From a virus: a DNA stretch of 64,000 nucleotides. Within the stretch, counting starts at the first letter, position 1; each line of letters begins with the position of its first letter. The stretch spans positions 1 to 64,000 of the IMG/VR virus record IMGVR_UViG_3300045988_005108; one strand, written 5' to 3'. Made by a program: the position numbers and the translations under genes. Positions 1 to 64,000 of this stretch are shown in pieces. The notes under the pieces were generated by a model. The model ran no database searches. It saw only the letters and a list, made by a program, of their open reading frames with translations, and was not told where the DNA came from.

Positions 1-90
1 ATAGGTAAGGATGGTTCAGTTACTAAAGCCAGTACTGACATAGACCTTACTAATCTGTATTTTAGATTAAGTAGATTCTGTAAAGAATAA
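1..90 (+). CDS. 3' end of an upstream gene (partial)
   Basis: Frame 1 is open from nt 1 to TAA at 88-90 (...DLTNLYFRLSRFCKE*). The next gene starts 10 nt later. No function can be inferred. Confidence 0.3.
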   Translation: MGKDGSVTKASTDIDLTNLYFRLSRFCKE

Positions 91-99
91 AGTAACAGC

Positions 100-714
100 A
101 TGATAAAATATGTAAAAGTTGGAATAGCCATTATAATAGGAGTACTTTTTGTAGGTATATGTATATTATACAATAAGAATCAGAGCCTAATGGGAGAGTT
201 GTCTGTATTGGTGTCTAATCAAAAAGCATCTATAGCAGAGAACTCATCCTTAAAGGATGAGAATAGAGTGTTCAAATTTACTGTAGAGCAGCTTAACTAC
301 TATAATGACTCTATCTTGCAAAAGATGAATGATGTCAGAAAGGAGTTAAAGATAAAGGATAAGAATATAAAACAACTACAATATCTCCTATCAGTGTCTA
401 CTAAAAAAGATACAGTACTTTTTACTGACACACTATTTAGAGATAAAGAATTAGCATTAGATACTATCATAGGAGATAAGTGGTATAATATAAGATTAGG
501 ATTAAAATACCCTAATCTTATATATACTGAACCTACATTTACTAGTGAGAAGTATATTATAGTAAATAAGAAAAGAGAGACTGTTAACCCACCAAAGAAA
601 TTCTTTTTATTTAGGTGGTTTCAAAAGAAACACTGGGTAATGGAAGTACATATAAAGGAGGAGAATCCCTACATAAAAGAAACTAATAATAAATTTGTAG
701 AGATTATAGAATAA
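100..714 (+). CDS. membrane-anchored protein with coiled-coil region, lysis-cassette candidate (spanin/holin-associated?)
   Basis: ATG start. N-terminal hydrophobic helix VGIAIIIGVLFVGICILY is followed by a coiled-coil-like stretch. Lies two genes upstream of a DUF5675-like wall-hydrolase candidate. Confidence 0.5.
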   Translation: MIKYVKVGIAIIIGVLFVGICILYNKNQSLMGELSVLVSNQKASIAENSSLKDENRVFKFTVEQLNYYNDSILQKMNDVRKELKIKDKNIKQLQYLLSVSTKKDTVLFTDTLFRDKELALDTIIGDKWYNIRLGLKYPNLIYTEPTFTSEKYIIVNKKRETVNPPKKFFLFRWFQKKHWVMEVHIKEENPYIKETNNKFVEIIE

Positions 715-715
715 T

Positions 716-1093
716 ATGATTGATTTTGGAATATTAATTACTGGAGGTGTAGGACTTATTACCACAATAGTCAGTAGCTGGGCATCGTGGTTCTTTGCAA
801 GAAAGAAGTATAATAGTGAAGTTGATAGTAACCTCATAAATAACATGAAAGAATCATTGGATTTTTATGAGAAGCTCTCTGCTGATAATAGAGAGAGGTT
901 GGAAGAGGTACTAAAAAGGAATACAGAATTAGAGCAGGAAGTGGGAGAACTTAGGAAACAGTTGTTTAACCTTATGAGTTCTATATGTACTGACCTTACC
1001 TGCCAGTTAAGGAAAAGAAACTTAAACCTTTTTAATGAGCATGGAATTAGTAGTGGACAGAAAATGGAAGAAACAGAGCTACACAATAAGTAA
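716..1093 (+). CDS. small membrane protein with C-terminal coiled coil (holin/spanin-like candidate)
   Basis: Starts 2 nt after the previous stop. Has a TM helix FGILITGGVGLITTIVSSWASWFFA, then ERLEEVLKRNTELEQEVGELRKQL. Confidence 0.5.
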   Translation: MIDFGILITGGVGLITTIVSSWASWFFARKKYNSEVDSNLINNMKESLDFYEKLSADNRERLEEVLKRNTELEQEVGELRKQLFNLMSSICTDLTCQLRKRNLNLFNEHGISSGQKMEETELHNK

Positions 1094-1505
1094 TCTTACT
1101 ATTGATGGGAAGTGGTTCTGCAATGTGCTTGAGGACAAAGATAGAAATCTTGATAGTTCTATGAGCATAGCTAAGATTGGGGAGCTAAAGAAGCCTTCAA
1201 TTACAGCTATACCAAGAGGTACTTATGAGATTACCTTGAATGTAATTTCTCCTAAGTACTGCACTAATAGTTTCTACAAGCAAGTATGTAATGGTAAAGT
1301 GCCAAGACTACTTAATGTAAAGGGATTTGAAGGCATACTTATTCATGCTGGTAATACTGACAAAGACTCAGCAGGATGCCTATTAGTAGGTGTCAATAAA
1401 GTTAAGGGTCAAGTAATAAACAGTAGAGAAACCTTCAAAGAGCTATATAAACTCCTTAAAGACAGGCATGATAAAGGTGAGAAAATAACAATTAAAATTC
1501 TATAA
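1041..1505 (+). CDS. DUF5675-like protein (putative cell-wall hydrolase / endolysin candidate)
   Basis: MELVVDR..TISNLTIDGKWFCNVLED..TAIPRGTYEITL..VPRLLNVKGFEGILIHAGNTDKDSAGCLLVG matches the DUF5675 signature as I remember it (AIPxGxY, gFegIliHxGN, GCilvG). The track start is 1035; MEL at 1041 fits family N-termini better. Confidence 0.6.
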   Translation: MELVVDRKWKKQSYTISNLTIDGKWFCNVLEDKDRNLDSSMSIAKIGELKKPSITAIPRGTYEITLNVISPKYCTNSFYKQVCNGKVPRLLNVKGFEGILIHAGNTDKDSAGCLLVGVNKVKGQVINSRETFKELYKLLKDRHDKGEKITIKIL

Positions 1506-1553
1506 TTATGGCAAGAAGAACAGGTAGAGCAAAGCCCATGACAGCTAAAGCTG

Positions 1554-2066
1554 GTGTCACTAAGACTAAGAGAAGATATGCTTGTGGGGGTCTATATGAG
1601 AAGACATGGAAGACCTGATGAGTTCATGGATATGTTTGATTCAAGAGGTGATAGATTCTCTGATAGATTCAATGAGTCTGGCATGGGAGGTAATGATATG
1701 GATAGGATGATGAGATACATGAGGAACTCAATGAGTAGAGAACACTTCACTGAATCTGAGGCTAAGTATCTTGTAGCTGATATGTATCATACTGAGAATG
1801 GCAGAAAGTACAGTGGTGAGAAGTTTGATATGTACAAGGCAAAGGAGATTTGTGAGAGATATAGGGGAATACTCCCTACATCTGCTACAGTTGCTGATGT
1901 GTATGTTGCAATCAACTCTCAGTACCATGACTATGCAGAACTGTTTAAGGACTGGTTTGGTGATGGTATAGAACAGAAGATAGTTGAATCTGCTATTGTA
2001 TTCTGGTTTAAGGATGCAGACTGCAAAGCTGAAAACAAGGTAGTAGAATATCTTGGAGAATACTAA
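1554..2066 (+). CDS. hypothetical protein (Met/Arg/Asp-rich N-terminus); start uncertain
   Basis: 170-codon ORF whose track start is GTG. In-frame ATGs lie at 1578 and 1596. Followed by a strong terminator. See the finding on the overlapping 1508 ORF. Confidence 0.55.
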   Translation: MSLRLREDMLVGVYMRRHGRPDEFMDMFDSRGDRFSDRFNESGMGGNDMDRMMRYMRNSMSREHFTESEAKYLVADMYHTENGRKYSGEKFDMYKAKEICERYRGILPTSATVADVYVAINSQYHDYAELFKDWFGDGIEQKIVESAIVFWFKDADCKAENKVVEYLGEY

Positions 2067-2070
2067 TAAG

Positions 2071-2104
2071 AAAGGGTAAGAGATAATCTTACCCTTTCTT
2101 TTTG
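2071..2104 (+). terminator. rho-independent terminator
   Basis: AAAGGGTAAGA-GATAA-TCTTACCCTTT perfect 11-bp hairpin, then CTTTTTG, located 5 nt after the stop at 2066. Confidence 0.75.
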
Positions 2105-2179
2105 CCTATATTGCAAGTATTTTACTTATATAAGTAAAAGCAATTTATTTACCATGTTGTAGATATGCAAAACTTTACT

Positions 2180-2187
2180 TACCTTTG
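2180..2187 (+). promoter_or_regulatory. Bacteroidota-type -7 promoter box (TAnnTTTG) candidate
   Basis: TACCTTTG lies 31 nt upstream of the ATG at 2218, in a 150-nt non-coding gap after a terminator. The motif alone is expected by chance dozens of times in 64 kb, so only the placement supports it. Confidence 0.45.
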
Positions 2188-2217
2188 CACTGTTTTAAGA
2201 ACAAAAGGTAGAAGAAT

Positions 2218-3384
2218 ATGGAAGAAGAACTTAGCTTAGATAACATCTTAGGAGCAGAGGAGATTGAGAATCTGTTTGTAGAAGATAATGAGACACAGGG
2301 TACCCCACCTGCAAATGGGGAACCTCCCAAGAAAGAGGAGGAGCCAAGTAAGGATAAAGAAGAAACTACTGAGGTTGTTGATGTAGATAACTTATTTACT
2401 GATACACCAGAGAGCGTAGGTAGTGGAAAAGAAAATACAGAGGAAAAGGAAGATACCACTCCTAAAGGAGATGGCACTTCTCCCAAAAACTTCTACTCTT
2501 CCATTGCCAAAGCCTTGAAAGAGGAAGGTATCTTCCCAGACCTTGATGATGATGGCTTATCTAAGGTTAAAGAACCTGAAGACTTTAGAGATTTAATTGA
2601 CCAACAGATAAAGGCAGGTCTTGATGAAAGACAGAAAAGAATTGATGAAGCCTTGAATGCTGGAGTTGAGCCTACAGAGATTAGAAAGTATGAAAATACT
2701 ATGAGCTTCCTTGACTCTATTAAGGAAGAGAATATCTCTGATGAAGGTGATAAAGGAGAAAAACTTAGAAAAGACCTGATTTATCAAGACTTTATCAATA
2801 GAGGTTACAGTAAGGAAAGAGCTGCAAGAGAAGTACAGAAGTCTTTCAATGCTGGTACTGATATTGATGATGCAAAAGAGGCTTTGAAAAGTAATATTGA
2901 CTTCTTCAGAGATAAGTATGATGAGCTTGTCAATGATGCTAAGTCAGAAGCAGAACAGGAAGAGAAAGAAAGAAAAGAACAGGCTGAAAAACTTAAATCA
3001 TCAATCCTTAATGATAAGGATGTGTTTGGGGATTTATCAGTAGATAAATCAACAAGACAGAAGATTTATGATAATATAGCTAAGCCTGTGTATAAAGACC
3101 CAGAGACAGGAGAATACTTTACTGCTATCCAAAAGTATGAGATGGAGAACAGGACAGACTTCCTAAAGAACATTGGGTTACTTTTCACACTAACTGACGG
3201 CTTTAAGAACCTTGATGGTTTGGTGAAAGGTAAAGTAAAGAAAGAAGTAAAGAAAGGTCTTAGAGAACTGGAACATACTCTCAACAACACAGCAAGAACC
3301 TCAGATGGTAATCTAAAGTTTGTTAGTGGAGTTGATGAGGACCCTGAATCATTTATTGGTAAAGGGTGGAATCTTGATGTCTAA
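2218..3384 (+). CDS. highly acidic Glu/Lys/Asp-rich coiled-coil protein (scaffold-like candidate)
   Basis: 388 aa of low-complexity acidic N-terminus plus long helical Glu/Lys stretches. Sits directly upstream of the capsid candidate. Confidence 0.5.
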   Translation: MEEELSLDNILGAEEIENLFVEDNETQGTPPANGEPPKKEEEPSKDKEETTEVVDVDNLFTDTPESVGSGKENTEEKEDTTPKGDGTSPKNFYSSIAKALKEEGIFPDLDDDGLSKVKEPEDFRDLIDQQIKAGLDERQKRIDEALNAGVEPTEIRKYENTMSFLDSIKEENISDEGDKGEKLRKDLIYQDFINRGYSKERAAREVQKSFNAGTDIDDAKEALKSNIDFFRDKYDELVNDAKSEAEQEEKERKEQAEKLKSSILNDKDVFGDLSVDKSTRQKIYDNIAKPVYKDPETGEYFTAIQKYEMENRTDFLKNIGLLFTLTDGFKNLDGLVKGKVKKEVKKGLRELEHTLNNTARTSDGNLKFVSGVDEDPESFIGKGWNLDV

Positions 3385-3426
3385 GCCTATAATATAGAGT
3401 AAAATAACTGATAAATTTAAGTAAAA

Positions 3427-4938
3427 ATGGCTGGAAAATTAGGTAAGTTTCAAATGGTAGGCTTCCAACACTGGAAGGGTCTTACTAAGGAAAACCACCT
3501 TGGTTCTATCTTTCAGTTAGCTCCACAGAAGGCTACAAACCTAATGGTGCAACTGTTGGCTTATTACAGAGGAAAGACACTTGACACATTCCTAAATCAA
3601 TTCCCAACAAGAGAGTTTGAGGATGATAATGAATACTACTGGGATGTTATTGGTTCTTCAAGGAGAAACATTCCTCTTGTAGAGGCAAGAGATGAAAATG
3701 GTACTGTTGTTACAGATGCCAGTGGTATGGTTGGAGTAGGCACTACTCCTTTCTATTTAGTATTCCCTGAGGATTGGTTTGCTGATGGTGAGTACATTGT
3801 AGGTAATCTGAATGAAATCTATCAGTTCAGAATACTTGGAGACCCAAGAATGGAGGGTACTAATGCAGTGTATAAGGTAGAGCTTGCTGGTGGTAATACA
3901 GCAGGTGTTCCTGCTGAAAGATTGCTTGCAGGTGAGAGATTCTCAGTTGAGGCTGCATTTGTTGAGAAGGAACTTTCAAGAAAGGTTGGTGATGTAAGAT
4001 TTACAAGCCCTGTTTCTATGAGAAATGAGTGGTCTGTAGTAAGAATCCAACACAAGGTTCCAGGCTCTATGTTGAATAAGAAGCTGGCTGTAGGTATCCC
4101 TATTGTTAAGGAAACTGAGGGTAGATATACTAAGTCAGTTGCTACAATGTGGATGCACAATGTAGACTATGAAGTAGAAGAGCAATTCTCTGAGTACAAG
4201 AACAATGCACTTGCATTCGGTAGAAGCAACAGAAATGCCAATGGTGAGTATATGAACATTGGTAAGTCTGGAGGTGTAATAAAGACAGGTGCTGGTCTGT
4301 TTGAGCAGATGGAAGTTGCTAATACTATATATTACAACACATTTAGCTTGAAACTTCTTGAAGATGCTCTATATGAGCTTTCTGCTTCTAAGTTAGGTTT
4401 TGGAGACAGATACTTCTTGATTAAGACTGGTGAAAGAGGTGCTATCCAATTCCATAAGGAAGTACTAAAGACAGTATCAGGTTGGACACAGTTTGTTCTT
4501 GACAACAGCTCTATTGGTGTTATTCAAAAGACTCAATCTAAGTTGCACCAAAACTCATTGAGTGCTGGTTTCCAATTTGTTGAGTATAAGGCTCCTAATG
4601 GTGTTAGAGTTAAGATTGATGTAGACCCATTCTATGATGACCCAGTAAGAAATAAGATACTCCATCCAAATGGAGGTGTTGCATTCTCTTACAGATATGA
4701 TATTATGTACATTGGTACAATGGACCAACCTAATATCTTTAAGTGTAAGATTAAAGATGACAATGAGTACAGAGGTTATCAATGGGGTCTAAGAAACCCA
4801 TTCACAGGTCAAAAGGGTAATCCTTATATGTCATTTGATGAGGATTCTGCTATAATCCATAGAATGGCTACTCTTGGTATCTGTGTTCTTGACCCAACAA
4901 GAACTATGTCACTAATCCCTGCAATTCTACAGGGCTAA
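3427..4938 (+). CDS. major capsid protein candidate
   Basis: 503 aa, follows the scaffold-like gene, and is followed by a 14-bp-stem terminator. The gene count from here to the 1473-aa gene (11 genes) matches what I remember of phi-crAss001 (MCP gp32 to muzzle gp43). No alignment was possible. Confidence 0.55.
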   Translation: MAGKLGKFQMVGFQHWKGLTKENHLGSIFQLAPQKATNLMVQLLAYYRGKTLDTFLNQFPTREFEDDNEYYWDVIGSSRRNIPLVEARDENGTVVTDASGMVGVGTTPFYLVFPEDWFADGEYIVGNLNEIYQFRILGDPRMEGTNAVYKVELAGGNTAGVPAERLLAGERFSVEAAFVEKELSRKVGDVRFTSPVSMRNEWSVVRIQHKVPGSMLNKKLAVGIPIVKETEGRYTKSVATMWMHNVDYEVEEQFSEYKNNALAFGRSNRNANGEYMNIGKSGGVIKTGAGLFEQMEVANTIYYNTFSLKLLEDALYELSASKLGFGDRYFLIKTGERGAIQFHKEVLKTVSGWTQFVLDNSSIGVIQKTQSKLHQNSLSAGFQFVEYKAPNGVRVKIDVDPFYDDPVRNKILHPNGGVAFSYRYDIMYIGTMDQPNIFKCKIKDDNEYRGYQWGLRNPFTGQKGNPYMSFDEDSAIIHRMATLGICVLDPTRTMSLIPAILQG

Positions 4939-4943
4939 TGATA

Positions 4944-4985
4944 AAGGGGGAGTAGGACAAGCTCCTACTTTCCCTTATTTTATTT
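4944..4985 (+). terminator. rho-independent terminator
   Basis: AAGGGGGAGTAGGA-CAAGC-TCCTACTTTCCCTT (14 bp including 2 G:U pairs), followed by ATTTTATTT. Confidence 0.7.
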
Positions 4986-5005
4986 CAATAAGTTAAGGAG
5001 AAGAT

Positions 5006-6034
5006 ATGGCAGAAAAGAAAATGGAAGAGAAGGTGGACTATACTGTACCTGACTTTGATATAGACAATACAGAAACTCCACTACAGGAAGTACCAAAAGA
5101 AGAGGCTATTGTAAAAAGCCCTAAGAAGACACAAAAGAAAGTAGAGGTATCTGATGATGCCTTAGTTAGTTGTCTAAGAAATGAGAAAATTATTGTAAGA
5201 CATGTACCTAAGCTGACAGGTATGTGGGGTAATAACCCTAAGCATGTATTGTCAGGAGGTATGGCAGAAGGTGCAGTTAGAACATTTGTAGTACCAAGGT
5301 TATCTTCAGGTATGTTTGTTAATGTCCTTACAGACAAGGAAAAGACATTTCTTGAGGAAATAATGGGTCTTGAATATAATGCACTAAGTATCTATAAGAA
5401 GGTAGATAATTTCTGGGATGATTCCAATGAAAATGGTATTAATAAGGTAAGGTTGACAAAGCAGGATAACTACTTCAATCTATCTGACCCAGAGGATTAT
5501 ATCAGATATAAGATACTATTAGCCAACAAGGATTATATTGCTCCTTCACTGCAAGTATTGCAAGATACTCCTAAGGCTACTTACCAGTTTGTTATCATTT
5601 CTGAAGGTGAAGAGACTAAGGTTGCCAAGAACAACATGAGCACTACAATGATGTGCTATAAGGAATTTGGTAAGATTGAGGATGATATTGATACATTAAG
5701 AGTTATTGTTGAGACTATTGATGGCAGACCTACATCACAGACTGCTAAACTTGAGTTCTTGCAGACTAAGGTTAATAGCTTGATACAGGCTGATAGCAAG
5801 ATATTCTTAAAGGTTATTACTGACCCAATGCTTTCTACAAAGGTTCTTATCAAGAAAGCTATAGAGGCAGGTCTGATTTCTAATAGAGGTAATTACCTAT
5901 ATTTGAGAAAAGATAATACTCCACTTTGTGAGGCTAATGAAGAGCCTACATTGAATGTAGCAGCTAAATACTTAAACTCTCCTAAGCATCAAGAACTATT
6001 GTTTACCTTGCAAGCAAGAGTAAAGAAGACTTAG
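5006..6034 (+). CDS. virion-module protein, function unknown
   Basis: 342-aa ORF with an ATG start, co-directional and tightly packed within the structural block. Confidence 0.6.
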   Translation: MAEKKMEEKVDYTVPDFDIDNTETPLQEVPKEEAIVKSPKKTQKKVEVSDDALVSCLRNEKIIVRHVPKLTGMWGNNPKHVLSGGMAEGAVRTFVVPRLSSGMFVNVLTDKEKTFLEEIMGLEYNALSIYKKVDNFWDDSNENGINKVRLTKQDNYFNLSDPEDYIRYKILLANKDYIAPSLQVLQDTPKATYQFVIISEGEETKVAKNNMSTTMMCYKEFGKIEDDIDTLRVIVETIDGRPTSQTAKLEFLQTKVNSLIQADSKIFLKVITDPMLSTKVLIKKAIEAGLISNRGNYLYLRKDNTPLCEANEEPTLNVAAKYLNSPKHQELLFTLQARVKKT

Positions 6035-6048
6035 ATAAAATAATAAGT

Positions 6049-7203
6049 ATGACAACACAGGAATTTTCTAATCAATTTGATATATTATATAATAATGCAA
6101 GCAATAGTGCACCTGGATTAGATGAATATGAAAAGTCTGTAATACTTACAAAAGCAGAAAAAGATTTAGTAAGAGATTACTTTAATAGTAGAACTGTTAA
6201 AACAGGAGAAGGATTTGATGATAGTCAAAAAAGACAATATGATTTTAGCACATTATTAAGAACTGTCAAATTAGAATTAAAATCTCTATTATTAATAGAT
6301 TTTAATGGATATCAAAAGGATTTTAATATCTTTGATAATAGAAGTCTTATATATGTAGCTCCTCCTGATTTCTTTTTATCTATAAATGAAAGTATTATAG
6401 ATAATAATAATAGAAGATACTCTGTATTGCCTATATCTTATTCTGAATATAACAGATTAATGTTAAAGCCTTATGGTTATCCATTAAAAAGACAAGCATG
6501 GAGAATTATATCAGATAGTTCTCCTACATTAGGAGAATATTCATGTACTTATGTAGAATTTCGGTCAGGTACTAGTAGGTTTCTTATAGTAATAAGAAGT
6601 AAAAGTTCTAAAGATTTATTTTTTCATATAAGGAGAGATTCATTAAGTACAGGTAATACATTAAAAGACCCTATAATAACAGTAAAGGACAAGTTTATAG
6701 ATATTCAACTACTAATTCCCAAAGACAGAATGCTTAATTATTGGAATATGTATTTACAGAATGAGGATGCTCTTAAAAAAGGAAAACTAGATGAATATAT
6801 ATATCCGCTAGATGGTGCTATGAACGGAGCTTGGACTACTGAAGACATAAAACCTGTTGATATATATATACCTTCTTATAAAACACAAACAGGAGAATCA
6901 GTATCTGCGCCTGTATTTGAAATTATAGGTAATTTTCCTTCTTTTGAAGTAGAATACAATATGAGATATGTAAGAACTCCTAAGCCAATAATATTAGTAG
7001 ATTTAAGCGAAGTTCAAGAAGGATTATCTATTGATGGATATAATAAAATTACAGAGTGTGAATTACCAGCAAATATGCACGAAGAAATATTACAAAGAGC
7101 TGTAGAATTAGCTAAAGCTACTTATCAAGGAGACTTGAACTCTATTATACAAACAGGCAATATAAGTGGTACTGAATTAGGATATCAAATTAAACAAAAC
7201 TAA
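6049..7203 (+). CDS. virion-module protein, paralog A (low-GC copy with a large central insertion)
   Basis: The N-terminus MTTQEFSNQFDILYN..LDEYEKSVILTKAEKDLV and C-terminus RYVRTPKPIILVDLS..ECELP..ILQRAVELAKA parallel the next gene. Confidence 0.6.
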   Translation: MTTQEFSNQFDILYNNASNSAPGLDEYEKSVILTKAEKDLVRDYFNSRTVKTGEGFDDSQKRQYDFSTLLRTVKLELKSLLLIDFNGYQKDFNIFDNRSLIYVAPPDFFLSINESIIDNNNRRYSVLPISYSEYNRLMLKPYGYPLKRQAWRIISDSSPTLGEYSCTYVEFRSGTSRFLIVIRSKSSKDLFFHIRRDSLSTGNTLKDPIITVKDKFIDIQLLIPKDRMLNYWNMYLQNEDALKKGKLDEYIYPLDGAMNGAWTTEDIKPVDIYIPSYKTQTGESVSAPVFEIIGNFPSFEVEYNMRYVRTPKPIILVDLSEVQEGLSIDGYNKITECELPANMHEEILQRAVELAKATYQGDLNSIIQTGNISGTELGYQIKQN

Positions 7204-7205
7204 CA

Positions 7206-7919
7206 ATGACAACTGAAGAATTTTCTAATGAGTTTGACACCTTACTGAATAGCTATTCTACCATAGAGGCATTTGGAAAGACACCCAGCACTACTGAGCT
7301 TGATGAATATGAGAAATCTGTATTCCTCACTAAGGCTCAAGAAGATATAGTGATAGGTATGTATAATGGTAAGAATCCATTTGGAGACTCATTTGAGAAG
7401 ACTGAGGAAATCAGAAGGTACTTGAGTACCCTAATAAAGACTTACACAACTAATGACAAGAAAACAGGATATACAGGACTATCCAAATCCTCAGTATTCT
7501 TTGAATTACCTAAAGATGATGACTTATGGTTTATAACCTATGAATCAGTTAATTTGAAAGATGATAAATTAGGATGTATAAGTGGTGAAGATGTCTCTGT
7601 AGTACCAATTACTCAAGATGAGTACCATAGAATAAGGAAAAATCCTTTCAGAGGTACTAATGAAAGAAGAGCTTTAAGGCTTGATTTGAGTGGTAAGGTA
7701 GTAGAGATAATATCAAAATATAATGTGGAGAAGTATCTTGTCAGATACCTTTCAAGACCTACTCCCATTATATTAATTGATTTGACAGATAACCTGTCAA
7801 TCAATGGCGTGAGTGTAAAAACAGAATGTAAACTGAACCCTGTAATACATAGAGCTATACTTGAGAGAGCAGTAAAACTTGCCATCATGAGTAGGGTTCC
7901 AAGTACAGGAAAAGAATAA
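7206..7919 (+). CDS. virion-module protein, paralog B
   Basis: MTTEEFSNEFDTLLN..LDEYEKSVFLTKAQEDIV and VRYLSRPTPIILIDLT..ECKLN..ILERAVKLAIM. Starts 3 nt after paralog A. Confidence 0.65.
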   Translation: MTTEEFSNEFDTLLNSYSTIEAFGKTPSTTELDEYEKSVFLTKAQEDIVIGMYNGKNPFGDSFEKTEEIRRYLSTLIKTYTTNDKKTGYTGLSKSSVFFELPKDDDLWFITYESVNLKDDKLGCISGEDVSVVPITQDEYHRIRKNPFRGTNERRALRLDLSGKVVEIISKYNVEKYLVRYLSRPTPIILIDLTDNLSINGVSVKTECKLNPVIHRAILERAVKLAIMSRVPSTGKE

Positions 7920-7947
7920 AACTATTGTATAATTTAATTAAATTAAT

Positions 7948-8973
7948 ATGGCGACATTTAGTACAAATCAGGTAAGACATCTTTATGTGGCAAAAGAACT
8001 AAAGAGTTCTCGTGTACTTGCAGCAGATGCTGCTGGCTCTATTGCAGTAAAGAGTGATACTGCAAAGAATCATCTGTACTTTGAATACAAGGGTGCTGAC
8101 AACTTGATGAGAAGTGACTTAATTGACATCGAGAATATCCTTTATGCTAAGGCTACTGATGCTGATGATATGGCACATGAGTTGAAGGCAGTTACAGTAA
8201 CTCTTGATAGTGAGGTAAATGCAGGTGCTCCTGTAGCTGGACAGGATTATATCCTAAGAATTGCATTCAAGCAGTATGTAGGTATGTCTGACGAGGACCA
8301 ATACTTCAAGTATGGTATGGTACATGCTTATGCAGGCATGACAGCTTCAGACTTTTATAAGAAGCTGGCTCTATCACTGGCTAAGAACTTCAGTAGAGAG
8401 ATAGTTCCTCTTGTTAAGTTTGTCTTGACAAATTCTGATGATGAGGCAGTTCCTGTAGATGCTACTACAAAGGAAAGCTCTCTAACTGAGACTTATAAAG
8501 CCCTTGTTATTGATGAGGTTGAGCAGCCTTGGAGACTTGGTGTTATGGAGCAAAATCCTGTATATTTTGAGGTACAGCCTGTTCCAGTTACTGTAAATGG
8601 TGATGAGAGAATTTGGGGTAAGGTAGAAGATACTGAGCCTGCTGGTATCATTGCTAATGGCAAGAAGATTGCAGACCTTGAGTACTTCTGCATGGGTGAG
8701 AGAGGTGATATTTATAGAGGAGTTGGCTATCCTAACAATATTCCTACCACTTACCTTGTAGACCCAACTGTTAAGTATAATGTGATTGACATCCACTATG
8801 CTTATGTAGGTAGCAATGAGAGTGTACAAAAGTCTGAAAAGACAATTACTCTTGTAGTACCAAAGATAGGCACTAAGAATAATGTAAGTAATGCTCTTGC
8901 TAATAGCATCATAGCAGCTATTAATACTGCAACAGGTTTAACTATAACAGAACTTGATAAGTCTGCTAGCTAA
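7948..8973 (+). CDS. abundant virion protein candidate (capsid-associated?)
   Basis: 341-aa ORF followed immediately by a strong terminator, like the capsid candidate. The function is inferred only from position. Confidence 0.5.
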   Translation: MATFSTNQVRHLYVAKELKSSRVLAADAAGSIAVKSDTAKNHLYFEYKGADNLMRSDLIDIENILYAKATDADDMAHELKAVTVTLDSEVNAGAPVAGQDYILRIAFKQYVGMSDEDQYFKYGMVHAYAGMTASDFYKKLALSLAKNFSREIVPLVKFVLTNSDDEAVPVDATTKESSLTETYKALVIDEVEQPWRLGVMEQNPVYFEVQPVPVTVNGDERIWGKVEDTEPAGIIANGKKIADLEYFCMGERGDIYRGVGYPNNIPTTYLVDPTVKYNVIDIHYAYVGSNESVQKSEKTITLVVPKIGTKNNVSNALANSIIAAINTATGLTITELDKSAS

Positions 8974-8984
8974 ATAAGATTTAT

Positions 8985-9016
8985 AAGGGAGGCTATTAAG
9001 TCTCCCTTTCTTTTTA
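8985..9016 (+). terminator. rho-independent terminator
   Basis: AAGGGAG-GCTATTAAGT-CTCCCTT, followed by TCTTTTT. Confidence 0.7.
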
Positions 9017-9031
9017 TATAAACATTTGATT

Positions 9032-9595
9032 ATGGTACAATTTAATGAGTTAAGAATAGCCCCTGATGGGCAAAAGCTGATTATAGATGTATCTGTCAAG
9101 GGCTTAGAGTATTACACAAATGTATATCTTGATACTATACAGATAGATACTCAAGATACCTTTGTTGAATCTGGTCCAAGTAGTAAAATTGTATATACAG
9201 AAGTTATAGAAGGAAATACTAAGTCAGTCAGATTAGAACTGGGAACAGGAGACCTATTACCAACTCTTAATGACAATCTTTTCTTTGTGTATATTAGAAC
9301 TAAGGGCACACCTGATGCAAATACTCCTTGTGGGATGGATAATATTACTACATTAGGAGTTGTATCTAACCTTTATCCTCTGTACCAACATGCCTTTAGT
9401 TACATCAAAGAATTGGGAGATACTTGCTCTATTCCTAAGAATTTCATTAACTACATACTTCAATATAAAGCATTTAAGCTTGCTATAAAGACAGGTCATT
9501 ATACTGAGGCAATAAAGTATTGGAAGAAATTCTTTATGGGAATAAAGGATTCAGTGATAACTTCTAATTGTGGATGCTATGGACAAGGTACTTAA
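9032..9595 (+). CDS. virion-module protein, function unknown
   Basis: The track start at 9026 is TTG. The first ATG is at 9032 (MVQFNELRIAPDG...). Confidence 0.55.
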   Translation: MVQFNELRIAPDGQKLIIDVSVKGLEYYTNVYLDTIQIDTQDTFVESGPSSKIVYTEVIEGNTKSVRLELGTGDLLPTLNDNLFFVYIRTKGTPDANTPCGMDNITTLGVVSNLYPLYQHAFSYIKELGDTCSIPKNFINYILQYKAFKLAIKTGHYTEAIKYWKKFFMGIKDSVITSNCGCYGQGT

Positions 9596-9845
9596 TGAAT
9601 CACTTACAAGATATTTCAATGTCCTATCAAAGTTAGGATATATGAGTTATTCGGAAGTAGATAAGCTGTTGGTGCTGATATTCATATATGATTTGCTTGA
9701 GAGTGATTGTAAGTCCTTTATAACAGAAGAAGAGTATAGAATCATAGACAATGCCTTATATTGCCTGTATGGTTCTACCTGTTTAATACCTTATCCAGAG
9801 TATATAGCAAGCACTTCAATCTCTTGTACAGGCAAGTCAGTATAA
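9579..9845 (+). CDS. small hypothetical protein
   Basis: The track start at 9570 is GTG; the in-frame ATG is at 9579. Overlaps the previous gene end by 17 nt. Confidence 0.45.
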   Translation: MDKVLNESLTRYFNVLSKLGYMSYSEVDKLLVLIFIYDLLESDCKSFITEEEYRIIDNALYCLYGSTCLIPYPEYIASTSISCTGKSV

Positions 9846-9883
9846 TTATTACATTAATACTTCTAACATAAAAATAGTAAAGT

Positions 9884-9928
9884 CCTTGCAGATATAAGAA
9901 ATTATGCTTATATTTGCAGGGATTTTTA
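9884..9928 (+). terminator. rho-independent terminator (15-bp stem)
   Basis: CCTTGCAGATATAAG-AAATTATG-CTTATATTTGCAGGG pairs over 15 bp (2 G:U pairs), followed by ATTTTT. Confidence 0.6.
9909..9916 (+). promoter_or_regulatory. -7 promoter box (TAnnTTTG) candidate embedded in the terminator 3' arm
   Basis: TATATTTG lies 34 nt upstream of the ATG at 9951. Confidence 0.4.
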
Positions 9929-9950
9929 GTTATAGCTAATAAATAAAATT

Positions 9951-10640
9951 ATGAGTACATATAAAGAATTAACCTACATGGTACTTGATGAATTGAAACT
10001 GTACTCAGATGATGCCTCATATACAGAGGAGCATGTAATGTTTCTACTTGATAAGTATAGGGCATTCTTACTGAAACAGAGATATTCAGATGTAAAGAAG
10101 CAGATACCTGAGAGTAATTATCAGACTATATGCTTGGATTTAATTGAGGTACCTGCTATATCAGGTGAGCCTTGTGAAGGTGGTTCTTATCTAAGAAGTA
10201 AAAAGAAGATACCTTTCCTAATGAAGATAGGTAATCCCAAGGTATATCCAGTTGATTATTATCAAGGAGAGATTACTTATGTAAGTAGGGAAAGGGTGAG
10301 ATATGTGGGGTATAACAAGTATCTGAGAAATATCATCTATGCTTCTATTGGTCCAGATAATTACCTGTATTTTAAGTCTTTCAATCCACAGTACTTGTAT
10401 CTTGAAAAGGCAAGAATGACAGGTATATTTGAAGACCCACAGGCTGCATCAGAATTGCAGTGTCCTAATGAGAATGGTGATACAGTATGTGATGTATTAG
10501 ATAAGACTTTCCCTATTGAGGATGCTCTTATACCCCCTATGATTGAACTTGTAGTCAAGGAGTTATTAGGTGCTGAGTACAGACCTAAAGATGAATCCAA
10601 TGATGCAAAGGATGAGTTGTCAGAAGTAACATCTAAATAG
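9951..10640 (+). CDS. virion/tail-module protein, function unknown
   Basis: 229-aa ORF with an ATG start. First gene after the terminator/promoter region. Confidence 0.6.
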   Translation: MSTYKELTYMVLDELKLYSDDASYTEEHVMFLLDKYRAFLLKQRYSDVKKQIPESNYQTICLDLIEVPAISGEPCEGGSYLRSKKKIPFLMKIGNPKVYPVDYYQGEITYVSRERVRYVGYNKYLRNIIYASIGPDNYLYFKSFNPQYLYLEKARMTGIFEDPQAASELQCPNENGDTVCDVLDKTFPIEDALIPPMIELVVKELLGAEYRPKDESNDAKDELSEVTSK

Positions 10641-10646
10641 TGAGTT

Positions 10647-11204
10647 ATGGAGTCTTGTCAAGAAGAGAAAGATAAAGGATTGATTGATTTCCTAAACTCC
10701 ATTAAAAAGGTAAATGAACCAAGGGTTCACAAGGTTAGAGGTTCCTATGGTGTATATGATGCCTATAAGTGGATAAGAAAGAATAGATGGCTTAATATAG
10801 GAAGGTGTCTTACAGAACATGAGTTCTATAGCATTATAAGGAAAGTCAATGATTACTTAGCTGATAGTTTCCTTCATGGTAATGATATTAAGTTACCACA
10901 TAGAATGGGTAGAATAGAGCTAAGAAAATATGATGTGAGAATTAATCTTGATAGGGAAAAGGTCAAGACTAACCTACCTATAGACTGGGATAAAACTCTT
11001 AAATTATGGTATGAAGATGAGGAATCCTATAAGGAAAAAACACTGGTTAAAGTGGAGGAAAAAGAAATTTTTAAAGTCTACTATAATAAGCAATTAGCAG
11101 ACTATAATAATCAGGTCTTCTATGAATTTAATGTCAATAGAGAACTGAAGAAGAGATTAAAACAAAGAATAAAAGAAGGAAAGATAGATGCTTTCAAGAT
11201 ATGA
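10647..11204 (+). CDS. hypothetical protein, weak HU/IHF-like DNA-binding resemblance
   Basis: FYSIIRKVNDYLADSFLHGNDIKLPHRMGRIELRK resembles the HU-fold pattern (..l..G..v.lp.lG.l.i.k). crAss-like phages are reported to carry IHF-like genes in this module. This is a low-confidence functional call. Confidence 0.4.
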   Translation: MESCQEEKDKGLIDFLNSIKKVNEPRVHKVRGSYGVYDAYKWIRKNRWLNIGRCLTEHEFYSIIRKVNDYLADSFLHGNDIKLPHRMGRIELRKYDVRINLDREKVKTNLPIDWDKTLKLWYEDEESYKEKTLVKVEEKEIFKVYYNKQLADYNNQVFYEFNVNRELKKRLKQRIKEGKIDAFKI

Positions 11205-12124
11205 ACTGGAGTGATTTGTCAATGAAAGATAGAGCTTCCTATATAAAATTAGGAATTGAAAATGGTATCTATAATCTTAATAGTATAAGAACTATATATA
11301 ATTCCTTTGCAGAGGGAGGTCCTATTAAGGGAATGAGGGCTACTCCTACTTTGAAAAGGAAAAGCTGGGAAACTGATGAAGAGTATAAAAGGAGAATAAG
11401 TAGTTATAGTAATGTAGACACTGCTGCCATTATAGCAGAGAACCAAAGAATAATAGAAGAAAACAAAAGAAACAGGCAACAATATTTGCAAACTGAAGAG
11501 GGTAAAAGAAGACTAGCTCAAATACAGAAAGAGGAGGCAAAGATATTTAATAATATCAAAGTACCTATACAGAACACCTCCTCTTTAAATAGGAGTGCCA
11601 ATATAATACAGGATTCCCTTCAATCTGAAATTAATAAAGCAAAGTCTTTAAGCAGTGAGATTAGAGAGGGTGCAAAATTGCAGCAACAAGAGAGGCTTGA
11701 CAAATTAAATGATTATAAGAAAGGTACTGAGGCTACAATAACTGCTTTAGAATTAGGACTATCAGGAGCTTCATTATTAGGAGCTTATAGTAATTATAGG
11801 AATTGGGCAAATTCAGCAAATGTTGCTAAAAAGACTTTGGCTAATCTATTACAGAAAGCACAATTACCTATGCAAGTAGGAGGTACTATGATTGATGCTT
11901 ATCAGACATTTGATGCTATACAGAGTGGAGAACCTTTTGAGACTTATTACAATGGTACAAGTATGGGACTTGGGACTGCTGGTAGTATAGGAGCATCTGA
12001 TGTATTCTTAAATAGCAGATTCCATAATCCAAAAGTGGATAGGGTTTTAGATGTATTAGGTATTCTTCAGAATACAGGAGACTTCATTAAATTTGGATAT
12101 GATACTTTAACAGAAGATAAATAA
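11201..12124 (+). CDS. virion-module protein, function unknown
   Basis: ATGA start/stop overlap with the previous gene. Gly/Ala-rich hydrophobic segments (ALELGLSGASLLGAY, GLGTAGSIGA). Confidence 0.55.
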   Translation: MNWSDLSMKDRASYIKLGIENGIYNLNSIRTIYNSFAEGGPIKGMRATPTLKRKSWETDEEYKRRISSYSNVDTAAIIAENQRIIEENKRNRQQYLQTEEGKRRLAQIQKEEAKIFNNIKVPIQNTSSLNRSANIIQDSLQSEINKAKSLSSEIREGAKLQQQERLDKLNDYKKGTEATITALELGLSGASLLGAYSNYRNWANSANVAKKTLANLLQKAQLPMQVGGTMIDAYQTFDAIQSGEPFETYYNGTSMGLGTAGSIGASDVFLNSRFHNPKVDRVLDVLGILQNTGDFIKFGYDTLTEDK

Positions 12125-12831
12125 TGGTAAAAGAATATAACTACATAAATATAAGAGAAGCTCTGAGTAGAGTATTAAGACACCCTCTTCTTCAAGATGT
12201 AACTCTTGAGCAAGCTGTGCAATATACTATTGATTTTATTGGTATATTTGGCATGCCAAAGTTATATCAAGATAAGGAGGAAGTTCTTCATATAGAGGAC
12301 TTCAGAGCCAAGCTCCCTTGTGATTTAATATCTATCAATCAGATTAAAGAATGTAAGACTGGTGTATGTCTTAGAAGTATGACAGATAATTTCATGCCAA
12401 GAGAACACTATGACAGAAGTGCTGGCTACAAGATACCACAAGAATTGTCTTTCAAAACACAAGGACAAGTACTATATGTATCCTTCAAGACAGGAGATGT
12501 GTCAGTGTCCTATAAGGCAATCCCAGTAGATAAGGATGGATTTCCACTACTTATTGATAACCCTGTATTCCTGAAGGCACTTGAAGCATATATTAAGAGA
12601 GAGGCATTTACTATTCTGTTTGATATGGGCAAGATTGCACCTGCTGTACTACAGAACACTCAGCAGCAATATGCTTGGCTGGCTGGTCAATTGCAGAGTG
12701 AATTTACTATCCCCTCACAATCTGAAATGGAAAGTATATCAAGAATGTGGAATACACTTGTACAAAGAACAAGTGAGTTTAATAATGGGTTCTCATCTCT
12801 TGGTAATAAGGAATATATTAAACTACAATAA
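12124..12831 (+). CDS. tail-module protein, function unknown
   Basis: TAATG overlap with the previous gene. 235-aa ORF. Confidence 0.6.
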   Translation: MVKEYNYINIREALSRVLRHPLLQDVTLEQAVQYTIDFIGIFGMPKLYQDKEEVLHIEDFRAKLPCDLISINQIKECKTGVCLRSMTDNFMPREHYDRSAGYKIPQELSFKTQGQVLYVSFKTGDVSVSYKAIPVDKDGFPLLIDNPVFLKALEAYIKREAFTILFDMGKIAPAVLQNTQQQYAWLAGQLQSEFTIPSQSEMESISRMWNTLVQRTSEFNNGFSSLGNKEYIKLQ

Positions 12832-12833
12832 CT

Positions 12834-15800
12834 ATGCAGAAAGTAGTACAAATAAAAACTAAAGGTATGCAGAGAGATTTATCAGCATCTGCATTTAATT
12901 CAGAATATGCTTATGAAAATAAGAATATGAGAATTATGCCTACTAATGAATCAACTCTGCTTAGTCTTATAAATGAAAAAGGTAATTTACTAGCAACAAT
13001 AAAAGGACTCACTAATGGTATTGAAGGAATACCTATAGGTCAAATAGTGGTAAATGATATACTTGTATTGTTCACTTGTGATAGTAATCCTAAAGTATCT
13101 ACAATAAATGAAGATGATTTAGAAGCTCAACCAACTGTAGATACATATAATGATAAGATATATAAAATATGGTTTAAAGACGGAGTACTTACAGGTAAAG
13201 AATTATATAGTGGTAATCTTAATTTCAGTTATCAACATCCTATAGAAGCTTTATCTTTTTATGAGAATGAAGAACTTATTAAAGTGTACTGGACTGATGG
13301 TATTAATCAACCAAGAATGATTAATATAGCTGCTGATATTACTGTAGTAGAATCCTATAATAATAATTCATTTGATTTTGTAAAAAAGATAGAATTTAAT
13401 GAAGAAGTTACCATTAAAAAGAATGAAGTATCTAATGGAACTTTTGCTCCTGGAGTTATACAATATGCTTTTACATATTTCAATAAATATGGTCAGGAAA
13501 GTAACATATTTTATGTATCACCTTTGTATTATCTGTCTTATAGTAATAGAGGTGGAAGTCCTGAAGATAAAGTAAATAATAGTTTTGATATAGAGATTAC
13601 AAATGCAGATACAAATTTTGATTATATAAGAGTCTATTCTATACAAAGAACAAGTATAAATGCAACACCTAATGTAAAAAGAGTAGTTGATTTAGCTACA
13701 TCAGAATATACAACTAAAATAACTTATACTGACAATGGATTATCTGGAGATTCCATTGACCCTACAAACTTATTATATGTAGGTGGAGAGGAAGTTATAT
13801 TTGGTACTATGACTCAGAAAGATAATACTTTATTTTTAGGAGACATACAATTAAAGAACAGGAAAATTAGTAGACCTGTAAAAATACTTCTTAAAGGTAA
13901 AGATATAGTTTTTACAACTGAATTAAGGTCTATAAAATCTCCTAAAGCTACAGGTTATTATCCTTATTATAATCAGTTAAAACAACCTTCTAATGAGATA
14001 AAGACATTTAAATATCTTGAACATTATAGATTTGGTATACAGTTTCAGCATAAGACTGGTAAATGGTCAGAACCTATACACATTAAAGATGTTGTAAATG
14101 ACCAACATATAGAATCTACATTCTATGAAAGTGATAGTATAAAGATACCTACTGCTAAATTTATATTAGATGATACTACTATTATTAATTATCTTCACAA
14201 TAATGATTACGTCAGAATAAGACCTGTTGTTGTATACCCTAATATTAATGATAGAGAATGTATATGTCAAGGTATTTTATGCCCTACTGTATATAATGTA
14301 GCTGATAGATTCAATAATACACCTTTTGCACAATCTTCTTGGTTTACTAGACCTAATGCTCCTTTTGATGAATATAAATCTTTTCACGATGTTCAGAGTG
14401 GAGGTAGATGGTACGCAGATTGGAAAAGAATGGATTTACCCTCAGGTATACCAAGTGAGCCTAGTATATATTCAAAAGCAGCAGTAATGTCTAATAATTC
14501 TACAATAGTCAAATATGACGATAAGGATTATACAATAGATTTGTCAAGTAAAGGTGCTTGGGCAGAATTTAGACATAATAGACCTATCCCTGGTAATGAT
14601 AATAGAAATGCTGAAATACAATGTATTTGGAATCCACAAGAAAACCCTTATGTATCTAAAGAATTAAGTGATTCTGACTTGAGTAGTTGGGTATCTAATA
14701 ATGCTGAAAACTACTATATAGACCAATCTATATTGACATTACATTCACCTGATATTGAGTTTGATGATAATATAAAGAACCTAGATACATCAAACTTGAA
14801 ATTAAGAATTGTAGGTATAGTTCCTTTATCAGCGTTTGTATCAGATATAGATATACAGACATCTACGCCTGTAAACAATTTCCATGACAGTACAGAATTA
14901 CCTATAGGATTTTATAAAGAACCTATAGGAGTAGAAAATGACTTTAGCTATGATGTAACAACAATACATTTAGGCAATTCTCATTTTGGATGGAGAGGTT
15001 TAATGTCAGGAGCTTTTTGGTTTGATGAAATCACAGGATATAGAAAAGGTACTGGCAATCCTGATAATCTTACTACAGGATTTGTAGTATATCCTTGGCA
15101 TAGAAATGGGTCTTTGAATAATACAAAGTTTGCTACAGATGGATATAAATCAGCAGTACTTGACAAGAAAAAAATGTCTAATTTAAGATATTCTTATAAG
15201 ACATATTATCTTGATGATAATTATATATGGAATGCTTATATTAAAAATAATAGTACTAGAACTGGTATATCTGGTGTATCTATATTTGATTCAAATGAAG
15301 TGTCTTTAGTAAAGATTCCTGCACAAGAAAATTCAGGATTACCTGATATAAATTATTATGGTAATGTAGATAAATTACTTATATCTTCAAGAATAGGTAC
15401 TAAGAAAGACGGTTATCCTATTATGACTACAGGAACTCAAAATGCAGCTACGGATGCACATAAACTATTTATTAGTGAATATATACAAGTAAATAGTAAG
15501 TTTACTGAACAGACTACTGGAGTTGACCCTGTAAGAATAAAATATAAATCAACACCTCATGCAGTATTAGCTTTGAATTATACAACTGCTGGAAACCCTA
15601 GAATATTGCCTACTATTAAAGATGGTAAAAATTCAACTCAATGGGATGTTAATTTAAGAAGTATAAATATAAGTGATAGGTGTTCTTTTTGGGATAAGAA
15701 TAAAAAACCTATTAACATAAATCAAGATAGTATTAAGTTAGCTATAGGTCCTATACATAATGTACCTAGTATACAACACGGGTGGTTATGGTTAGGAGAA

Positions 15801-17255
15801 TTATATAATGACAATGTACAAAATAGATTTGGCGGAGATACAGATGAAGCACTTGAAAATAATCAATGGCTACCTTGTGGAGAACCTGTAGATATTATTG
15901 ACAAAGAAACAAATAGTCCTAAAACAAGTATTGAAATTAAATTTACAGAAGGAGATACTTACTATCAAAGATATGACCATATAAAGACATATCCTTTTAC
16001 TTTAGAAGACCAAAACTCTGTAACAGATATTGTGTCTTTTATGTGTGAAACTAGAGTTAATCTTGATGGTAGATATGATAGAAATAGAGGACAAACCAGT
16101 AATTTCCATATAACTCCCAGTAACTTTAATCTAGTAAATGAAGTATATTCTCAAACCAATAACTTCTTTACTTATAGAGCAAGTAATCCTAATAAGATTA
16201 ATCTTGATGATTTTCATAATACTATTACTTGGACTAAGACTAAGACATCAGGAGAATTTATAGATTCTTGGACTAATATAACACTTGCATCTACATTGGA
16301 TTTAGATGGAGACAAAGGTTATATAAGAGCATTAAGAAGAATAAACAATAATATAATTGCTTTCCAAGATAAAGGTATTAGTCAGATACTTTATAATGAG
16401 AATATGCAAATATCTTCTACAGAAGGAGTGCCTATTGAAATAGCTAATAGTGGTAAAGTAAATGGTAAAAGATATTTATCCGATAAAGTAGGATGTACTA
16501 ATAAATGGTCTATATGTGAATCTCCTAATGGATTATATTTTATAGATGATATTACTAAAGGTATTTATTTGTTTAATGGACAATTAAATAATCTATCTGA
16601 TAAATTTGGTTTTCATTCTTGGATAAACAGTAACTCTACTTTGGATATATGGAATCCTGTAGATTTTGATAACTTTGTTACTCATTATGATAAAATAAAT
16701 GGTGATGTATTCTTTACTAATAAAAATGAATGTCTTGCCTTCTCAGAATCTTTAGGACAATTCAGTTCATTCTATAGTTATGAAAATACTCCATACTTTG
16801 TTAATATAGGTGATAGAGGTTTAGCTATCAAAAAGAGTGATACTACTTATAAAGTATGGTTGCATAATGAAGGAGACTATAATATGTACTTTGGTAAATA
16901 TCAGCCATTCTACACAACCATTATAGCTAATCCAGATATGCCTATGGATAAGATATTCAATACTGTGGAATTTAGGGCAGATAGTTGGAATAATGAGGAA
17001 TTACTTAATACAACATTTGACACTTTGACTACTTGGAATGAGTATCAAAAGGGAAGTATTGAATTAGTAAATAAGGAAGGTAAGCCCTCTAATTTAAAGA
17101 GAAAGTTTAGAATATGGAGAGCTAATATACCAAGAGATAATGTGTCTAATAGATACAGAATGAGAAGTCCTTGGTTATATATAAAATTAGGTATGTATAC
17201 ACAGAATACAAACAAAACTATATTACATGATATGATAATACATTATACAGAATAA
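12834..17255 (+). CDS. large tail protein, muzzle-protein candidate
   Basis: 1473 aa (about 165 kDa). A hexamer would be about 1 MDa, the size published for the phi-crAss001 muzzle assembly. The position before the Gly-rich and cargo-like genes matches from memory. Visibly lower GC than its neighbours. Confidence 0.5.
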   Translation: MQKVVQIKTKGMQRDLSASAFNSEYAYENKNMRIMPTNESTLLSLINEKGNLLATIKGLTNGIEGIPIGQIVVNDILVLFTCDSNPKVSTINEDDLEAQPTVDTYNDKIYKIWFKDGVLTGKELYSGNLNFSYQHPIEALSFYENEELIKVYWTDGINQPRMINIAADITVVESYNNNSFDFVKKIEFNEEVTIKKNEVSNGTFAPGVIQYAFTYFNKYGQESNIFYVSPLYYLSYSNRGGSPEDKVNNSFDIEITNADTNFDYIRVYSIQRTSINATPNVKRVVDLATSEYTTKITYTDNGLSGDSIDPTNLLYVGGEEVIFGTMTQKDNTLFLGDIQLKNRKISRPVKILLKGKDIVFTTELRSIKSPKATGYYPYYNQLKQPSNEIKTFKYLEHYRFGIQFQHKTGKWSEPIHIKDVVNDQHIESTFYESDSIKIPTAKFILDDTTIINYLHNNDYVRIRPVVVYPNINDRECICQGILCPTVYNVADRFNNTPFAQSSWFTRPNAPFDEYKSFHDVQSGGRWYADWKRMDLPSGIPSEPSIYSKAAVMSNNSTIVKYDDKDYTIDLSSKGAWAEFRHNRPIPGNDNRNAEIQCIWNPQENPYVSKELSDSDLSSWVSNNAENYYIDQSILTLHSPDIEFDDNIKNLDTSNLKLRIVGIVPLSAFVSDIDIQTSTPVNNFHDSTELPIGFYKEPIGVENDFSYDVTTIHLGNSHFGWRGLMSGAFWFDEITGYRKGTGNPDNLTTGFVVYPWHRNGSLNNTKFATDGYKSAVLDKKKMSNLRYSYKTYYLDDNYIWNAYIKNNSTRTGISGVSIFDSNEVSLVKIPAQENSGLPDINYYGNVDKLLISSRIGTKKDGYPIMTTGTQNAATDAHKLFISEYIQVNSKFTEQTTGVDPVRIKYKSTPHAVLALNYTTAGNPRILPTIKDGKNSTQWDVNLRSINISDRCSFWDKNKKPININQDSIKLAIGPIHNVPSIQHGWLWLGELYNDNVQNRFGGDTDEALENNQWLPCGEPVDIIDKETNSPKTSIEIKFTEGDTYYQRYDHIKTYPFTLEDQNSVTDIVSFMCETRVNLDGRYDRNRGQTSNFHITPSNFNLVNEVYSQTNNFFTYRASNPNKINLDDFHNTITWTKTKTSGEFIDSWTNITLASTLDLDGDKGYIRALRRINNNIIAFQDKGISQILYNENMQISSTEGVPIEIANSGKVNGKRYLSDKVGCTNKWSICESPNGLYFIDDITKGIYLFNGQLNNLSDKFGFHSWINSNSTLDIWNPVDFDNFVTHYDKINGDVFFTNKNECLAFSESLGQFSSFYSYENTPYFVNIGDRGLAIKKSDTTYKVWLHNEGDYNMYFGKYQPFYTTIIANPDMPMDKIFNTVEFRADSWNNEELLNTTFDTLTTWNEYQKGSIELVNKEGKPSNLKRKFRIWRANIPRDNVSNRYRMRSPWLYIKLGMYTQNTNKTILHDMIIHYTE

Positions 17256-17260
17256 AGATA

Positions 17261-17300
17261 AAGAGTTATAAGTTAAACACTTATAACTCTTTTACTTTTT
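17261..17300 (+). terminator. rho-independent terminator
   Basis: AAGAGTTATAAGT-TAAAC-ACTTATAACTCTT perfect 13-bp stem, followed by TTACTTTTT. Confidence 0.75.
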
Positions 17301-17334
17301 GGATAATATCCTTGTATAATTCAAATATTTTGTT

Positions 17335-17342
17335 TATCTTTG
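17335..17342 (+). promoter_or_regulatory. -7 promoter box (TAnnTTTG) candidate
   Basis: TATCTTTG lies 18 nt upstream of the ATG at 17361, in a non-coding gap after a terminator. Confidence 0.45.
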
Positions 17343-17360
17343 CAAACAAATTAGTATGAT

Positions 17361-19877
17361 ATGGCTAAAAGAAAAGTTATGAGAAGGTCTAATAGACCAT
17401 TTACATACAACCCTCATTACTATAATTGGGGTGGTGATTTCAAGAATGCTTTAGGTGGAACTAAACCTTTTGACTTGAAAGGCACTTTCAGTGGAGGCAA
17501 TGTTGCTGGTATGCTGAAGGGAGGCTTAGCAAGTGGTATAGGTAGTGCAGTAGGTAATATTGCAGGTGGTGCTATTAGTGGAGGACTTGAATCAGGTGCA
17601 GGTAGTGCAATCAGTAACATTGGTGGCACTATAGGTGGTGCAGTAAGTGCAGTTAATCCTGTGCTTGGAGGCATCATATCTGCTGGTACTGGTATTATTG
17701 GAGGTCTTACAAACAGAATGTTTGGCTCCAAGTTAAATAAGGAGAAGATTGCTGAGGTTGAAGGAAGCAATAAAGCTATAAATACTGTTATGGTAGATAG
17801 TAGCAGTGCTGATTCTATAGAGGACCAATGGGCTAATCAAGATTTTGGAGCAGACTTCTCTAAATCAGATATTGGTAAAGATGGTTGGTTCAGCAATAAG
17901 GCTAAGAGAAAATATAAAGCATTGAAGAAGCAACAAGACATTGCAAGGAATAGAGCCTTGACTTCTTATGAGAATGCAGCAGAAGCAGCAGATACTCAGT
18001 CAGACCTTAATGCTATGGCAAGTTTTGCTGCTTTTGGTGGTCCTCTTGGTATATGGGGAGGATATGGAAATGGAGCAATAGGCTATGAATTGGCTAAGGA
18101 GAACTTAGGTATTAAGGCTCTTAATGCTGCAAATAAAGGTAGATTAACTTCGTTACCTAACTCATTTGAATCTCCAGAGTTGAATACATTTGCTGAAGGA
18201 GGTAAAATACATATTAAACCCTCTAAGAGAGGAACTTTTACAGCAGCAGCTAAAAAGCATGGAAAGTCCGTGCAATCATTTGCTTCACAGGTATTAGCTA
18301 ATAAGGAGAATTATTCTCCTGCTATGGTTAAGAAAGCTAATTTTGCAAGGAATGCTGCTAAATGGCATAGCTTTGGAGGTGACTTAAATACTAATGGTGC
18401 TGACTTTAGTAATGGTCAAACCATTATAGGTAATGGAGGAACCCATGAGGAAAATCCTATGGAAGGTGTACCTATGGGAATGGATACTGAGGGAAACCCA
18501 AATCTTGTAGAGCAAGGTGAGGTTATATTCAATGACTATGTATTCAGTAATAGATTATTTGCTGATGGTGGTCTATTGGAAAATTTTAATCTCCCTAAGT
18601 CCTATGATGGGCATTCTTTTGCTGCAATAGCAGAGAAGTTAGGTGATGAATCAAAGGAGAGACCTAATGACCCAATAAGTAAGAGGGGACTAATGAGTTC
18701 TATGTCTAGATTACAACAAGCTCAAGAGACTGTAAGACAACAGACCCAAGAAGGTCAAGAAGGAGTACAATATGCTCATGGTGGTAGAATGGGTACATTA
18801 TTTGATGGTTTTGGTCAATACCCTAATCATTTATTTACTATAGATGATGATAATGTTCCTGAGGGTACAATGTTTGACCCTATTAGTAATAGGTATGTAT
18901 TTACTGGTTATCAAGACTCAGATGTTAAACCATTGGACTTTGGTCCAGGAATAACACTATCAGGTGAATGGGTAAAAGAGCCTAAATATATGGCAAGGGC
19001 TGCTGCTAAGAGAGCAGGATATGATGTAGGAAGCTCTTTGGATGATTATAATAAAAACCCAATTAAGGCTCCTGAGAAGAAAAAGAGTGCTGCATCAAAA
19101 TTACTTGATGCTACAAATTTAAGATATGCTCCTGTAGTAGGTGCTGCAATAGGATTAGGTCAGAACTTATTTAGTAGACCAGACTATACAAGTGCAAATA
19201 CAATACTTGAAGCAGCTAACCAAGCAGGTAATTATACTCCAATAGGTTACACTCCAATAGGTAACTATCTGCAATATAGACCTTTTGATAGGAACTTCTA
19301 TCTAAATAAACTCAATGCACAAGCAGGTGCTACAAGAAGGGCTATTATGAATACTACAAGCCCTTCAAGGAATGCAACCTTACTTGCAGCAGACTACAAT
19401 GCTCAAGGCAGATTAGGAGACCTTGCAAGACAGGCTGAGGAATATAACTTGGCACAAAGACAAGCTGTTGAAACCTTTAATAGAGGCACTAATCAAGCCA
19501 ATGCTGAGATGGGACTCAAGGCTGCAATGGCTAATCAAGAAGCTGCATTAAAGGCAAGAAGTTCAAGGCTAAGTGGTATTGCACAAGCTATGGCAGTAAG
19601 AGATGCTGTTGATGCAAGAAGAGGTGCAAGTATGAGTGCTAACCTTACTAACTTCTTTAATTCTCTTGGAGATATTGGTAGAGAAGAGTATAGCAGAAAC
19701 ATGATTATGAGTAATCCTGCATTATACTACTCTATTGACAGCAAGGGTAATGTTACATATAAGAATGGGTATGAAACTCTTAGTGAAGCAGAGAAGAAAG
19801 AAGTAAGGGATGCTGCCAACAAAGCTAAGAAGAAAAAGAAAGCTAAGGGTGGTTATTTAACTATTAAGAAGAAGTAA
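17361..19877 (+). CDS. glycine-zipper-rich virion protein (ejected/cargo or tail-internal candidate)
   Basis: The N-terminal ~110 aa consist of GxxxG/GxxxA repeats (GGLASGIGSAVGNIAGGAISGGLESGAGSAISNIGGTIGGAV...). The C-terminus is a Lys-rich tail, KAKKKKKAKGGYLTIKKK. Confidence 0.6.
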   Translation: MAKRKVMRRSNRPFTYNPHYYNWGGDFKNALGGTKPFDLKGTFSGGNVAGMLKGGLASGIGSAVGNIAGGAISGGLESGAGSAISNIGGTIGGAVSAVNPVLGGIISAGTGIIGGLTNRMFGSKLNKEKIAEVEGSNKAINTVMVDSSSADSIEDQWANQDFGADFSKSDIGKDGWFSNKAKRKYKALKKQQDIARNRALTSYENAAEAADTQSDLNAMASFAAFGGPLGIWGGYGNGAIGYELAKENLGIKALNAANKGRLTSLPNSFESPELNTFAEGGKIHIKPSKRGTFTAAAKKHGKSVQSFASQVLANKENYSPAMVKKANFARNAAKWHSFGGDLNTNGADFSNGQTIIGNGGTHEENPMEGVPMGMDTEGNPNLVEQGEVIFNDYVFSNRLFADGGLLENFNLPKSYDGHSFAAIAEKLGDESKERPNDPISKRGLMSSMSRLQQAQETVRQQTQEGQEGVQYAHGGRMGTLFDGFGQYPNHLFTIDDDNVPEGTMFDPISNRYVFTGYQDSDVKPLDFGPGITLSGEWVKEPKYMARAAAKRAGYDVGSSLDDYNKNPIKAPEKKKSAASKLLDATNLRYAPVVGAAIGLGQNLFSRPDYTSANTILEAANQAGNYTPIGYTPIGNYLQYRPFDRNFYLNKLNAQAGATRRAIMNTTSPSRNATLLAADYNAQGRLGDLARQAEEYNLAQRQAVETFNRGTNQANAEMGLKAAMANQEAALKARSSRLSGIAQAMAVRDAVDARRGASMSANLTNFFNSLGDIGREEYSRNMIMSNPALYYSIDSKGNVTYKNGYETLSEAEKKEVRDAANKAKKKKKAKGGYLTIKKK

Positions 19878-19878
19878 T

Positions 19879-21669
19879 ATGGCTAATTATAGTTTAGTAA
19901 TAAATTCACAATTCAAGCCATTCTCTTATCAAGAGATGCTGGCTCCAACCTTGATGGCAACTCAGGCTCATCAAGAGTTGGAGAACCAGTATGGAGACCT
20001 TGCTACTAAGGCAAGTGTATGGGAGGAAATGGCTAATGAACAGACTGACCCTTATGCTTACAAGATGTATAAGACCTATGCAAATGACCTTGAAGAGCAA
20101 GCAGGTCAGTTGGCAAGAGAAGGACTTAATGCTGCAAGTAGAAGGGACATGCTCAATATGAGAGCAAGGTATAGCAAGGAAATAACTCCTATTGAGCAAG
20201 CCTATACAACAAGACAGAAACAAGCAGAACAACAACAGCAAGCACTCCTTCAAGACCCAACATTGATGTTGAGTAGAAGAGCTGCAACTACAAGTCTTGA
20301 TGATTACATAAGGAATCCTCAATTAGCTTATGAAGCATATTCAGGCAAGCTAATTACTGCACAGGCTGCAAGTGCTGCATCTGCATTGGCTAAGGAAATG
20401 CAAGAGAAGCCAAGGAAATGGAGAAGCATCTTAGGTAATTCATATTATGAAACTATGATGCAGAAAGGCTTTAGTTCTCAAGCAGTATTGCAGGCTATAC
20501 AGGATAATCCTAATGCTGCTCCTCAACTTACAAGAATTGTTGAAGATGCTATTAATTCAAGTGGTGTTAGAAACTGGGGAGACCAAGCTACTATTGCAAG
20601 GGCTATTGACTATGCTAAGCAAGGTCTATGGAGTGCAGTTGGTGAAACTCAATACCAGACTCTTGATAATTGGAGAGCTAAGATGGCTGAGCAAGAGGCT
20701 ATGCAAAAGAGAGCAGAAAAGAGAGCTGCCGCAAGAGAAAATCAAGGTAGACTGAATAATCTTGCTATCAATCCTTTGAATATCTACAGTAGTAGAGAGT
20801 TGAGTAAAGATGAGAAGAGGTATAAGGAGAGTATGAAGAGATACTCCAAGTACTTTTATAAAGATAGTCATGGTCAGATGAGAATGACTTATGCAGGATG
20901 GAAAGAGTATAATAGAAATGCTACCCCAAGAGTAACATCAGCAGGTTCTGGTAGTGGTACTGCAAGACTTATGAACGTAGAAACACAAATGCAGAATGGT
21001 AGTAAGAAATTTACTCCTACTACATTCAGACAATTTATGGATAACTTAGGTGCTTATAAGGTAACAAAGGGTAAGTGGCAACCTGGTAATCTTGGTAATG
21101 TATGGAGCAGGTATGTTAATTCTTCAGCAGGGAGAACTTCAAGGTATGATGCTACAAGAGTTACTGAGTATGACTATCCTATTGCAGGTGCTCAGCAGGG
21201 TGATATGAAGGATGCTATTATGACTGCTGGTAGAGGATTAAGTCTGAAAGAAGTAGATTATGATAGCAAGTCTAAGAAATTCAAGGATACAGGTGAGGAA
21301 ATCACTATGGAAGACTTGAAGAGTGATAAGTACAAAGTAACTGCTACAAGATTTAGTCCTTATGGTGCTACTGTAATGATACAAGATGACAAGGGTAATG
21401 TAAGAAGATATAGAATGCCTGCTGGTATTAATACAACTAATGAACAGAATAGGGATAGGGCAATGACTGCTGCAAATCAATGGCAACATGTAGTTAGTAC
21501 AGGTCAATATACTGATGCAAGGGGTAATGTACATCAGGCTACTCCAGATGAGATTACTTATGCTCAGCAACAATATGCTAATTCTATACAACAAGCCTAC
21601 TTATTCCACTCTCAATTAGGAGTACAAAATAAGACAAAAGAACAAGAATTTAATCCTTATGGATATTAA
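19879..21669 (+). CDS. virion cargo-like protein, function unknown
   Basis: 596 aa, Gln/Ala/Arg-rich helical protein. Starts 2 nt after the previous stop. Confidence 0.55.
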   Translation: MANYSLVINSQFKPFSYQEMLAPTLMATQAHQELENQYGDLATKASVWEEMANEQTDPYAYKMYKTYANDLEEQAGQLAREGLNAASRRDMLNMRARYSKEITPIEQAYTTRQKQAEQQQQALLQDPTLMLSRRAATTSLDDYIRNPQLAYEAYSGKLITAQAASAASALAKEMQEKPRKWRSILGNSYYETMMQKGFSSQAVLQAIQDNPNAAPQLTRIVEDAINSSGVRNWGDQATIARAIDYAKQGLWSAVGETQYQTLDNWRAKMAEQEAMQKRAEKRAAARENQGRLNNLAINPLNIYSSRELSKDEKRYKESMKRYSKYFYKDSHGQMRMTYAGWKEYNRNATPRVTSAGSGSGTARLMNVETQMQNGSKKFTPTTFRQFMDNLGAYKVTKGKWQPGNLGNVWSRYVNSSAGRTSRYDATRVTEYDYPIAGAQQGDMKDAIMTAGRGLSLKEVDYDSKSKKFKDTGEEITMEDLKSDKYKVTATRFSPYGATVMIQDDKGNVRRYRMPAGINTTNEQNRDRAMTAANQWQHVVSTGQYTDARGNVHQATPDEITYAQQQYANSIQQAYLFHSQLGVQNKTKEQEFNPYGY

Positions 21670-21672
21670 GAT

Positions 21673-24600
21673 ATGGCAAAAGAAACTAAAGTAAAAGATA
21701 TAGATATTACTAAGAGTGGTCCAATGACTTTTAGAGATTTGCAGAAAGCAAATCAAGAGCCATATACTAACCTTAGTCCAGAGTTTAAGTCATTCAGTAT
21801 GAATGTAGGAGCAAATACTGCTCCTACTTCACTGTATGATGCAAGGGCACATGGTGAGCAGATGGTACAATCATCCTTAGAGGGAACTACTACACCTTGG
21901 GGTGAGAGTATGTTTGATGAACCTACTGCAACTGAGGCACAGTTTCAAGAGTTAGGGGATATAAGAGCTGAAAACCAACCTTGGTATGCACAGATAGGAG
22001 CAGGTCTTGCTAAGGGTGCTATACTTGCAGGTACTACTTTCCTTGATGGTACTGTAGGCTTAATACTTGGGGCTGGTACTGCAATAGGTGAAGACAGATG
22101 GTCTGGTCTTTGGGATAATGACTTCTCTAAGGCTATGCAGTCTGTTAATGAATGGTCTGAGCAGGCATTGCCTAACTATTATACAAGGGAAGAACAAGAA
22201 CAGCCTTGGTATGAAAATATCTTCACTGCCAATTTCTTAGGTGATAAGTTTATCAAGAACTTAGGTTTTACAGTAGGTGCTTTCTATAGTGGTGGTGTTA
22301 CTGCTGCTGGATTGAAAGCAACTAAATTACCTCAACTTATTGGTGCTATTGCTAAGTCTTCAAAGGCTCCAAAAATAGTTACTTCTGCTGTAGGTGCTGT
22401 TACTTCTGCTGTAAATGAAGGTAGAATTGAAGCACTTAACAACAGTAAGGATTGGTTTGAACTTCATAAAGCACAGCTTGATGATACTTATAGAGACAGG
22501 ATACAAGCTATACAGAATAGGTATGAAGATACTAAAGGAACTCTTGTGAGAACAAGAGAGGGTCAAATGGTAGACCCTGCATACATAGAATATCAGAATG
22601 CTATAAAGAAAGAACAGGAGTCTTATAATGCAGCTTTAGGCAAACTGAGTGAGGACAGATTAAAGATGGGTAATGCAGATTTACTTATGAATATACCTAT
22701 CCTTACTGCATCTAACATAATTCAGTTTGGCAAGTTATATGCTAATGGATTCAAAACTGCAAGAAAGGCTACTAACATAGTAGGTAAGGCAGGAGAATAT
22801 ACTGCTGGTACTACTAAATTGGGAGCAGGTTTAGCTATAACTAAAGGTGCATTGTCTGAAGGTACTGAAGAAATTACTCAAGGTATGGCTAGTAGAATAT
22901 CAGGTAATTATTATTCTACTGATGTAAATAACTTCTACAAGTCAAAGACTGACCCAGAGGCTGCACAAGAAACTCTGAGTTGGACCAAATCATTTGCTGA
23001 GGGAATTAATGAGACAGTAAATGATGGCTCTGCATGGGAAGAGTTCTTTATTGGTTCTTTGACAGGTGCATTAGGTATGCCAAGATTTAGAGGAGTTAGA
23101 AGTGAGTCAGGTTCACTACAATCTCCTATTACTATTGAAGGTGGTGCTATAAATGAGTGGAGAGACTATAATGAGAAGATAGCAAGGGAAAATGAGATTG
23201 CTAACTACATGAATAGCAGGATAAATTCTCCTGAATTTAAGAACTACTATCAAGGTCTTATCAGGCATAATAAGTATCAGAATGATATGAACAGAGCTGC
23301 TGAGGAAGGTGATGAGTTTAACTTCAAGAATGCAGAACATGCTCAATTAGTATCTGATATTGCTATGTTTGATAATGCAGGTAGGATGGAAGACCTTACT
23401 ACTCTGATTGATGCAGCATTTGATACATCAGATGAGAATCTTGCCTCTATTGTGGAAAATACCACAACTACTCTTGAAGATGGCTCTAAGGTAGGTCCAT
23501 TTGTTGATAAGAATGGTAATCCTATGTATGCTACTCCAGAGGGTAAGCAGGAAATGATAGATAAGTTGCAGCAGAACCATAATGAAATGACCAATACTAT
23601 CAACAATTATCTGAAGATAAAAGATGAGCTTGATATTAAAACAGGTCAGCAATTATCAGATGACCAGCTTGAAGAATTGACATGGATGAAGTCTCAGATA
23701 GGCAACTGGGCTGAGAGAGCAACAGCTATGTCTGGAGAGGTAGAGTCAGTTATTGGTAATGTAATAGGTAACTTAGATTCACTTCTTAGATTCAATCAAC
23801 AAGTTAGGGATTTTGAAGGTCAACATCATGCTGATTTAACTGATAGATACAGACAAGCAGATAAGAATGTAAGAGCCATTGAAGGTGCTATTAACACTCT
23901 TAATATGGTTAGAGGTCAGAATGATAAGGTACTGGCTTATAGATTAGCAACTAATCCTAAGTTTGTAGATGGTCTTATCAAGGAAATTAATGAGGTAGAT
24001 GAAACTGTACTTAGTGCAGATGAGAAGCAAGATATTGTAACTAAGCTGAATGATATTGTCAAGTTAGGTAATGCCTCAAAGACATATAATGCAAAGTTAA
24101 AAGAGTACCTCAAGAACCCTCAAAAGCAAGCAGAAGACCATGCAAGAGCTGATGAACAAGCTGCACAACAAGAAGCTAAGAAGAAGTCTGATGACCTAAA
24201 GGCATCTTTGAATGCTGCACAGAACTTGCAAGAGTTCAGAAGTACAATAGATGCCCAAGATGATACAGAGAATAGAGATAGAGTTCTAAAAGAACTTGAG
24301 GATGGAGGCAGTGAAATGGCTAAGAACTACAGAGAAACTTCACAATACAATAATGAAGTGAGGAGAGTTCTTAATGAGTCAGATGCAGAACCACAAGTTA
24401 AGCAGGATGCTATGAAACTCCTTCAAGACCAGTTCAGTAACTCTGAAAATCTTGAACAATTAGCTAATCCCAATTCAATTTATATTAACAATGAGAATGC
24501 CTTTGATGAAGATTCTGAGGGAGATGTTGAGTTGTCTGCAACAAGATTCCAAGAAGCTCAATATGCTTTGCAGAGTGCAATGTCAAGAGTAAACAATGAT

Positions 24601-27600
24601 AATAGATTCAAAGACAGATTCTCTAAGGAGTATAAGAAACCTGTTGAGGTAGTTAGACAGACTACTGAAAAAGATGGAGTTAAAACTACTAAATACGGAA
24701 AGAGAAAGGGAGATAAAATAATTAGTGGTACAGGTCTTAGCATAAATAAAGATGATATTCCAGCATCAGAATTAGAAAGTATTGAAGATATGCTTAGTGA
24801 TATGGGAGATACAGCTAAGTTTGAACTACTTGAACTAAGAGAAAAAGATGGAAAATATGCTGGAACTGTAAGAGTTAATGGTCTTATAGATGGTGCTCCT
24901 GTTATCGATAACTTTGAATTTATATTTGACAAAAACCCAGATAAACTAAGAGGTGATGATAGGACTGCTACAGGAGATAGTGGTACATCTACTACACCTC
25001 CTGTAACAAGTAGTGAGGCTCTACCTACAACAGAATTACCTGTAGGTAATATAACTGCTGAAATGGTCAATGAGGAGAATAAGAAAGCCAATGAAAGGGT
25101 AGAAACTCCACAGAGACCAAGTAGAGATACTTCTAATCAATTCTATAGACCTGCTATACCTGAATTACATATAGAAGCAAGTAAAGAAGGAGACTTTAGA
25201 CCATTTGATGTAGTAGTAGGTGAAAGAGAAAAAGGTGTAGATTTCTCTGGCATTTACGGTTATCTAAGAGATAGTGGGGCATTTAGATACTTAAATGAGG
25301 GTAACTTAAAAGCAGGTGATGAACTTGGCTTTATGATTGACCCTTCATTTAATGACCATACTATATTTATTATAGATAAAAGGAATGGTCAGGTAGTAGG
25401 TAGTTTAGATGAATCTGACTATAGTGTTTCAAGGTATGAGGGTCTGAAGGGTCTTGAAGAGAGAATAAGAAAGGAATATGCTCAGAGAGGCTCTCAACCA
25501 TCTACTGTAATTAATTATACTGAGAATACTGATACACCAAAGGATGAGTTAATTCACATTACTAATACAAGTGGTGGACTTTCTCATATAGGAGAACTTA
25601 AAGAGTGGTCTAAGAAAGTCGGAGATGTTAGAAAGGAATCTGATGGCTGGGGTACTTACAATGGTCTTACTTATTATAAACAATCCCAAAAAGGAGGTAG
25701 AGGTGGAGACAATATCACTATATGGTTTAAAACAAAGCCTTCTAAGGGTGTTGAGCTTAATTTACAACAAGCTATAGATTCTTCTAAGAGGCTAGATGAG
25801 TTAGGGGACAAAATAGCAGCCTTGATAAGAACTTTTTCAGTAACTCCAAAAACTCAATCTAAAGGTAAGTTCATTGCCACACCTACTACAAGGGTATCTA
25901 AAGTAATGGTAGGTAGGATTCCTTATGGTAATACTGAGAGGAGTCTATCTGAGATACCTAATGTATCTTCAACTGATAGAAAGCCTATCTTTGGTATTAT
26001 AAAGAATGGTGTTCTTACTACTAATAGTAAGATTGATGACAGCCTTATCATCAAGCCAGTAGATATGAGCCAAAAGGAAGGTAGATTATATCTGCTTATA
26101 CCTAATGGGGCTGGTAAGTATTCTCCTGCTGCTGTAAGAGTTAAGCACTTCAATAATGAGGAGTTCAACCTAAATGACAGTTCAGTAAGTTCTACTCCTG
26201 TTGGAGAAGATATAAAGAATGCCATTACTAAGTTATCAACTGCTACATCACAGGATGATGTATCTGCTGCTATGCAAGACTTGGCACAAGACTTGTATAT
26301 GCAGGATATTATGGTTACTTGGTTTAGTAGTAAGGCAGGTGATGGTATTGTTATCAGTAAGAAGGTAAGAAAGCCAGATGGTACTTATGAGAAAGTAATC
26401 ATTAATGGAAAGGAGCAAATCAAGGAGGACAAGTATGATGTATATTTCTCTACAAGTAGTAAGAGTGCAGAGATTGGAGGTATAAACTTTGATGCAACTG
26501 CTCTTGAAGACTTGGGAGATACAAGTGCATTAGGTACTCCTAAGAATCCTGAGGATATATACAATGAGATACTTGGACACCTTGTTAAGTTCAATCTTCC
26601 TTTACAGGTCAGCACAAGAAGAATAAATGAGGGTGCATACAACAACAGATTGATAAACTCTAATATCCTTACTTCAAATATTACTGAGGCTTCAGTAAGA
26701 AGTAACTGGTTCACAACTGATTACTTTGATAATGAAGGTAATCTGCATCAGGCTATAAGCCCAGCTTCTGTAGCCCCCCAGCCTAAGAGGAAAGTAGAAA
26801 CTCCTGTAGGTGGTACTGAGGGTGCTATTGCAGGTACAAGAATAGTATCTGTATTCTCAAATAAGCCATACTATGTGGACTTAAAGACAAATACTATTAG
26901 GGATGACCAAGGTAAAAGTGTAGCAATTACTAATGATAATAGAATATTATTTGATTTAGCTTGGGCACAAGATAACTTTGGGGATTCTACTAACTCTTCA
27001 ATGATGGTAGATAACAAAGTTCTTACTCCTGATGGTAAAGTACTTGATAGAAATAAACAGAGGTATCTCAGTGGTCAGGATGCACAAGATGTAAAGGATA
27101 CTATTGCAGGTAGAAAGAAGGAAAAAGAGGATAGAGTTGCCAAGTCTAAAGAAGTTATCAGTGAAATATATGAGAACCAAAAGAAGGTAGATAAGACAAG
27201 AACTGATGGTGAGTTCTATTATGTACTTGAAGACGATGGTGAATATCATCAGTATAGTAGAGTGCATAGTAGATTAGGCTCAAATTGGATACAATCTGAA
27301 AAGCAGACAAAGGCTCTTGAATTAGCAAGACTTAATCTTAGCAAGTTTGTAGATAATCCTACTCAGTATGAGAATTACCTGAAATACTTGGAGAACAAGT
27401 TTAAGGTAGACTTGACTGCCTACAGAGGTAAGACTGATGCCAAGAGTAGAGATACTATTGTGAATATAGTAAGAGACAAGATGTCTGGTACTAATTCACA
27501 AAGAGCACTTGATGCTGGTTCAGCAGTAGATAGTATCATCAGACAGTACTTTACTATAAGAGATGTGTCTAAGATAGCAAGACCATCCAATATGCCGGAA

Positions 27601-30021
27601 AATGCTTTCATAGATTTGATTACTTCCCTTAATAGGATTAAGTCAAATATGGAGCAAATGGGAGAAAGATTCCTTGCTGATAATATAGTATTGTTCCAAA
27701 AATATCCTGATGGTACAAGAGTTGCAGGTGAGGTTGATATTCTATCTGTTGATAAGAATGGTAACTTTAGAATCTATGATGTAAAGACAAGTAGATATAG
27801 CTTCTATGACTTTACAGATAGATATGGTCACAAGGTTAATTACTTTACTACTCCATCTGCTACCCAGAGAATGAGTGCAAAGGATTACTATACTTTACAA
27901 CTTTCTGCTTACAAGAACTTATTTGAATCTCAGTATGGTGTACCAGTTACTAAGTTAGCTGTAATGCCATTTGTATTGAGTTATGATAAGGAGAATGTAT
28001 CATCAGTACAAAGTGAAAAGGGTATTCCTATTGCATATAATCCTGCTGTTAATGTGCCTTTAGTAAGTAATGTTAAGGTAGATAAGCCTACAGAAGCCCC
28101 TGCTACTCCAGCACAAGCTCAAACAGTATTACCTATCTTTGAGACTTCATTAGAGACACAGAATCCTATTGAGGACTTAACTCCTGAACACAAATCTACT
28201 GATAAAGATAAAGTAGGTTATTTTGAGCTGGATGGCAAGTTACATAAGGGATATATGACTCCTCTTACTACTATTGATGGAGTTGAAATTCATATAACTA
28301 AGGTTCCTAATATTACAAAGGGATTTGGTAGACAAGGGGAAGCAGCCCATGTAGCTTCAAATAGTTTCTATGCAGTATTCCCTAATGGTAAGACATTCTC
28401 ATTATTGAGAAATAATCTTGTACAGGGTGGTAAAACTCAAGAAGAAGTAGAAGGAGCTATCAAGAAGGCTCTTGAGGGTAATATACAAAGAGTTAAGGAT
28501 TTATCATCAGAAAAGACTATATTGTTTGACCCTAATGCAGTGCCTACTGTAAGTGCTACTCCTATTACTACTGTAGAAACTCCTGCAACTATTAATCAAG
28601 GTAATACCCAAACAGGTGCTGCCTATACTGCCCAAAAGGAACAAGCAATAAACAATAAGAAAGCTTCAAGAACAAGACATAAATTAAGAAAAGTAAAATC
28701 ACTTGATTATGAAAAGTGGGATGAGAAAAAAGAACTTAATTGGTTAAGTAGAGTACTACCTCAATTAAGTGAACAGAATAGAGTAAAAGTAGTAAAAGGT
28801 CTTATTAAAGTAGGTAGACAAGGTGCTTTAGCTTGGGGTCAATTTGATAAAGGTGTAATCACATTGTCTGACATAGCTGCTGAGGGTACTACATACCATG
28901 AAGCTTTCCATGCTGTATTTAATCTCCTTCTTGACAATGATGAAAGACAGGCACTATATGATGAAGCAAGAAAGTTATATGGTGAAAAAGATAACCTCTC
29001 ATTAGAGGAAGATATGGCAGAGGGATTCAGAGAGTATGTTACCACTAGACAAAATGCTGGATTATTAGGTAAAATTAAAAATTTCTTTAAAGACTTATGG
29101 ATTAAAGTAACTAATTGGAATAGTGTTAGACCTCACCTTACTGCATATTATCAGATAATAAATAGAGGAGAATATAGTAATAGAGAATTGCCTGTAGAAA
29201 CTCTTAGTCAAGCTAGAGCAAGACAAGAAGAATACTCTAAAGAAATACAAGATATTCTTGCTAATGCTAAGAGAGATTCAGAAGGTCATTTATTAGCTCC
29301 TAATGGTAAAAAGTCTAATCTTACTGAAAGACAATATGCTCAAGTAAGAACTAAAGCTTTTAAAGATTGGTTTGGTGATTGGGAGAATAATCCTAATGAA
29401 GCATCTAAAGTAGTTGACGAAAATGGTGAACCTTTAGTTGTTTATCATAATACACCATTTGAATTTAATGGTATATTTGATATGGACCATAAATCAAGGA
29501 TTATGCCTTGGACATCAGAACCCTTTGGTCATGTAGGTACACAAGAAACTGCTAATACAATTAAAGGTACTCAGTTTGCTTTATTCCTTAATGTAAGAAA
29601 TCCATTAGAAACTCCTGATTTTGTACATGAAACTGTAAGTTCTATGTTGTCAGAATTATATAAACAGGGTATTATTTCTAGAGAAAAGTATTCTTCACTT
29701 AGAGGAATATCTAATTCAGAATTAAGGAACTTAATGCTTTCTTTAGGATATGATGGTACAAAATATGAAAATAAAGCAGAAAAAGGAGGAACTTCTTATA
29801 GTTTTATAACACCTAATCAAATTAAATCAGCTACAGATAATATAGGAACTTTCTCTAGAACTGATGATGATATTAGATATAGAGAAGTGCCTAATTCTTC
29901 TTTTGAGTCTTTAGATACAGAAATACAGGAAAATCTATTGAAGAAAGGCTGGACAGCAGAGAAGTTTGATTCAATCTCCCAAGAGGAGAGAGACCAAGCT
30001 GTTAAATGTATAGCCTTTTAG
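21673..30021 (+). CDS. giant polyvalent virion protein (RecB-like PD-(D/E)XK nuclease + zincin metallopeptidase + ART-like domain)
   Basis: 2782 aa with hydrophobic Gly/Ala segments near the N-terminus. Motifs seen: GSAVDSII...GEVDILSV..FRIYDVKTS (27727-27795), YHEAFHAV (HExxH at 28897-28911), and FKDWFGDWE..VVDENGEPLVVYHNT..GYDGTKYEN..TPNQIKSATDN (29281-29860). Confidence 0.75.
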   Translation: MAKETKVKDIDITKSGPMTFRDLQKANQEPYTNLSPEFKSFSMNVGANTAPTSLYDARAHGEQMVQSSLEGTTTPWGESMFDEPTATEAQFQELGDIRAENQPWYAQIGAGLAKGAILAGTTFLDGTVGLILGAGTAIGEDRWSGLWDNDFSKAMQSVNEWSEQALPNYYTREEQEQPWYENIFTANFLGDKFIKNLGFTVGAFYSGGVTAAGLKATKLPQLIGAIAKSSKAPKIVTSAVGAVTSAVNEGRIEALNNSKDWFELHKAQLDDTYRDRIQAIQNRYEDTKGTLVRTREGQMVDPAYIEYQNAIKKEQESYNAALGKLSEDRLKMGNADLLMNIPILTASNIIQFGKLYANGFKTARKATNIVGKAGEYTAGTTKLGAGLAITKGALSEGTEEITQGMASRISGNYYSTDVNNFYKSKTDPEAAQETLSWTKSFAEGINETVNDGSAWEEFFIGSLTGALGMPRFRGVRSESGSLQSPITIEGGAINEWRDYNEKIARENEIANYMNSRINSPEFKNYYQGLIRHNKYQNDMNRAAEEGDEFNFKNAEHAQLVSDIAMFDNAGRMEDLTTLIDAAFDTSDENLASIVENTTTTLEDGSKVGPFVDKNGNPMYATPEGKQEMIDKLQQNHNEMTNTINNYLKIKDELDIKTGQQLSDDQLEELTWMKSQIGNWAERATAMSGEVESVIGNVIGNLDSLLRFNQQVRDFEGQHHADLTDRYRQADKNVRAIEGAINTLNMVRGQNDKVLAYRLATNPKFVDGLIKEINEVDETVLSADEKQDIVTKLNDIVKLGNASKTYNAKLKEYLKNPQKQAEDHARADEQAAQQEAKKKSDDLKASLNAAQNLQEFRSTIDAQDDTENRDRVLKELEDGGSEMAKNYRETSQYNNEVRRVLNESDAEPQVKQDAMKLLQDQFSNSENLEQLANPNSIYINNENAFDEDSEGDVELSATRFQEAQYALQSAMSRVNNDNRFKDRFSKEYKKPVEVVRQTTEKDGVKTTKYGKRKGDKIISGTGLSINKDDIPASELESIEDMLSDMGDTAKFELLELREKDGKYAGTVRVNGLIDGAPVIDNFEFIFDKNPDKLRGDDRTATGDSGTSTTPPVTSSEALPTTELPVGNITAEMVNEENKKANERVETPQRPSRDTSNQFYRPAIPELHIEASKEGDFRPFDVVVGEREKGVDFSGIYGYLRDSGAFRYLNEGNLKAGDELGFMIDPSFNDHTIFIIDKRNGQVVGSLDESDYSVSRYEGLKGLEERIRKEYAQRGSQPSTVINYTENTDTPKDELIHITNTSGGLSHIGELKEWSKKVGDVRKESDGWGTYNGLTYYKQSQKGGRGGDNITIWFKTKPSKGVELNLQQAIDSSKRLDELGDKIAALIRTFSVTPKTQSKGKFIATPTTRVSKVMVGRIPYGNTERSLSEIPNVSSTDRKPIFGIIKNGVLTTNSKIDDSLIIKPVDMSQKEGRLYLLIPNGAGKYSPAAVRVKHFNNEEFNLNDSSVSSTPVGEDIKNAITKLSTATSQDDVSAAMQDLAQDLYMQDIMVTWFSSKAGDGIVISKKVRKPDGTYEKVIINGKEQIKEDKYDVYFSTSSKSAEIGGINFDATALEDLGDTSALGTPKNPEDIYNEILGHLVKFNLPLQVSTRRINEGAYNNRLINSNILTSNITEASVRSNWFTTDYFDNEGNLHQAISPASVAPQPKRKVETPVGGTEGAIAGTRIVSVFSNKPYYVDLKTNTIRDDQGKSVAITNDNRILFDLAWAQDNFGDSTNSSMMVDNKVLTPDGKVLDRNKQRYLSGQDAQDVKDTIAGRKKEKEDRVAKSKEVISEIYENQKKVDKTRTDGEFYYVLEDDGEYHQYSRVHSRLGSNWIQSEKQTKALELARLNLSKFVDNPTQYENYLKYLENKFKVDLTAYRGKTDAKSRDTIVNIVRDKMSGTNSQRALDAGSAVDSIIRQYFTIRDVSKIARPSNMPENAFIDLITSLNRIKSNMEQMGERFLADNIVLFQKYPDGTRVAGEVDILSVDKNGNFRIYDVKTSRYSFYDFTDRYGHKVNYFTTPSATQRMSAKDYYTLQLSAYKNLFESQYGVPVTKLAVMPFVLSYDKENVSSVQSEKGIPIAYNPAVNVPLVSNVKVDKPTEAPATPAQAQTVLPIFETSLETQNPIEDLTPEHKSTDKDKVGYFELDGKLHKGYMTPLTTIDGVEIHITKVPNITKGFGRQGEAAHVASNSFYAVFPNGKTFSLLRNNLVQGGKTQEEVEGAIKKALEGNIQRVKDLSSEKTILFDPNAVPTVSATPITTVETPATINQGNTQTGAAYTAQKEQAINNKKASRTRHKLRKVKSLDYEKWDEKKELNWLSRVLPQLSEQNRVKVVKGLIKVGRQGALAWGQFDKGVITLSDIAAEGTTYHEAFHAVFNLLLDNDERQALYDEARKLYGEKDNLSLEEDMAEGFREYVTTRQNAGLLGKIKNFFKDLWIKVTNWNSVRPHLTAYYQIINRGEYSNRELPVETLSQARARQEEYSKEIQDILANAKRDSEGHLLAPNGKKSNLTERQYAQVRTKAFKDWFGDWENNPNEASKVVDENGEPLVVYHNTPFEFNGIFDMDHKSRIMPWTSEPFGHVGTQETANTIKGTQFALFLNVRNPLETPDFVHETVSSMLSELYKQGIISREKYSSLRGISNSELRNLMLSLGYDGTKYENKAEKGGTSYSFITPNQIKSATDNIGTFSRTDDDIRYREVPNSSFESLDTEIQENLLKKGWTAEKFDSISQEERDQAVKCIAF

Positions 30022-30044
30022 TCAGTAGGATGAAATTTTTTATT

Positions 30045-30080
30045 AGGGAGGTAACAGAAATGTTACTTCCCTTTTATTTT
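30045..30080 (+). terminator. rho-independent terminator (plus arm)
   Basis: AGGGAGGTAACA-GAAA-TGTTACTTCCCT, followed by TTTATTTT. Confidence 0.7.
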
Positions 30081-30087
30081 GTAGGAA

Positions 30088-30137
30088 ATAAAAAAAAATA
30101 AGGGGAGGAGTAGAACTTAATCTACTCACTCCCCTTT
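30088..30137 (-). terminator. rho-independent terminator (minus arm)
   Basis: Minus strand: AAAGGGGAGTGAGTAGA-TTAAGT-TCTACTCCTCCCCTT, followed by ATTTTTTTTT. Lies 20 nt after the stop at 30157. Confidence 0.7.
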
Positions 30138-30156
30138 CTATTATTAACAATTAACT

Positions 30157-33100
30157 TTATTGCTTAAAAAATGGAATACTTTCTTCTGGGTGTAAACCTC
30201 TATATATAGTCTTATTCATAGGAATTAATGGAGACTCAAACCATAATTTAGTTGCTCTTGAATCACCTTTAAACCTACCTGACTGAATAATAGCATCTTC
30301 ACCTGCAAAAGTTTCATAGTTCATAGGATTTAGTAGTCCTACCATACCCAAAACACTCTCTACAGTATTAATACCAGCAGCAGGAGATTTCAAGATTTTA
30401 AGAGCTTCTCCTACCATTTGAGGACCTGGAACCTGAGTACCAATTTCAGTATAAAGTCTCCTTGCTTGATATTCAATCATCTTCTGTAACCAAGGTCTAT
30501 CCTTATTATCATCCCAATCCATGAGACCTAAGAATGCAGCAATAATTAAGAAGTGACCTACTTCAGTAGCAGCTCTTTTAATATTAGCTTTTTCTGTCTT
30601 TGTAAGGTTTTTCCAATTAGCAGCTATTGCAAATTGACCTTCCTTCAACTCTTTAGCTAATTGCCACATAAATCTTCCTGTAGTATTATAATAACCCTCT
30701 GTCCATGCTTGCAAATCATAGTTATATGTAGCAGACTTGAACCTTCTGTTAAGAGATGGTTTAATCCACTTTCTAAACATAACACCCATTCTACCTATAG
30801 CTAATCTCTGCACTGCACTTCTATCAGCCTTATTATAAATACCGTGCATTCTCTGATTTATAGCAGCAGATTTCCTACTAAATGCTATAATATCATCTCT
30901 TGTAAATGCAGACCCATCTTCCTTAGTATAACCTTGCTTTAACTGTAACTTAGCACCTAACTTCTTGTTGTTCTTATCTATAGGAACTACCTCCATAGCA
31001 TCCCATAAGGAAACTATTTTACCATCAGGAGCTTTCATCTTATAAGCATCTGCAAGTGCTAATGAAGTTCTGTTCTGCATCCAATGCTCACCAGCATTAT
31101 TCATAAGGAACAAGGCAGATGTACCAAACATTCTACTGAACCAAGTCTTTCTGTCAAAGTTTACCTCTCTAACATCAGTTTCATATTCCTGCATTACATT
31201 GAATAACTCATCCCACAAAGCAAGCTTGCTTGTCTTGACTCTGTTACCTATCTCAGCCAAGTACTCTGGCAATGCTTTACCATAGTTTCTATCAGCTATT
31301 AAGGTATTGGATTCATTATAGAACTCACCTGCAAAGGACTCAATTCTCATCATAATTTTACCAGTAGTAACATTTGAAATACCACTCAACAAGTTAAGAC
31401 CTAACATATTAAGAGATGTTACTCTATTAACAAAGTTAGCTACCTTTCCTTTATCAATCTTAGTATTACCAAATGTACCTTCATCAGCCATATATCTACC
31501 ATAGACTTGCATTTCAAAGAAGTCATTCAGTCTCTGCATGAATCTTGTTTCATCACCAGATTTAGTTAAGGTTGACTCCACCTTTCTACCTACAGACTTA
31601 AACTTTTCAACCAATGGTTTACCACCCCTTGTCTGTATAATCTCCCTTTCTTTCAGCATATCTCTGCCAAGCTCAAGAACATCAATTATTTTATTCATTT
31701 CATTGAAGTCATTAGCCATAGCTGCATAGGCTGTAAGAGTAGATACTATATCAGTAGATAAGTCATTAGGGCTTTCACCTTCTTTCATTTTGGTATAGTA
31801 GATAGGAAGTACTTGCACCTCTTTACCTTCAAAATCCTTTACTGTAGCTCTATCTCCAAACTCAGTGTCATCTGTTCTCCTAATGAATTGGTCTTTAACT
31901 GCTTCCCATACTTGTGTACTACCTGACCTTACACCATCAGAAGCCTTTACTCTTTCAAGTAAGTCTTTTCTGATTTTAACTGCATTAGTTAAGGTAGTGT
32001 ACTTGTCAGGAAGGTATGAATCCAGCTTGGCTTTTATCTCCATAATCCTATTGTAGTATTCTTTTTGGGCAGGGTTTAAGTTCTGATAAGCCTTATTGCC
32101 ATAGATTGATACTTTAGGTTGCTTCTTTCCATTGACTACCTCCATATTAGCATCAAACCAAGCCTGTCTCTCTTTTCTGTACTTCTCTGCATTATCTCCT
32201 ACAGGATTATTACCATACTTCTCATTGAGGGACTTGAACATTTCTCTGACTTTCTCCTTGAATAAGCCTTGATTAATCTCAGAGATATAATTACCTGTAA
32301 GATTACCTTTACTGTCTCTTTCAAACATCCAATCAGTATTCTTTATGCCAGCTTGCTCTAACTTAATGGTAGCAGCTTGAAGCTCCTTCATAACATTGAT
32401 AGTCTCCAACCTTGCATTTTCTTTACTCTTCTTGACAGCTTGGTCCATAACTTTCAGCATATAATCTGAAGAGTCTGCCATAGAATCAAGCCACCTGTCA
32501 AAGAAAGATATGTCTTTGTCAGCAACCTTAACCAAGTCTTCAGCAGTCATAGTCTTACCCTTGAACTTACCAAAGGGAACAGTTATACTTTCCCCTACAA
32601 AAGGCTTAATAAAATCAACAAAGAGAGGCATTGCCACATTGTTATATCTGACAAACAAGTCTCCAAGTAGCGTAGTTGTGTTATCTAACACAACCCTTAC
32701 CCTTTGACCATATCTATTGTCTGCATATCTCTCTTCATCAATAAGAGCCTTTCTAATATCATCAGTAATATGCTTGTAACTATACAAGTAGTTTCTGACA
32801 TCTCTTAGAACACCAGCTCTTTCATTAACATTGGTAGCAGGAATATTCTGCAACATAGTAAGTCTATCACTTACCTTAGTTAATTCTTCAAGAGCATTCT
32901 CAACAAAAGTATAGATACCTTCAATCTCATTGTTATCTGCTAATTCAATATCCAATCTGTCAATAAGTAACCTTTGATTAGCACTAAACTGGCTATTAGG
33001 ATTTCTCTTTTCATAAATCTTCAATCTCTTCAACTCATTCTCAATGATTCCTTGAAGTAACTTTTTATCTCTTGCAACTCTCTCTGAGGTATTATAGAAT

Positions 33101-34212
33101 ACCCCACTTGAAGTAATATTGCTAATGTCAATAACCTCATCCATACTACCATCAAGGATTTGCTGTGCCAAAGAACCAAAGTTCTTATCAGCCTCCTTCA
33201 AGGCTCTTTGTATAGGACTTGCATTCAGATTCTTGAAAAAATTCTTAACTGCTTGAATTACTCTTTGCAGTAGATTCTTATAAGGAGCAGATGGAATATT
33301 CTCACCTTGAAGAAGATGCTTTGCAAGTAGTTTACCCGCAGCTTCTTTTGCCAACTTAGCCTCATCACTATGATATAAGGTATCATAGGTGTCATAGTCC
33401 TCACCTATAATTTCTCTCGCCAATCCATTGGAAGATATGTTATTGATAAGTCTATTGATGAGTGGATTATCTCCCATAGCTTCAATGGCAAAGTGTGCAA
33501 ATTCCTCAGGAAGTGCTTTTTCACCTTGAATACCATTAGCAAGCCTAATCATTTCAACAAGACCATTTGCTGCATTTCTTGCAACATCAAAGTCAGTTAC
33601 ACCATGAATACCCATTCTCTTTTCAAGGTCAGTCAAAGCACCTATCCCTATACCATGAGACTCAAGAATACTCCTCAACCTGTTATTAAGGTTTTCATTG
33701 TATTCCATCTTATCTGCATTAACAGAGTTAAGCCTATTTCTTTTCTCAACCTTTACTCCAATATGGATTTTTCCTGTTTCACTGTCTTGTATCTTGATTA
33801 CATTAGCCACATAATCATCCCTATACTCTGAGTTCTGATTAAAGGCTATAGCCTTCTGTTTCAACTTCTGATAATTCTCATCATTGTTTACCCACAAGGC
33901 TGGTCTGTCCATTCCTTTCTTATAGTACCCTATTTCTCTATTAAGTCTCTCAAGTACTTTAGTCTCTGGAATAACCTTACTGAGATTAGTCTGCTTTAGC
34001 AAACTTCTCAATGTAGGTTCATTGTTTTCATCTAATGTTAATCTTGGATTCCAATCTCTTATAAAAGAGTCAGCTTTTGTAATAAGATATAGTCTTGTAG
34101 CTTCACTTCTATTGTTAGAGGTGAAGGACAGCAAGTCCTTAAATAACTTGCTGTCCACTACCTGACCATTTCTATTCTTTACCTTTGGAATAATTGCACA
34201 ACTTTTTGCCAT
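30157..34212 (-). CDS. giant virion protein of the RNA-polymerase/cargo block, function unknown
   Basis: 1351 aa. Starts 17 nt after the stop of the DFDVD-containing ORF. Has a C-terminal hydrophobic helix (VGHFLIIAAFLGLM). Confidence 0.6.
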   Translation of the reverse strand: MAKSCAIIPKVKNRNGQVVDSKLFKDLLSFTSNNRSEATRLYLITKADSFIRDWNPRLTLDENNEPTLRSLLKQTNLSKVIPETKVLERLNREIGYYKKGMDRPALWVNNDENYQKLKQKAIAFNQNSEYRDDYVANVIKIQDSETGKIHIGVKVEKRNRLNSVNADKMEYNENLNNRLRSILESHGIGIGALTDLEKRMGIHGVTDFDVARNAANGLVEMIRLANGIQGEKALPEEFAHFAIEAMGDNPLINRLINNISSNGLAREIIGEDYDTYDTLYHSDEAKLAKEAAGKLLAKHLLQGENIPSAPYKNLLQRVIQAVKNFFKNLNASPIQRALKEADKNFGSLAQQILDGSMDEVIDISNITSSGVFYNTSERVARDKKLLQGIIENELKRLKIYEKRNPNSQFSANQRLLIDRLDIELADNNEIEGIYTFVENALEELTKVSDRLTMLQNIPATNVNERAGVLRDVRNYLYSYKHITDDIRKALIDEERYADNRYGQRVRVVLDNTTTLLGDLFVRYNNVAMPLFVDFIKPFVGESITVPFGKFKGKTMTAEDLVKVADKDISFFDRWLDSMADSSDYMLKVMDQAVKKSKENARLETINVMKELQAATIKLEQAGIKNTDWMFERDSKGNLTGNYISEINQGLFKEKVREMFKSLNEKYGNNPVGDNAEKYRKERQAWFDANMEVVNGKKQPKVSIYGNKAYQNLNPAQKEYYNRIMEIKAKLDSYLPDKYTTLTNAVKIRKDLLERVKASDGVRSGSTQVWEAVKDQFIRRTDDTEFGDRATVKDFEGKEVQVLPIYYTKMKEGESPNDLSTDIVSTLTAYAAMANDFNEMNKIIDVLELGRDMLKEREIIQTRGGKPLVEKFKSVGRKVESTLTKSGDETRFMQRLNDFFEMQVYGRYMADEGTFGNTKIDKGKVANFVNRVTSLNMLGLNLLSGISNVTTGKIMMRIESFAGEFYNESNTLIADRNYGKALPEYLAEIGNRVKTSKLALWDELFNVMQEYETDVREVNFDRKTWFSRMFGTSALFLMNNAGEHWMQNRTSLALADAYKMKAPDGKIVSLWDAMEVVPIDKNNKKLGAKLQLKQGYTKEDGSAFTRDDIIAFSRKSAAINQRMHGIYNKADRSAVQRLAIGRMGVMFRKWIKPSLNRRFKSATYNYDLQAWTEGYYNTTGRFMWQLAKELKEGQFAIAANWKNLTKTEKANIKRAATEVGHFLIIAAFLGLMDWDDNKDRPWLQKMIEYQARRLYTEIGTQVPGPQMVGEALKILKSPAAGINTVESVLGMVGLLNPMNYETFAGEDAIIQSGRFKGDSRATKLWFESPLIPMNKTIYRGLHPEESIPFFKQ

Positions 34213-34229
34213 GTTTATTCTATAAACCG

Positions 34230-37200
34230 TTATAAACTATATAATGTTGGAGCACCACAAATACTATCACCATTCTCATCCTTATACTCTGTATTAGGCT
34301 GAATAGTTGTCACATCATCAGCCTTAGGAGCATAAGTATCAAGAGGAGTACCATATACCTGTTGGAAGGCATCAGTATCTACTTGTGGAATAGAATCCCA
34401 ATACTCTTGAGGCATATCTTGATAATCAGGCATAGAATCATAATCAACCTCAGCATCTCCAAGGTCAAATCTTGACAATGTATCTGCATAAGGGTCATAA
34501 TCTTTCCTGTTCTTATCAATTACAGTTTCCATCTCCTCTACATCCTTGCCATATTCATATTCAATGAAGCTGTTTCTGAAGCCTAATGGTTCAATCCTTT
34601 CATAGATTGCAACATTAGTTTGTTCAGTACCTACAGATGATAACTTGTAATAGACATAGTTTCCTCTGATTCTTCTACCTATATACTTAAAGAAGTCATA
34701 AGCAGGACCATCAGGAGTATCTATCCTTTTCTTGATAACTTTCTTATCTCCAAAGGTAGCATTATCATCAATTACAAATGTAACTTCATCCTTAACTTCA
34801 TTATCCTCTCCTATGAACTGGACAGAGGCTGTATCAGGGATTTCAGGAACCAACTTTCTATTATCCAAGTGATTATAGACATATTGGTCTACAAATTGAC
34901 TATAATCATCACTTGATGACAAGAGAGTTCTCAATGTACTTATGTACTCTGGGATAGCATTTCTCACTGCCACAGGTGCCAAATGGATAAAGGTTGAAGG
35001 TCCAAATGCAAAGCCATTCCTATAATAGCTGTATCTGAATAAGTTAAGAGCAAGTTTCTGAGCTTCTGGGTTACTCATATACAACAGAGATGCCCAATCT
35101 CTCATATATCTTTCTCTCAAAGTAGGACTTAACTGACCTACATTCTTAAACACTACTGTGTCTACAGGATTACTGTCATTTGCCCTAATTACCTTGAGTC
35201 TCTTAATAAATTCAAGGTCAGCTATATCCTCATTATCTGTAACCACTCTCTTGAAGTACTCAGGGAAATTATTAATGAAGTCCTTTCTCTTATCAGAGGA
35301 AGTTACAATAATATCACCTACTTCTGAGTCTGGGTTTACAATCAATTCAGAACCAAAGAATCCATTCTTTGACATGATGTAGGCAAGCAAGTCATTATAA
35401 ATACTATTCATAGTCTTTACATTCAACTTACCAGTCTTTGTCATGTCTCTAAGGTCATCAATTACAGTTCTGAATGATTCAGTATATTGAGGGAAGTAAG
35501 ACCCTAACATTTCCTCTGTTTTCTGTAAGCCAAGAGTGTAGAAAGCCTGTAAGAAGGGAAGAGGAGCAGACAATAGTCTTTCTCTTAGAGTGTCAGTGTC
35601 AGGATTGTCTGATAACAGACCATCAAGTATTACATTGGCATTCTTCAATGGAAACTTGTCATTATTCTCTATCTGGTCTAACAGGTCTTTTACTTTCTGC
35701 ATCTTTAACTCTGTATCTGCAATAGTAGGACCAGCAGCACCTCCTTGGGTATCAGACCTTGTAGCTTGTACTAATTGTCCTAAAGCATCAGCAGAGTTCA
35801 TAATTCTCTTGAACAAATATCCAACTGCAACTTGTTTCTGGTAGAACTCAATTTTTCTGAAATCAGAAGTCTGAGACCTGTCAGTAACAGCCTCCTTAGC
35901 AAGCATTATATTGTCTGCAAGCTCTTCAATATAGAAGCTATTATTCTTGTAGTTATCATAAGTCAAGTCACTATTAAGAGCAGCCTTCTCCTTATACTTA
36001 TCCAGTACTTCATCAATGATAGTATCTTTGCCTTTACCTTCTCTACTCTCTCTAAAATAGGTCTGAGTAATCTCTTGAACTATAGGCTGCATCATTAACA
36101 AACCTATCTCAATAGGGTTATAACCTAATCTTGAGAGAAGCATAGAAGCATCAGCAGTGAAAGTATTCTGATTAAGTGCTGCAAGCACAGGGTCTTTAAC
36201 ATTATCCACAGAAGCAGCCAAGAATCCAGCATTATTCTTTGAGATAAATTCCTTGTCACCATTCATAATATCATGTAAAGATGTAAGTCTCTTTCCATTC
36301 AATACAAATGAGCCATTTTCTTCATCCAAAGCTAACTGAGTATGTTGCATCAAAGCATGATTTGCATTATGGTTGGCATAAATACCAATCAACTTAGCAC
36401 CAGTCATGTTCTGCTGATGTAACATTACCTGAGTTCTTGGTGATAATGGGTCCATCTTGACCTTTGTCTTTTCTGCCAACTTATCAAGAGTATCAAGGTC
36501 TAAGTCAAATAGATATGAAGCAATAGACTTGGGATAAGACTTTCCACCTTTCTGTACAGTCTTATTAAGTTCTACACCTACATCCTTTAATGCTTGAGCC
36601 AAGTCACTCTCATAAGAATCATTGAGAATGGTCATTATTCTTGCAGACTTCTTCTGATAATCAAAGCCACCTGGGTTAAGAATTTTTGAAGCTGTATCTG
36701 CATTAGTCAGAACTCCATACATCATATCTATCAGCAAGTTATTTCTTGCTTTAAGACTGTTCTCCTGTGGAGATTTATTGAAGTCATACTTTACCTTGCT
36801 TATAATAGGCTTGGCAAGTCTGTACTTCTCTTTATTCTCCTTGAACCATTCCTTAAAGTCATCAGTATCTGCATTGAGAATATCCTCTGCTAATTGGCTA
36901 TGAGTGAATTGTGACAATACTTGATTGAATAAGCTATTCATTCTTGCATAGTCTTCTCTTGCCTGTCTCATATCATACTTCTTAACTCTGAACTCAGGTA
37001 ACATGATATACATCTTATCCACATCAAAGTCAGAACCTGATAGAGTAGTAATCTCAGCAGGAAGCATAATTGCAGAACCATTCTGTTGAGGAAGGAATCC
37101 CTTAATATACAGAGGAGCCATTGAATATTTATCCTCCGTTGGGACTCTATATCCAATCAACTTTCTCAAATCCTCAGGAAGTTTAGTTACATCAAGCTGG

Positions 37201-37883
37201 TGAGTATTTGGGTCCATGAGAGGCTCATAGAACTCTCTACTATATGCAGGCATATAACATTCAAGATACTTAATCCTCTTGTTAGCACCTTCACCTTCAA
37301 ATACTACATGAAGTTCATCAGTCAAGCCATAATCAGATACCTGAATTAAAGCTCCACCTCTAATCTTCTGTTTAGTAATTCTACTCTTGATTACACTATT
37401 AAGGAGTGTCTGTACTCTTTGAGATTGCACAGGGTCAAAGAGAGGGATATTGAAGTTGTTGTTCTCATCAAGAGTACAAGCCCTCATCATATCCACACCA
37501 TATCTTTGATTACCCCTTATCTCTTCAAGTAAGATTTCCTCTACTTTCTCTGGTTTTTTGAATATCTCATCTACATCAGCAAATGCTTGAAGAATATTCT
37601 CAGTATTGATGGCATTATACAGGTCAAGCCATTCTTTCTTAGTCATCTTCTTACCATCAACCTCAATGATTGTGTCATCAGAGATGTCAGCAGTAATTAG
37701 TTTTCTAATCTGAGTACCTACCAACTGAACTGCATCAATAGCATGTTCAGGAGTTGCAGTCTGAATACCATAATCTTCATAAGATACCTTATGTACTACA
37801 TTAGGATTCTCATTACCAAATCCAATGCCTGTAGCATCTTTAAGCCTCTGAATTACATCAGCCTCTGTATTTACATCATTCAA
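34230..37883 (-). CDS. virion RNA polymerase, catalytic part (beta'-like DPBB motif); probably exon 2 of an intron-split gene
   Basis: LSGSDFDVDKMY (DFDVD at 37017-37031) matches the universal NADFDGDQM metal-binding motif. The track start is TTG, there is no ATG for the first 79 codons, and the frame stays open upstream to 37925. Confidence 0.8.
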   Translation of the reverse strand: MNDVNTEADVIQRLKDATGIGFGNENPNVVHKVSYEDYGIQTATPEHAIDAVQLVGTQIRKLITADISDDTIIEVDGKKMTKKEWLDLYNAINTENILQAFADVDEIFKKPEKVEEILLEEIRGNQRYGVDMMRACTLDENNNFNIPLFDPVQSQRVQTLLNSVIKSRITKQKIRGGALIQVSDYGLTDELHVVFEGEGANKRIKYLECYMPAYSREFYEPLMDPNTHQLDVTKLPEDLRKLIGYRVPTEDKYSMAPLYIKGFLPQQNGSAIMLPAEITTLSGSDFDVDKMYIMLPEFRVKKYDMRQAREDYARMNSLFNQVLSQFTHSQLAEDILNADTDDFKEWFKENKEKYRLAKPIISKVKYDFNKSPQENSLKARNNLLIDMMYGVLTNADTASKILNPGGFDYQKKSARIMTILNDSYESDLAQALKDVGVELNKTVQKGGKSYPKSIASYLFDLDLDTLDKLAEKTKVKMDPLSPRTQVMLHQQNMTGAKLIGIYANHNANHALMQHTQLALDEENGSFVLNGKRLTSLHDIMNGDKEFISKNNAGFLAASVDNVKDPVLAALNQNTFTADASMLLSRLGYNPIEIGLLMMQPIVQEITQTYFRESREGKGKDTIIDEVLDKYKEKAALNSDLTYDNYKNNSFYIEELADNIMLAKEAVTDRSQTSDFRKIEFYQKQVAVGYLFKRIMNSADALGQLVQATRSDTQGGAAGPTIADTELKMQKVKDLLDQIENNDKFPLKNANVILDGLLSDNPDTDTLRERLLSAPLPFLQAFYTLGLQKTEEMLGSYFPQYTESFRTVIDDLRDMTKTGKLNVKTMNSIYNDLLAYIMSKNGFFGSELIVNPDSEVGDIIVTSSDKRKDFINNFPEYFKRVVTDNEDIADLEFIKRLKVIRANDSNPVDTVVFKNVGQLSPTLRERYMRDWASLLYMSNPEAQKLALNLFRYSYYRNGFAFGPSTFIHLAPVAVRNAIPEYISTLRTLLSSSDDYSQFVDQYVYNHLDNRKLVPEIPDTASVQFIGEDNEVKDEVTFVIDDNATFGDKKVIKKRIDTPDGPAYDFFKYIGRRIRGNYVYYKLSSVGTEQTNVAIYERIEPLGFRNSFIEYEYGKDVEEMETVIDKNRKDYDPYADTLSRFDLGDAEVDYDSMPDYQDMPQEYWDSIPQVDTDAFQQVYGTPLDTYAPKADDVTTIQPNTEYKDENGDSICGAPTLYSL

Positions 37884-37938
37884 ATCTATTACACCTTGTT
37901 TCAGTTTTGTTATCCTATAAGCTTTTTATCTCATAGTT

Positions 37939-38122
37939 CTTACATTTCATTTAATGTAAGCTCGGCGTACATTTTCATCTTTAGCTTTACCTATTAAGAT
38001 GCAGGACACTCTTGGGTCTATTATATTTATTCAAGACCTACGCTCTACACTACTAATTAACCTTTCGTAATTTAATTAGTTAGCTCGGTATTAGCATCTC
38101 AGCTTTCACCGATTTTGCCCTG
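37939..38122 (-). ncRNA. group I ribozyme core (P3 to P9)
   Basis: Minus-strand pairings: P3 CAGGGCA/TGTCCTG. J3/4 AAA. P4 TCGGT/ACCGA with A-rich J4/5 and J5/4. P6 hairpin with a GAAA tetraloop. P7 G-(A bulge)-GCGTA/TACGCC. P8 CATCTT/AAGATG. J8/7 AAAATG. P9 CTTACATT/AATGTAAG. Confidence 0.7.
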
Positions 38123-38133
38123 TAATTATATCA

Positions 38134-38901
38134 TTAATTACTTAATGATACGGCAAACAAATATTTATTATATTTTCTATCTAAGTAAACATGGGCATTA
38201 TTATAAATAGTATTTAAGAATTGTATTGCTTTACTGTGAGTAAATTTAGTTTCATAATAGTTGTTGTTACCATATTTAGTTACTAAGTTTTCAATACCAG
38301 TATACTTCAAACAATTTGTAACTATATTTAGAGTTCCTACTATATTAACTCTTGGATATGGTTTAGTACAATTCTTATGTTCATCTATTCCAACACTTCC
38401 ATCACCATCAAATACTCCTCTTACAAAAGGAATAACCAATGAAGAATCTTGGAATATACTCATACTTGGGAATTTCAAAATTAAAGATTTTCTTGGAGTG
38501 CATCCATAAGATATTAACATATCTTTTAAGTGCTTACTTTTATTCATTATACTATATGATGTATATTCTTTGTAATGTTTAATTCTTATTGGATTCTTTG
38601 AACTAATAAACTCTTTGAATTTCTCTAAGTGCTCTCTGTCTATCAATCCAATCTCTAAACTACCATTATCAGAAATACAACCATCAGCATAAATGAAACC
38701 TAGCCAATATGCTTTCTCCTCAGTATCAATATTATCAAATATATGCTCATTGAATTGAGCTTTTGATAGTTTGATATTAAAAGATTTAAGTATATAAGAT
38801 ACTGTAGTATAGTATATACCTAATTCTTCTGCAATTTCCTTAACTCTTTTTCCTTGTAAAGCAAGTTCTTTTACTTTTTCATAATTTACTCTTTTCTTCA
38901 T
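38134..38901 (-). CDS. LAGLIDADG homing endonuclease (double-motif) with N-terminal HTH
   Basis: Motif 1 YWLGFIYADGCI, motif 2 FVRGVFDGDGSVG. N-terminal KRVKEIAEELGIYYTTVSYILK. Very AT-rich. Confidence 0.9.
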   Translation of the reverse strand: MKKRVNYEKVKELALQGKRVKEIAEELGIYYTTVSYILKSFNIKLSKAQFNEHIFDNIDTEEKAYWLGFIYADGCISDNGSLEIGLIDREHLEKFKEFISSKNPIRIKHYKEYTSYSIMNKSKHLKDMLISYGCTPRKSLILKFPSMSIFQDSSLVIPFVRGVFDGDGSVGIDEHKNCTKPYPRVNIVGTLNIVTNCLKYTGIENLVTKYGNNNYYETKFTHSKAIQFLNTIYNNAHVYLDRKYNKYLFAVSLSN

Positions 38902-38923
38902 ATCATTACCTTTATATTTGCTA

Positions 38924-38931
38924 CAAAGGTA
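38924..38931 (-). promoter_or_regulatory. TAnnTTTG box upstream of the endonuclease ORF (promoter or part of an intron hairpin)
   Basis: Minus-strand TACCTTTG lies 22 nt upstream of the ATG at 38901. The same bases form a 7-bp hairpin TACCTTT/AAAGGTA, so the role is ambiguous. Confidence 0.3.
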
Positions 38932-38971
38932 GTAATAATTTATCTACTTAGCAAGGATATAAATAAAATAT

Positions 38972-41900
38972 TTATACTTTACCAACCTTAGTAGTAGACT
39001 CAAACTGAACTACATCAATCTGATTATCCTCCATAAACTTATTTATGGCTTTCAGCTTGCCTGACCTTCCTAAAGGACCAGCAATTAGTTCGTGCATAGC
39101 AAGTAATAGGAACTCTGAGTTCTTATGCTGTACAGGAGTCTTAATTCCAGTATGACCTTCAATGCCACTGTTATTATTGACTTGTGTATAAACATAAGGC
39201 TTCTTAGTCTGCCAAATGATATTGAAGTCTTTGATATTCCAATCTCCATTCTTGAAGTTGTTATATGCCTGCTCCATATCATCTGTCCACTGACCTGACA
39301 TACCAAGTATTGCCCTATAGGAACTCAAACTTCTATATGCCTGAGCATCTGCTACATTCACATTCTTAAACTTGTAAATGATATTGTCTCTGTCTATCTT
39401 GGTCATTTCATTTCTTCTAACCCTTTCATCAAGTACAGTCTTGATGTCTTCAAGTACAGAAGATATTATCTCATCATCCTTCAAGTAGATAGTTCTTTCC
39501 CAATCCCTACCAATTCTCTCACCTTTATAAGTAGCCTTAGTATTCAATCTAAGAGCAGGAGCATGAACCTCCTTATATCTCTTCTGAAAGTCCTCAAGGT
39601 TCTTATAGAAAGCAAGGTCAGTAGTAGTAAGCTGGATAATTTGTGAAGTAGCTAACTTACTGTTCCAATAGTACTCTCTAAGAGCATCTTTAGCATTGTT
39701 CTTAACAAACAGGCTTCTTGAGATTGACTGAGCATCTTTCAATTCCATCTCACCTCTTGTTGCCCTATCTGTCATCAGATTCTTAATCTGCTCCATCAGG
39801 TTATTGGCTTCCCTACTATCAAAAGCACTATTATTGTTATAGGCTCTAAGCATTAGTTCCATATTGGTATTCCACAATGAACCTAAAGCCTCTTTAGCCT
39901 TAATAAGTGCCTTTGCAGTTATTGCATTCTGCTTAGACTGACCTTCAAAAGGAAGATACTTGTACTTGCCATTAGGAAGTTCATCAAGCAGTCCTGCCCT
40001 TGACCAATCTCTGTAGGTTTGTTCAAAACCATCTTCCATCATGTCATTAAGAGTAGTTCTTAGAAAGTTTCTGAGTTCAGCACCAGTACCTGTGGATTTA
40101 AGTCTGCTTAACCTATCAATGAATGTTTCTCCATTGTCGTATCTGAGGTTGTTAAGTGCAGGAAGGAACTTAAATTCTGCACCTCCTATACTCTTTATAC
40201 TACCATCTTTCTTTCTGACAATATCATAGTTGGCAATAGGTTCTACATTCTTATCTCCACTCTGATAAGCATCATCCCTTTCTCTAACCAGCATGATTCT
40301 GTCATACTCTTGATTAACCAAGTCTACTAACTTGTCAAGGATAACATCATCATAGGCTCTTTTCTTACCATTTTCATCAAGTACATCACCTGTTGTGTAC
40401 TTTCTGAATCTGATAAACTCAGCAGAAGGACTATCTGAAAGAATAGGAACATGATACCAAGCATACTTTATACTTGACTTTGCAGAATCAGGGTCTCCCC
40501 AATACTCTGTAAGAAGAGCTAAAGTATAGTCCAAATCATCCCAATTGGTATAGTCTACTTTGTCAGAGTTCAGCACTACTTTATGGTTAAGACCTCTTCT
40601 CAATTCATCAGACTCTGCAAGCTGTCTTAGCCAGTCATTTCTCCAATGACCATCCTTAAAGAACCACTCATAATCCTTGAACTCAGTTTGCATAAACTGT
40701 TCAAATCTCTCCTTGTCATTCATAACATTCTTGAGATTCTTGATAAGTTTACCTAAATAGTTAGGAGTAACATGAGAATAGTAAGACTTATCATTCTCTC
40801 TGACACTACTTTCAATAGCATCCTCAGTTACCTCTGCCATCATACTTGCAATCATATTGTAAGCAGAGCCAAAAGTATTGATAAGGTCTCCTCTCTTCTC
40901 AGTACCATCCTCCCTTGTCTCAGACTTGACTTCACCTTTCTTAATACCACTGAATATGACATTCAATTGTGGTAAAAGAAGCATAATTGGGTCAGTAAAT
41001 GTGATACCTGGAGCTGTCTTTATATCAGTTAATGCAGTCTTTAATACAGAAGGATTAGCATCAATACCTAACATATGAAGTAACTTCATTATGGTATTCC
41101 ATACATCTTCTCTTTCCAAGAGTTGAAGTCTGGATTCTGTATCAAGGTTCTGGAACATATTGTTCAATGTCTCAGTCCATTGCAAACCCTTAGCTGCATT
41201 ATCCTTGTTTATTTCCCTATTCTTCTCATATACACTATCATCATCAAGCTGTACTCCATTCTCATAGTTATCTCTCCAAGCATCAAGGAGATAATACACA
41301 CCTTCAGGCTTATTAATGGCAATAGTTTCCATTTTGAAAGAACCATCAGGCATCATTCTTTTCTTTTGAATCCAGTAAGGCATAAAGTCCTTTCTGAAGT
41401 CTTGATAGAATTGAGAGAATAAAGTTTCATCACCTTGAAGTAATTCTATTATTTGATTAACCCAAGGTTTAATCTTAGCCACATTTTCCAATAAAGGAAT
41501 CATGTCATCAGAGTTAATCATATTCCTTAACTTGTCAATGAAAGTAGCATGAACATAGTCAGCATCAAGGTATCTTGTGAAACCTAAATCATCTTCTTCA
41601 TACATACCCTCATAATCAAGTTTAGGTACTTGTCTGATTACTTTTCTTACAGCTTGTGACAGAGACTCCTGTGAACTTACCTGTCTGAAATTGGTCATCC
41701 ACCCATCTTTATAAGCCTCTTCTTGTCTCCAATCCTCTGCTTCATTATCTACCTCACTGTTACCATCAGGGTCATCATCATTGAGGTTTGCATCAGCAGG
41801 TGCAATGTAGTTGGGGTCTATCCTAATACCCTCAGTCATTACAAGCAAAGTACTTGCTTCCTCAGCAAGAGCTTTATAAACACTAGGGTCATCAACTATC

Positions 41901-43105
41901 TTCTTATATTCCTGATTCTTATAAGCAGCTTTCTTCTTGGCAGCTTCCAACTTTTCTTCATCAGAAAATCTTTCAGATTCATCTATTTCTCCAGCTTCAA
42001 TAAGAGCATTTTCCTCAGCATTAATCTTATTAAGTTCTTGCTGTATTCTACCTTCTTCTGTATCCTGTACATAAGAATTGAAGATGTTAGCTACTCTCTT
42101 GAATATACCAGCAGGAGTGTACTTCTTTATAGCAGAGAACCTATCCAAGCTATTAAGCTCAGCCTGTAATTCTTCTTTCTCTACACCACTGGCATCATCA
42201 ATTCTTCTCTTCAAAGAATCAGTCATTTCCTGCAAGGCATTATCAACTTCATTACTGAAGAACCTTGCAATAAGGGTTACTCTATCTCTTCTCGTTTTTG
42301 GGTCAAAGAGTAAGTCCACCTTTTGCTGTTCCTCAACAGAAGTAATCCTTGGAGTATCAAAAGAACTGCTAAGTGTATCTGTAATTTTCTCTTCTGGTCT
42401 TGAAAGAAGGCTAATAGCCTTTTTTATCTGTATGGTATTATACTCCGTACTTCTTCCTTGTTTTAGAACATTATACTCTTTCTCAAAATAATCTTCTAAG
42501 GCAGTTCTTTTAACCATTAAGGTTTCAGGGTCAGTTTCAACAGCAGTACTATCCATCTTACTATACTTACCAGATTCTACTAAATCTCTAATAGATTCAG
42601 GAACAATCTTATTTATATTATTCCAATACCTATCATCATTAACATTAGTAACATTACTTCCACTACTATTGAATAAATCCCAAATCTTTCTTGTAGGACT
42701 TCCATAATAAATGGCAAAAGCACTGTTACCTGTAGTAGGACTGGTAAAGTCGATTCTGATTTCTGTTCCATTAGCTCCAGGATACATACTTACTTTAGTA
42801 GTTCCCTCACTAAATTTTTCTTTATCAAAGGAAGTACTAAGTAATTCTTCTCCTTTTTCTGTAAGAAAGCCCTTATCATTACCATTAACATTCACATATT
42901 TGCTAATAGACAAAGCAGTAATTGGGTCTTCCTTTCTTATTTCCTTAATAAAATCATTGAGTTCACTACCTAATGGAATATCCTCACTAGACTTATTATT
43001 CTTTTCCTGCCACAGTCCAACCAAGTTAAGTACTGATTGCTCTGTTTCATTAGGAAACTTCTTAGCTAATTCTCTAATTTCTGGTGTTATAATTAAACAA
43101 CTCAT
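38972..43105 (-). CDS. virion RNA polymerase, N-terminal part (probable exon 1; the reading frame runs a few codons into the intron)
   Basis: 1377-aa ORF, first gene after a terminator/promoter gap. Ends ...VQFESTTKVGKV* immediately before the intron-like region. Confidence 0.7.
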   Translation of the reverse strand: MSCLIITPEIRELAKKFPNETEQSVLNLVGLWQEKNNKSSEDIPLGSELNDFIKEIRKEDPITALSISKYVNVNGNDKGFLTEKGEELLSTSFDKEKFSEGTTKVSMYPGANGTEIRIDFTSPTTGNSAFAIYYGSPTRKIWDLFNSSGSNVTNVNDDRYWNNINKIVPESIRDLVESGKYSKMDSTAVETDPETLMVKRTALEDYFEKEYNVLKQGRSTEYNTIQIKKAISLLSRPEEKITDTLSSSFDTPRITSVEEQQKVDLLFDPKTRRDRVTLIARFFSNEVDNALQEMTDSLKRRIDDASGVEKEELQAELNSLDRFSAIKKYTPAGIFKRVANIFNSYVQDTEEGRIQQELNKINAEENALIEAGEIDESERFSDEEKLEAAKKKAAYKNQEYKKIVDDPSVYKALAEEASTLLVMTEGIRIDPNYIAPADANLNDDDPDGNSEVDNEAEDWRQEEAYKDGWMTNFRQVSSQESLSQAVRKVIRQVPKLDYEGMYEEDDLGFTRYLDADYVHATFIDKLRNMINSDDMIPLLENVAKIKPWVNQIIELLQGDETLFSQFYQDFRKDFMPYWIQKKRMMPDGSFKMETIAINKPEGVYYLLDAWRDNYENGVQLDDDSVYEKNREINKDNAAKGLQWTETLNNMFQNLDTESRLQLLEREDVWNTIMKLLHMLGIDANPSVLKTALTDIKTAPGITFTDPIMLLLPQLNVIFSGIKKGEVKSETREDGTEKRGDLINTFGSAYNMIASMMAEVTEDAIESSVRENDKSYYSHVTPNYLGKLIKNLKNVMNDKERFEQFMQTEFKDYEWFFKDGHWRNDWLRQLAESDELRRGLNHKVVLNSDKVDYTNWDDLDYTLALLTEYWGDPDSAKSSIKYAWYHVPILSDSPSAEFIRFRKYTTGDVLDENGKKRAYDDVILDKLVDLVNQEYDRIMLVRERDDAYQSGDKNVEPIANYDIVRKKDGSIKSIGGAEFKFLPALNNLRYDNGETFIDRLSRLKSTGTGAELRNFLRTTLNDMMEDGFEQTYRDWSRAGLLDELPNGKYKYLPFEGQSKQNAITAKALIKAKEALGSLWNTNMELMLRAYNNNSAFDSREANNLMEQIKNLMTDRATRGEMELKDAQSISRSLFVKNNAKDALREYYWNSKLATSQIIQLTTTDLAFYKNLEDFQKRYKEVHAPALRLNTKATYKGERIGRDWERTIYLKDDEIISSVLEDIKTVLDERVRRNEMTKIDRDNIIYKFKNVNVADAQAYRSLSSYRAILGMSGQWTDDMEQAYNNFKNGDWNIKDFNIIWQTKKPYVYTQVNNNSGIEGHTGIKTPVQHKNSEFLLLAMHELIAGPLGRSGKLKAINKFMEDNQIDVVQFESTTKVGKV

Positions 43106-43126
43106 ATATTAAAAGTATTATTTGTG

Positions 43127-43134
43127 CAAAGGTA
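43127..43134 (-). promoter_or_regulatory. -7 promoter box (TAnnTTTG) candidate for the RNA-polymerase operon
   Basis: Minus-strand TACCTTTG lies 21 nt upstream of the ATG at 43105, in a 110-nt non-coding gap. Confidence 0.45.
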
Positions 43135-43156
43135 AGGAATTTAATTGTAATATACA

Positions 43157-43208
43157 AGCTTTTATTCAAAAGCTAAAGGGAGAACAAGTATTTAACTTAT
43201 TCCCCCTT
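43157..43208 (-). terminator. terminator-like tandem hairpins
   Basis: Minus strand: AAGGGGGAA..TTCTCCCTT long hairpin, then AGCTTTT-GAAT-AAAAGCT, directly after the stop at 43216. The U-tract is only moderate. Confidence 0.45.
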
Positions 43209-43215
43209 ATAATAG

Positions 43216-43845
43216 TTATTCAACTACATACTTGACACCATCAAAGATTAAATATTTAATGGTGTTGATATTGACTGGTCTAACTCCAGACTCTTTATCT
43301 GTCTGTTGTATGTCCATATCAATGCAGTTATACCTGCCATCTCTTGATTCAAATTGAATTTTGTAGCCTCTAAGAACTCTGTCTTCACCCTCTTCATAAG
43401 GCAGAATAGGTTCTCTAATAAGTTCAGTAATAAGTTGCTTAGCCTTTTCAGCTACTCCCTTCTTATTTGCTTTAACCTTATCAATATCCTTAGAGAACTG
43501 GTCTACAAGATAGTCAATCTCCTCATTGAGCTTCTTCTTACTCTTAGGCTTATCCTGTTTCTTAAAACATACAGTAAATACCTGACCAGAATGAATGTTC
43601 TCCCAGATACTTCTAATACCAAGAGTACCATCCTTCTTATCTTCCTTAGTTACCTTTACTGTAGTTTCAAACAAGTCAGCAGAATTAGTATAGTTCTTCA
43701 GATAACTCATACCAATCTGGACCTCTTCACCACTTTCAAAGTGAGTAAGCCAAGCATTAGAACCTGACACTCTGTTCACAATATAGTGAGAACTCTCACT
43801 AATAATGGAACCTTGCTTTAGCTGATTTATTTGTTCAATAGCCAT
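43216..43845 (-). CDS. hypothetical protein
   Basis: 209-aa ORF preceded by an A12 tract. I recognised no motifs. Confidence 0.6.
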   Translation of the reverse strand: MAIEQINQLKQGSIISESSHYIVNRVSGSNAWLTHFESGEEVQIGMSYLKNYTNSADLFETTVKVTKEDKKDGTLGIRSIWENIHSGQVFTVCFKKQDKPKSKKKLNEEIDYLVDQFSKDIDKVKANKKGVAEKAKQLITELIREPILPYEEGEDRVLRGYKIQFESRDGRYNCIDMDIQQTDKESGVRPVNINTIKYLIFDGVKYVVE

Positions 43846-43857
43846 AATTTTTTTTTT

Positions 43858-44754
43858 TTAGTTATCAATATAATTTCTTGTAATAAATTCCTTCATCAAA
43901 GGTTCTGCTAATTCCTTAGCCTGAGGATGTGGAGCACCTGTAGTACCTCTTGCTCTTAGGTCAAAGAAGTGATTCCAATCAGATGTAAATCCAGTTACAA
44001 CCAATTCTGTCTTTAAGGAGTTTGGTAAGACAGCTCTTGCTTCCTGTGGTTTCCATCCACACTTTAACAAATTGAAGTAAGATTTCTCTGCACTTAGTAA
44101 AGTACCAAGAAATGCACTCTCTTCAACAGATTGAGTAGGCATTCTATAGAAGGTATTAGCATCCCAATGTCCAGTATCATCTATTAGAGAACTACCAAAC
44201 CAACAAGGTTTAATAAAGGTAAGTTCATTACCAAACTTATCCTTAGAGTAGTTACAGTACCTTGTACTTTCCTGAGCAAAAGACATTACTCTATGCCTTA
44301 CAAATTCATGGGATACACCTCTATCACATACAAAGTGTACAGTAACTCTTCTCTCATGGTACTTTGTAGGTTCACAGATATATTGTAGGTCATCAAGCCA
44401 ACCATTCTCTACAAGTACTCTAAAATTAGTGGTTATATATATATCATTCCCATTATAATTTACTATAGAATACTTATTGATACAATATTTATCCAACAAC
44501 TTACAAGGTAAAGTTTGGTTACATAGTTCACAAGTTTTACCATCCCATAAGAATTTTAAATACACAGTACCATGTTCCAACATTGCATTATGACCAGACT
44601 TAATCATCCTATCTACAAATAGCTTAGCAGAATCTTCTGTTATCTTATCCTCAGACTTGTAACATACTCTACCTACTTTCTCAATCTGTTTATAAACTCC
44701 TTCAAGACCAGCAGACTGTTCCCATATTTCAAATAAAGGTTTACATAATTTCAT
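43858..44754 (-). CDS. thyX: FAD-dependent thymidylate synthase
   Basis: ThyX signature RHRxxSxxxxSxR is present as EFVRHRVMSFAQESTRYCNY. 298 aa. Confidence 0.9.
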   Translation of the reverse strand: MKLCKPLFEIWEQSAGLEGVYKQIEKVGRVCYKSEDKITEDSAKLFVDRMIKSGHNAMLEHGTVYLKFLWDGKTCELCNQTLPCKLLDKYCINKYSIVNYNGNDIYITTNFRVLVENGWLDDLQYICEPTKYHERRVTVHFVCDRGVSHEFVRHRVMSFAQESTRYCNYSKDKFGNELTFIKPCWFGSSLIDDTGHWDANTFYRMPTQSVEESAFLGTLLSAEKSYFNLLKCGWKPQEARAVLPNSLKTELVVTGFTSDWNHFFDLRARGTTGAPHPQAKELAEPLMKEFITRNYIDN

Positions 44755-44762
44755 CTTTTCTT

Positions 44763-44921
44763 TTATTTCAAATTTATAGTTACACTCTCACAGAACATAA
44801 CACTACATTCATCAATGTTATGCCCAAGCTCTCTTAATAGTGTTTCAGTATCCTTATCTTCAGGATTAGTATACACACTTACACTACTATCAGAGAAGTC
44901 CATTACAACTAATCTTTCCAT
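44763..44921 (-). CDS. small hypothetical protein (52 aa, below the track cutoff)
   Basis: MERLVVMDFSDSSVSVYTNPEDKDTETLLRELGHNIDECSVMFCESVTINLK*. Starts 2 nt after the upstream stop and ends 8 nt before the thyX ATG, so it exactly fills an otherwise empty gap. Confidence 0.45.
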   Translation of the reverse strand: MERLVVMDFSDSSVSVYTNPEDKDTETLLRELGHNIDECSVMFCESVTINLK

Positions 44922-44923
44922 AA

Positions 44924-45262
44924 CTACTCCTCCAAATTTACTTCAAGGTCATCAACACACCAATTACTTAAATCTTCATGTACTTCTGGTTTGCTCTTAA
45001 CATATATATAAGCATTTTGAGGCAATGCAATCTGCTTTTCAACTGCACCTTTAAGGTCACAATTTGAGTAGTCTACATCCTCAAAATACTCACCATCTTC
45101 ATCCTTTCCAGAGTCAGTAATCTCATAGTCAGATACCATAATCTTTACAGTTTTACTAAGGGTGACACTTACTGTGACCTCAATTTCCCTTTCAGGATTA
45201 TCAACCTGATTCCAGGGTGCATCTTTAGTATCTGCACCCATAGGATAATTATAATTGTCCAT
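44924..45262 (-). CDS. acidic hypothetical protein
   Basis: 112-aa ORF, 5 nt after the HicA-like gene. No HicB motif recognised. Confidence 0.55.
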   Translation of the reverse strand: MDNYNYPMGADTKDAPWNQVDNPEREIEVTVSVTLSKTVKIMVSDYEITDSGKDEDGEYFEDVDYSNCDLKGAVEKQIALPQNAYIYVKSKPEVHEDLSNWCVDDLEVNLEE

Positions 45263-45267
45263 TATTT

Positions 45268-45468
45268 TTATTTTCTCCTTTTAATATCTGTTATCAAGTT
45301 ATTCTCTTTAATCAAACGCAGAGCAATTACACATTCAAGATTCTTAGGTATGCTGACATGCCTCCCCTTATCATTCACATAAATAGCATGGTCTCCATTA
45401 TGTCTGCTATAATAGAAGCCATTAAATTCCACTATCTTTATGAACTCTCTTGATGTATATTGTCTCAT
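45268..45468 (-). CDS. HicA-like mRNA-interferase toxin family protein
   Basis: REFIKIVEFNGFYYSRHNGDHAIYVNDKGRHVSIPKN..LRLIKENNL parallels E. coli HicA as I remember it (SEFRRWLESQGV..GSNHLKL..GRRSVMPRH..AILKQLGL). Confidence 0.6.
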   Translation of the reverse strand: MRQYTSREFIKIVEFNGFYYSRHNGDHAIYVNDKGRHVSIPKNLECVIALRLIKENNLITDIKRRK

Positions 45469-45469
45469 A

Positions 45470-45928
45470 CTATACTTTCAGAATGTCTTTATACCTCTCA
45501 TAAGTCTTTCTTATGACCTCCTCTCCTATTGGATTAGGTCTCTTTGAGTCCCTCTCTATACACTCTTGAAGAGGTATAAAGAAGTCCTTAAATTCAAGGC
45601 TGTACTTTGGTTTTACTACATCAGGCATTGCCCACTCTGGATTATTCCAACCATCAAGCACTCTATTATAGTACTCCAATTCCTTGGGATTGAGATTCAT
45701 ATTGTCAATAACAATATCAAAACCATAGGACATAGAATTTAGCAAGAAAACACTTCTCAAGCTTTTTACTAAATCCTCTCTGCTGGGAACCCAATACTTA
45801 CCTAACATATTTCTGATGTCATCATTGTTGAATCTTACTCTATGTTCTGGGTCTTCAAGTGCCCATTGTTTAGCCCACGTAGTTTTGCCACTACCTGGAA
45901 TACCTCGGCATAAAATTATTTTTGGCAT
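45470..45928 (-). CDS. P-loop polynucleotide 5'-kinase-like protein (T4 Pnk kinase domain only)
   Basis: KIILCRGIPGSGKTTWAKQW, NNDDIRNML, IVIDNMNLNPKE and RDSKRPNPIGEEVIRKTYERY parallel the T4 Pnk N-terminal domain as I remember it. No phosphatase domain. Confidence 0.7.
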   Translation of the reverse strand: MPKIILCRGIPGSGKTTWAKQWALEDPEHRVRFNNDDIRNMLGKYWVPSREDLVKSLRSVFLLNSMSYGFDIVIDNMNLNPKELEYYNRVLDGWNNPEWAMPDVVKPKYSLEFKDFFIPLQECIERDSKRPNPIGEEVIRKTYERYKDILKV

Positions 45929-45929
45929 A

Positions 45930-46112
45930 TTACTTACTTTTACTGACTACAGAGTTCAAAACTAACAAAGCATCCCTAAGAGTCTTCTTTTGAGCAGGAG
46001 TACAGTTACTCAATTCATCATACTCCTGTTCAAAAAGATATGACCTTAGGTGGTTAGATAGTTTCAGAGTCTCTTTAGCCTTTGTTTTAACACTAATCTT
46101 AATTCCACTCAT
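45930..46112 (-). CDS. small hypothetical protein
   Basis: 60-aa ORF packed tightly against the kinase gene. Confidence 0.45.
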   Translation of the reverse strand: MSGIKISVKTKAKETLKLSNHLRSYLFEQEYDELSNCTPAQKKTLRDALLVLNSVVSKSK

Positions 46113-46129
46113 CTTTCTACCCTCCTATG

Positions 46130-46279
46130 ATGGACTTAGAAAGATTCAATGTATTCTGCATTAGGAAATGTAGCATAGGCATCATCCCAAGCTGCATCTC
46201 TCTCATGCTCTACATCCTCATCATACCTATTACTATAGGTTTCCCTATGTCCATCTTTGAAATGAATTATAAATGTCAT
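46130..46279 (-). CDS. small hypothetical protein (49 aa, below the track cutoff)
   Basis: MTFIIHFKDGHRETYSNRYDEDVEHERDAAWDDAYATFPNAEYIESF*. Its ATG overlaps the upstream TGA (ATGA). Confidence 0.45.
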
Positions 46280-46524
46280 ACTTCCCCACCTAATTGCTTT
46301 ATCCTGTCATTGATATACCATATAGTCTTCTTCAAATCTTCAATCTCTTTCTGATTATCTGTAAGGCTTGCATCCTGCTTATGTCCTGCCCTAAGTATAT
46401 ATTTAATGGCATTGCCTAAGCAAAAATCCATGTGTCTTGTTATATCAATCACCTCAATTCCACACTTATCTTTAAGCCATGTATAGTGTGGAGGATGATT
46501 AACATTGTCAATCTTCTGTTCCAT
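46276..46524 (-). CDS. DUF3310-like phage protein
   Basis: VNHPPHYT..IEVIDI..LGNAIKYILRAGHK..EDLKKTIWYI matches the DUF3310 pattern as I remember it. Confidence 0.65.
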   Translation of the reverse strand: MEQKIDNVNHPPHYTWLKDKCGIEVIDITRHMDFCLGNAIKYILRAGHKQDASLTDNQKEIEDLKKTIWYINDRIKQLGGEV

Positions 46525-46537
46525 ATTAATTTTTTTT

Positions 46538-48850
46538 TTAATGTACCCAGCAAGCTGCCAGTTCAGGAACTGCCTTAATAGTTACTTTCTTACAAAAGAT
46601 ATTAGCTGCATACTCCATACACTCACTTAACTTCTTAGCTTCCTGCTCTGCAATTTCCTCAGGTGGCTCTATCAGATACTCATCATGTACATCATTAGGA
46701 ATGAGGACTTTGAATATAAGTCCATCATTAACCAAGTGATTAAAGTATCTAATACCTGCTATCTTAGTCATTGCAGCAGCAGTACCTTGGGAAGGATAGT
46801 TACATGACTGATTGTCAGAAGCACTCTTTCTCTTCCATAAGTACTTCATCACTGACACATATACAGTTTCTCTGTTAATGTCAATGAATCTTTCCTCTAC
46901 CTTACCTGCTTTTTTAACCTTATATGAATACCTAACAGCTATTTCTTCAATAGGAGCACCTTGGGCAAACTTCTTTGCAATTTCTTGCATGACAGGTGGT
47001 GGGATTTCAGATATTACTCTACCACTATCTCTTGCAGCTTTGTATATATCCCAGAAATCTTCCATACCATTCTTTCTCCTTTCAATACCTTTCAGTATAG
47101 GATAGTCATAGATATATGCTCTTAATCCAGTTATCTTTGAGATTAGGATGTAGCCTCTATTCCACATGTCTCTCTTTTGTACCTTGAAATAACTTGCTAT
47201 ACCATTGAACCTCTTGAAATAGTTGTTATAAATCTCAGTTGCAAAGTCCACAGGAATATTACAATTAGTTGCCATTGTAGGAGCCTGACCATTATAATTG
47301 AAACAAAACCTTGCCTTCTTAGCCAAATCTCTAAGGTCTTTTCTTACCTTCCTGACATCCTTCTCTGCAACCCCATCAAGGTCTTTAGGGAAACACATCT
47401 TGGCTACAAAGGAGTGCCCATCTCTTTGGTTAGGGTCATTATAAAATGCAATCCATTCCCTATCATTAGATAGTTCAGTGAACACATGACCCTCTTGGTC
47501 TCCATAATCACAATCTACCAGTAAATGCCCCTTTTCAGGTACAAATGCTGCTCTTGTTTCTTCTGTGGCTGGGAGCTGCTGAACATTGACACTCTTATCA
47601 TTTGCTTGTGTAGAAGTATCTTTGTTCTCATCCGCCTCCTCTGCAACATCATCATCTTTAGTCTTACCTCCCTTGCCTTTTCCTCCTGAACCACAACTCA
47701 ACCTACCTGTATCCATCATTTGATGGAATGTTGGATGGATTCTTTGTGTAATAGGATTAATGGCATCAAGGAAATTTTGACCAAAAGATGTTACCACCTT
47801 GAAAGCTGCTGAATATTCCAAGTATAAAGGAACAATACTGCTCTTACTTGCTTGCAATTCTATAAATTTAGACTCTACAGACTTTTTCATTTTGCCTGTT
47901 TTCTTATCTTTGACTAATAGGTCAAATCCAAGTTCTTCAAACAGTCTAATTACCTGCTTAGAACTATTCCAGTTAATGATACATTGAGGTCCAGTATCAA
48001 ATTCAGCAAATAATGATGGCTGCGGTATTACCACATATACATTATCTGCAAGTTTGGCTGCCTTGCCTTTCTCATGGGTATCATAGTTTCTTGCAATAAG
48101 AGAAGGGTCATCCTTTTTCATTACATAATCTACTACCCAATCATTGAGTTTCTGCTCAGCAATCCTTAACCTCTCTGCATCCTTAACCATCTTAGCCTTC
48201 CATTTAACAGGGTCAAGTTTAATGCCACAATATTCAATATATGCAAGGACTCTTACAAACTCATTCTCAATATCAAGTGCCACTTTCTGACTTCTTGCAT
48301 TGATAGTAATAAGTTGTAAGTTCATAATATCCTCAAGATGCACAACATCATTTGCTGCATAAACTATAACTTCTTCTGTCATACCTGCATGTATCTGTCC
48401 TCTGACAGTCTTGTCAAGATAGATATGTAAATACCTATCACAACAAGCCTGCAAGGACAAAGATACAATGCCAGGTGGAAATCCAAGAAATAGAATCTTT
48501 TCAGCTAAATAAGTATCATAGACATTTCTGACTACAATATGTTCCTTATACAGCCATCTTAAATCAAACTTTGCATTATGAATGATGAATAATCTGTCAC
48601 TTTCAAGATAATCCTTATACTGCTTGACATCAATAGTCATACAGTCTATTACAACTTGATTTTCCTTATTACCAAGCTGAAGAGTAAGCAATTTACCTTG
48701 CCATATCTCTGTACCTGTAGTTTCAGTATCTAAACCTACCACTCGAAGAGGCTCTAATATTTTAAGAGACTCCTCTACAGAGATACACTTATACTTAGCA
48801 TCAGGAAACTCAAATAGTTCTCTCTGACCAGTAACAAAATATATCATCAT
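46538..48850 (-). CDS. family A DNA polymerase with 3'-5' exonuclease domain
   Basis: Exo I VGLDTETTG, Exo II IHNAKFDLRWL, Exo III YAANDVVHL. Polymerase motif A LLVDCDYGDQE, motif B RDLAKKARFCFNYNGQ, motif C PNDVHDEYLIE. Confidence 0.9.
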   Translation of the reverse strand: MMIYFVTGQRELFEFPDAKYKCISVEESLKILEPLRVVGLDTETTGTEIWQGKLLTLQLGNKENQVVIDCMTIDVKQYKDYLESDRLFIIHNAKFDLRWLYKEHIVVRNVYDTYLAEKILFLGFPPGIVSLSLQACCDRYLHIYLDKTVRGQIHAGMTEEVIVYAANDVVHLEDIMNLQLITINARSQKVALDIENEFVRVLAYIEYCGIKLDPVKWKAKMVKDAERLRIAEQKLNDWVVDYVMKKDDPSLIARNYDTHEKGKAAKLADNVYVVIPQPSLFAEFDTGPQCIINWNSSKQVIRLFEELGFDLLVKDKKTGKMKKSVESKFIELQASKSSIVPLYLEYSAAFKVVTSFGQNFLDAINPITQRIHPTFHQMMDTGRLSCGSGGKGKGGKTKDDDVAEEADENKDTSTQANDKSVNVQQLPATEETRAAFVPEKGHLLVDCDYGDQEGHVFTELSNDREWIAFYNDPNQRDGHSFVAKMCFPKDLDGVAEKDVRKVRKDLRDLAKKARFCFNYNGQAPTMATNCNIPVDFATEIYNNYFKRFNGIASYFKVQKRDMWNRGYILISKITGLRAYIYDYPILKGIERRKNGMEDFWDIYKAARDSGRVISEIPPPVMQEIAKKFAQGAPIEEIAVRYSYKVKKAGKVEERFIDINRETVYVSVMKYLWKRKSASDNQSCNYPSQGTAAAMTKIAGIRYFNHLVNDGLIFKVLIPNDVHDEYLIEPPEEIAEQEAKKLSECMEYAANIFCKKVTIKAVPELAACWVH

Positions 48851-49116
48851 TCAAATGTTATAGTCCATCCATAACCCTCAATAAAGTCTATAGATTTGAC
48901 AACTGCCTTGGCTTCTTCAAGCTCACATCCTACCACAATCATTGGACCTCCTGATGGGTCAATAAACTTATTTCCTCCCTGAACTTCACCTACTCTTAAT
49001 GTGGGTACATCAGTTTTAAGTACATAAGTTTTAGAATCAGTACCATCAGGTTTAGGCATTTTCTTGAGGTAGTTTATAGCTTCATATCTGGACCTAAGTT
49101 TTATAATATCTTCCAT
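48847..49116 (-). CDS. small hypothetical protein
   Basis: 89-aa ORF. Its stop overlaps the polymerase start by 4 nt. Confidence 0.55.
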   Translation of the reverse strand: MEDIIKLRSRYEAINYLKKMPKPDGTDSKTYVLKTDVPTLRVGEVQGGNKFIDPSGGPMIVVGCELEEAKAVVKSIDFIEGYGWTITFE

Positions 49117-49613
49117 TATTTCTTAGAATAAGCAATAAGACTTTCAAAGTCAAAGACATACTTATACTTTTGGAAGAACAGGCTACCAAGAATACCATGA
49201 ATCTGTACACCAGACTCTTCCTTGACAATAGCAAAGGCATCATCCAAGTTATGAATACAGAAATCACCTACAAATTCTTGTCCCTTATAAGTGATTGTCA
49301 TTTCACAGAACTCAGTGTTCACTTTATTGCCTTCAATTCCTGTTACATCCATGTCTTTTGCCTCTATCTTCTTATGGTCAAGAAGAGGAAGAATAGAGCT
49401 GTTGATTTGGGAGATGTTACTTCCAGTGTCCAACAAGAAGTTAAGTTTCTTATCTCCATTATAGAATGTTACCACAGGCAACTCTACCAAATCCATAGCC
49501 TCTTTGAAAGACATATTTACCCTTTTACTTTGCTTACAGTAATCTTCTATACCATTAATGATAATAGATAGAATGATTACTGCAAGTATAATACCAATTA
49601 CTTCTAATACCAT
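49116..49613 (-). CDS. membrane-anchored retropepsin-like aspartic protease
   Basis: N-terminal TM helix VIGIILAVIILSIIINGI. LLDTGSNIS (D-T/S-G motif) and a distal GILGSLFF flap-like motif. Confidence 0.65.
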   Translation of the reverse strand: MVLEVIGIILAVIILSIIINGIEDYCKQSKRVNMSFKEAMDLVELPVVTFYNGDKKLNFLLDTGSNISQINSSILPLLDHKKIEAKDMDVTGIEGNKVNTEFCEMTITYKGQEFVGDFCIHNLDDAFAIVKEESGVQIHGILGSLFFQKYKYVFDFESLIAYSKK

Positions 49614-49635
49614 GCTTCATGCTTTTTTTTAGTTA

Positions 49636-50172
49636 TTACTTGACACCAGAAGTACCAAATCCTCCTCTGTTATTATCACCTAAGTCATCCACTTCCACAA
49701 GTTCAATACCTGAACTCAGCAGCCATTTAATCTTCTGCCACATAGTAGCTTTCTGACTAAGTTGAATCCTGAATTGACAGATTCTATCACCTGCTTCAAT
49801 GGCAGTCTCCCTCATAGGAGAACATACATAGTGCCACTGGTCATCATTGCCATGGTATATATTATCCACTACACCTTGACCATTTGGAATGAATAATCCT
49901 AACTTCTTAGGACCACTACTCCTTGAATCAATAATGGCTTCAAATCCTTTAGGCAGTTGCATTGCAACTCCAAGAGGAATATAATAGGTAGGAATCTCTA
50001 CATTCCTGTGACCTACTCTCTCTCCTTCAACAGTTTTTCTTTTAAGGACATCAGACTGTGGTGCAGGAATAGTAATATCTACTGCTGATTTCAAATCAAC
50101 CCAATCACCATTCTCATTAATTACAGGCATACAGCCCTCAGTCAATACTTTTACTTTAATTTTCAGTTTCAT
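49636..50172 (-). CDS. dut: dUTP diphosphatase
   Basis: Motifs DWVDLKS, SRSSGPKK, GVVDNIYHG, GDRICQF and RGGFGTSG. Confidence 0.9.
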   Translation of the reverse strand: MKLKIKVKVLTEGCMPVINENGDWVDLKSAVDITIPAPQSDVLKRKTVEGERVGHRNVEIPTYYIPLGVAMQLPKGFEAIIDSRSSGPKKLGLFIPNGQGVVDNIYHGNDDQWHYVCSPMRETAIEAGDRICQFRIQLSQKATMWQKIKWLLSSGIELVEVDDLGDNNRGGFGTSGVK

Positions 50173-50629
50173 GTTTCCAAAATTTACTCGTTATATCTAT
50201 TAATTCTCCATCACTAATCTTATAGAATCTCTGATTGGTAGTCCTACTGTTAAGTGGACCAAACTCTTCCTTATATGGTCCAAGTTTTATATAATCAAAG
50301 TTGCACAGGTCAATATTATTATTCAACTCTTGCCTCCCACTATACCAAGCTACCTTTATGTAATTATAATGGTTAATAATGAAAGAAGCCAAAGTATTTA
50401 TTTTGTCTGGCTCTGCATCACCTCCCATGAGAGCTATACAGCTAATTCCACTATTCCTCTTGATAAGCTTTCCCACTTCATTGAAAGTCAATTCAGTACC
50501 AATATCCTGTGCCAAGTAAGAGCTATGACAGCCCTTACATTGACATGGACAATTAGATATGTTGATAGCAAGAGTTACTTCATCAGGAATTTCCTGAAAA
50601 ACAATTTTAGTGTCTACGTATTTTAACAT
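50156..50629 (-). CDS. nrdG: anaerobic ribonucleotide reductase activating protein (radical SAM)
   Basis: CPCQCKGC contains CxxxCxxC. The start is set at MLKYVDTK (50629) because an upstream remnant duplicates exactly this N-terminus. The track start is 50647. Confidence 0.85.
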   Translation of the reverse strand: MLKYVDTKIVFQEIPDEVTLAINISNCPCQCKGCHSSYLAQDIGTELTFNEVGKLIKRNSGISCIALMGGDAEPDKINTLASFIINHYNYIKVAWYSGRQELNNNIDLCNFDYIKLGPYKEEFGPLNSRTTNQRFYKISDGELIDITSKFWKHETEN

Positions 50630-51228
50630 TGCTCTTCTAATTTCCAAATATAACCTTTGAATACACCATCTCTTTTAATAGCCCTTGAAAGTGAGTTATA
50701 ATTGCCATTTACAGATTTAACAGCATCTTTTAATGTATCAAATCTTTCCAAGAACTCACCATCTCTTGTAAATTTACATACACAAGTGTGGTGGGCTAAA
50801 TAATCATGTTTGTTACAAGATTGTAAGAAGATAACTTGTTCTTTAGTCAAGGTTTTGCCCTTAGCTTTATGTGTCCTTGACCTTTTTAGATTACTCTCTT
50901 TGGATTGTTTAAGTCCAAGAGTCCCACCTCCTCCTAATGTTAAATTATATCCAAAATTAGGGTCATTAGATTTATAGACAGAAATGTACTTCTGCTCCAA
51001 AGTATCAAGTTTTATCTTTAACTCCTTAACATTTGCATCATCTATCTCCTCTAATATCTCATAGGCAAACTTATCATATCCATATTTCTTTATAGCATTA
51101 TGGAAATATGACCTCCATGAATTAAGAGTATGTTTATGTGCATATATTCTCTTATACTCATTTATAGTTTGACCAATATAGACCTTATTATTGACTTGAT
51201 TAGTGTATTTATAGATTATACCTTTCAT
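50623..51228 (-). CDS. GIY-YIG homing endonuclease (free-standing)
   Basis: GIIYKYTNQVNNKVYIGQT..YAHKH is a GIY-YIG module. The C-terminal FDTLKDAVKSVNGNYNSLSRAIKR looks like an IENR/NUMOD-type DNA-binding helix. Confidence 0.85.
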   Translation of the reverse strand: MKGIIYKYTNQVNNKVYIGQTINEYKRIYAHKHTLNSWRSYFHNAIKKYGYDKFAYEILEEIDDANVKELKIKLDTLEQKYISVYKSNDPNFGYNLTLGGGGTLGLKQSKESNLKRSRTHKAKGKTLTKEQVIFLQSCNKHDYLAHHTCVCKFTRDGEFLERFDTLKDAVKSVNGNYNSLSRAIKRDGVFKGYIWKLEEQC

Positions 51229-51233
51229 TTTTC

Positions 51234-51278
51234 TTATCTTTCAGCAAAGACTACCTTAGTATCAACATACTTCAACAT
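51234..51278 (-). pseudogene. remnant duplicate of the nrdG 5' end (14 codons plus stop)
   Basis: ATGTTGAAGTATGTTGATACTAAGGTAGTCTTTGCTGAAAGATAA encodes MLKYVDTKVVFAER*, compared with the functional nrdG MLKYVDTKIVFQEI. Confidence 0.6.
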
Positions 51279-51279
51279 A

Positions 51280-51519
51280 TTATAGTTTCAATCCATCAGC
51301 AGTTGGTGCTACGTAATCTCCAGACTTTGGGTCTTTACTTTCTGGATAGGGGTCAGGACTATTAAGAGCCTTTAAGTGCATACCTAGCCACATGATACCC
51401 TCTTGTAACTTAGTTACTGCAAGGCTTCTCTCTCTTGTAGAAGAAAGCTCTTTCACTTTTTGAAGCACCTCATCAATATCCTTTCTGAGCTGTTTTGTTT
51501 TAACTATTTCTGATTTCAT
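51280..51519 (-). CDS. small helical hypothetical protein
   Basis: 79 aa, with SLAVTKLQEGIMWLGMHLKAL and a C-terminal PTADGLKL. Feels like a recurrent small phage family but I cannot name it. Confidence 0.6.
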   Translation of the reverse strand: MKSEIVKTKQLRKDIDEVLQKVKELSSTRERSLAVTKLQEGIMWLGMHLKALNSPDPYPESKDPKSGDYVAPTADGLKL

Positions 51520-51523
51520 ATTA

Positions 51524-53683
51524 TTAAATATTTTTACTATAAACTCTTTTACTTGCTTCTATTTGTCTATCCTTACCAAAGGACTTGATAGGTCTAAGGT
51601 ACCCAATTACCCTTGTATATTGGGTGATGTTCTTACTATGACACTTTGGACATTCAGTGATAGGATGCTTAGTAATATAACCACAATCATCACACTTACT
51701 ATTAGGAATATTAAATGTGAAGTAGTTGGTTCCATTAGCTATAGCAAAGTCTATCAGCTTGAGATACTGCTCCTTACTCAGATGGTCTTCAAGATTAATG
51801 TGAGCTGCACTACCTCCATCAGTATATTGGTAAGTCTGTCTTCCATGAAGTATGAACTTATCAAGTACTGAGGTGTCATCATGTGCATCATAGAAGTATG
51901 AATTATACAAATTCTCATCCTCAGGAACCCAATAACCATCTTCTTTATCCCAATTATAGTTCTTACCACCAAGACCTTCAGCAGGAACTACCTCAGAATT
52001 GAATAGGAATGGTCTATTAGCATCATGGATAGAGTGTGCCTTATTTTGCTCCTTGATAGTACCAAGAACCAGTTGCAAGAACTCAATATACTCCTTATTG
52101 TTACCAACAGTCATACCTAAGAATCTTGCAGCCTCATTCAAGCCATTGATACCTATGGTACTGTATAACTTGCTTATGTAAATATATCCACCATTTGAAG
52201 CAGCAAACATGCCTCTATCTTCAAGCTCATAGAGCATTGTCTTGAATGCAATATGATACTTGTAGACTCTTTGTAGAATATCTACTAAGTAATCCCTAAG
52301 AAATGAAGTATTTTCTTTCCATCCTCCATTCCTCTTCAATCCATAAGCCTTATTGCAATCCTGTACAATTCTATTGATATTAAGAGTGATTACATTGCAT
52401 GAGCCAGTCATTACACCAGTAAGACCTGATGTAGGACTGAAGGTATTCTCTGCAAGTTCATTTCTCAATCTACAGCATGATGCAAGACTATCAGCACTAT
52501 CTGAAATATAAGTAAAGAATGAATGCCCCTCTGCATACATCTCAGCAGTGAAGTCCTTATAGTCCTTATCTATAATATCATTGGTCTTTGGGTCATACAC
52601 CATAGCCATAGTTTCCACGGGGAATGTAAGAATCTGCTTGGTTCTCAACTTATTAAAGAACTTCATAAACAGTCTTTGCAGACAATTTACTGCTTCCCAT
52701 TGAGGCTTAGTACCATCAGGATAATAGAACTCTCCAAACAATGAATCAAAATATGTATGGTCGTAATAACTCACGTTTGTAAAGGGTGACTGGTAGCTTC
52801 TATTACCAGCAGGCTGATTTACACCATAGATAAACTGCTTGAATGCCTTATATATAGCATCTCTTACAGTCCTTTGCTTGTTACAATGGTCTGTAGTAGT
52901 TACTACATCCAGCTTCTCATACCAATTAGGACCAAATTCCTGTACAATGTAATAATTCAGTGCAATAAAGTATTCACCTACTGCCACTGCACCTTTACAC
53001 TGAGAGGATAGCAAGAAGATAAGATTGGTTATTTGACCACTGAATGATTGCAAGTCATTAGGAGGTGTTGGAGTGATACCATCAATATTACCTACTCCTT
53101 CCATCATAAGAGGATATAGACTTACAGCCATACAATACTGCTTCAAGACAGGAGTGGTTGCTTCATCATGTGTATAAATGATATGAGAGTTCAAATCCTC
53201 TTCATACTTCTTTGCTACTTCAGGGTACATTTCATTCAGCTTGTCTTTCATCCTTTGCCTCTGAATAACCCTATTAGTAGTCTTATACACTTCACCCTCA
53301 AGGTTGGCAACATTCTTCATAGTTACATTTGCATTAGCATCTGTCTCTGATGAAGTGGCTGCATTCTCATTAGACTGACTATACTCATTCATATAATCAA
53401 TTCTTTCCCTAATGAATCTTGCTTGCTTATGCTGCTCCCTATAAATGATATAACTCTTTGCTACATCAAAGTGTTTATCATTCATAAGAACATCCTCAAC
53501 CTTATTCTGTATCTCTTCAATACCTATAGTATCTCCTTCCAAAGTACCAAACAAGGCACCTATCATGTCATACAAATATTGAGGCATTTCCTTGTTACAA
53601 GACTTAAAGGCTTTCTCTACAGCACTTATAATCTTATCAACATTAAATTCCTCTATACTGCCATCTCTTTTTACTACCTGCAT
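51524..53683 (-). CDS. nrdD: anaerobic ribonucleoside-triphosphate reductase (class III)
   Basis: N-terminal ATP-cone (VVKRDGSIEEFNVDKI), C-terminal Zn ribbon CDDCGY..CPKCHS, and glycyl-radical motif TRVIGYLRP. Confidence 0.92.
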   Translation of the reverse strand: MQVVKRDGSIEEFNVDKIISAVEKAFKSCNKEMPQYLYDMIGALFGTLEGDTIGIEEIQNKVEDVLMNDKHFDVAKSYIIYREQHKQARFIRERIDYMNEYSQSNENAATSSETDANANVTMKNVANLEGEVYKTTNRVIQRQRMKDKLNEMYPEVAKKYEEDLNSHIIYTHDEATTPVLKQYCMAVSLYPLMMEGVGNIDGITPTPPNDLQSFSGQITNLIFLLSSQCKGAVAVGEYFIALNYYIVQEFGPNWYEKLDVVTTTDHCNKQRTVRDAIYKAFKQFIYGVNQPAGNRSYQSPFTNVSYYDHTYFDSLFGEFYYPDGTKPQWEAVNCLQRLFMKFFNKLRTKQILTFPVETMAMVYDPKTNDIIDKDYKDFTAEMYAEGHSFFTYISDSADSLASCCRLRNELAENTFSPTSGLTGVMTGSCNVITLNINRIVQDCNKAYGLKRNGGWKENTSFLRDYLVDILQRVYKYHIAFKTMLYELEDRGMFAASNGGYIYISKLYSTIGINGLNEAARFLGMTVGNNKEYIEFLQLVLGTIKEQNKAHSIHDANRPFLFNSEVVPAEGLGGKNYNWDKEDGYWVPEDENLYNSYFYDAHDDTSVLDKFILHGRQTYQYTDGGSAAHINLEDHLSKEQYLKLIDFAIANGTNYFTFNIPNSKCDDCGYITKHPITECPKCHSKNITQYTRVIGYLRPIKSFGKDRQIEASKRVYSKNI

Positions 53684-53684
53684 A

Positions 53685-54734
53685 TTACAATGTATTTAAC
53701 CATTCTCTTAAATCATTAGAACCAGTCTCATTAATGCCCACAGGAACTTTTGGTCTAGAAGTGAGATAAAAAGAAAGCTCTTCTCCTATCACAAAAGGAC
53801 TCCTCATTTCTATTTGTTCATTCTTTCCAAACTTCAATGTACCTGCTGCCTGTGTAAATGGGCAAGTCCACACCAATGGGACAAGAATCCTTCTATTGAC
53901 TACAATAAAATCATAGTCAAGTAGCTTGAAGTCTTTGAAGTACTCATCCTTATCCATATTCTGCCTTATAATAGCCCAATATAGTCTGGCTTGAATATCA
54001 TATCTCCAATCTACAAAGGATTTATAGAAATCCCACTCTGTATGGGAACTTGTTTTCAAATCCACTGGCTTTACCCACTTCTCTTTATGATTGACTATGA
54101 TTAAGTCAGCCATATTTCTATACTTTACACCATTGAACTTTCCTTTAAACTTCAACTGATAGAATCTCTCAATATCTGGTTCAAATGGATTATTTTCTGC
54201 AAAGTAGAACTGAGTGGATTTACTCTCTTTCAATGCTCTTACTGCATTGCACACATCTTGATAGGTCTGAGTATCAAGTATAGTCTTACTACCTGCTATA
54301 AATAACAGGTTATAGTAGTCAGCTCCTTTCTCCTTGATAACCTTAGCCCTTGTCTCAGGCTTCCAGTTCATCTGATAACTCTGATATTCAGTCTCCTTAA
54401 TGATTGCATCATCAGGAATTGCAATAAGACTCCTATAGGAATCTCCATACTGACTGAACAAAGATTTTACCATCTTTGTAATAGAGTCTGGAGTAGAAGG
54501 AAACTCAGCAATCATAAACCTTTCATCAAACTCTTCTTGACCACCTGTGATAATACTGTCTACAGCACTACCAAAAGTAAGAGAAGGAGTCTCTATCCTA
54601 TCAAATAGTTTATCCAAGTTATTGAATCCCTCCCTCTCATATCTTGCAAGGGTTGAATAGCTTAATGCTGGGTCTGCCCTATATGTTTCCTCAGACACAT
54701 CCCAAGATATACTTCTTAAAGATTTTCTCTCCAT
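53685..54734 (-). CDS. RecB/Cas4-like PD-(D/E)XK nuclease
   Basis: GSAVDSIITGG and ADLIIVN..VKPVDLKTSS (hhDxKT motif). Confidence 0.7.
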   Translation of the reverse strand: MERKSLRSISWDVSEETYRADPALSYSTLARYEREGFNNLDKLFDRIETPSLTFGSAVDSIITGGQEEFDERFMIAEFPSTPDSITKMVKSLFSQYGDSYRSLIAIPDDAIIKETEYQSYQMNWKPETRAKVIKEKGADYYNLLFIAGSKTILDTQTYQDVCNAVRALKESKSTQFYFAENNPFEPDIERFYQLKFKGKFNGVKYRNMADLIIVNHKEKWVKPVDLKTSSHTEWDFYKSFVDWRYDIQARLYWAIIRQNMDKDEYFKDFKLLDYDFIVVNRRILVPLVWTCPFTQAAGTLKFGKNEQIEMRSPFVIGEELSFYLTSRPKVPVGINETGSNDLREWLNTL

Positions 54735-55048
54735 TAGTAATAATCTTGATTATATTCTTCACTACTGAAATCTTCATATCCCTCCTGCTCTGGCAATTCA
54801 AGTGCCTCACAATAGGTGTCTACTTCTGACTTCAACTTTCTCATTTCTCCAAGGTCTGCTTTCAGATACTCCTCTTTGGGACTTTCCTTACTAAGACCTT
54901 TCTTTACTCTGACAAGAGATGAATCAACTAAGAGTTGGAGAGACTCAAAGTCCCTACTATTCAAGTACCTATGTGCAAGCTTCACATCTCCCCCAGGCAA
55001 TGAGGGAATCAAAGCCTTTATCCTGTCTATTGGTTCTCTATTGTCCAT
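54734..55048 (-). CDS. hypothetical protein
   Basis: 104-aa ORF. Its stop overlaps the next start by 1 nt. Confidence 0.5.
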   Translation of the reverse strand: MDNREPIDRIKALIPSLPGGDVKLAHRYLNSRDFESLQLLVDSSLVRVKKGLSKESPKEEYLKADLGEMRKLKSEVDTYCEALELPEQEGYEDFSSEEYNQDYY

Positions 55049-55556
55049 AACTCTTGATAATTTCTATTGCCTGCAAGAGTTGTTTCTTGGTATATACCTC
55101 AAAATAGATAGACTTTTCACCTTTTTCAGTGTATAGGTTATCAAGATATTTTATAAACATCTTTTTCTTGATATAGAATACATCATTCTCTATTCCTTTG
55201 GCTTCAATATAAACATTGAGGTCATTATACTTGAAATAAAAGTCTGGTGTATATCTGATACCAACAATTTTACCTGTTTTCTGAATAAGTATCTTTGAAG
55301 TACGGGTGTCTATGCCATCTGATAATCTTTTGATTTTCTGCTTATCAGTCTCCTTGTCATAATATGGGGTAATAGGCTCAAAACCCTCCCACAAAGTAAA
55401 TGTAGTTGGCTCATATTGAGGTTCAAACCCTTGTTGAAGAAGAGTATTGTATATGCTCTTCTCCAACTGGGATTTGAATGTTATACCCTTAGAACTACTC
55501 TGTGTGGCATTCCTAATCTTCTTATTTGCCACTCTTGAACATTTCTTTAAGTACAT
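55038..55556 (-). CDS. T7 endonuclease I-like Holliday-junction resolvase
   Basis: FKSQLEKSIYNTLLQQGFEPQYEP and YTPDF..VYIEAKG parallel T7 gp3 as I remember it (FRSGLEDKVSKQLESKGIKFEYEE; YTPDF..FVETKG). Confidence 0.7.
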   Translation of the reverse strand: MYLKKCSRVANKKIRNATQSSSKGITFKSQLEKSIYNTLLQQGFEPQYEPTTFTLWEGFEPITPYYDKETDKQKIKRLSDGIDTRTSKILIQKTGKIVGIRYTPDFYFKYNDLNVYIEAKGIENDVFYIKKKMFIKYLDNLYTEKGEKSIYFEVYTKKQLLQAIEIIKSYGQ

Positions 55557-56073
55557 CTCTCACAATGGAACAAGCAATTTTTGCGTCACTTACAGACCTA
55601 AATGCTGCAAAGTTCCTGTAGTTCTTGATGTGGGCTTTGTTAGCCTTGGTAATTCTACCATCAAGCATAGAGATTACATAAATCTCAGGACTCTTTTCAA
55701 TATGGTCCTCATACTTCTTATCTAACTCAATGGCTATTTCTCTAAGTACCATAGAGAATGCAGCAGCAGGAAGGATAGCATATACACTATTGAGATAGTT
55801 ATAGACCTTCTCAACTTTCCAGCCAAGTTTGTCTGCAATCTTCTGAATGTAGTACTCCAGTTCCATAGGAACCTCAGTCTCAACTACAGACTTTGCAGGT
55901 TTGGTAGTAGTAACAATACCAGCCTCAAGGAGCTTAAGAAGAATATCCTTAGTCACTTTAACATGCTCAATTACAGTACCCTTACCAAAGAAGGGGTCTT
56001 TCACTTTAGATACTTTAGTCAGAGTGTCTCCAATCTGTACCTCTTTACCATTTGTCAAATAAATCTTTTCCAT
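55522..56073 (-). CDS. hypothetical protein
   Basis: The start is placed at MEKIYL (56073), immediately after an A9 tract. The track start at 56109 would overlap the UDG gene. Confidence 0.55.
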   Translation of the reverse strand: MEKIYLTNGKEVQIGDTLTKVSKVKDPFFGKGTVIEHVKVTKDILLKLLEAGIVTTTKPAKSVVETEVPMELEYYIQKIADKLGWKVEKVYNYLNSVYAILPAAAFSMVLREIAIELDKKYEDHIEKSPEIYVISMLDGRITKANKAHIKNYRNFAAFRSVSDAKIACSIVRDVLKEMFKSGK

Positions 56074-56090
56074 TTTTTTTTTGTTTAGTA

Positions 56091-56768
56091 TTAATACTCT
56101 TCGTACCATTTTATTGGTACACCATAAATTCCTTTTACTCTATTACTTATATCAATAAATAGTTGGTGTGGCATCTTAGTGCCACTCCTTGCAAAGTATG
56201 CAGGATGTTCAATCTCTATAATGTGATTGAATCTACTATTGATATAAGGTTTGAAAGTTTGAGCCTGTCTGCCAAATAGCACATATATTATAGCTGTGTC
56301 ATACTCAGACAAGTTCTTTAATAGTTTAGCTATGAAAGGTCTCCATATCATCACATGGGAGCCTATCCTGTTCATCTCTACAGTAAGAGCAGAGTTTATC
56401 ATTAGTATCCCTTGTTTAGCCCAACTCTCTAAAGTCTGGTCAAAGGTAATACAATAATGTGGAATCTCAAAATTAATGGCTGCTTCTTTAACAACATTTA
56501 ATGAAGGAGACAAGTTATCCTCATTAACCTCCTTCCTGTTACCAAAAAGTATGCCAGTTGCAACTCCCTTTTGTGGATAGGGGTCTTGACCTAACATAAC
56601 TACTTTTAAGTCCTTGAGGGGACAAAGCTCAAATGCCCTGAACACATCAGACTGGGCAGGACACAGAGGCTTTCTCCTGTATTCTTGTCCAACCTTAGCC
56701 ATTACATTATTAAGCTCTGCCCTGTCAATTACCTTCATCCAATCTCCAAAGTATTCATCCAATGTCAT
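56091..56768 (-). CDS. uracil-DNA glycosylase (family 1-like)
   Basis: VVMLGQDPYP (GQDPY water-activating loop) and a C-terminal EHPAYF motif (HPSP-like). Confidence 0.8.
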   Translation of the reverse strand: MTLDEYFGDWMKVIDRAELNNVMAKVGQEYRRKPLCPAQSDVFRAFELCPLKDLKVVMLGQDPYPQKGVATGILFGNRKEVNEDNLSPSLNVVKEAAINFEIPHYCITFDQTLESWAKQGILMINSALTVEMNRIGSHVMIWRPFIAKLLKNLSEYDTAIIYVLFGRQAQTFKPYINSRFNHIIEIEHPAYFARSGTKMPHQLFIDISNRVKGIYGVPIKWYEEY

Positions 56769-57535
56769 AGCAACATCATTATGTCCTCAATATTGTCAAT
56801 AAGGCATTCATTCAGTGCATCATTAGAGCAGGCAGATGGAGTAGGCTTGATAGGCTCTATAAAGAACTTATCAAAATTATCTACTATGACCTTTACTTTT
56901 CTATCCTCTGGATTACTACTGAAACTATAATTGTTTCTTGGGAAATTTACATCCCTACTTGTATAATAAGGAATTAATTTCCTGGTGATGCCTTTATTAA
57001 TCAATTTATCAGGCTCTAAGAATACTTTAGGGCTGATGTGGCACACAGGTCTGTAATAGACCATAGTATTATCATTATCCTCAGTATGTACACTTCTTGC
57101 AGTTAATGTACATAATAGTAATGGAGTATAACTCTCATCAAAAATGATACCTTTGCCACCATAATACACTTCACCTTTATTGGTGATTATCTTCTGTAAT
57201 TTTTTATCATATCCAACATTAGTAAACAATTGCTTTATGATACTATCAAAAGTTCTTCTCTCTTGGCTTGGTGTATTATTATATAATGGCAATATTATCT
57301 TCTTGATTCCCATAATTGTAGGAGAAGCCAAATTATCCGAGACCAACTTTTCAAAGTGTTCTCTTGCAATCACAGGTATCTCTACCTCATTACCATTTAC
57401 TTCAACGATAAGGCTTCTTCTAAATACATTGTTACTATCAAGAGACAGATTCATTTCAAGCTGACCTGGTGATTCAGACTCACTGCTATTGAAAACACTA
57501 CTTACACTATATATAAATCCTGTGCTAAATTCCAT
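56765..57535 (-). CDS. hypothetical protein with a candidate ThiS/MoaD-like beta-grasp segment ending in an internal Gly-Gly
   Basis: Residues ~41-127: SLIVEVNGNEVEIPV...KIITNKGEVYYGG, followed by a 129-aa extension. Its start overlaps the E1-like stop. Confidence 0.55.
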   Translation of the reverse strand: MEFSTGFIYSVSSVFNSSESESPGQLEMNLSLDSNNVFRRSLIVEVNGNEVEIPVIAREHFEKLVSDNLASPTIMGIKKIILPLYNNTPSQERRTFDSIIKQLFTNVGYDKKLQKIITNKGEVYYGGKGIIFDESYTPLLLCTLTARSVHTEDNDNTMVYYRPVCHISPKVFLEPDKLINKGITRKLIPYYTSRDVNFPRNNYSFSSNPEDRKVKVIVDNFDKFFIEPIKPTPSACSNDALNECLIDNIEDIMMLL

Positions 57536-58671
57536 TATACTTCAGTTTTAAGATACATTGTTTCTGCATTATATGTGGTAAGAAATGGCAGGTCTCTGTC
57601 AATGAGAGGCTCACATTGATTAGCACAGAAGTTTACAAACAAATTAACCATATAGGATGCAATCATATTTGCACAGAAGGTAGTTTGTTTATAGGAGCAG
57701 ACAGTTGCATCAGCTTCTGTATCAGAGAATAGAAACTCATTATTGTACCTATTGATATTGTACTCATCATCTCCCTTGATACATAATACTTGAAACTCTT
57801 CTGCTGCTAATCTACCATCAATAAACAAGCAATTCTTTCTCTCCTTTTCTGGCTTGGATTGAACATGATTTACCCATTTATTAAAGAAAAGTCTTCTTGC
57901 TGCCATATTATCAAAGCCACAAATCATAATATCTGATGCCTCAGATTCAGTGGTAAATCTCTCACTTATTGCAAAGACACTGCTATAGCCAGCATAGTTT
58001 CTAATCATCTCAGTCAGTGCAGATACCTTAGGTCTACCTAAATCAGATTGACCATATAACTGACCTGACATATTGACAGCTTCTACTATGTCATTATCAT
58101 AGATAAACATAGAAGCTGGCTTCATCCTTGCCAATAAAAAGCCTACATAACTACCAATACCACCCACACCTGCCAAAATAATAGTTTTCTTCTGAATGTT
58201 CTCATACCAAATGGCAGAACTAAACCTACTTGTAGCTTCATCTACAAGCAAAGTTGCAGAGTTTGTAGGTATCTCTTGATGTGCATCTTCTACAGCTTGA
58301 CCAAGGATAGCCTGTTCCTCTTCTGAAAGTTCAAAGCTAATGCTGTCACCATCATCTTCTACAGAGTTACCTGTCCTTATAGCCCAAGCCTCTTCAATTA
58401 AACTTTTGAAGTGTTCATTGACAAAGATTCTACCTGTTACACCTTCAGTGCTACTATATACAATTTTATAGGTATTAGGTACACCATCCAAACCAATAAT
58501 ATTAAGAGAGGCAATGAGACCCATTCTAATATTATTAAGGACACTATTGAAAGTGTTAAGGTCAGCATATCCCACCTCATTATATTCATGAACATTATTC
58601 TCATTGAGACTTTCCATAAGGGAATTATAAGCCTCAGTTGCTTCTTGTGGAATTGTTACTTCTTCATTCAT
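57535..58671 (-). CDS. ThiF/MoeB/E1-like adenylyltransferase with a novel N-terminal domain
   Basis: LAGVGGIGSYVG Rossmann loop, IYDNDIVEAVNMSGQ, GRPKV and GFDNMAARR. The N-terminal ~150 aa are unassigned and contain no Cys. Confidence 0.8.
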   Translation of the reverse strand: MNEEVTIPQEATEAYNSLMESLNENNVHEYNEVGYADLNTFNSVLNNIRMGLIASLNIIGLDGVPNTYKIVYSSTEGVTGRIFVNEHFKSLIEEAWAIRTGNSVEDDGDSISFELSEEEQAILGQAVEDAHQEIPTNSATLLVDEATSRFSSAIWYENIQKKTIILAGVGGIGSYVGFLLARMKPASMFIYDNDIVEAVNMSGQLYGQSDLGRPKVSALTEMIRNYAGYSSVFAISERFTTESEASDIMICGFDNMAARRLFFNKWVNHVQSKPEKERKNCLFIDGRLAAEEFQVLCIKGDDEYNINRYNNEFLFSDTEADATVCSYKQTTFCANMIASYMVNLFVNFCANQCEPLIDRDLPFLTTYNAETMYLKTEV

Positions 58672-59876
58672 AATATTAAGTATTTCTGAAGTGCATCAAT
58701 ATACCCTTTGATATAATCATTTTCAGGGAGTTTTGTAAGCTCCTCTATCATATCATGGGCACAAATAGCACAAATTTCTGTTTCATCAAAGCCAAGCTCT
58801 TCTAATTTCTCATCTGTTGTATACCATGTCAGATATTCTGTGTAGGTATCTGCCCACATTTTGAAATTTTTCATGCCTTCTTCACCCTTACCAAATCTCT
58901 TTTCATACAATGCAGACATTGACTTAGCCCATTTGGTAATGTCAATCTTACTATCATTAGAGATAATAATGCTACCTGTAATCAATTGAAGTACAAGAGA
59001 CTTCAAAGTGACTTTATCAAATGTCACCTGACCATAAGGTAGATTATAGTCATCATCAAATGGCAAGTCATCTACATTATCAAAGAGAGTTGACTGAACC
59101 ACCTTAGATTTATTATCTTCCTTCTTGACAAGATTTGCTGGACCTGCCTTTGTACCATAAGAGTTAGCAATAACAGGCTTATAGCCACCTTGATATACAG
59201 GTGTCTGAGCTTTCTTGGCTTTCTCTGCTTTAACTTGCTTGATTTCCTCAAGTCTTGCTGCCATATCTGGGAATGAAAATGTTTCATCTTCATTCTCTAT
59301 TTTAAGATAGAACCATTCAATCTCATCTGCATCACTTATATACTCCTTAGTATCTTGCTTTTCACCATCACCAAAGAACTCATAAGATACAGATTCCATG
59401 GTCTGCTTTGACTTGATTCTCCTTGTGATTGCAGCAGTATAGGAACCTGCATTATTCACAATAAGAGACACAAAATTATTCCTATCCCTACCTTCTTCCT
59501 TTAGAGTAGCAGTGTCTGTTCCACTAAAGAAAGTGCTCATATTATTATGTGAATGGATTAATCCCATTTGACAATCAAGCAGTTCAGGATTTTCACACAT
59601 ATAGGATATTACATCAGGATTCATATCAAACTCTGTATAGGCTTGAGTTCCAATATCCATGATGTAAATATCTACACACCTTATTACAAGGTCATCATTT
59701 TCAAATGAACCTTCATGTGTAAAGAACAATGTACCTGACCATTCAGTATTCCATACCTTCTGACAGGCAAACCTTATCTTTCTTTCCACTTCTGCTGGAA
59801 TAATCAGCTTATAATTATAGGTACCTGACTTCTGTACCAGGCTGATTACTTTCATGGGTTGCTTTGTTTCTTCCAT
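58668..59876 (-). CDS. JAB/MPN+ (JAMM) metalloprotease with a C-terminal extension
   Basis: HSHNNMSTFFSGTD = HxH-x7-S-xx-D (59514-59555), with an upstream Glu in TEWSG. A C-terminal ~230 aa are unassigned. Confidence 0.8.
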   Translation of the reverse strand: MEETKQPMKVISLVQKSGTYNYKLIIPAEVERKIRFACQKVWNTEWSGTLFFTHEGSFENDDLVIRCVDIYIMDIGTQAYTEFDMNPDVISYMCENPELLDCQMGLIHSHNNMSTFFSGTDTATLKEEGRDRNNFVSLIVNNAGSYTAAITRRIKSKQTMESVSYEFFGDGEKQDTKEYISDADEIEWFYLKIENEDETFSFPDMAARLEEIKQVKAEKAKKAQTPVYQGGYKPVIANSYGTKAGPANLVKKEDNKSKVVQSTLFDNVDDLPFDDDYNLPYGQVTFDKVTLKSLVLQLITGSIIISNDSKIDITKWAKSMSALYEKRFGKGEEGMKNFKMWADTYTEYLTWYTTDEKLEELGFDETEICAICAHDMIEELTKLPENDYIKGYIDALQKYLIL

Positions 59877-61116
59877 ATCTGTAATTTAATACTTTGAGTA
59901 TTGTTGTTAATATGTATAGTGCAATTTGAGTATTAAGAATTATGCTCTTGTTCTCATTTCTCACTTCTACAATATCTGTAATATCTACAGTTATTTCTCT
60001 TCCCTTGAATACACAAACTTTCTTGCCTATATGCTGAGCATAGTTATTTACATTATTCCTGCTCCTATCATAGTAAATCCTTCCATTGTCTATGATACAC
60101 TCTCTCAAGATACCATGTTCCTTCAAGTCTGCAAATTCAGTAGTCAATTCCCTTTTATTGAATTGGTCATTATACCACTTGATAAACTCATTACTGATAA
60201 GCACAATAAATTCAATAAGTGACATTCCAATAGAATAGGAGCCATTGACATAATTAAATTTGAGTCTCTTAGAGTTAATGAAATACCTCACAAACTCCTT
60301 GAATTTGTCAGAAGTGATGTTAACTTCATAGTAACCAGGAAACAGATATGTAATGAATCTATTTATACCTGTTTCCATATCACTGGTGCCTAAATTCTCC
60401 AAGTAATGATAAGGTCTCCCAGCAACAGATTCTACAGTTACATACTTACTTAATTCAAGGCAAAACATATTCCACATATCCTCATCATAATCCCTATTGA
60501 GGGCACTAATAGTACCATTAATAGGACCACTACCTGTACAAGGATTTTGGAATTTGGTGAAATCACTTTTAGGGATACTACTGACATGACTATGCAAATA
60601 ATTACTCTTGAAGTGAAGCAGGGTATATTCTGACCTGTTAAGTGTGAATCCACCTCTCAATGTACCATCACACATTACTTTCACCTTAGCCCACAGGTGG
60701 TTAATATCCACAAATCTGTCATGCTCATTAGTTACTCTTACATGAGGAAAATGTACAAGAATGAATATGTCATTGAACTTAGCATTACCAATTCTTTCCT
60801 CTACTGTAGTATTTGTAAGCACATTAACAACCTCCTCTACTTGGTCTTTAGGTAAATCAGTAATGGATATTGCTCCATACATGCTCCAGTCATTCCTATT
60901 CATGCCTACAATACTACCATTAGGAATATAAGTAGATAGAGGTTCTATATTCATCCAAGATTTGAACTTATCCAAACTCCAATATCCTTGCATATCAACT
61001 TTATCCTCCCCAAAGAAGTCATTGAATATGCCTAATACTCGGAGTGGTCTATCCATCAAGGAGTTATATAGTTCCTCTATCTTCTCCTCAATTAATTTAA
61101 TTGTTTCTCCACTCAT
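59815..61116 (-). CDS. hypothetical protein, weak E2/UBC-like resemblance
   Basis: The start is placed at MSGETIKL (61116), just after a terminator. The track start at 61149 lies inside the terminator stem. A beta-rich stretch is followed by LHSHVSS..FQNPCTGSG. Confidence 0.55.
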   Translation of the reverse strand: MSGETIKLIEEKIEELYNSLMDRPLRVLGIFNDFFGEDKVDMQGYWSLDKFKSWMNIEPLSTYIPNGSIVGMNRNDWSMYGAISITDLPKDQVEEVVNVLTNTTVEERIGNAKFNDIFILVHFPHVRVTNEHDRFVDINHLWAKVKVMCDGTLRGGFTLNRSEYTLLHFKSNYLHSHVSSIPKSDFTKFQNPCTGSGPINGTISALNRDYDEDMWNMFCLELSKYVTVESVAGRPYHYLENLGTSDMETGINRFITYLFPGYYEVNITSDKFKEFVRYFINSKRLKFNYVNGSYSIGMSLIEFIVLISNEFIKWYNDQFNKRELTTEFADLKEHGILRECIIDNGRIYYDRSRNNVNNYAQHIGKKVCVFKGREITVDITDIVEVRNENKSIILNTQIALYILTTILKVLNYRYGRNKATHESNQPGTEVRYL

Positions 61117-61124
61117 ATTACTGT

Positions 61125-61168
61125 AAAAAAAAAGTAGGTAAGGGGGCATTTCTAACCTCCTTACCTAC
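61125..61168 (-). terminator. rho-independent terminator
   Basis: Minus strand: GTAGGTAAGGAGG-TTAGAAATG-CCCCCTTACCTAC, followed by T9. Lies 5 nt after the HNH stop. Confidence 0.7.
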
Positions 61169-61172
61169 TATA

Positions 61173-61712
61173 TTATTTTGCAAATTTCCAAACAAAGCCA
61201 TAAGATTGAGATACTGAGACCCACTTACCTCCTCTATAATATCCTCCTCTACAACAATTAAGTATTGGAGCAGTATTATATCCTAACTCTCTTTGTATTT
61301 GAGAAGCTGAGTCATAAGTCTTTACAAGAATATTTGCCCTATATTGCGCTATTTTTAGTCCTCTCTTTTTACTAATTTTCTTCAAAGAGAGCCTTTCTTG
61401 AGCACTTCCATAATTTACATTGTAACTTTGACTACACCACTCAAGATTGCTCACAACATTATTAATAGGGTTCTCATCTTTATGATTTACATAAGGTAAG
61501 TTTGAAGGATTATCAATAAAAGCCTGTGCTACAAGTCTGTGTACAAGATAATGTTTCCCTACATTTTCCTTATATAGGCTTACAGATGAATATCCTCTGT
61601 TATTCTTGTGCTTGCTTAGCAAAGCATTCCTACTTAGAGATTTTACATTCCCTAAGTTGGAAACTTCATATAACCCTTCATATCCTTGTATAGGTCTCCA
61701 TATTTCAACCAT
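61173..61712 (-). CDS. HNH homing endonuclease with NUMOD4 domain (free-standing)
   Basis: WRPIQGYEGLYEVSNLGNVKS (NUMOD4) and HRLVAQAF..VNHKDENPINNVVSNLEW (HNH_3). Confidence 0.85.
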   Translation of the reverse strand: MVEIWRPIQGYEGLYEVSNLGNVKSLSRNALLSKHKNNRGYSSVSLYKENVGKHYLVHRLVAQAFIDNPSNLPYVNHKDENPINNVVSNLEWCSQSYNVNYGSAQERLSLKKISKKRGLKIAQYRANILVKTYDSASQIQRELGYNTAPILNCCRGGYYRGGKWVSVSQSYGFVWKFAK

Positions 61713-61717
61713 ATAAT

Positions 61718-62452
61718 TTAGCCTACAAAATTAAACATATCATCAATCTCATCATCAGAGTAAGGAGAAGCTGACTTAGGCTTGTACTCCTCAGAAGGTT
61801 CAGCACTTACTGCAACCTTACCCCCAAGAATGCCAAGCACTTCCTCTTTCTCATCCTCTTCAATTGTGCCATTGTCCTCAAGAACTTCCACCAACTTACT
61901 GATAGCAGCTCTTGCTACAGTATCAACACATTCACCACCATTACTTGCAGGTGCTACAGGAGCACTTGCTTCAGGAGTATTTACAGGTGTTTCCTCCTTC
62001 TTAGCCTCAGCTTTAGCCTCAGCTTTAGGAGCAACAGGTGCAGGCTTTAAAGCACCACTGTCCTGTACTAATGCAATAAGGTCAGCAGTTTTACACATAG
62101 TGAAGTTCTTACCAAACTTCTTTACACAAGCACTCTGCAAACTCATAGACTTGATAGCATTATATGCCTCAGTTCTGCTCATTGCTCCTGACCTAATCTT
62201 CTTATTAGTGTTAGTAAGCATGAAAACCAACTCATTGGTGACAATTCCCTTGTAAGGAACATCATGTGGCAGAACTGAAGCATCATTCTTCAATTCAACC
62301 TTTGATGTGCCTTCAAAGAAGGTCATATCATCATAGTCAATATTATTGGCTCTCAAGTCACTCTTCAACTCAGCAAGGGTCGTGGCTGCTGACATAATAA
62401 CACTCTTCTTCTGATTCTTAGTCTGTACGACTGTAATTTTTCTTGCTTCCAT
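61718..62452 (-). CDS. hypothetical protein with acidic C-terminal tail (SSB-like tail?) and a possible N-terminal beta-grasp
   Basis: 244 aa with an Ala/Pro/Lys/Glu linker (KAEAKAEAK). The C-terminus SDDEIDDMFNFVG resembles acidic SSB-type tails. The function is not established. Confidence 0.55.
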   Translation of the reverse strand: MEARKITVVQTKNQKKSVIMSAATTLAELKSDLRANNIDYDDMTFFEGTSKVELKNDASVLPHDVPYKGIVTNELVFMLTNTNKKIRSGAMSRTEAYNAIKSMSLQSACVKKFGKNFTMCKTADLIALVQDSGALKPAPVAPKAEAKAEAKKEETPVNTPEASAPVAPASNGGECVDTVARAAISKLVEVLEDNGTIEEDEKEEVLGILGGKVAVSAEPSEEYKPKSASPYSDDEIDDMFNFVG

Positions 62453-62492
62453 GTTTTCACTTTTTTTTTTATAAATTGAACTTATTGAAACT

Positions 62493-63533
62493 TTAATCTA
62501 TACAAAAGGGCAAATCATTCCAATCATTGTCCTCTTGTCTTGAAGAGTTAAATAAAGGCTTGATTATTCTAAGGAACTCATCTTTGCCCTTAGCTTTCAT
62601 CAAATCACTTATATCTTTCCCTCCATTAAAGGGTGGTAATACTACATTAGTAAATCCTGTTTCCTCAGCTAACTTCTGAGCATCTTTTAATCCTGGCTCA
62701 TCATTATCCAAGCAAATAAAGACTTGTTTATACCTTCTTTTCAGTTCACTAATTGCAGTATCACTCATCCTATATCCCTCACCTTGAATGGCAAGGGATG
62801 GTATTCCTGTATTAGCCCAAAGACATAAAGCATCTTTCAGTGAGGAGCATATACATACTTGCTCCCCATATTCAGGTACTTTAGTCCATAGGCTTACTAC
62901 AGAATTGTCATGTTTGTTACTCCACTTATAACCAGCTTTATTGAAAGGCTGATATATCTTTAGGGTAACTTTTCCCTCCTTGTGTTCTACATAAGCATAG
63001 GCATACTTATCAGCTCCAAACACATATCTATGACCATCTTTTATGACAATCTTGTGAGATATGGGGTAAACTTCTGCATATTTGAGCCATTCTAAAGTTA
63101 TACCATAGGATGCCCAATATTCAATATCATAATCTCTCCAATCTCTGACTTTACACTGTAAGTCTGTATCTTTGTTGTAACTACTTGTACTTCTTATAGC
63201 ACAGGGAGTATATGAATGAATACTGGCACCACCACAGAACTTTGAAATGTCCTCATTGATTTTATTTAAGACCTTCTTGAAGCTGCAATTCCACATTTTA
63301 CCAAGAAGGTCAAACAGACCTCCACTATCCTTTGTAGCTAAGTCTGTATAAAATATTCTTACTCCATCAGAAGAATAAAGACCAAAGGAAGGTCTTCTAT
63401 CCTGTCTAAGAGGACTATTGATTATGCACGGAACCTCTGTAATTCCTAAGTAATATGACAGAATATCTGCCTCTGTCACTTTACTTAGAATATCATCAAG
63501 GCTCACAGAAGATTTACCAGAACTGAATGCCAT
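62493..63533 (-). CDS. DnaG-like DNA primase (Toprim domain)
   Basis: The Toprim acidic motifs are E in LAIQGEGY and FICLDNDEPGLKDAQKL. The start is placed at ATG 63533 (MAFSS) after an A9 tract; the track start at 63554 is GTG. Confidence 0.8.
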   Translation of the reverse strand: MAFSSGKSSVSLDDILSKVTEADILSYYLGITEVPCIINSPLRQDRRPSFGLYSSDGVRIFYTDLATKDSGGLFDLLGKMWNCSFKKVLNKINEDISKFCGGASIHSYTPCAIRSTSSYNKDTDLQCKVRDWRDYDIEYWASYGITLEWLKYAEVYPISHKIVIKDGHRYVFGADKYAYAYVEHKEGKVTLKIYQPFNKAGYKWSNKHDNSVVSLWTKVPEYGEQVCICSSLKDALCLWANTGIPSLAIQGEGYRMSDTAISELKRRYKQVFICLDNDEPGLKDAQKLAEETGFTNVVLPPFNGGKDISDLMKAKGKDEFLRIIKPLFNSSRQEDNDWNDLPFCID

Positions 63534-63553
63534 TACTTTTTTTTTAGAAATCA

Positions 63554-63979
63554 CTACTTCTTACCAAAATCCCAAGGTGTACCACCAGCATCATTACCAG
63601 GAGGGAAAGGCATATCACCTGATGCACCAGAGTTACTGAGGTCTGTAGATTCTACATTATACTCCTTCAAGTCACATACAGTAAACTCAGTAGTAGGGTA
63701 TGCACTAGCAGCCTTTCTTTCCTGCAAGTTTTCATCCAACTTACTGTAATCAGTGGTGACGTTCTTCAAGAACATCTGATTATAAATAGCCTGATACTGC
63801 TTGTTATCATCAGTGGTTTTTACACCGAACAATATCTTAACCTTGTTATTAGGCTGCAATGCAATAACATCTCTTAGCTCCTTGAAATTACCCTTGAAGT
63901 ACTCAGCAATGTCCTCAAGTCTTGCTTCACAATCCTCAGGGTTGTCTACCTTAACCCAAGTATTATTGACATACTTCAT
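63554..63979 (-). CDS. hypothetical protein
   Basis: 141-aa ORF with a Gly/Pro-rich C-terminus ...GDMPFPPGNDAGGTPWDFGKK. Confidence 0.5.
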   Translation of the reverse strand: MKYVNNTWVKVDNPEDCEARLEDIAEYFKGNFKELRDVIALQPNNKVKILFGVKTTDDNKQYQAIYNQMFLKNVTTDYSKLDENLQERKAASAYPTTEFTVCDLKEYNVESTDLSNSGASGDMPFPPGNDAGGTPWDFGKK

Positions 63980-64000
63980 TACATTAGGAATGCCAAGATA

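Follow-up and report, generated by a model that had tools for sequence, protein, structure and literature searches.

A probable mobile, IA-type group I intron in the virion RNA polymerase gene of a crAss-like phage

On the minus strand of the window (the whole stretch of 64,000 nt of viral DNA analysed here), two very long open reading frames (ORFs) of 1377 aa (38972..43105) and 1217 aa (34230..37883, TTG start), with the lengths given in an earlier note, flank an ORF of 255 aa (38134..38901). This arrangement raises the question of whether the two long ORFs are separate genes or parts of one gene, and what the sequence between them is. The earlier note proposed an IA-like group I intron, carrying a LAGLIDADG gene and located in a virion RNA polymerase (RNAP) gene. 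All three parts of this proposal hold, while its span, 37894-38989, has to be replaced by 37902-38980, which is what intron-less alleles give. We consider it very probable that the insert is a mobile intron of group I, with IA-type architecture, and that its own ribozyme excises it from the virion RNAP gene.

The interrupted gene and its junction

The phage is a Steigviridae-like crAss phage with cr85_1 (Steigviridae, Kahnovirus) as its closest relative. Uninterrupted alleles of the gene are found in cr85_1, in Bajarodcaudo virus 1 and in 87 IMG/VR contigs. They read ...ACTAAGGTTGGT/AAACAAGGTGT... (here and below, a slash marks the insertion point), with the nucleotide junction GTTGGT/AAACAAGG; among 89 related IMG/VR contigs the intron is present in two. 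The earlier note would have been contradicted by relatives with two separate genes at this position, but in the relatives a single ORF runs uninterrupted through the site. The comparison with uninterrupted homologues that it called for places the junction at 38981/37902, with the following features:

38981..43105, minus strand: exon 1 of the virion RNAP gene, 1375 codons, ending ...AAG GTT GGT
37902..38980, minus strand: predicted group I intron, 1,079 nt, phase 0, first base A38980 and last base G37902 (omega-G)
34230..37901, minus strand: exon 2 of the virion RNAP gene, 1223 codons plus stop, beginning AAA CAA GGT

The intron-less alleles thus put the 5' splice site after U38981 and the 3' splice site after G37902. 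In blastn comparisons with the genes of cr85_1 and Bajarodcaudo virus 1, exon 1 homology stops at 38978-38981 and the break is narrowed to a 3-nt AAA ambiguity, within which GGT/...G/AAA is the sole placement to satisfy both requirements, a U at the 5' splice site and a G at the 3' one. Homology of exon 2 to the intact gene begins exactly one base past G37902, and the 3' end conserved in the ribozyme family described below (GATAACAAAACTG) runs up to this G, beyond which similarity to the homologues is lost. Excision joins the exons into one ORF of 2,598 aa, collinear with the cr85_1 RNAP, with the insertion between codons 1375 and 1376 and a spliced junction reading ...FESTTKVG/KQGVIDLNDV...; the intron ends in G and the host reading frame is restored exactly. 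In the unspliced frame two extra codons (AAA GTA) precede a TAA stop, which is why the upstream ORF measures 1377 aa. Exon 2 lacks an ATG for about 85 codons and, as noted earlier, its frame is open to 37925 with the first Met about 79 codons past the TTG.

Of the two sets of splice sites suggested earlier, the first was right about a 3' site at G37902. Its 5' site after U38990 is ruled out by GGTTGGT (38987-38981), which is kept in all intron-less alleles, and its alternative 3' site after G37914 by the conserved family tail, which continues to G37902. The second set (5' site after 38985, junction AAGGT/TGTAAT, ...TKV-VIDL...) is wrong: it would remove GKQG, conserved in relatives, and its 11-nt 'guide' (38926-38936) is one arm of a hairpin over the ribosome-binding site of the endonuclease gene. 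An exact 37-nt query with the window's own 3' junction had no match in IMG/VR, as the close intron copies differ in P9.1.

Sequence comparison identifies the interrupted gene as a crAss-type virion RNAP (phi14:2 gp66-like). Residues 239-2590 of the spliced ORF align at 87.6% identity, over almost the full length, to the single-ORF RNAP of cr85_1 (2401 aa, annotated as 'putative RNA polymerase'), and the spliced product matches PDB 6VR4, the structure of the phi14:2 gp66 virion RNAP, with E = 1.1e-26 and the DFDVD motif included. In the region of the catalytic motif, ..GSDFDVDKMYIMLP.. aligns to ..GSDFDIDKMYVMLP.. of 6VR4; DFDVD itself lies in exon 2, at spliced residues 1666-1670. The match required a query segment covering both the junction and DFDVD, and exon 1 residues 736-1375 alone had no match in PDB; for the additional N-terminal part of the protein, about 175 aa long, a PHROG search gave no match. 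The intron break falls within a continuous conserved segment that is alignable to 6VR4.

The ribozyme and its covariation

The RNA of the insert can be folded into the following elements:

38948..38985, minus strand: P1 stem-loop, UUGGU/AA (38985-38979) paired with the internal guide sequence UUGCUAA (38954-38948)
38129..38150, minus strand: P2 hairpin, UAUCAUUAA with UUAAUGAUA, spanning the endonuclease stop codon (38136-38134)
38122-38116, minus strand: P3 5' strand, CAGGGCA, followed by J3/4 AAA
38112-08 and 38089-85, minus strand: P4, UCGGU with ACCGA
38104-02 and 38095-93, minus strand: P5, AGC with GCU, flanked by A-rich J4/5 and J5/4
38084-38072 and 38060-38049, minus strand: P6, capped by a conserved AUUACGAAAGG loop
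38045-38039 and 37969-37964, minus strand: P7, G-(A38044 bulge)-GCGUA with UACGCC
38038-34 and 38019-15, minus strand: P7.1, GGUCU with AGACC, between P7 and P3'
38008-02, minus strand: P3 3' strand, UGUCCUG
38001-37996 and 37981-76, minus strand: P8, CAUCUU with AAGAUG
37975-70, minus strand: J8/7, AAAAUG
37960-53 and 37946-39, minus strand: P9, CUUACAUU with AAUGUAAG
37936-30 and 37921-15, minus strand: P9.1, CUAUGAG with CUUAUAG
ending at omega-G37902, minus strand: 3' tail, conserved GAUAACAAAACUG

P3 to P9, J8/7 and the bulged A38044 lie where they had been placed before. The non-coding part had also been called GC-richer, which is correct relative to the endonuclease ORF (0.35-0.36 vs 0.22-0.31) and incorrect relative to the exons (0.37-0.42). 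P3 and P7 cross to form a pseudoknot. In the Michel-Westhof scheme, subgroup IA is marked by extra pairing (P7.1/P7.2) inserted after the 5' strand of P7 and ahead of the 3' strand of P3, and with P7.1 predicted in this position the architecture is that of subgroup IA.

In both the MFE and the centroid fold of 38992-38895 (z = -3.07), P1 has 7 bp and holds U38981 opposite G38952 in a wobble at the 5' splice site. It is extended by GUAUAAAUA (38977-38969), paired with UAUUUAUAU (38965-38957); C38956, which both other intron copies replace by U, is unpaired. P10 is weak, with only A37901 and A37900 forming pairs, to U38953 and U38954. In distant homologues judged by eye, SscS-F1 has a clean P1 and P10, and the pairings of P1 are ambiguous in the AT-rich sequence of cr118_1, cr6_1 and PJN02. 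A hairpin equivalent to P2 stands immediately 5' of P3 in the homologues.

We aligned the window with 11 homologues (12 sequences), treating P7 as a pseudoknot. Including the P3/P7 pseudoknot, 95% of the alignment cells form pairs, and compensatory changes occur at 39 of 56 pairs; none of 500 shuffles reached the observed values of pairing and covariation, and slid controls gave 30-42% pairing. Compensatory pairs are spread over P3 (5/7), P6 (8/9), P7.1 (5/5), P8 (4/6), P9 (5/8) and P9.1 (6/7). P7 is 100% paired, with one pair being A-U in six sequences and G-C in the other six, and the G-C pair adjoining the bulge is invariant (12/12); we presume from the sequence that this pair, G38043-C37965, binds guanosine. 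P7.1 is likewise 100% paired, and certain homologues nest a further helix in its loop. RNAalifold agrees with this structure, predicting P3, P4, P5 and P6 independently, and an unconstrained MFE fold yields P2, P3, P4, P5, P6, P7.1, P8, P9 and P9.1 (z = -4.65; equally good shuffles, 0/200). A profile built from the 11 homologues, with the window left out, matches 38138-37892 (E = 8e-61) as a single copy within the window.

The match to the Rfam group I model RF00028 that the earlier note expected is absent, both at the gathering threshold in the window and at E <= 10 on 37700-39200. As the same model also fails on all 11 homologous introns in split genes, including one without an ORF, we regard this miss as uninformative and not as a refutation; the Rfam group I model is known to be incomplete for phage introns and to miss them (PMC11878797). 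Low-scoring Rfam matches to Trp_leader_2, c-di-GMP-I (17 bits, over P3-P4), sn668 and mir-17 were rejected as chance.

Removal at another level or by another class of element (an intein, a group II intron, programmed frameshifting or bypass) deserves mention since crAss-like phages do have inteins and other recoding mechanisms, as described by Yutin et al. 2021 (PMC7886860). An intein is excluded because the insert does not continue the reading frame of the exons, reaching TAA after two codons and containing many stops in all frames. Against a group II intron, the Rfam group II models have no match in the window and Pfam finds no reverse-transcriptase domain in the internal ORF, and covariation supports a P3-P9 core of the group I kind. 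We regard these alternatives as effectively refuted.

Alternatively, the ribozyme could be a dead relic, with the RNAP translated in two pieces of 1377 aa and about 1217 aa that come together without any splicing and the endonuclease gene a free-standing selfish gene. Fragmented RNAP ORFs, whose mechanism of expression is not known, have been reported from Zeta-group crAss-like phages (PMC7886860), and in Bajarodcaudo virus 1, where the gene is interrupted differently, the annotators kept each half as a protein of its own. A relic would, however, not be expected to keep every core element intact (the invariant G-C of P7, J8/7, the U•G wobble and the terminal G). Compared with its two close copies, the window intron moreover differs by compensatory rather than random substitutions in P4, P9 and P9.1, which points to ongoing selection on the fold. 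As exon 2 also has no early ATG, its homology starts right after G37902 and the break lies inside the segment aligned to 6VR4, we find a dead relic very unlikely.

We therefore favor splicing, and infer its catalysis and timing, as well as the endonuclease target and homing considered below. The RNAP gene would be transcribed as a single precursor, the RNA of which folds into P1-P9.1. An exogenous guanosine would dock at G38043-C37965 in P7 and attack the phosphodiester after U38981, held in P1 by the wobble with G38952 in the internal guide. After that, G37902 at the end of the intron would take the same site, and the exons would be ligated to GUUGGU-AAACAAGG, giving the 2,598-aa RNAP ORF.

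The internal endonuclease gene and mobility

Two features lie between P1 and the catalytic core:

38134..38901, minus strand: homing endonuclease gene, 255 aa, between P1 and P2 and outside the catalytic core
38901..38937, minus strand: predicted hairpin covering the ribosome-binding site, core UACCUUUGUA with UAUAAAGGUA

The ORF matches Pfam LAGLIDADG_3 (28 bits vs a cutoff of 22.5) and PHROG 4645 'endonuclease' (8e-51), and has an N-terminal HTH. Its two LAGLIDADG motifs, ..YWLGFIYADGCI.. and ..PFVRGVFDGDGSV.. (LGFIYADG and VRGVFDGDG), both keep their acidic residues (..YADG.. and ..DGDG..), and in tblastn, homing endonucleases described as intron-encoded or 'DOD' are matched in 142 phage records. 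The hairpin encloses a purine-rich AAAGG just upstream of the ATG (38901-38899), and on the predicted fold it probably keeps endonuclease translation in check.

If it works like the enzymes of other phage introns, the endonuclease would cut the intron-less allele (..GGTTGGTAAACAAGG..) in co-infecting relatives, and repair of the break would copy the intron in (homing). Indirect support for such cleavage comes from presence/absence polymorphism, the intron being carried by 2 contigs and lacking from 87. The ribozyme could also splice while the LAGLIDADG protein serves chiefly as a maturase or is without nuclease activity, so that the intron is no longer mobile. Yutin et al. label similar ORFs 'intron-encoded endonuclease maturase' (PMC7886860), and the presence of the intron in just 2 of 89 related IMG/VR contigs indicates limited spread within the lineage. 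Yet this sporadic distribution is equally expected from a recent invasion by homing, the acidic residues are retained in both motifs and the ORF is intact in all three intron copies at 91-93% identity, so that we hold loss of mobility to be unlikely. With homing as the preferred reading, the rarity of the intron would make it a convenient natural marker of recent homing among gut phages that co-infect.

A ribozyme family and comparison with known introns

The core has DNA homologues at 70-80% identity in 55 phage records. Carriers are found among phages of Clostridioides (phiCD211-like), Bacillus (PJN02), Staphylococcus (SscS-F1, BE20), Arcanobacterium and Leptolyngbya as well as uncultured gut phages, and in these the identity is 67-81% across some 230 nt. 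In the annotated records examined, the core lies between fragments of one gene or between adjacent ORFs of the same name; the genes split encode an ATPase (as in cr6_1), RecD helicase, helicase (as in cr118_1), TerL and tail or tape-measure proteins, and in one record the core follows a DNA-polymerase ORF. The family shares with the window the helices and the 3' end GATAACAAnnnG, and 5 of the 11 homologues are, like the window intron, inserted at GGT/AAR. Members sit in different genes (P-loop NTPases, TerL, DNA polymerase, tail genes) and carry different passenger ORFs (LAGLIDADG, HNH or none), and an RNAP gene was absent as host among the other members examined. No publication with a splicing test on this ribozyme family came to light.

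Whatever ORF it carries, the core occupies GGU/AAR in many genes that are not related to each other, and most of these sites are the Gly-Lys codons of Walker-A motifs; the GGT/AAA of the window is not in a P-loop. We speculate, while thinking it improbable, that the family selects its sites through RNA and not through the endonuclease, spreading by reverse splicing wherever a transcript presents GGU-AAR to the short internal guide. If true, the RNAP insertion would be an ectopic transposition event, and crossing between phages of Firmicutes, Actinobacteria, Cyanobacteria and Bacteroidota would be explained.

For annotation, two 'hypothetical' giant ORFs become one virion RNAP of 2,598 aa. Rfam misses the same ribozyme family in well over a hundred viral contigs, and split genes in phage metagenomes are mis-called as a result. 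As read from the sequence, an enzyme needed in the virion to start the next infection would depend on RNA splicing.

The window intron resembles IA2-type phage introns (T4 td/nrdB/sunY, Staphylococcus phage Twort orf142, Bacillus phages) in its P1-P9 core with P7.1, the P7 bulge followed by G-C, the A-rich J3/4, J4/5 and J8/7, the U•G at the 5' splice site, the terminal G, the looped-out endonuclease ORF and the insertion in a conserved stretch of an essential gene (PMC11878797). It differs from them in the missing RF00028 match and in a P5 of just 3 bp. The placement of the ORF is also different, as it lies between P1 and P2 in the window, whereas T4 introns have it in P6 or P9.1. Another group I intron, in Bajarodcaudo virus 1 (L001 7421-8314), interrupts the orthologous virion RNAP gene and has an endonuclease ORF. 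It is matched by RF00028 (47 and 32 bits). Its ribozyme is unrelated in sequence, and its site is a different one, inside the catalytic D-F-D/V-D motif; it is absent from the window.

Closest in virus order and in kind of element are the introns of Yutin et al. 2021. In that paper (PMC7886860), group I introns in the crAss-like core genes MCP, PolB, primase and ATPase were identified via protein domains, for the most part in genomes of the Delta and Zeta groups, with alpha-gamma genomes described as without such insertions, and the legend of Fig. 3 places an 'intron-encoded endonuclease maturase' of the LAGLIDADG family within the block of transcription genes. Whereas those introns are based on protein domains, here the ribozyme structure and the exact junction have been worked out. 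Group I introns with LAGLIDADG genes had thus already been reported in crAss-like phages; the window intron is an ordinary member of a widespread and known kind of phage mobile element, and knowledge of group I introns in general is unchanged by it.

Interruption of the polymerase gene

We find that the virion RNA polymerase (RNAP) gene of this crAss-like phage is split, on the minus strand (the transcribed strand of the region), by an insert carrying a LAGLIDADG gene. This confirms what the earlier note had observed and supports its reading as a group I intron, with the splice sites corrected. We consider it very probable that the insert is a genuine group I intron and that its boundaries are those derived here.

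Reading frames and gene parts at the locus
38972..43105, minus: ORF of 1377 aa (ORF finder)
38134..38901, minus: ORF of 255 aa, downstream of the 1377-aa ORF (ORF finder)
Between the 255-aa and 1217-aa ORFs, minus: ORF-free stretch of about 230 nt
34230..37883, minus: ORF of 1217 aa, with a TTG start assigned by the ORF finder

Alignment to uninterrupted relatives, as the earlier note had proposed, fixed the junction. A megablast search of GenBank phages returned two relatives that read through this site with no two-gene arrangement: cr85_1 (uncultured phage; Steigviridae, Kahnovirus oralis), with one 2401-aa CDS annotated 'putative RNA polymerase', and Bajarodcaudo virus 1 (PQ006092), in which a 1498-aa CDS spans the insertion site. 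In blastn alignments to both, upstream similarity stops at ...ACTAAGGTTGGTAAA (window position 38978) and restarts at AAACAAGGTGTAATAG (37901), the two alignments sharing three A's and thus leaving a 3-nt ambiguity. Because just one position within it leaves a U ahead of the 5′ splice site together with a G ahead of the 3′ one, we place these after U38981 and after G37902, and the intron is therefore 38980..37902, 1,079 nt long and lying between codons. The 5′ sites proposed earlier (after 38990 or 38985) are thereby replaced, and G37902, one of the 3′ alternatives, stands. Ligation would join the exon-1 end ...ACUAAGGUUGGU to the exon-2 start AAACAAGGUGUA..., and the peptide across the junction would read ...TTKVGKQGVIDLNDVNTEADVIQR. 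Joining the exons in silico gives a single 2,598-aa ORF (...FESTTKVG|KQGVIDLNDV...). In the unspliced RNA translation would stop two codons inside the intron, and the stop codons in the insert rule out an intein.

The uninterrupted junction ACTAARGTTGGNAAACAAGGTGT is present in 87 IMG/VR contigs and the exon-1/intron junction in only two (~97 and 102 kb). In both of these the site is occupied by the same intron, and their endonucleases share 93% and 91% identity with that of the window. From these counts and the alignments, the gene is otherwise uninterrupted and the insert is an addition of sporadic occurrence and exact boundaries. In one of the two contigs (IMGVR_UViG_3300045988_051022, ~2520-2560 of locus L015) exon 2 matches the window for ~25 nt past the splice site and then diverges fully, which may mark a recombination or co-conversion boundary beside the intron; in the other, exon 2 is collinear with the window.

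Residues 239-2590 of the spliced ORF are 87.6% identical to the cr85_1 protein, and identity to the two Bajarodcaudo protein pieces is 89-90%. An 800-aa segment spanning the junction matches PDB 6VR4, the virion RNA polymerase of phage phi14:2 (E = 1.1e-26), in an alignment that covers the catalytic DxDxD motif (GSDFDVDKMYIMLP vs GSDFDIDKMYVMLP). The intron lies ~290 residues upstream of this motif, within the segment alignable to 6VR4 (..TTKVGKQG.. vs ..GVKVGATT..).

Two further features of these genes deserve mention. The blastp alignments of the window RNAP to cr85_1 and Bajarodcaudo virus 1 cover residues 1-65 and then jump to 239 onward, leaving ~175 extra residues near the N-terminus (~66-240 of the spliced ORF; window ~42385-42910, minus) that both relatives lack; this in-frame, stop-free segment has no PHROG match and may be a variable domain or an in-frame insertion. 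The RNAP gene of Bajarodcaudo virus 1 in turn contains an unrelated group I intron (7421-8314 of locus L001; PQ006092) inside the catalytic motif, D-F-D|V-D, with exon 1 ending ..AGTGACTTCGAT and exon 2 beginning GTTGATAAAATG. It carries an 'endonuclease' ORF and scores 47 and 32 bits with RF00028, just below the 50-bit threshold, and the record annotates the RNAP halves as separate hypothetical proteins.

The ribozyme core and its relatives

All helices listed in the earlier note were located where it had placed them. A profile built from 11 related cores of other phages, with the window left out, matches the window at a single place, 38138-37892 (E = 8e-61). When pairs were counted for these helices in the 12-sequence alignment (the 11 cores and the window), with P7 written as a pseudoknot, 95.0% of cells were standard pairs, against a shuffle mean of 72% and with none of 500 shuffles reaching the observed value; sliding the partners by 1-3 columns lowers pairing to 30-42%. 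Both sides have changed in 39 of 56 pairs, and every helix adds compensatory pairs: P3 5/7, P4 2/5, P5 2/3, P6 8/9, P7 2/6 (the remaining four being invariant), P7.1 5/5, P8 4/6, P9 5/8 and P9.1 6/7. Even the three copies of this very intron differ in a compensatory manner in P4 (U-A to A-U), P9 and P9.1. Unguided, RNAalifold predicts P3, P4, P5, P6, P7.1, P9 and P9.1, and when the window's sequence is folded by itself, P2 and P8 appear in addition to these helices (z = -4.65). The G-C pair beside the P7 bulge, invariant in 12 of 12 sequences, is presumably the guanosine site. A further helix, P7.1, set between P7 and P3′ is the architectural hallmark of subgroup IA, and its presence here would place the intron in IA. 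A group II intron is excluded, as the fold is that of group I and there is no reverse transcriptase.

At the 5′ end, both the MFE and the centroid structure are a P1 stem-loop pairing UUGGU|AA (38985-38979) with UUGCUAA (38954-38948), in which the splice-site U38981 stands opposite G38952. The guide region CCTTG (38952-38956) had thus been correctly spotted earlier, but in the wrong register. A 9-bp AU helix continues the P1 stem, and P10 is weak, with two A-U pairs. The conserved 3′ tail of the family, GATAACAAAACTG, ends at G37902, beyond which similarity to the homologues is gone.

The main rival reading, in which the ribozyme has decayed and the RNAP is made as two subunits, is unlikely: the core remains intact and evolves by compensatory change, no plausible start is present in exon 2, and the break interrupts a conserved segment.

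The RF00028 scan suggested in the earlier note gave no match at the gathering threshold in the whole window and none at E <= 10 in 37700-39200, an outcome that the earlier note had listed as refuting. A sensitive blastn search using the 261-nt core as query retrieved 55 phage records, 67-81% identical, from Clostridioides, Bacillus, Staphylococcus, Arcanobacterium and Leptolyngbya phages and from the crAss-like phages cr6_1, cr118_1, cr111_1, cr7_1 and cr131_1. In every annotated record examined, the core separates two pieces of a single gene or two same-named adjacent ORFs, often with an endonuclease ORF just upstream.

Host genes of homologous cores
cr6_1: ATPase
PJN02: RecD-like helicase
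cr118_1: helicase
Lbo-JY46: DNA polymerase (annotated as such on the upstream piece only)
SscS-F1, TPWB06, SA2: terminase large subunit
phiCDIF1296T: tail / tape-measure

At E <= 1, RF00028 matched none of these split-gene introns, including the naturally ORF-less SscS-F1 intron, and the same run did find the unrelated Bajarodcaudo virus 1 intron at 47 bits. Since the homologous introns are also missed, and work on Bacillus phage introns published in 2025 describes the Rfam model as incomplete, so that it may miss phage introns (PMC11878797), the Rfam miss reflects the coverage of the model and is uninformative about the element. This ribozyme family, which Rfam does not detect, is very common in IMG/VR, with at least 119 matches to the 3′-core pattern at no fewer than 75 different sites (loci L017-L135). 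An Rfam c-di-GMP-I riboswitch match at 38084-38129 (minus), over P3-J3/4-P4-P5 (GGCAAAAUCGGUGAAAGC), was dropped as a chance resemblance (17.3 bits vs a threshold of 35; E = 2).

The endonuclease reading frame

The 255-aa protein scores above the Pfam threshold for LAGLIDADG_3, matches PHROG 4645 'endonuclease' (8e-51), and has an N-terminal helix-turn-helix and two LAGLIDADG motifs, LGFIYADG and VRGVFDGDG. Its ORF is placed between P1 and P2, so that P3-P9.1 stay contiguous, and P2 (38150-38129) covers its stop codon. The AAAGG stretch upstream of the ATG lies within a strong hairpin (38937-38901) that adjoins the start codon; by analogy with other intron ORFs, in which this is common, the hairpin probably restrains translation of the endonuclease. 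The 9-nt direct repeat TAATGATAT flanks the ORF on the minus strand, at 38908-38900 over the start codon and at 38136-38128 over the stop. With 4 copies in the window vs 2.4 expected by chance it may be a coincidence. Alternatively, it could date from the entry of the ORF into an ORF-less intron, or provide an alternative pairing with UAUCAUUA (38150-38143).

Splicing, site choice and known systems

The structural prerequisites for splicing are in place, and the best-supported account is that standard guanosine-initiated two-step splicing would restore the RNAP ORF. The LAGLIDADG protein would mediate homing into intron-less alleles, whose DNA target would contain ACTACTAAGGTTGGTAAACAAGGTGTAATAG. 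Both catalysis and mobility are inferred.

The window and five of the 11 homologues (L003, L005, L006, L011 and L013) share insertion at GGT|AAR, in these five at the Gly-Lys codons of Walker-A (GK[ST]) motifs in ATPases, helicases and terminases, with passenger ORFs that vary (LAGLIDADG, HNH or none). Among the IMG/VR matches listed, AAR starts ~17 of 78 distinct 3′-exon contexts, and a Ser or Thr codon follows in ~10 of those. The pattern may be no more than a result of conserved motifs being targeted; RNA-guided site choice by the ribozyme family, with which it would also fit, is unlikely.

Our literature search found no paper testing splicing of any member of this ribozyme family. Yutin et al. 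(PMC7886860) describe group I introns in core genes of crAss-like phages (MCP, PolB, primase and ATPase). The legend of their Fig. 3 names, within the transcription gene block, an 'intron-encoded endonuclease maturase' of the LAGLIDADG type; their identification came from protein domains, and the alpha-gamma genomes are given as free of such insertions. The nearest relative of the present phage is the Steigviridae phage cr85_1. The intron described here is thus not a new type but a well-resolved new example of an already known type of element.

What the first reader, a model, noticed from the sequence alone, without database searches (positions are those of the whole stretch)
56765..61116. Ubiquitin-like conjugation cassette (E2-like? 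/ JAB-MPN+ / E1-ThiF / Ubl-GG) carried inside a crAss-like phage replication module
Four co-directional minus-strand genes have overlapping or abutting boundaries (59815-59876 overlap, 58668-58671, 57535), which implies translational coupling. The 58668..59876 gene has an intact JAMM signature HSH-x7-S-xx-D (59514-59555) with an upstream Glu. The C-terminal ~230 aa of 57535..58671 read as a ThiF/MoeB/E1 adenylation domain: LAGVGGIGSYVG at 58141-58176, then IYDNDIVEAVNMSGQ, GRPKV and GFDNMAARR. The flanking genes supply a candidate E2 and a candidate Ubl, described in separate findings. The order E2-JAB-E1 is the same as in bacterial Bil operons (BilB-C-D). The E1+JAB pairing also recalls CBASS Cap2/Cap3 and the PRTRC cassettes of Bacteroidota conjugative elements. 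All of those are host or ICE systems. Here the genes sit between UDG and primase of a phage with no lysogeny genes in view. The phage may therefore tag its own or host proteins, or mimic or reverse a host Ubl-based defence. I do not recall such a cassette being described for Crassvirales, but I cannot search.
Basis: partly seen in the sequence, partly recalled or inferred. Interest (0 to 1): 0.85.

Follow-up and report, generated by a model that had tools for sequence, protein, structure and literature searches.

The report
Phage-encoded ubiquitin-like protein activation cassette
A group of abundant gut crAss-like phages carries its own ubiquitin-like protein next to the enzymes that would cut it free and activate it, machinery so far described in bacteria as anti-phage defence, though the predicted ubiquitin-like protein is a different gene from the one first proposed.

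Summary
The four overlapping minus-strand genes are real. Two assignments hold. B (58668..59876) has an intact JAMM/JAB motif, and its profile matches CSN5, JAMM1 and Rpn11. C (57535..58671) ends in a single-domain ThiF/E1 adenylation domain, closest to UBA5, MccB and Cap2.

Two assignments fail. D (56765..57535) is an orphan, and its "GG" is not conserved (GG/GA/GC/GS). A (59815..61116) matches no E2 by Pfam, PDB profile or Foldseek. It is an orphan family with a conserved Y-x-[HY]-S-H…C-x-G signature.

The ubiquitin-like protein lies outside the finding's coordinates, in the next gene upstream, X (61718..62452). Residues 1-89 model with high confidence (pLDDT 91) as a beta-grasp matching ubiquitin, SUMO and DIX. 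A floppy tail ends in an invariant Gly (KKI[KR]SG). In four phage genomes, X is split two codons after that Gly.

X-A-B-C keep the same order in Steigviridae (Asinivirinae), in FpV4-like Flavobacterium phages and in more distant phage contigs. X and B occur in the same 74 of 50,697 phage records.

Most likely mechanism: the JAB cuts X after Gly89, the E1 adenylates that Gly, and A's cysteine may act as the carrier. This is inferred, not shown. I found no published description of the cassette.

The parts
61718..62452 (-). Gene X (244 aa): a precursor made of an N-terminal ubiquitin-like domain, a three-helix region, a low-complexity linker and an acidic C-terminal tail. It lies outside the finding's coordinates.
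   Evidence: ORF. The family has 803 representative clusters, all with the domain at residue 1. X and B occur in the same 74 phage records.
62186..62452 (-). Ubl (beta-grasp) domain of X, residues 1-89, ending in KKIRSG (62186..62203). Gly89 is the predicted processing and activation site.
   Evidence: AF2 model pLDDT 91.1 with b-b-a-b-b-b topology and a floppy tail at 85-88. Foldseek vs PDB gives DIX 7.6e-4, ubiquitin 1.5e-3, SUMO, TINCR and UBX, all at prob 1.00. G89 is invariant and S88 is >=90% conserved in 148 sequences. Natural gene splits fall 2 codons after G89.
62066..62176 (-). Three-helix region of X (residues 93-129), possibly HeH/SAP-like. It would be released as part of a separate protein if X is cut at Gly89.
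   Evidence: Helices 93-102, 106-113 and 122-129 in the AF2 model. Conserved R93 and KN[FY]T..T..L motif. The HeH assignment is read from the sequence pattern only.
61721..61759 (-). Conserved acidic-aromatic C-terminal tail of X (SDDEIDDMFNFVG).
   Evidence: Conserved S-x-x-E-I-D-D-M-F in relatives. The resemblance to SSB-type interaction tails is an inference.
61173..61712 (-). HNH/NUMOD4 homing-endonuclease gene inserted between X and A. It is not part of the system and is absent at this site in relatives.
   Evidence: Pfam NUMOD4 1.3e-14 and HNH_3; PHROG HNH endonuclease. Absent in L001, L002 and L007.
61124..61169 (-). Intrinsic-terminator-like hairpin plus T9 run just upstream of A. An equivalent hairpin lies between X and A in relatives.
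   Evidence: RNAfold gives -21 kcal/mol here. Equivalent hairpin plus T-run in L001, L003 (FpV4), L005 and L007-L010.
59815..61116 (-). Gene A (433 aa): orphan protein with the invariant signature Y173-x-H175-S176-H177 (60586..60600) and C193-x-G195 (60532..60543). Candidate Ubl carrier (E2-like role); fold unassigned.
   Evidence: Invariant residues in 26 sequences and 12 diverse sequences. A distant homologue keeps YSFSH..CIG. AF2 pLDDT 65.8. No E2 or other match in Pfam, PDB or BFVD.
58668..59876 (-). Gene B (402 aa): N-terminal JAB/JAMM metallopeptidase (residues ~14-165; E45 at 59742..59744, H108-S-H110...S118..D121 at 59514..59555) plus a C-terminal helical domain of unknown function.
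   Evidence: Pfam Prok-JAB 3e-4. Profile vs PDB: CSN5 6.8e-5, JAMM1 5.9e-4, Rpn11. Motif invariant in homologues.
57535..58671 (-). Gene C (378 aa): variable N-terminal extension plus a ~230-aa single ThiF/MoeB/UBA5-type adenylation domain. Key residues: R149, G168xGG171 (58141..58176), D192xD194, K215, D254 and conserved Cys325 (57697..57699).
   Evidence: Pfam ThiF 6e-17. NCBIfam ThiF, PRTRC_ThiF and cap2-like hits, all below cut-offs. PADLOC E1-E2 at 8e-12. Profile vs PDB: UBA5 8e-13, MccB, PaaA, TcdA, ThiF, MoeB, Uba1, Cap2, BubCD. Invariant residues.
56765..57535 (-). Gene D (256 aa): orphan protein coupled to C and to UDG. Conserved in Asinivirinae; distant phages have unrelated or unrecognisable ORFs in this position. 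It is not the Ubl.
   Evidence: No Pfam, PHROG, NCBIfam, PADLOC or PDB match. The GG is not conserved. No similarity to the X beta-grasp profile. Not significantly similar to the FpV4 and Dulem genes at that position.

Best explanation
The unit is a phage-encoded, self-contained ubiquitin-like protein (Ubl) processing and activation module of five genes, X-A-B-C-D.

Proposed steps:
1. X is made as a precursor. Its N-terminal 89 residues form a ubiquitin-like beta-grasp with a flexible tail ending ...KKIRSG.
2. The JAB metallopeptidase B cuts after Gly89. This frees the Ubl and a separate protein carrying the helical region and acidic tail.
3. The small, presumably homodimeric E1 (C) adenylates the exposed Gly89 with ATP.
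4. The activated Ubl is passed to the invariant Cys193 of A, which would play the E2-like carrier role, possibly via Cys325 of the E1.
5. From A it is attached to lysines of phage or host proteins during the replication phase. B also reverses the conjugation.
6. D is an accessory or specificity factor, or a target.

Status of each claim. Shown here: the domain identities of B and C, the predicted beta-grasp fold of X, the invariant Gly, the conserved gene order and the co-occurrence. Inferred: cleavage at Gly89, adenylation, the carrier role of A, protein conjugation as the outcome, and all targets.
For: JAB: intact, invariant E...HSH-x7-S-xx-D motif and profile hits to CSN5, JAMM1 and Rpn11.

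E1: Pfam ThiF 6e-17. Profile hits to UBA5 (8e-13), MccB, ThiF, MoeB, Uba1, Cap2 and BubCD. The Arg finger, G-loop, Mg-binding Asp and a conserved Cys are all retained.

Ubl:
- AF2 model of X 1-130 has pLDDT 91, with beta-grasp topology and a disordered tail at 85-88.
- Foldseek matches ubiquitin, SUMO, DIX, TINCR and UBX at prob 1.00.
- G89 is invariant in 148 diverse sequences.
- Stand-alone 91-92-aa Ubl ORFs ending SGKF* or SGIC* occur in cr106_1, L071, L077 and L078. This shows the two halves can function when encoded separately, with only 2 residues to trim.

Linkage:
- X and B are found in the same 74 of 50,697 phage records. C is in those 74 plus 10 records with distant ThiF genes.
- 71 of 80 IMG/VR loci show X-A-B-C-D in one order and on one strand.
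- The order is kept in FpV4, in Dulem virus 41 and in distant MAG contigs, including L099 with ...KSG and YSFSH..CIG.
- Conserved gene overlaps between A/B, B/C and C/D.

Precedent: BilC pre-processes BilA (10.1101/2023.09.26.559546). The Type I Bub JAB cuts a Ubl fusion protein immediately after a conserved Gly, and its E1 has no catalytic Cys domain (10.1101/2024.11.21.623953).

No sulfur-transfer partner genes or tRNA genes are in the window.
Against: - A has no detectable similarity to any E2/UBC family. Its model is only moderately confident (pLDDT 65.8) and shows three long strands rather than a UBC meander.
- The Ubl ends in Ser-Gly, not Gly-Gly.
- The E1 has Gly where canonical enzymes have the Arg of the N-L-x-R-Q motif.
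- A terminator-like hairpin separates X from A-D, so X may belong to a different transcription unit.
- Co-occurrence could partly reflect shared descent of a syntenic replication module rather than function.
- The X model's Foldseek E-values are modest (about 1e-3).
- No cleavage, adenylation or conjugate has been observed.
Confidence: 0.55

Rival explanations
1. Sulfur-carrier pathway. X(1-89) acts like ThiS, MoaD or CysO. The JAB trims it, the E1 adenylates it, and it is converted to a thiocarboxylate. A then uses that sulfur to modify a nucleotide, DNA, tRNA or a cofactor during replication.
For: The E1 is a minimal single-domain ThiF/MoeB type, and its best NCBIfam hits are ThiF models. 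JAB-trimmed sulfur carriers with C-terminal extensions are established biology (CysO/Mec+, QbsE/QbsD; Iyer et al. 2006, PMC1779556). The cassette sits among nucleotide-metabolism genes: NrdD, ThyX, dUTPase, UDG. A carries conserved Cys, His and Ser residues.
Against: No rhodanese domain, cysteine desulfurase or PP-loop ATPase was found among the proteins scanned in the window, and there are no tRNA genes. The tail ends in SG rather than the GG typical of carriers. The top 50 Foldseek hits for X are ubiquitin, SUMO, DIX and UBX rather than ThiS or MoaD. The best PDB sequence match for C is UBA5, a conjugation E1.
Confidence: 0.15
2. Counter-defence by interference. B acts mainly as a Cap3- or BilC-like deconjugase that strips host Ubl or CD-NTase conjugates, and C as an E1 decoy or competitor, so that host CBASS, Bil or Bub-type immunity is disabled. 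The beta-grasp of X is a decoy substrate or just a structural domain.
For: C hits PADLOC Cap2-type E1-E2 models (8e-12) and NCBIfam cap2-like models. All previously characterised bacterial E1/JAB conjugation systems act in phage defence (10.1101/2024.11.21.623953; 10.1101/2023.09.04.556158). A 2026 virome preprint speculates the same for a gut-phage UBA5-like family (10.64898/2026.03.05.709809).
Against: A deconjugase alone would suffice for that job. An intact ATP-binding E1, a strictly co-occurring Ubl with an invariant terminal Gly, and two further conserved genes argue for an active pathway. The PADLOC and NCBIfam matches cover only the generic Rossmann part of the E1 and are far below family cut-offs.
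Confidence: 0.12
3. One reading: A is a UBC-like E2, and D residues ~40-127 are the Ubl, cut after a GG at 126-127.
For: Gene order and coupling. A has a conserved Cys with upstream His residues. D has a YYGG in the window sequence.
Against: D's second Gly is replaced in relatives: GA in DAC15, GC in cr128_1, GS in Kolpuevirus. The motif is embedded in a conserved stretch that continues past it. D does not match the beta-grasp profile or anything else. D is not recognisably conserved in FpV4, Dulem 41 or the distant contigs, whereas X is. No E2 signal was found for A.
Confidence: 0.04
4. Peptide or nucleotide adenylation of the MccB, PaaA or TcdA type: the E1-like enzyme modifies a small peptide or an RNA base rather than a Ubl.
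For: MccB, PaaA and TcdA are among the best PDB hits for C.
Against: These hits cover only the shared Rossmann core, and UBA5 scores higher with the profile. No MccA-like peptide gene or peptide-clamp domain was seen. This model does not explain the strict association with a JAB and a beta-grasp protein.
Confidence: 0.05

Closest known systems
Bil (BilABCD) bacterial ISG15-like anti-phage system
   Same: The component list and gene order are Ubl, carrier, JAB peptidase, E1. The JAB pre-processes the Ubl to expose a C-terminal Gly. No E3 is encoded.
   Different: [quoted passage not shown] BilB is a recognisable E2; A is not. Here the Ubl is fused to a ~150-aa C-terminal protein. The system is carried by a lytic phage in its replication module, not by a bacterial defence island.
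Type I Bub (6E.1 / DUF6527) operons
   Same: The Ubl is made as a fusion and cut by a JAB immediately after a conserved Gly. The E1 is a minimal homodimer type without a Cys domain. BubCD appears among the PDB hits of C (4e-5).
   Different: In Bub the fusion partner is the E2 and the JAB is fused to the E1. Bub includes a DUF6527 serine protease and works through oxyesters. Here the JAB and E1 are separate genes, the fusion partner is a helical, acidic-tailed protein, and no DUF6527 is present.
CBASS type II Cap2/Cap3
   Same: An E1 adenylation domain paired with a JAB. C hits PADLOC and NCBIfam Cap2-type models.
   Different: There is no E2-E1 fusion, CD-NTase or effector. The matches cover only the Rossmann region and are far below family cut-offs.
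PRTRC cassettes of plasmids and conjugative elements
   Same: A small ThiF-family protein, a JAB (PRTRC_A) and a small beta-grasp protein on a mobile element.
   Different: PRTRC_ThiF scores 34 bits against a cut-off of 145, and PRTRC_A 13.5 against 102. There are no hits to PRTRC B, C, E or F and no ParB. This is not a member.
Lambda/T1 tail-assembly TAPI (Ubl) plus TAPK (JAB-NlpC)
   Same: A phage-encoded Ubl with a conserved C-terminal Gly, followed by a linker and a further domain, and predicted to be released by a phage JAB.
   Different: That pair has no E1, so no activation or conjugation. It lies in the tail-morphogenesis module, not the replication module.
UBA5/UFM1 and ThiF/MoeB sulfur-carrier systems
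   Same: A single-domain homodimer-type E1 with a Cys in the adenylation domain. JAB trimming of carriers occurs in some sulfur pathways.
   Different: There are no sulfur-relay partners. The Arg of the N-L-x-R-Q motif is replaced by Gly.

Membership tests
JAB/JAMM (MPN+) metallopeptidases | Active-site motif E ... H-[ST]-H-x7-S-x2-D | tested here: met
   E45, H108-S-H110, S118 and D121 are present. Every residue from H108 to D121 is invariant in all 7 aligned homologues. E45 is kept in the 6 that cover it; the DAC15 ORF as annotated starts downstream.
JAB/JAMM (MPN+) metallopeptidases | Significant profile similarity to known members | tested here: met
   Family profile vs PDB: CSN5 6.8e-5, JAMM1 5.9e-4, Rpn11-like 0.015. 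Single-sequence Pfam Prok-JAB scores 21 bits, below the 25-bit cut-off.
ThiF/MoeB/E1 adenylation superfamily | Pfam PF00899 above the gathering score | tested here: met
   62 bits against 28.1, E=6e-17, residues 156-299.
ThiF/MoeB/E1 adenylation superfamily | Catalytic residues: Arg finger, GxGxxG loop, D-x-D, N-L-x-R-Q Arg, Lys, Mg-binding Asp | tested here: inconclusive
   R149, G168xGG171, D192xD194, K215 and D254 are invariant, but the R of N-L-x-R-Q is Gly203 in all members. Mapping to MoeB and ThiF residues is from my knowledge of those structures.
Canonical conjugation E1 (Uba1/BilD type) | Separate catalytic-Cys domain and ubiquitin-fold domain | tested here: not met
   The conserved core is only ~230 aa. 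One conserved Cys (C325) lies within the adenylation domain.
Ubiquitin-like beta-grasp modifiers | Beta-grasp fold | tested here: met
   X 1-130: AF2 pLDDT 91.1. Foldseek matches ubiquitin, SUMO, DIX, TINCR and UBX at prob 1.00, TM (target-normalised) up to 0.72, E 8e-4 to 7e-3. There is no sequence-level hit to any Ubl family.
Ubiquitin-like beta-grasp modifiers | Flexible C-terminal tail ending in a conserved Gly that is exposed for activation | tested here: inconclusive
   G89 is invariant, the tail is disordered in the model, and natural splits fall at G89+2. Exposure by cleavage has not been demonstrated.
E2/UBC superfamily (including Prok-E2 A-E) | UBC fold or profile match | tested here: not met
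   None of 26 A-family members hits a UBC or Prok-E2 Pfam model at E<=10. The profile finds nothing in PDB. Foldseek finds no E2 in PDB or BFVD. The model's confidence is only moderate.
E2/UBC superfamily (including Prok-E2 A-E) | Invariant catalytic Cys with an upstream His-containing motif | tested here: met
   Y173-x-[HY]-S176-H177 followed by C193-x-G195 is conserved in all 12 diverse homologues and in L099. This is suggestive only.
Bil system | BilA Ubl, BilB E2, BilC JAB, and BilD E1 with inactive-adenylation, active-adenylation and Cys domains | tested here: not met
   The order matches, but the E1 architecture and the E2 do not. Definition taken from 10.1101/2024.11.21.623953.
Type I Bub system | Ubl-E2 fusion, JAB-E1 fusion, DUF6527 protease | tested here: not met
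   The JAB and E1 are separate genes. The C-terminal half of X is helical, not an E2. There is no DUF6527 hit.
PRTRC system | NCBIfam PRTRC_ThiF, A, B, C, E and F plus ParB above cut-offs | tested here: not met
   PRTRC_ThiF 34.3 against 144.75. PRTRC_A 13.5 against 101.8. The others give no hit.
CBASS Cap2/Cap3 | E2-E1 fusion with a CD-NTase and an effector | tested here: not met
   Only the E1 Rossmann region matches PADLOC E1-E2 models. No CD-NTase is in the neighbourhood.

The most novel reading that the evidence does not exclude
Lytic crAss-like phages run their own ubiquitin-like protein conjugation pathway during infection. It would use a Ubl released from a fusion precursor, a minimal E1, and a structurally new class of Cys-dependent carrier or ligase (protein A) unrelated to UBC E2s, to tag host or phage proteins. 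This would be the first virus-of-bacteria-encoded Ubl conjugation system, turning machinery known as bacterial anti-phage immunity into a phage tool.
Probability: 0.35. Interest if true: 0.9.

Novelty: new variant of a known kind. Interest (0 to 1): 0.74.

Why it matters
In bacteria, Ubl/E1/JAB conjugation systems (CBASS Cap2/3, Bil, Bub) are currently understood as host defences against phages. Here a complete-looking Ubl-processing and activation set sits in the replication module of abundant, strictly lytic gut phages.

If it conjugates proteins, phages use the same chemistry offensively or to regulate their own replication. Protein A would then be a new kind of Ubl carrier.

The system is directly testable. 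The cultured phages crAss001 (gp75-gp79), DAC15/DAC17 and FpV4 all carry it. Trypsin would leave a diagnostic Ser-Gly remnant on modified lysines.

It also corrects database annotation: the E1 is labelled 'thiamine biosynthesis protein' and the other genes 'hypothetical'.

Tried and rejected
- Pfam, PHROG, NCBIfam and PADLOC scans gave nothing for A, D or X.
- Profile searches of A, D and the X Ubl domain against PDB sequences gave nothing significant.
- The AF2 model of A (pLDDT 65.8), searched with Foldseek against PDB and BFVD, matched only its own orphan family. The E2 idea could be neither confirmed nor excluded.
- D could not be modelled.
- hhalign of the D family against the FpV4 and Dulem genes in the same position, and against the X beta-grasp profile, was not significant.
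- PRTRC membership was rejected on NCBIfam scores.
- The scan of bacterial genomes with the JAB motif returned only MAG contigs with phage-like content, and no cellular counterpart.
- Literature searches combining crAss terms with ThiF, PRTRC, ubiquitin or JAMM found no description of the cassette.
- The Yutin 2018 paper could not be retrieved under the id I tried.

Full report
**The observation.**
The window is a crAss-like phage. Its closest GenBank record is bajarodcaudo virus 1 at 79% nucleotide identity, followed by Kehishuvirus (crAss001-like) phages.

The four minus-strand ORFs are as described:
- A, 59815..61149 as listed by the ORF listing
- B, 58668..59876
- C, 57535..58671
- D, 56765..57535

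The junctions are A/B, a 62-nt overlap; B/C, ATGA; and C/D, TAATG. D also overlaps the UDG gene by 4 nt. The quoted motifs sit at exactly the quoted coordinates.

A's true start is 61116, which is also the finding's upper bound. Homologues are 433 aa long. The upstream ATG at 61149 lies in the loop of a terminator hairpin.

**B and C.**
B carries E45...H108-S-H110-x7-S118-xx-D121. These residues are conserved in all homologues that cover them, down to 34% identity. Single-sequence Pfam Prok-JAB is just below threshold (21 against 25 bits). A family profile, however, hits CSN5 (6.8e-5), archaeal JAMM1 (5.9e-4) and Rpn11 in PDB, aligned over the active site.

The last ~230 residues of C are a ThiF-family adenylation domain (Pfam 6e-17). 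A family profile hits UBA5 (8e-13), MccB, PaaA, TcdA, ThiF, MoeB, Uba1, Cap2 and BubCD. NCBIfam and PADLOC hits (ThiF, PRTRC_ThiF, Cap2-like) cover only the Rossmann part and are far below family cut-offs.

Invariant residues are R149, G168xGG, D192xD194, K215, D254 and Cys325. The Arg of the canonical N-L-x-R-Q motif is Gly in every member. There is no separate Cys domain or ubiquitin-fold domain. This is a minimal E1 of the MoeB, UBA5 or BubD type.

**D is not the Ubl.**
D has no hit in any library or in PDB. Its 'GG' (residues 126-127) reads GG, GA, GC or GS in relatives. It lies in the middle of a conserved Y-x-G-x-x-G-[IY]-I stretch. D shows no similarity to the beta-grasp profile found below. 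The genes occupying its position in FpV4 and Dulem virus 41 are not detectably homologous. I could not model D.

**A is not demonstrably an E2.**
A belongs to an orphan family with 2,123 close hits. Its invariant residues are Y173, S176, H177, C193 and G195. E229, S230, G233 and P235 are conserved in most members.

None of 26 members hits a UBC or Prok-E2 Pfam model, even at E<=10. The profile finds nothing in PDB.

The AF2 model is moderate (pLDDT 65.8; the 110-230 core scores 72-95). It shows helices, three long strands, a loop carrying the His and Cys residues, and then two helices. Foldseek finds no E2 in PDB or BFVD, only A's own family. A conserved Cys with an upstream His fits a thiol carrier, but that is inference.

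**The predicted Ubl is gene X, upstream of A.**
X (61718..62452, 244 aa) lies outside the finding's span. It is separated from A here by an inserted HNH homing-endonuclease gene (61173..61712) that relatives lack at this site.

Its first 89 residues are conserved in every cassette-bearing phage examined and end in K-K-I-[KR]-S-G. The family has 803 representative clusters. G89 is invariant and S88 is >=90% conserved in 148 diverse members.

With that alignment AF2 gives pLDDT 91.1. The topology is beta-beta-alpha-beta-beta-(hairpin)-beta, followed by a disordered tail at 85-88 and then a three-helix region. Foldseek matches DIX, ubiquitin, SUMO, TINCR and UBX at probability 1.00, with E from 8e-4 to 7e-3 and target-normalised TM up to 0.72. 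No sequence-level Ubl match exists.

Four genomes have X split two codons after Gly89:
- In cr106_1 and L071 an HNH gene sits in the gap. The Ubl ORFs end SGKF* and SGIC*.
- In L077 and L078 the split persists (SGKF*) without an intact HNH gene.
- In L071 and L077 the C-terminal half has its own start codon; L078 was not inspected downstream.

So the two halves work when encoded separately, and the boundary is exactly the conserved Gly.

After Gly89, X has a possibly HeH-like helical region, a low-complexity linker and a conserved acidic-aromatic tail (SDDEIDDMF).

**Conservation of the cassette.**
Among 50,697 phage records, X(1-130) and B each hit 74 records, with identical organism breakdowns. 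C hits those 74 plus 10 records with distant ThiF genes. A hits 45 records; the 29 Flavobacterium phage homologues are too divergent for tblastn, but blastp against FpV4 gp52 gives 2e-9.

The carriers are:
- Steigviridae subfamily Asinivirinae (Kehishuvirus including crAss001 gp75-gp79, Kolpuevirus, Mahstovirus, Mahlunavirus, Wulfhauvirus DAC15/17)
- FpV4-like Flavobacterium phages
- two unclassified phages

No record named as Intestiviridae or p-crAssphage appeared in the rows listed.

In IMG/VR, 71 of 80 loci show X-A-B-C-D in one order and on one strand. The other 9 stop part-way through the order, and several of them are visibly cut by a contig end. In the bacterial genome collection the JAB motif found only MAG contigs with phage-like content. 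X-A-B-C order is kept even at 33-46% identity. A very distant contig (L099) keeps Ubl(...KSG)-A-like(YSFSH..CIG)-JAB-E1.

A terminator-like hairpin plus T-run lies between X and A in the window and in L001, L003, L005 and L007-L010. This could give excess Ubl over enzymes. It could also mean that X is a separate transcription unit.

**Mechanism.**
The best-supported reading is a phage-borne Ubl processing and activation module. B would cut X after Gly89, and C would adenylate that Gly. A's Cys193 is the best candidate acceptor, with lysine conjugation as the likely outcome and B as the eraser.

Each step has a direct precedent. BilC pre-processes BilA (10.1101/2023.09.26.559546). The Type I Bub JAB cuts a Ubl fusion right after a conserved Gly and works with a Cys-less minimal E1 (10.1101/2024.11.21.623953).

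The sulfur-carrier alternative is weakened by the absence of sulfur-relay genes or tRNA genes in the window and by the ubiquitin- and SUMO-like structural neighbours. It is not excluded. None of the enzymatic steps has been shown.

**Comparison and novelty.**
The cassette works like Bil or Bub but is a member of neither. The E1 lacks the Bil multi-domain architecture. The JAB and E1 are not fused as they are in Bub. There is no DUF6527. The carrier candidate is not a recognisable E2. It is not PRTRC and not CBASS.

The only phage precedent I found is the lambda/T1 tail-assembly Ubl plus JAB pair, which has no E1 (PMC1779556).

The crAss genomics paper and review I could search do not mention ThiF, JAB or ubiquitin. 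GenBank labels the E1 'thiamine biosynthesis protein' and the JAB 'metalloprotease domain'. One 2026 virome preprint notes in passing an unnamed gut-phage family that matches UBA5 structurally.

I therefore rate this a new variant of a known kind. It is of fairly high interest because it sits in a lytic phage and is testable in cultured phages.

Noticed in passing
window 61173..61712; L006:2335-2850; L071:7291-7803; L077/L078 ~7277-7438; Fpv1/Fpv20: HNH/NUMOD4 homing-endonuclease genes repeatedly invade this cassette. In the window the insert lies between X and the X-A terminator. In cr106_1 and L071 it lies inside X, exactly 2 codons after Gly89. L077 and L078 keep the split but have lost the HNH ORF. 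In Fpv1 and Fpv20 an annotated 'endonuclease' splits the JAB gene.
   Followed up: partly
window 61124..61169 (-); L007:1515-1560; L003:3545-3585 and others: A strong hairpin plus T-run (terminator-like) is conserved between the Ubl gene X and gene A from Asinivirinae to FpV4. It may attenuate transcription, so that the Ubl is made in excess of the enzymes.
   Followed up: partly
L096:~750-5300 (MAG contig JBMNLZ010000002.1, 639 kb): A regular repeat array runs directly into a truncated X gene, which is followed by intact A-B-C-D-UDG. ORF translations in the array repeat 'REQDPLKQGLK' and 'SRARSIKTRIET', which looks CRISPR-like. This could be a chimeric assembly through a spacer, or an array carried next to phage DNA.
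   Followed up: no
L097 (Puia sp. MAG contig DASYBV010000020.1, 373 kb), cassette at 5341-8823: X-A-B-C sit inside a phage-like replication module (RecT-like, primase, PD-(D/E)XK, PolA) on a very long contig binned to a Chitinophagaceae genome. This may be a prophage or episome, or a mis-assembly.
   Followed up: no
window 49116..49613 (-): A retropepsin-like aspartyl protease (Pfam Asp_protease_2, 7e-5, just below the cut-off) lies next to the dUTPase gene. Dulem virus 41 has the same pairing. In eukaryotes this protease type (Ddi1) is Ubl-associated, so a link to the cassette is conceivable but untested.
   Followed up: no
window 38134..38901 (-), 50623..51228 (-): Further homing-endonuclease-type genes (LAGLIDADG_3 with an HTH; GIY-YIG) are scattered in the replication and nucleotide-metabolism module, alongside NrdD, ThyX, PolA and dUTPase.
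   Followed up: no
window ~30000: GC skew and AT skew change sign at about 30 kb, coinciding with a switch from plus-strand to minus-strand genes. This is the divergent-module layout typical of crAss-like genomes.
   Followed up: no
window 61721..61759 (-): The C-terminus of X carries a conserved acidic-aromatic tail (S-x-x-E-I-D-D-M-F) reminiscent of SSB-type partner-binding tails. This suggests that the released C-terminal half docks onto a replication protein.
   Followed up: no
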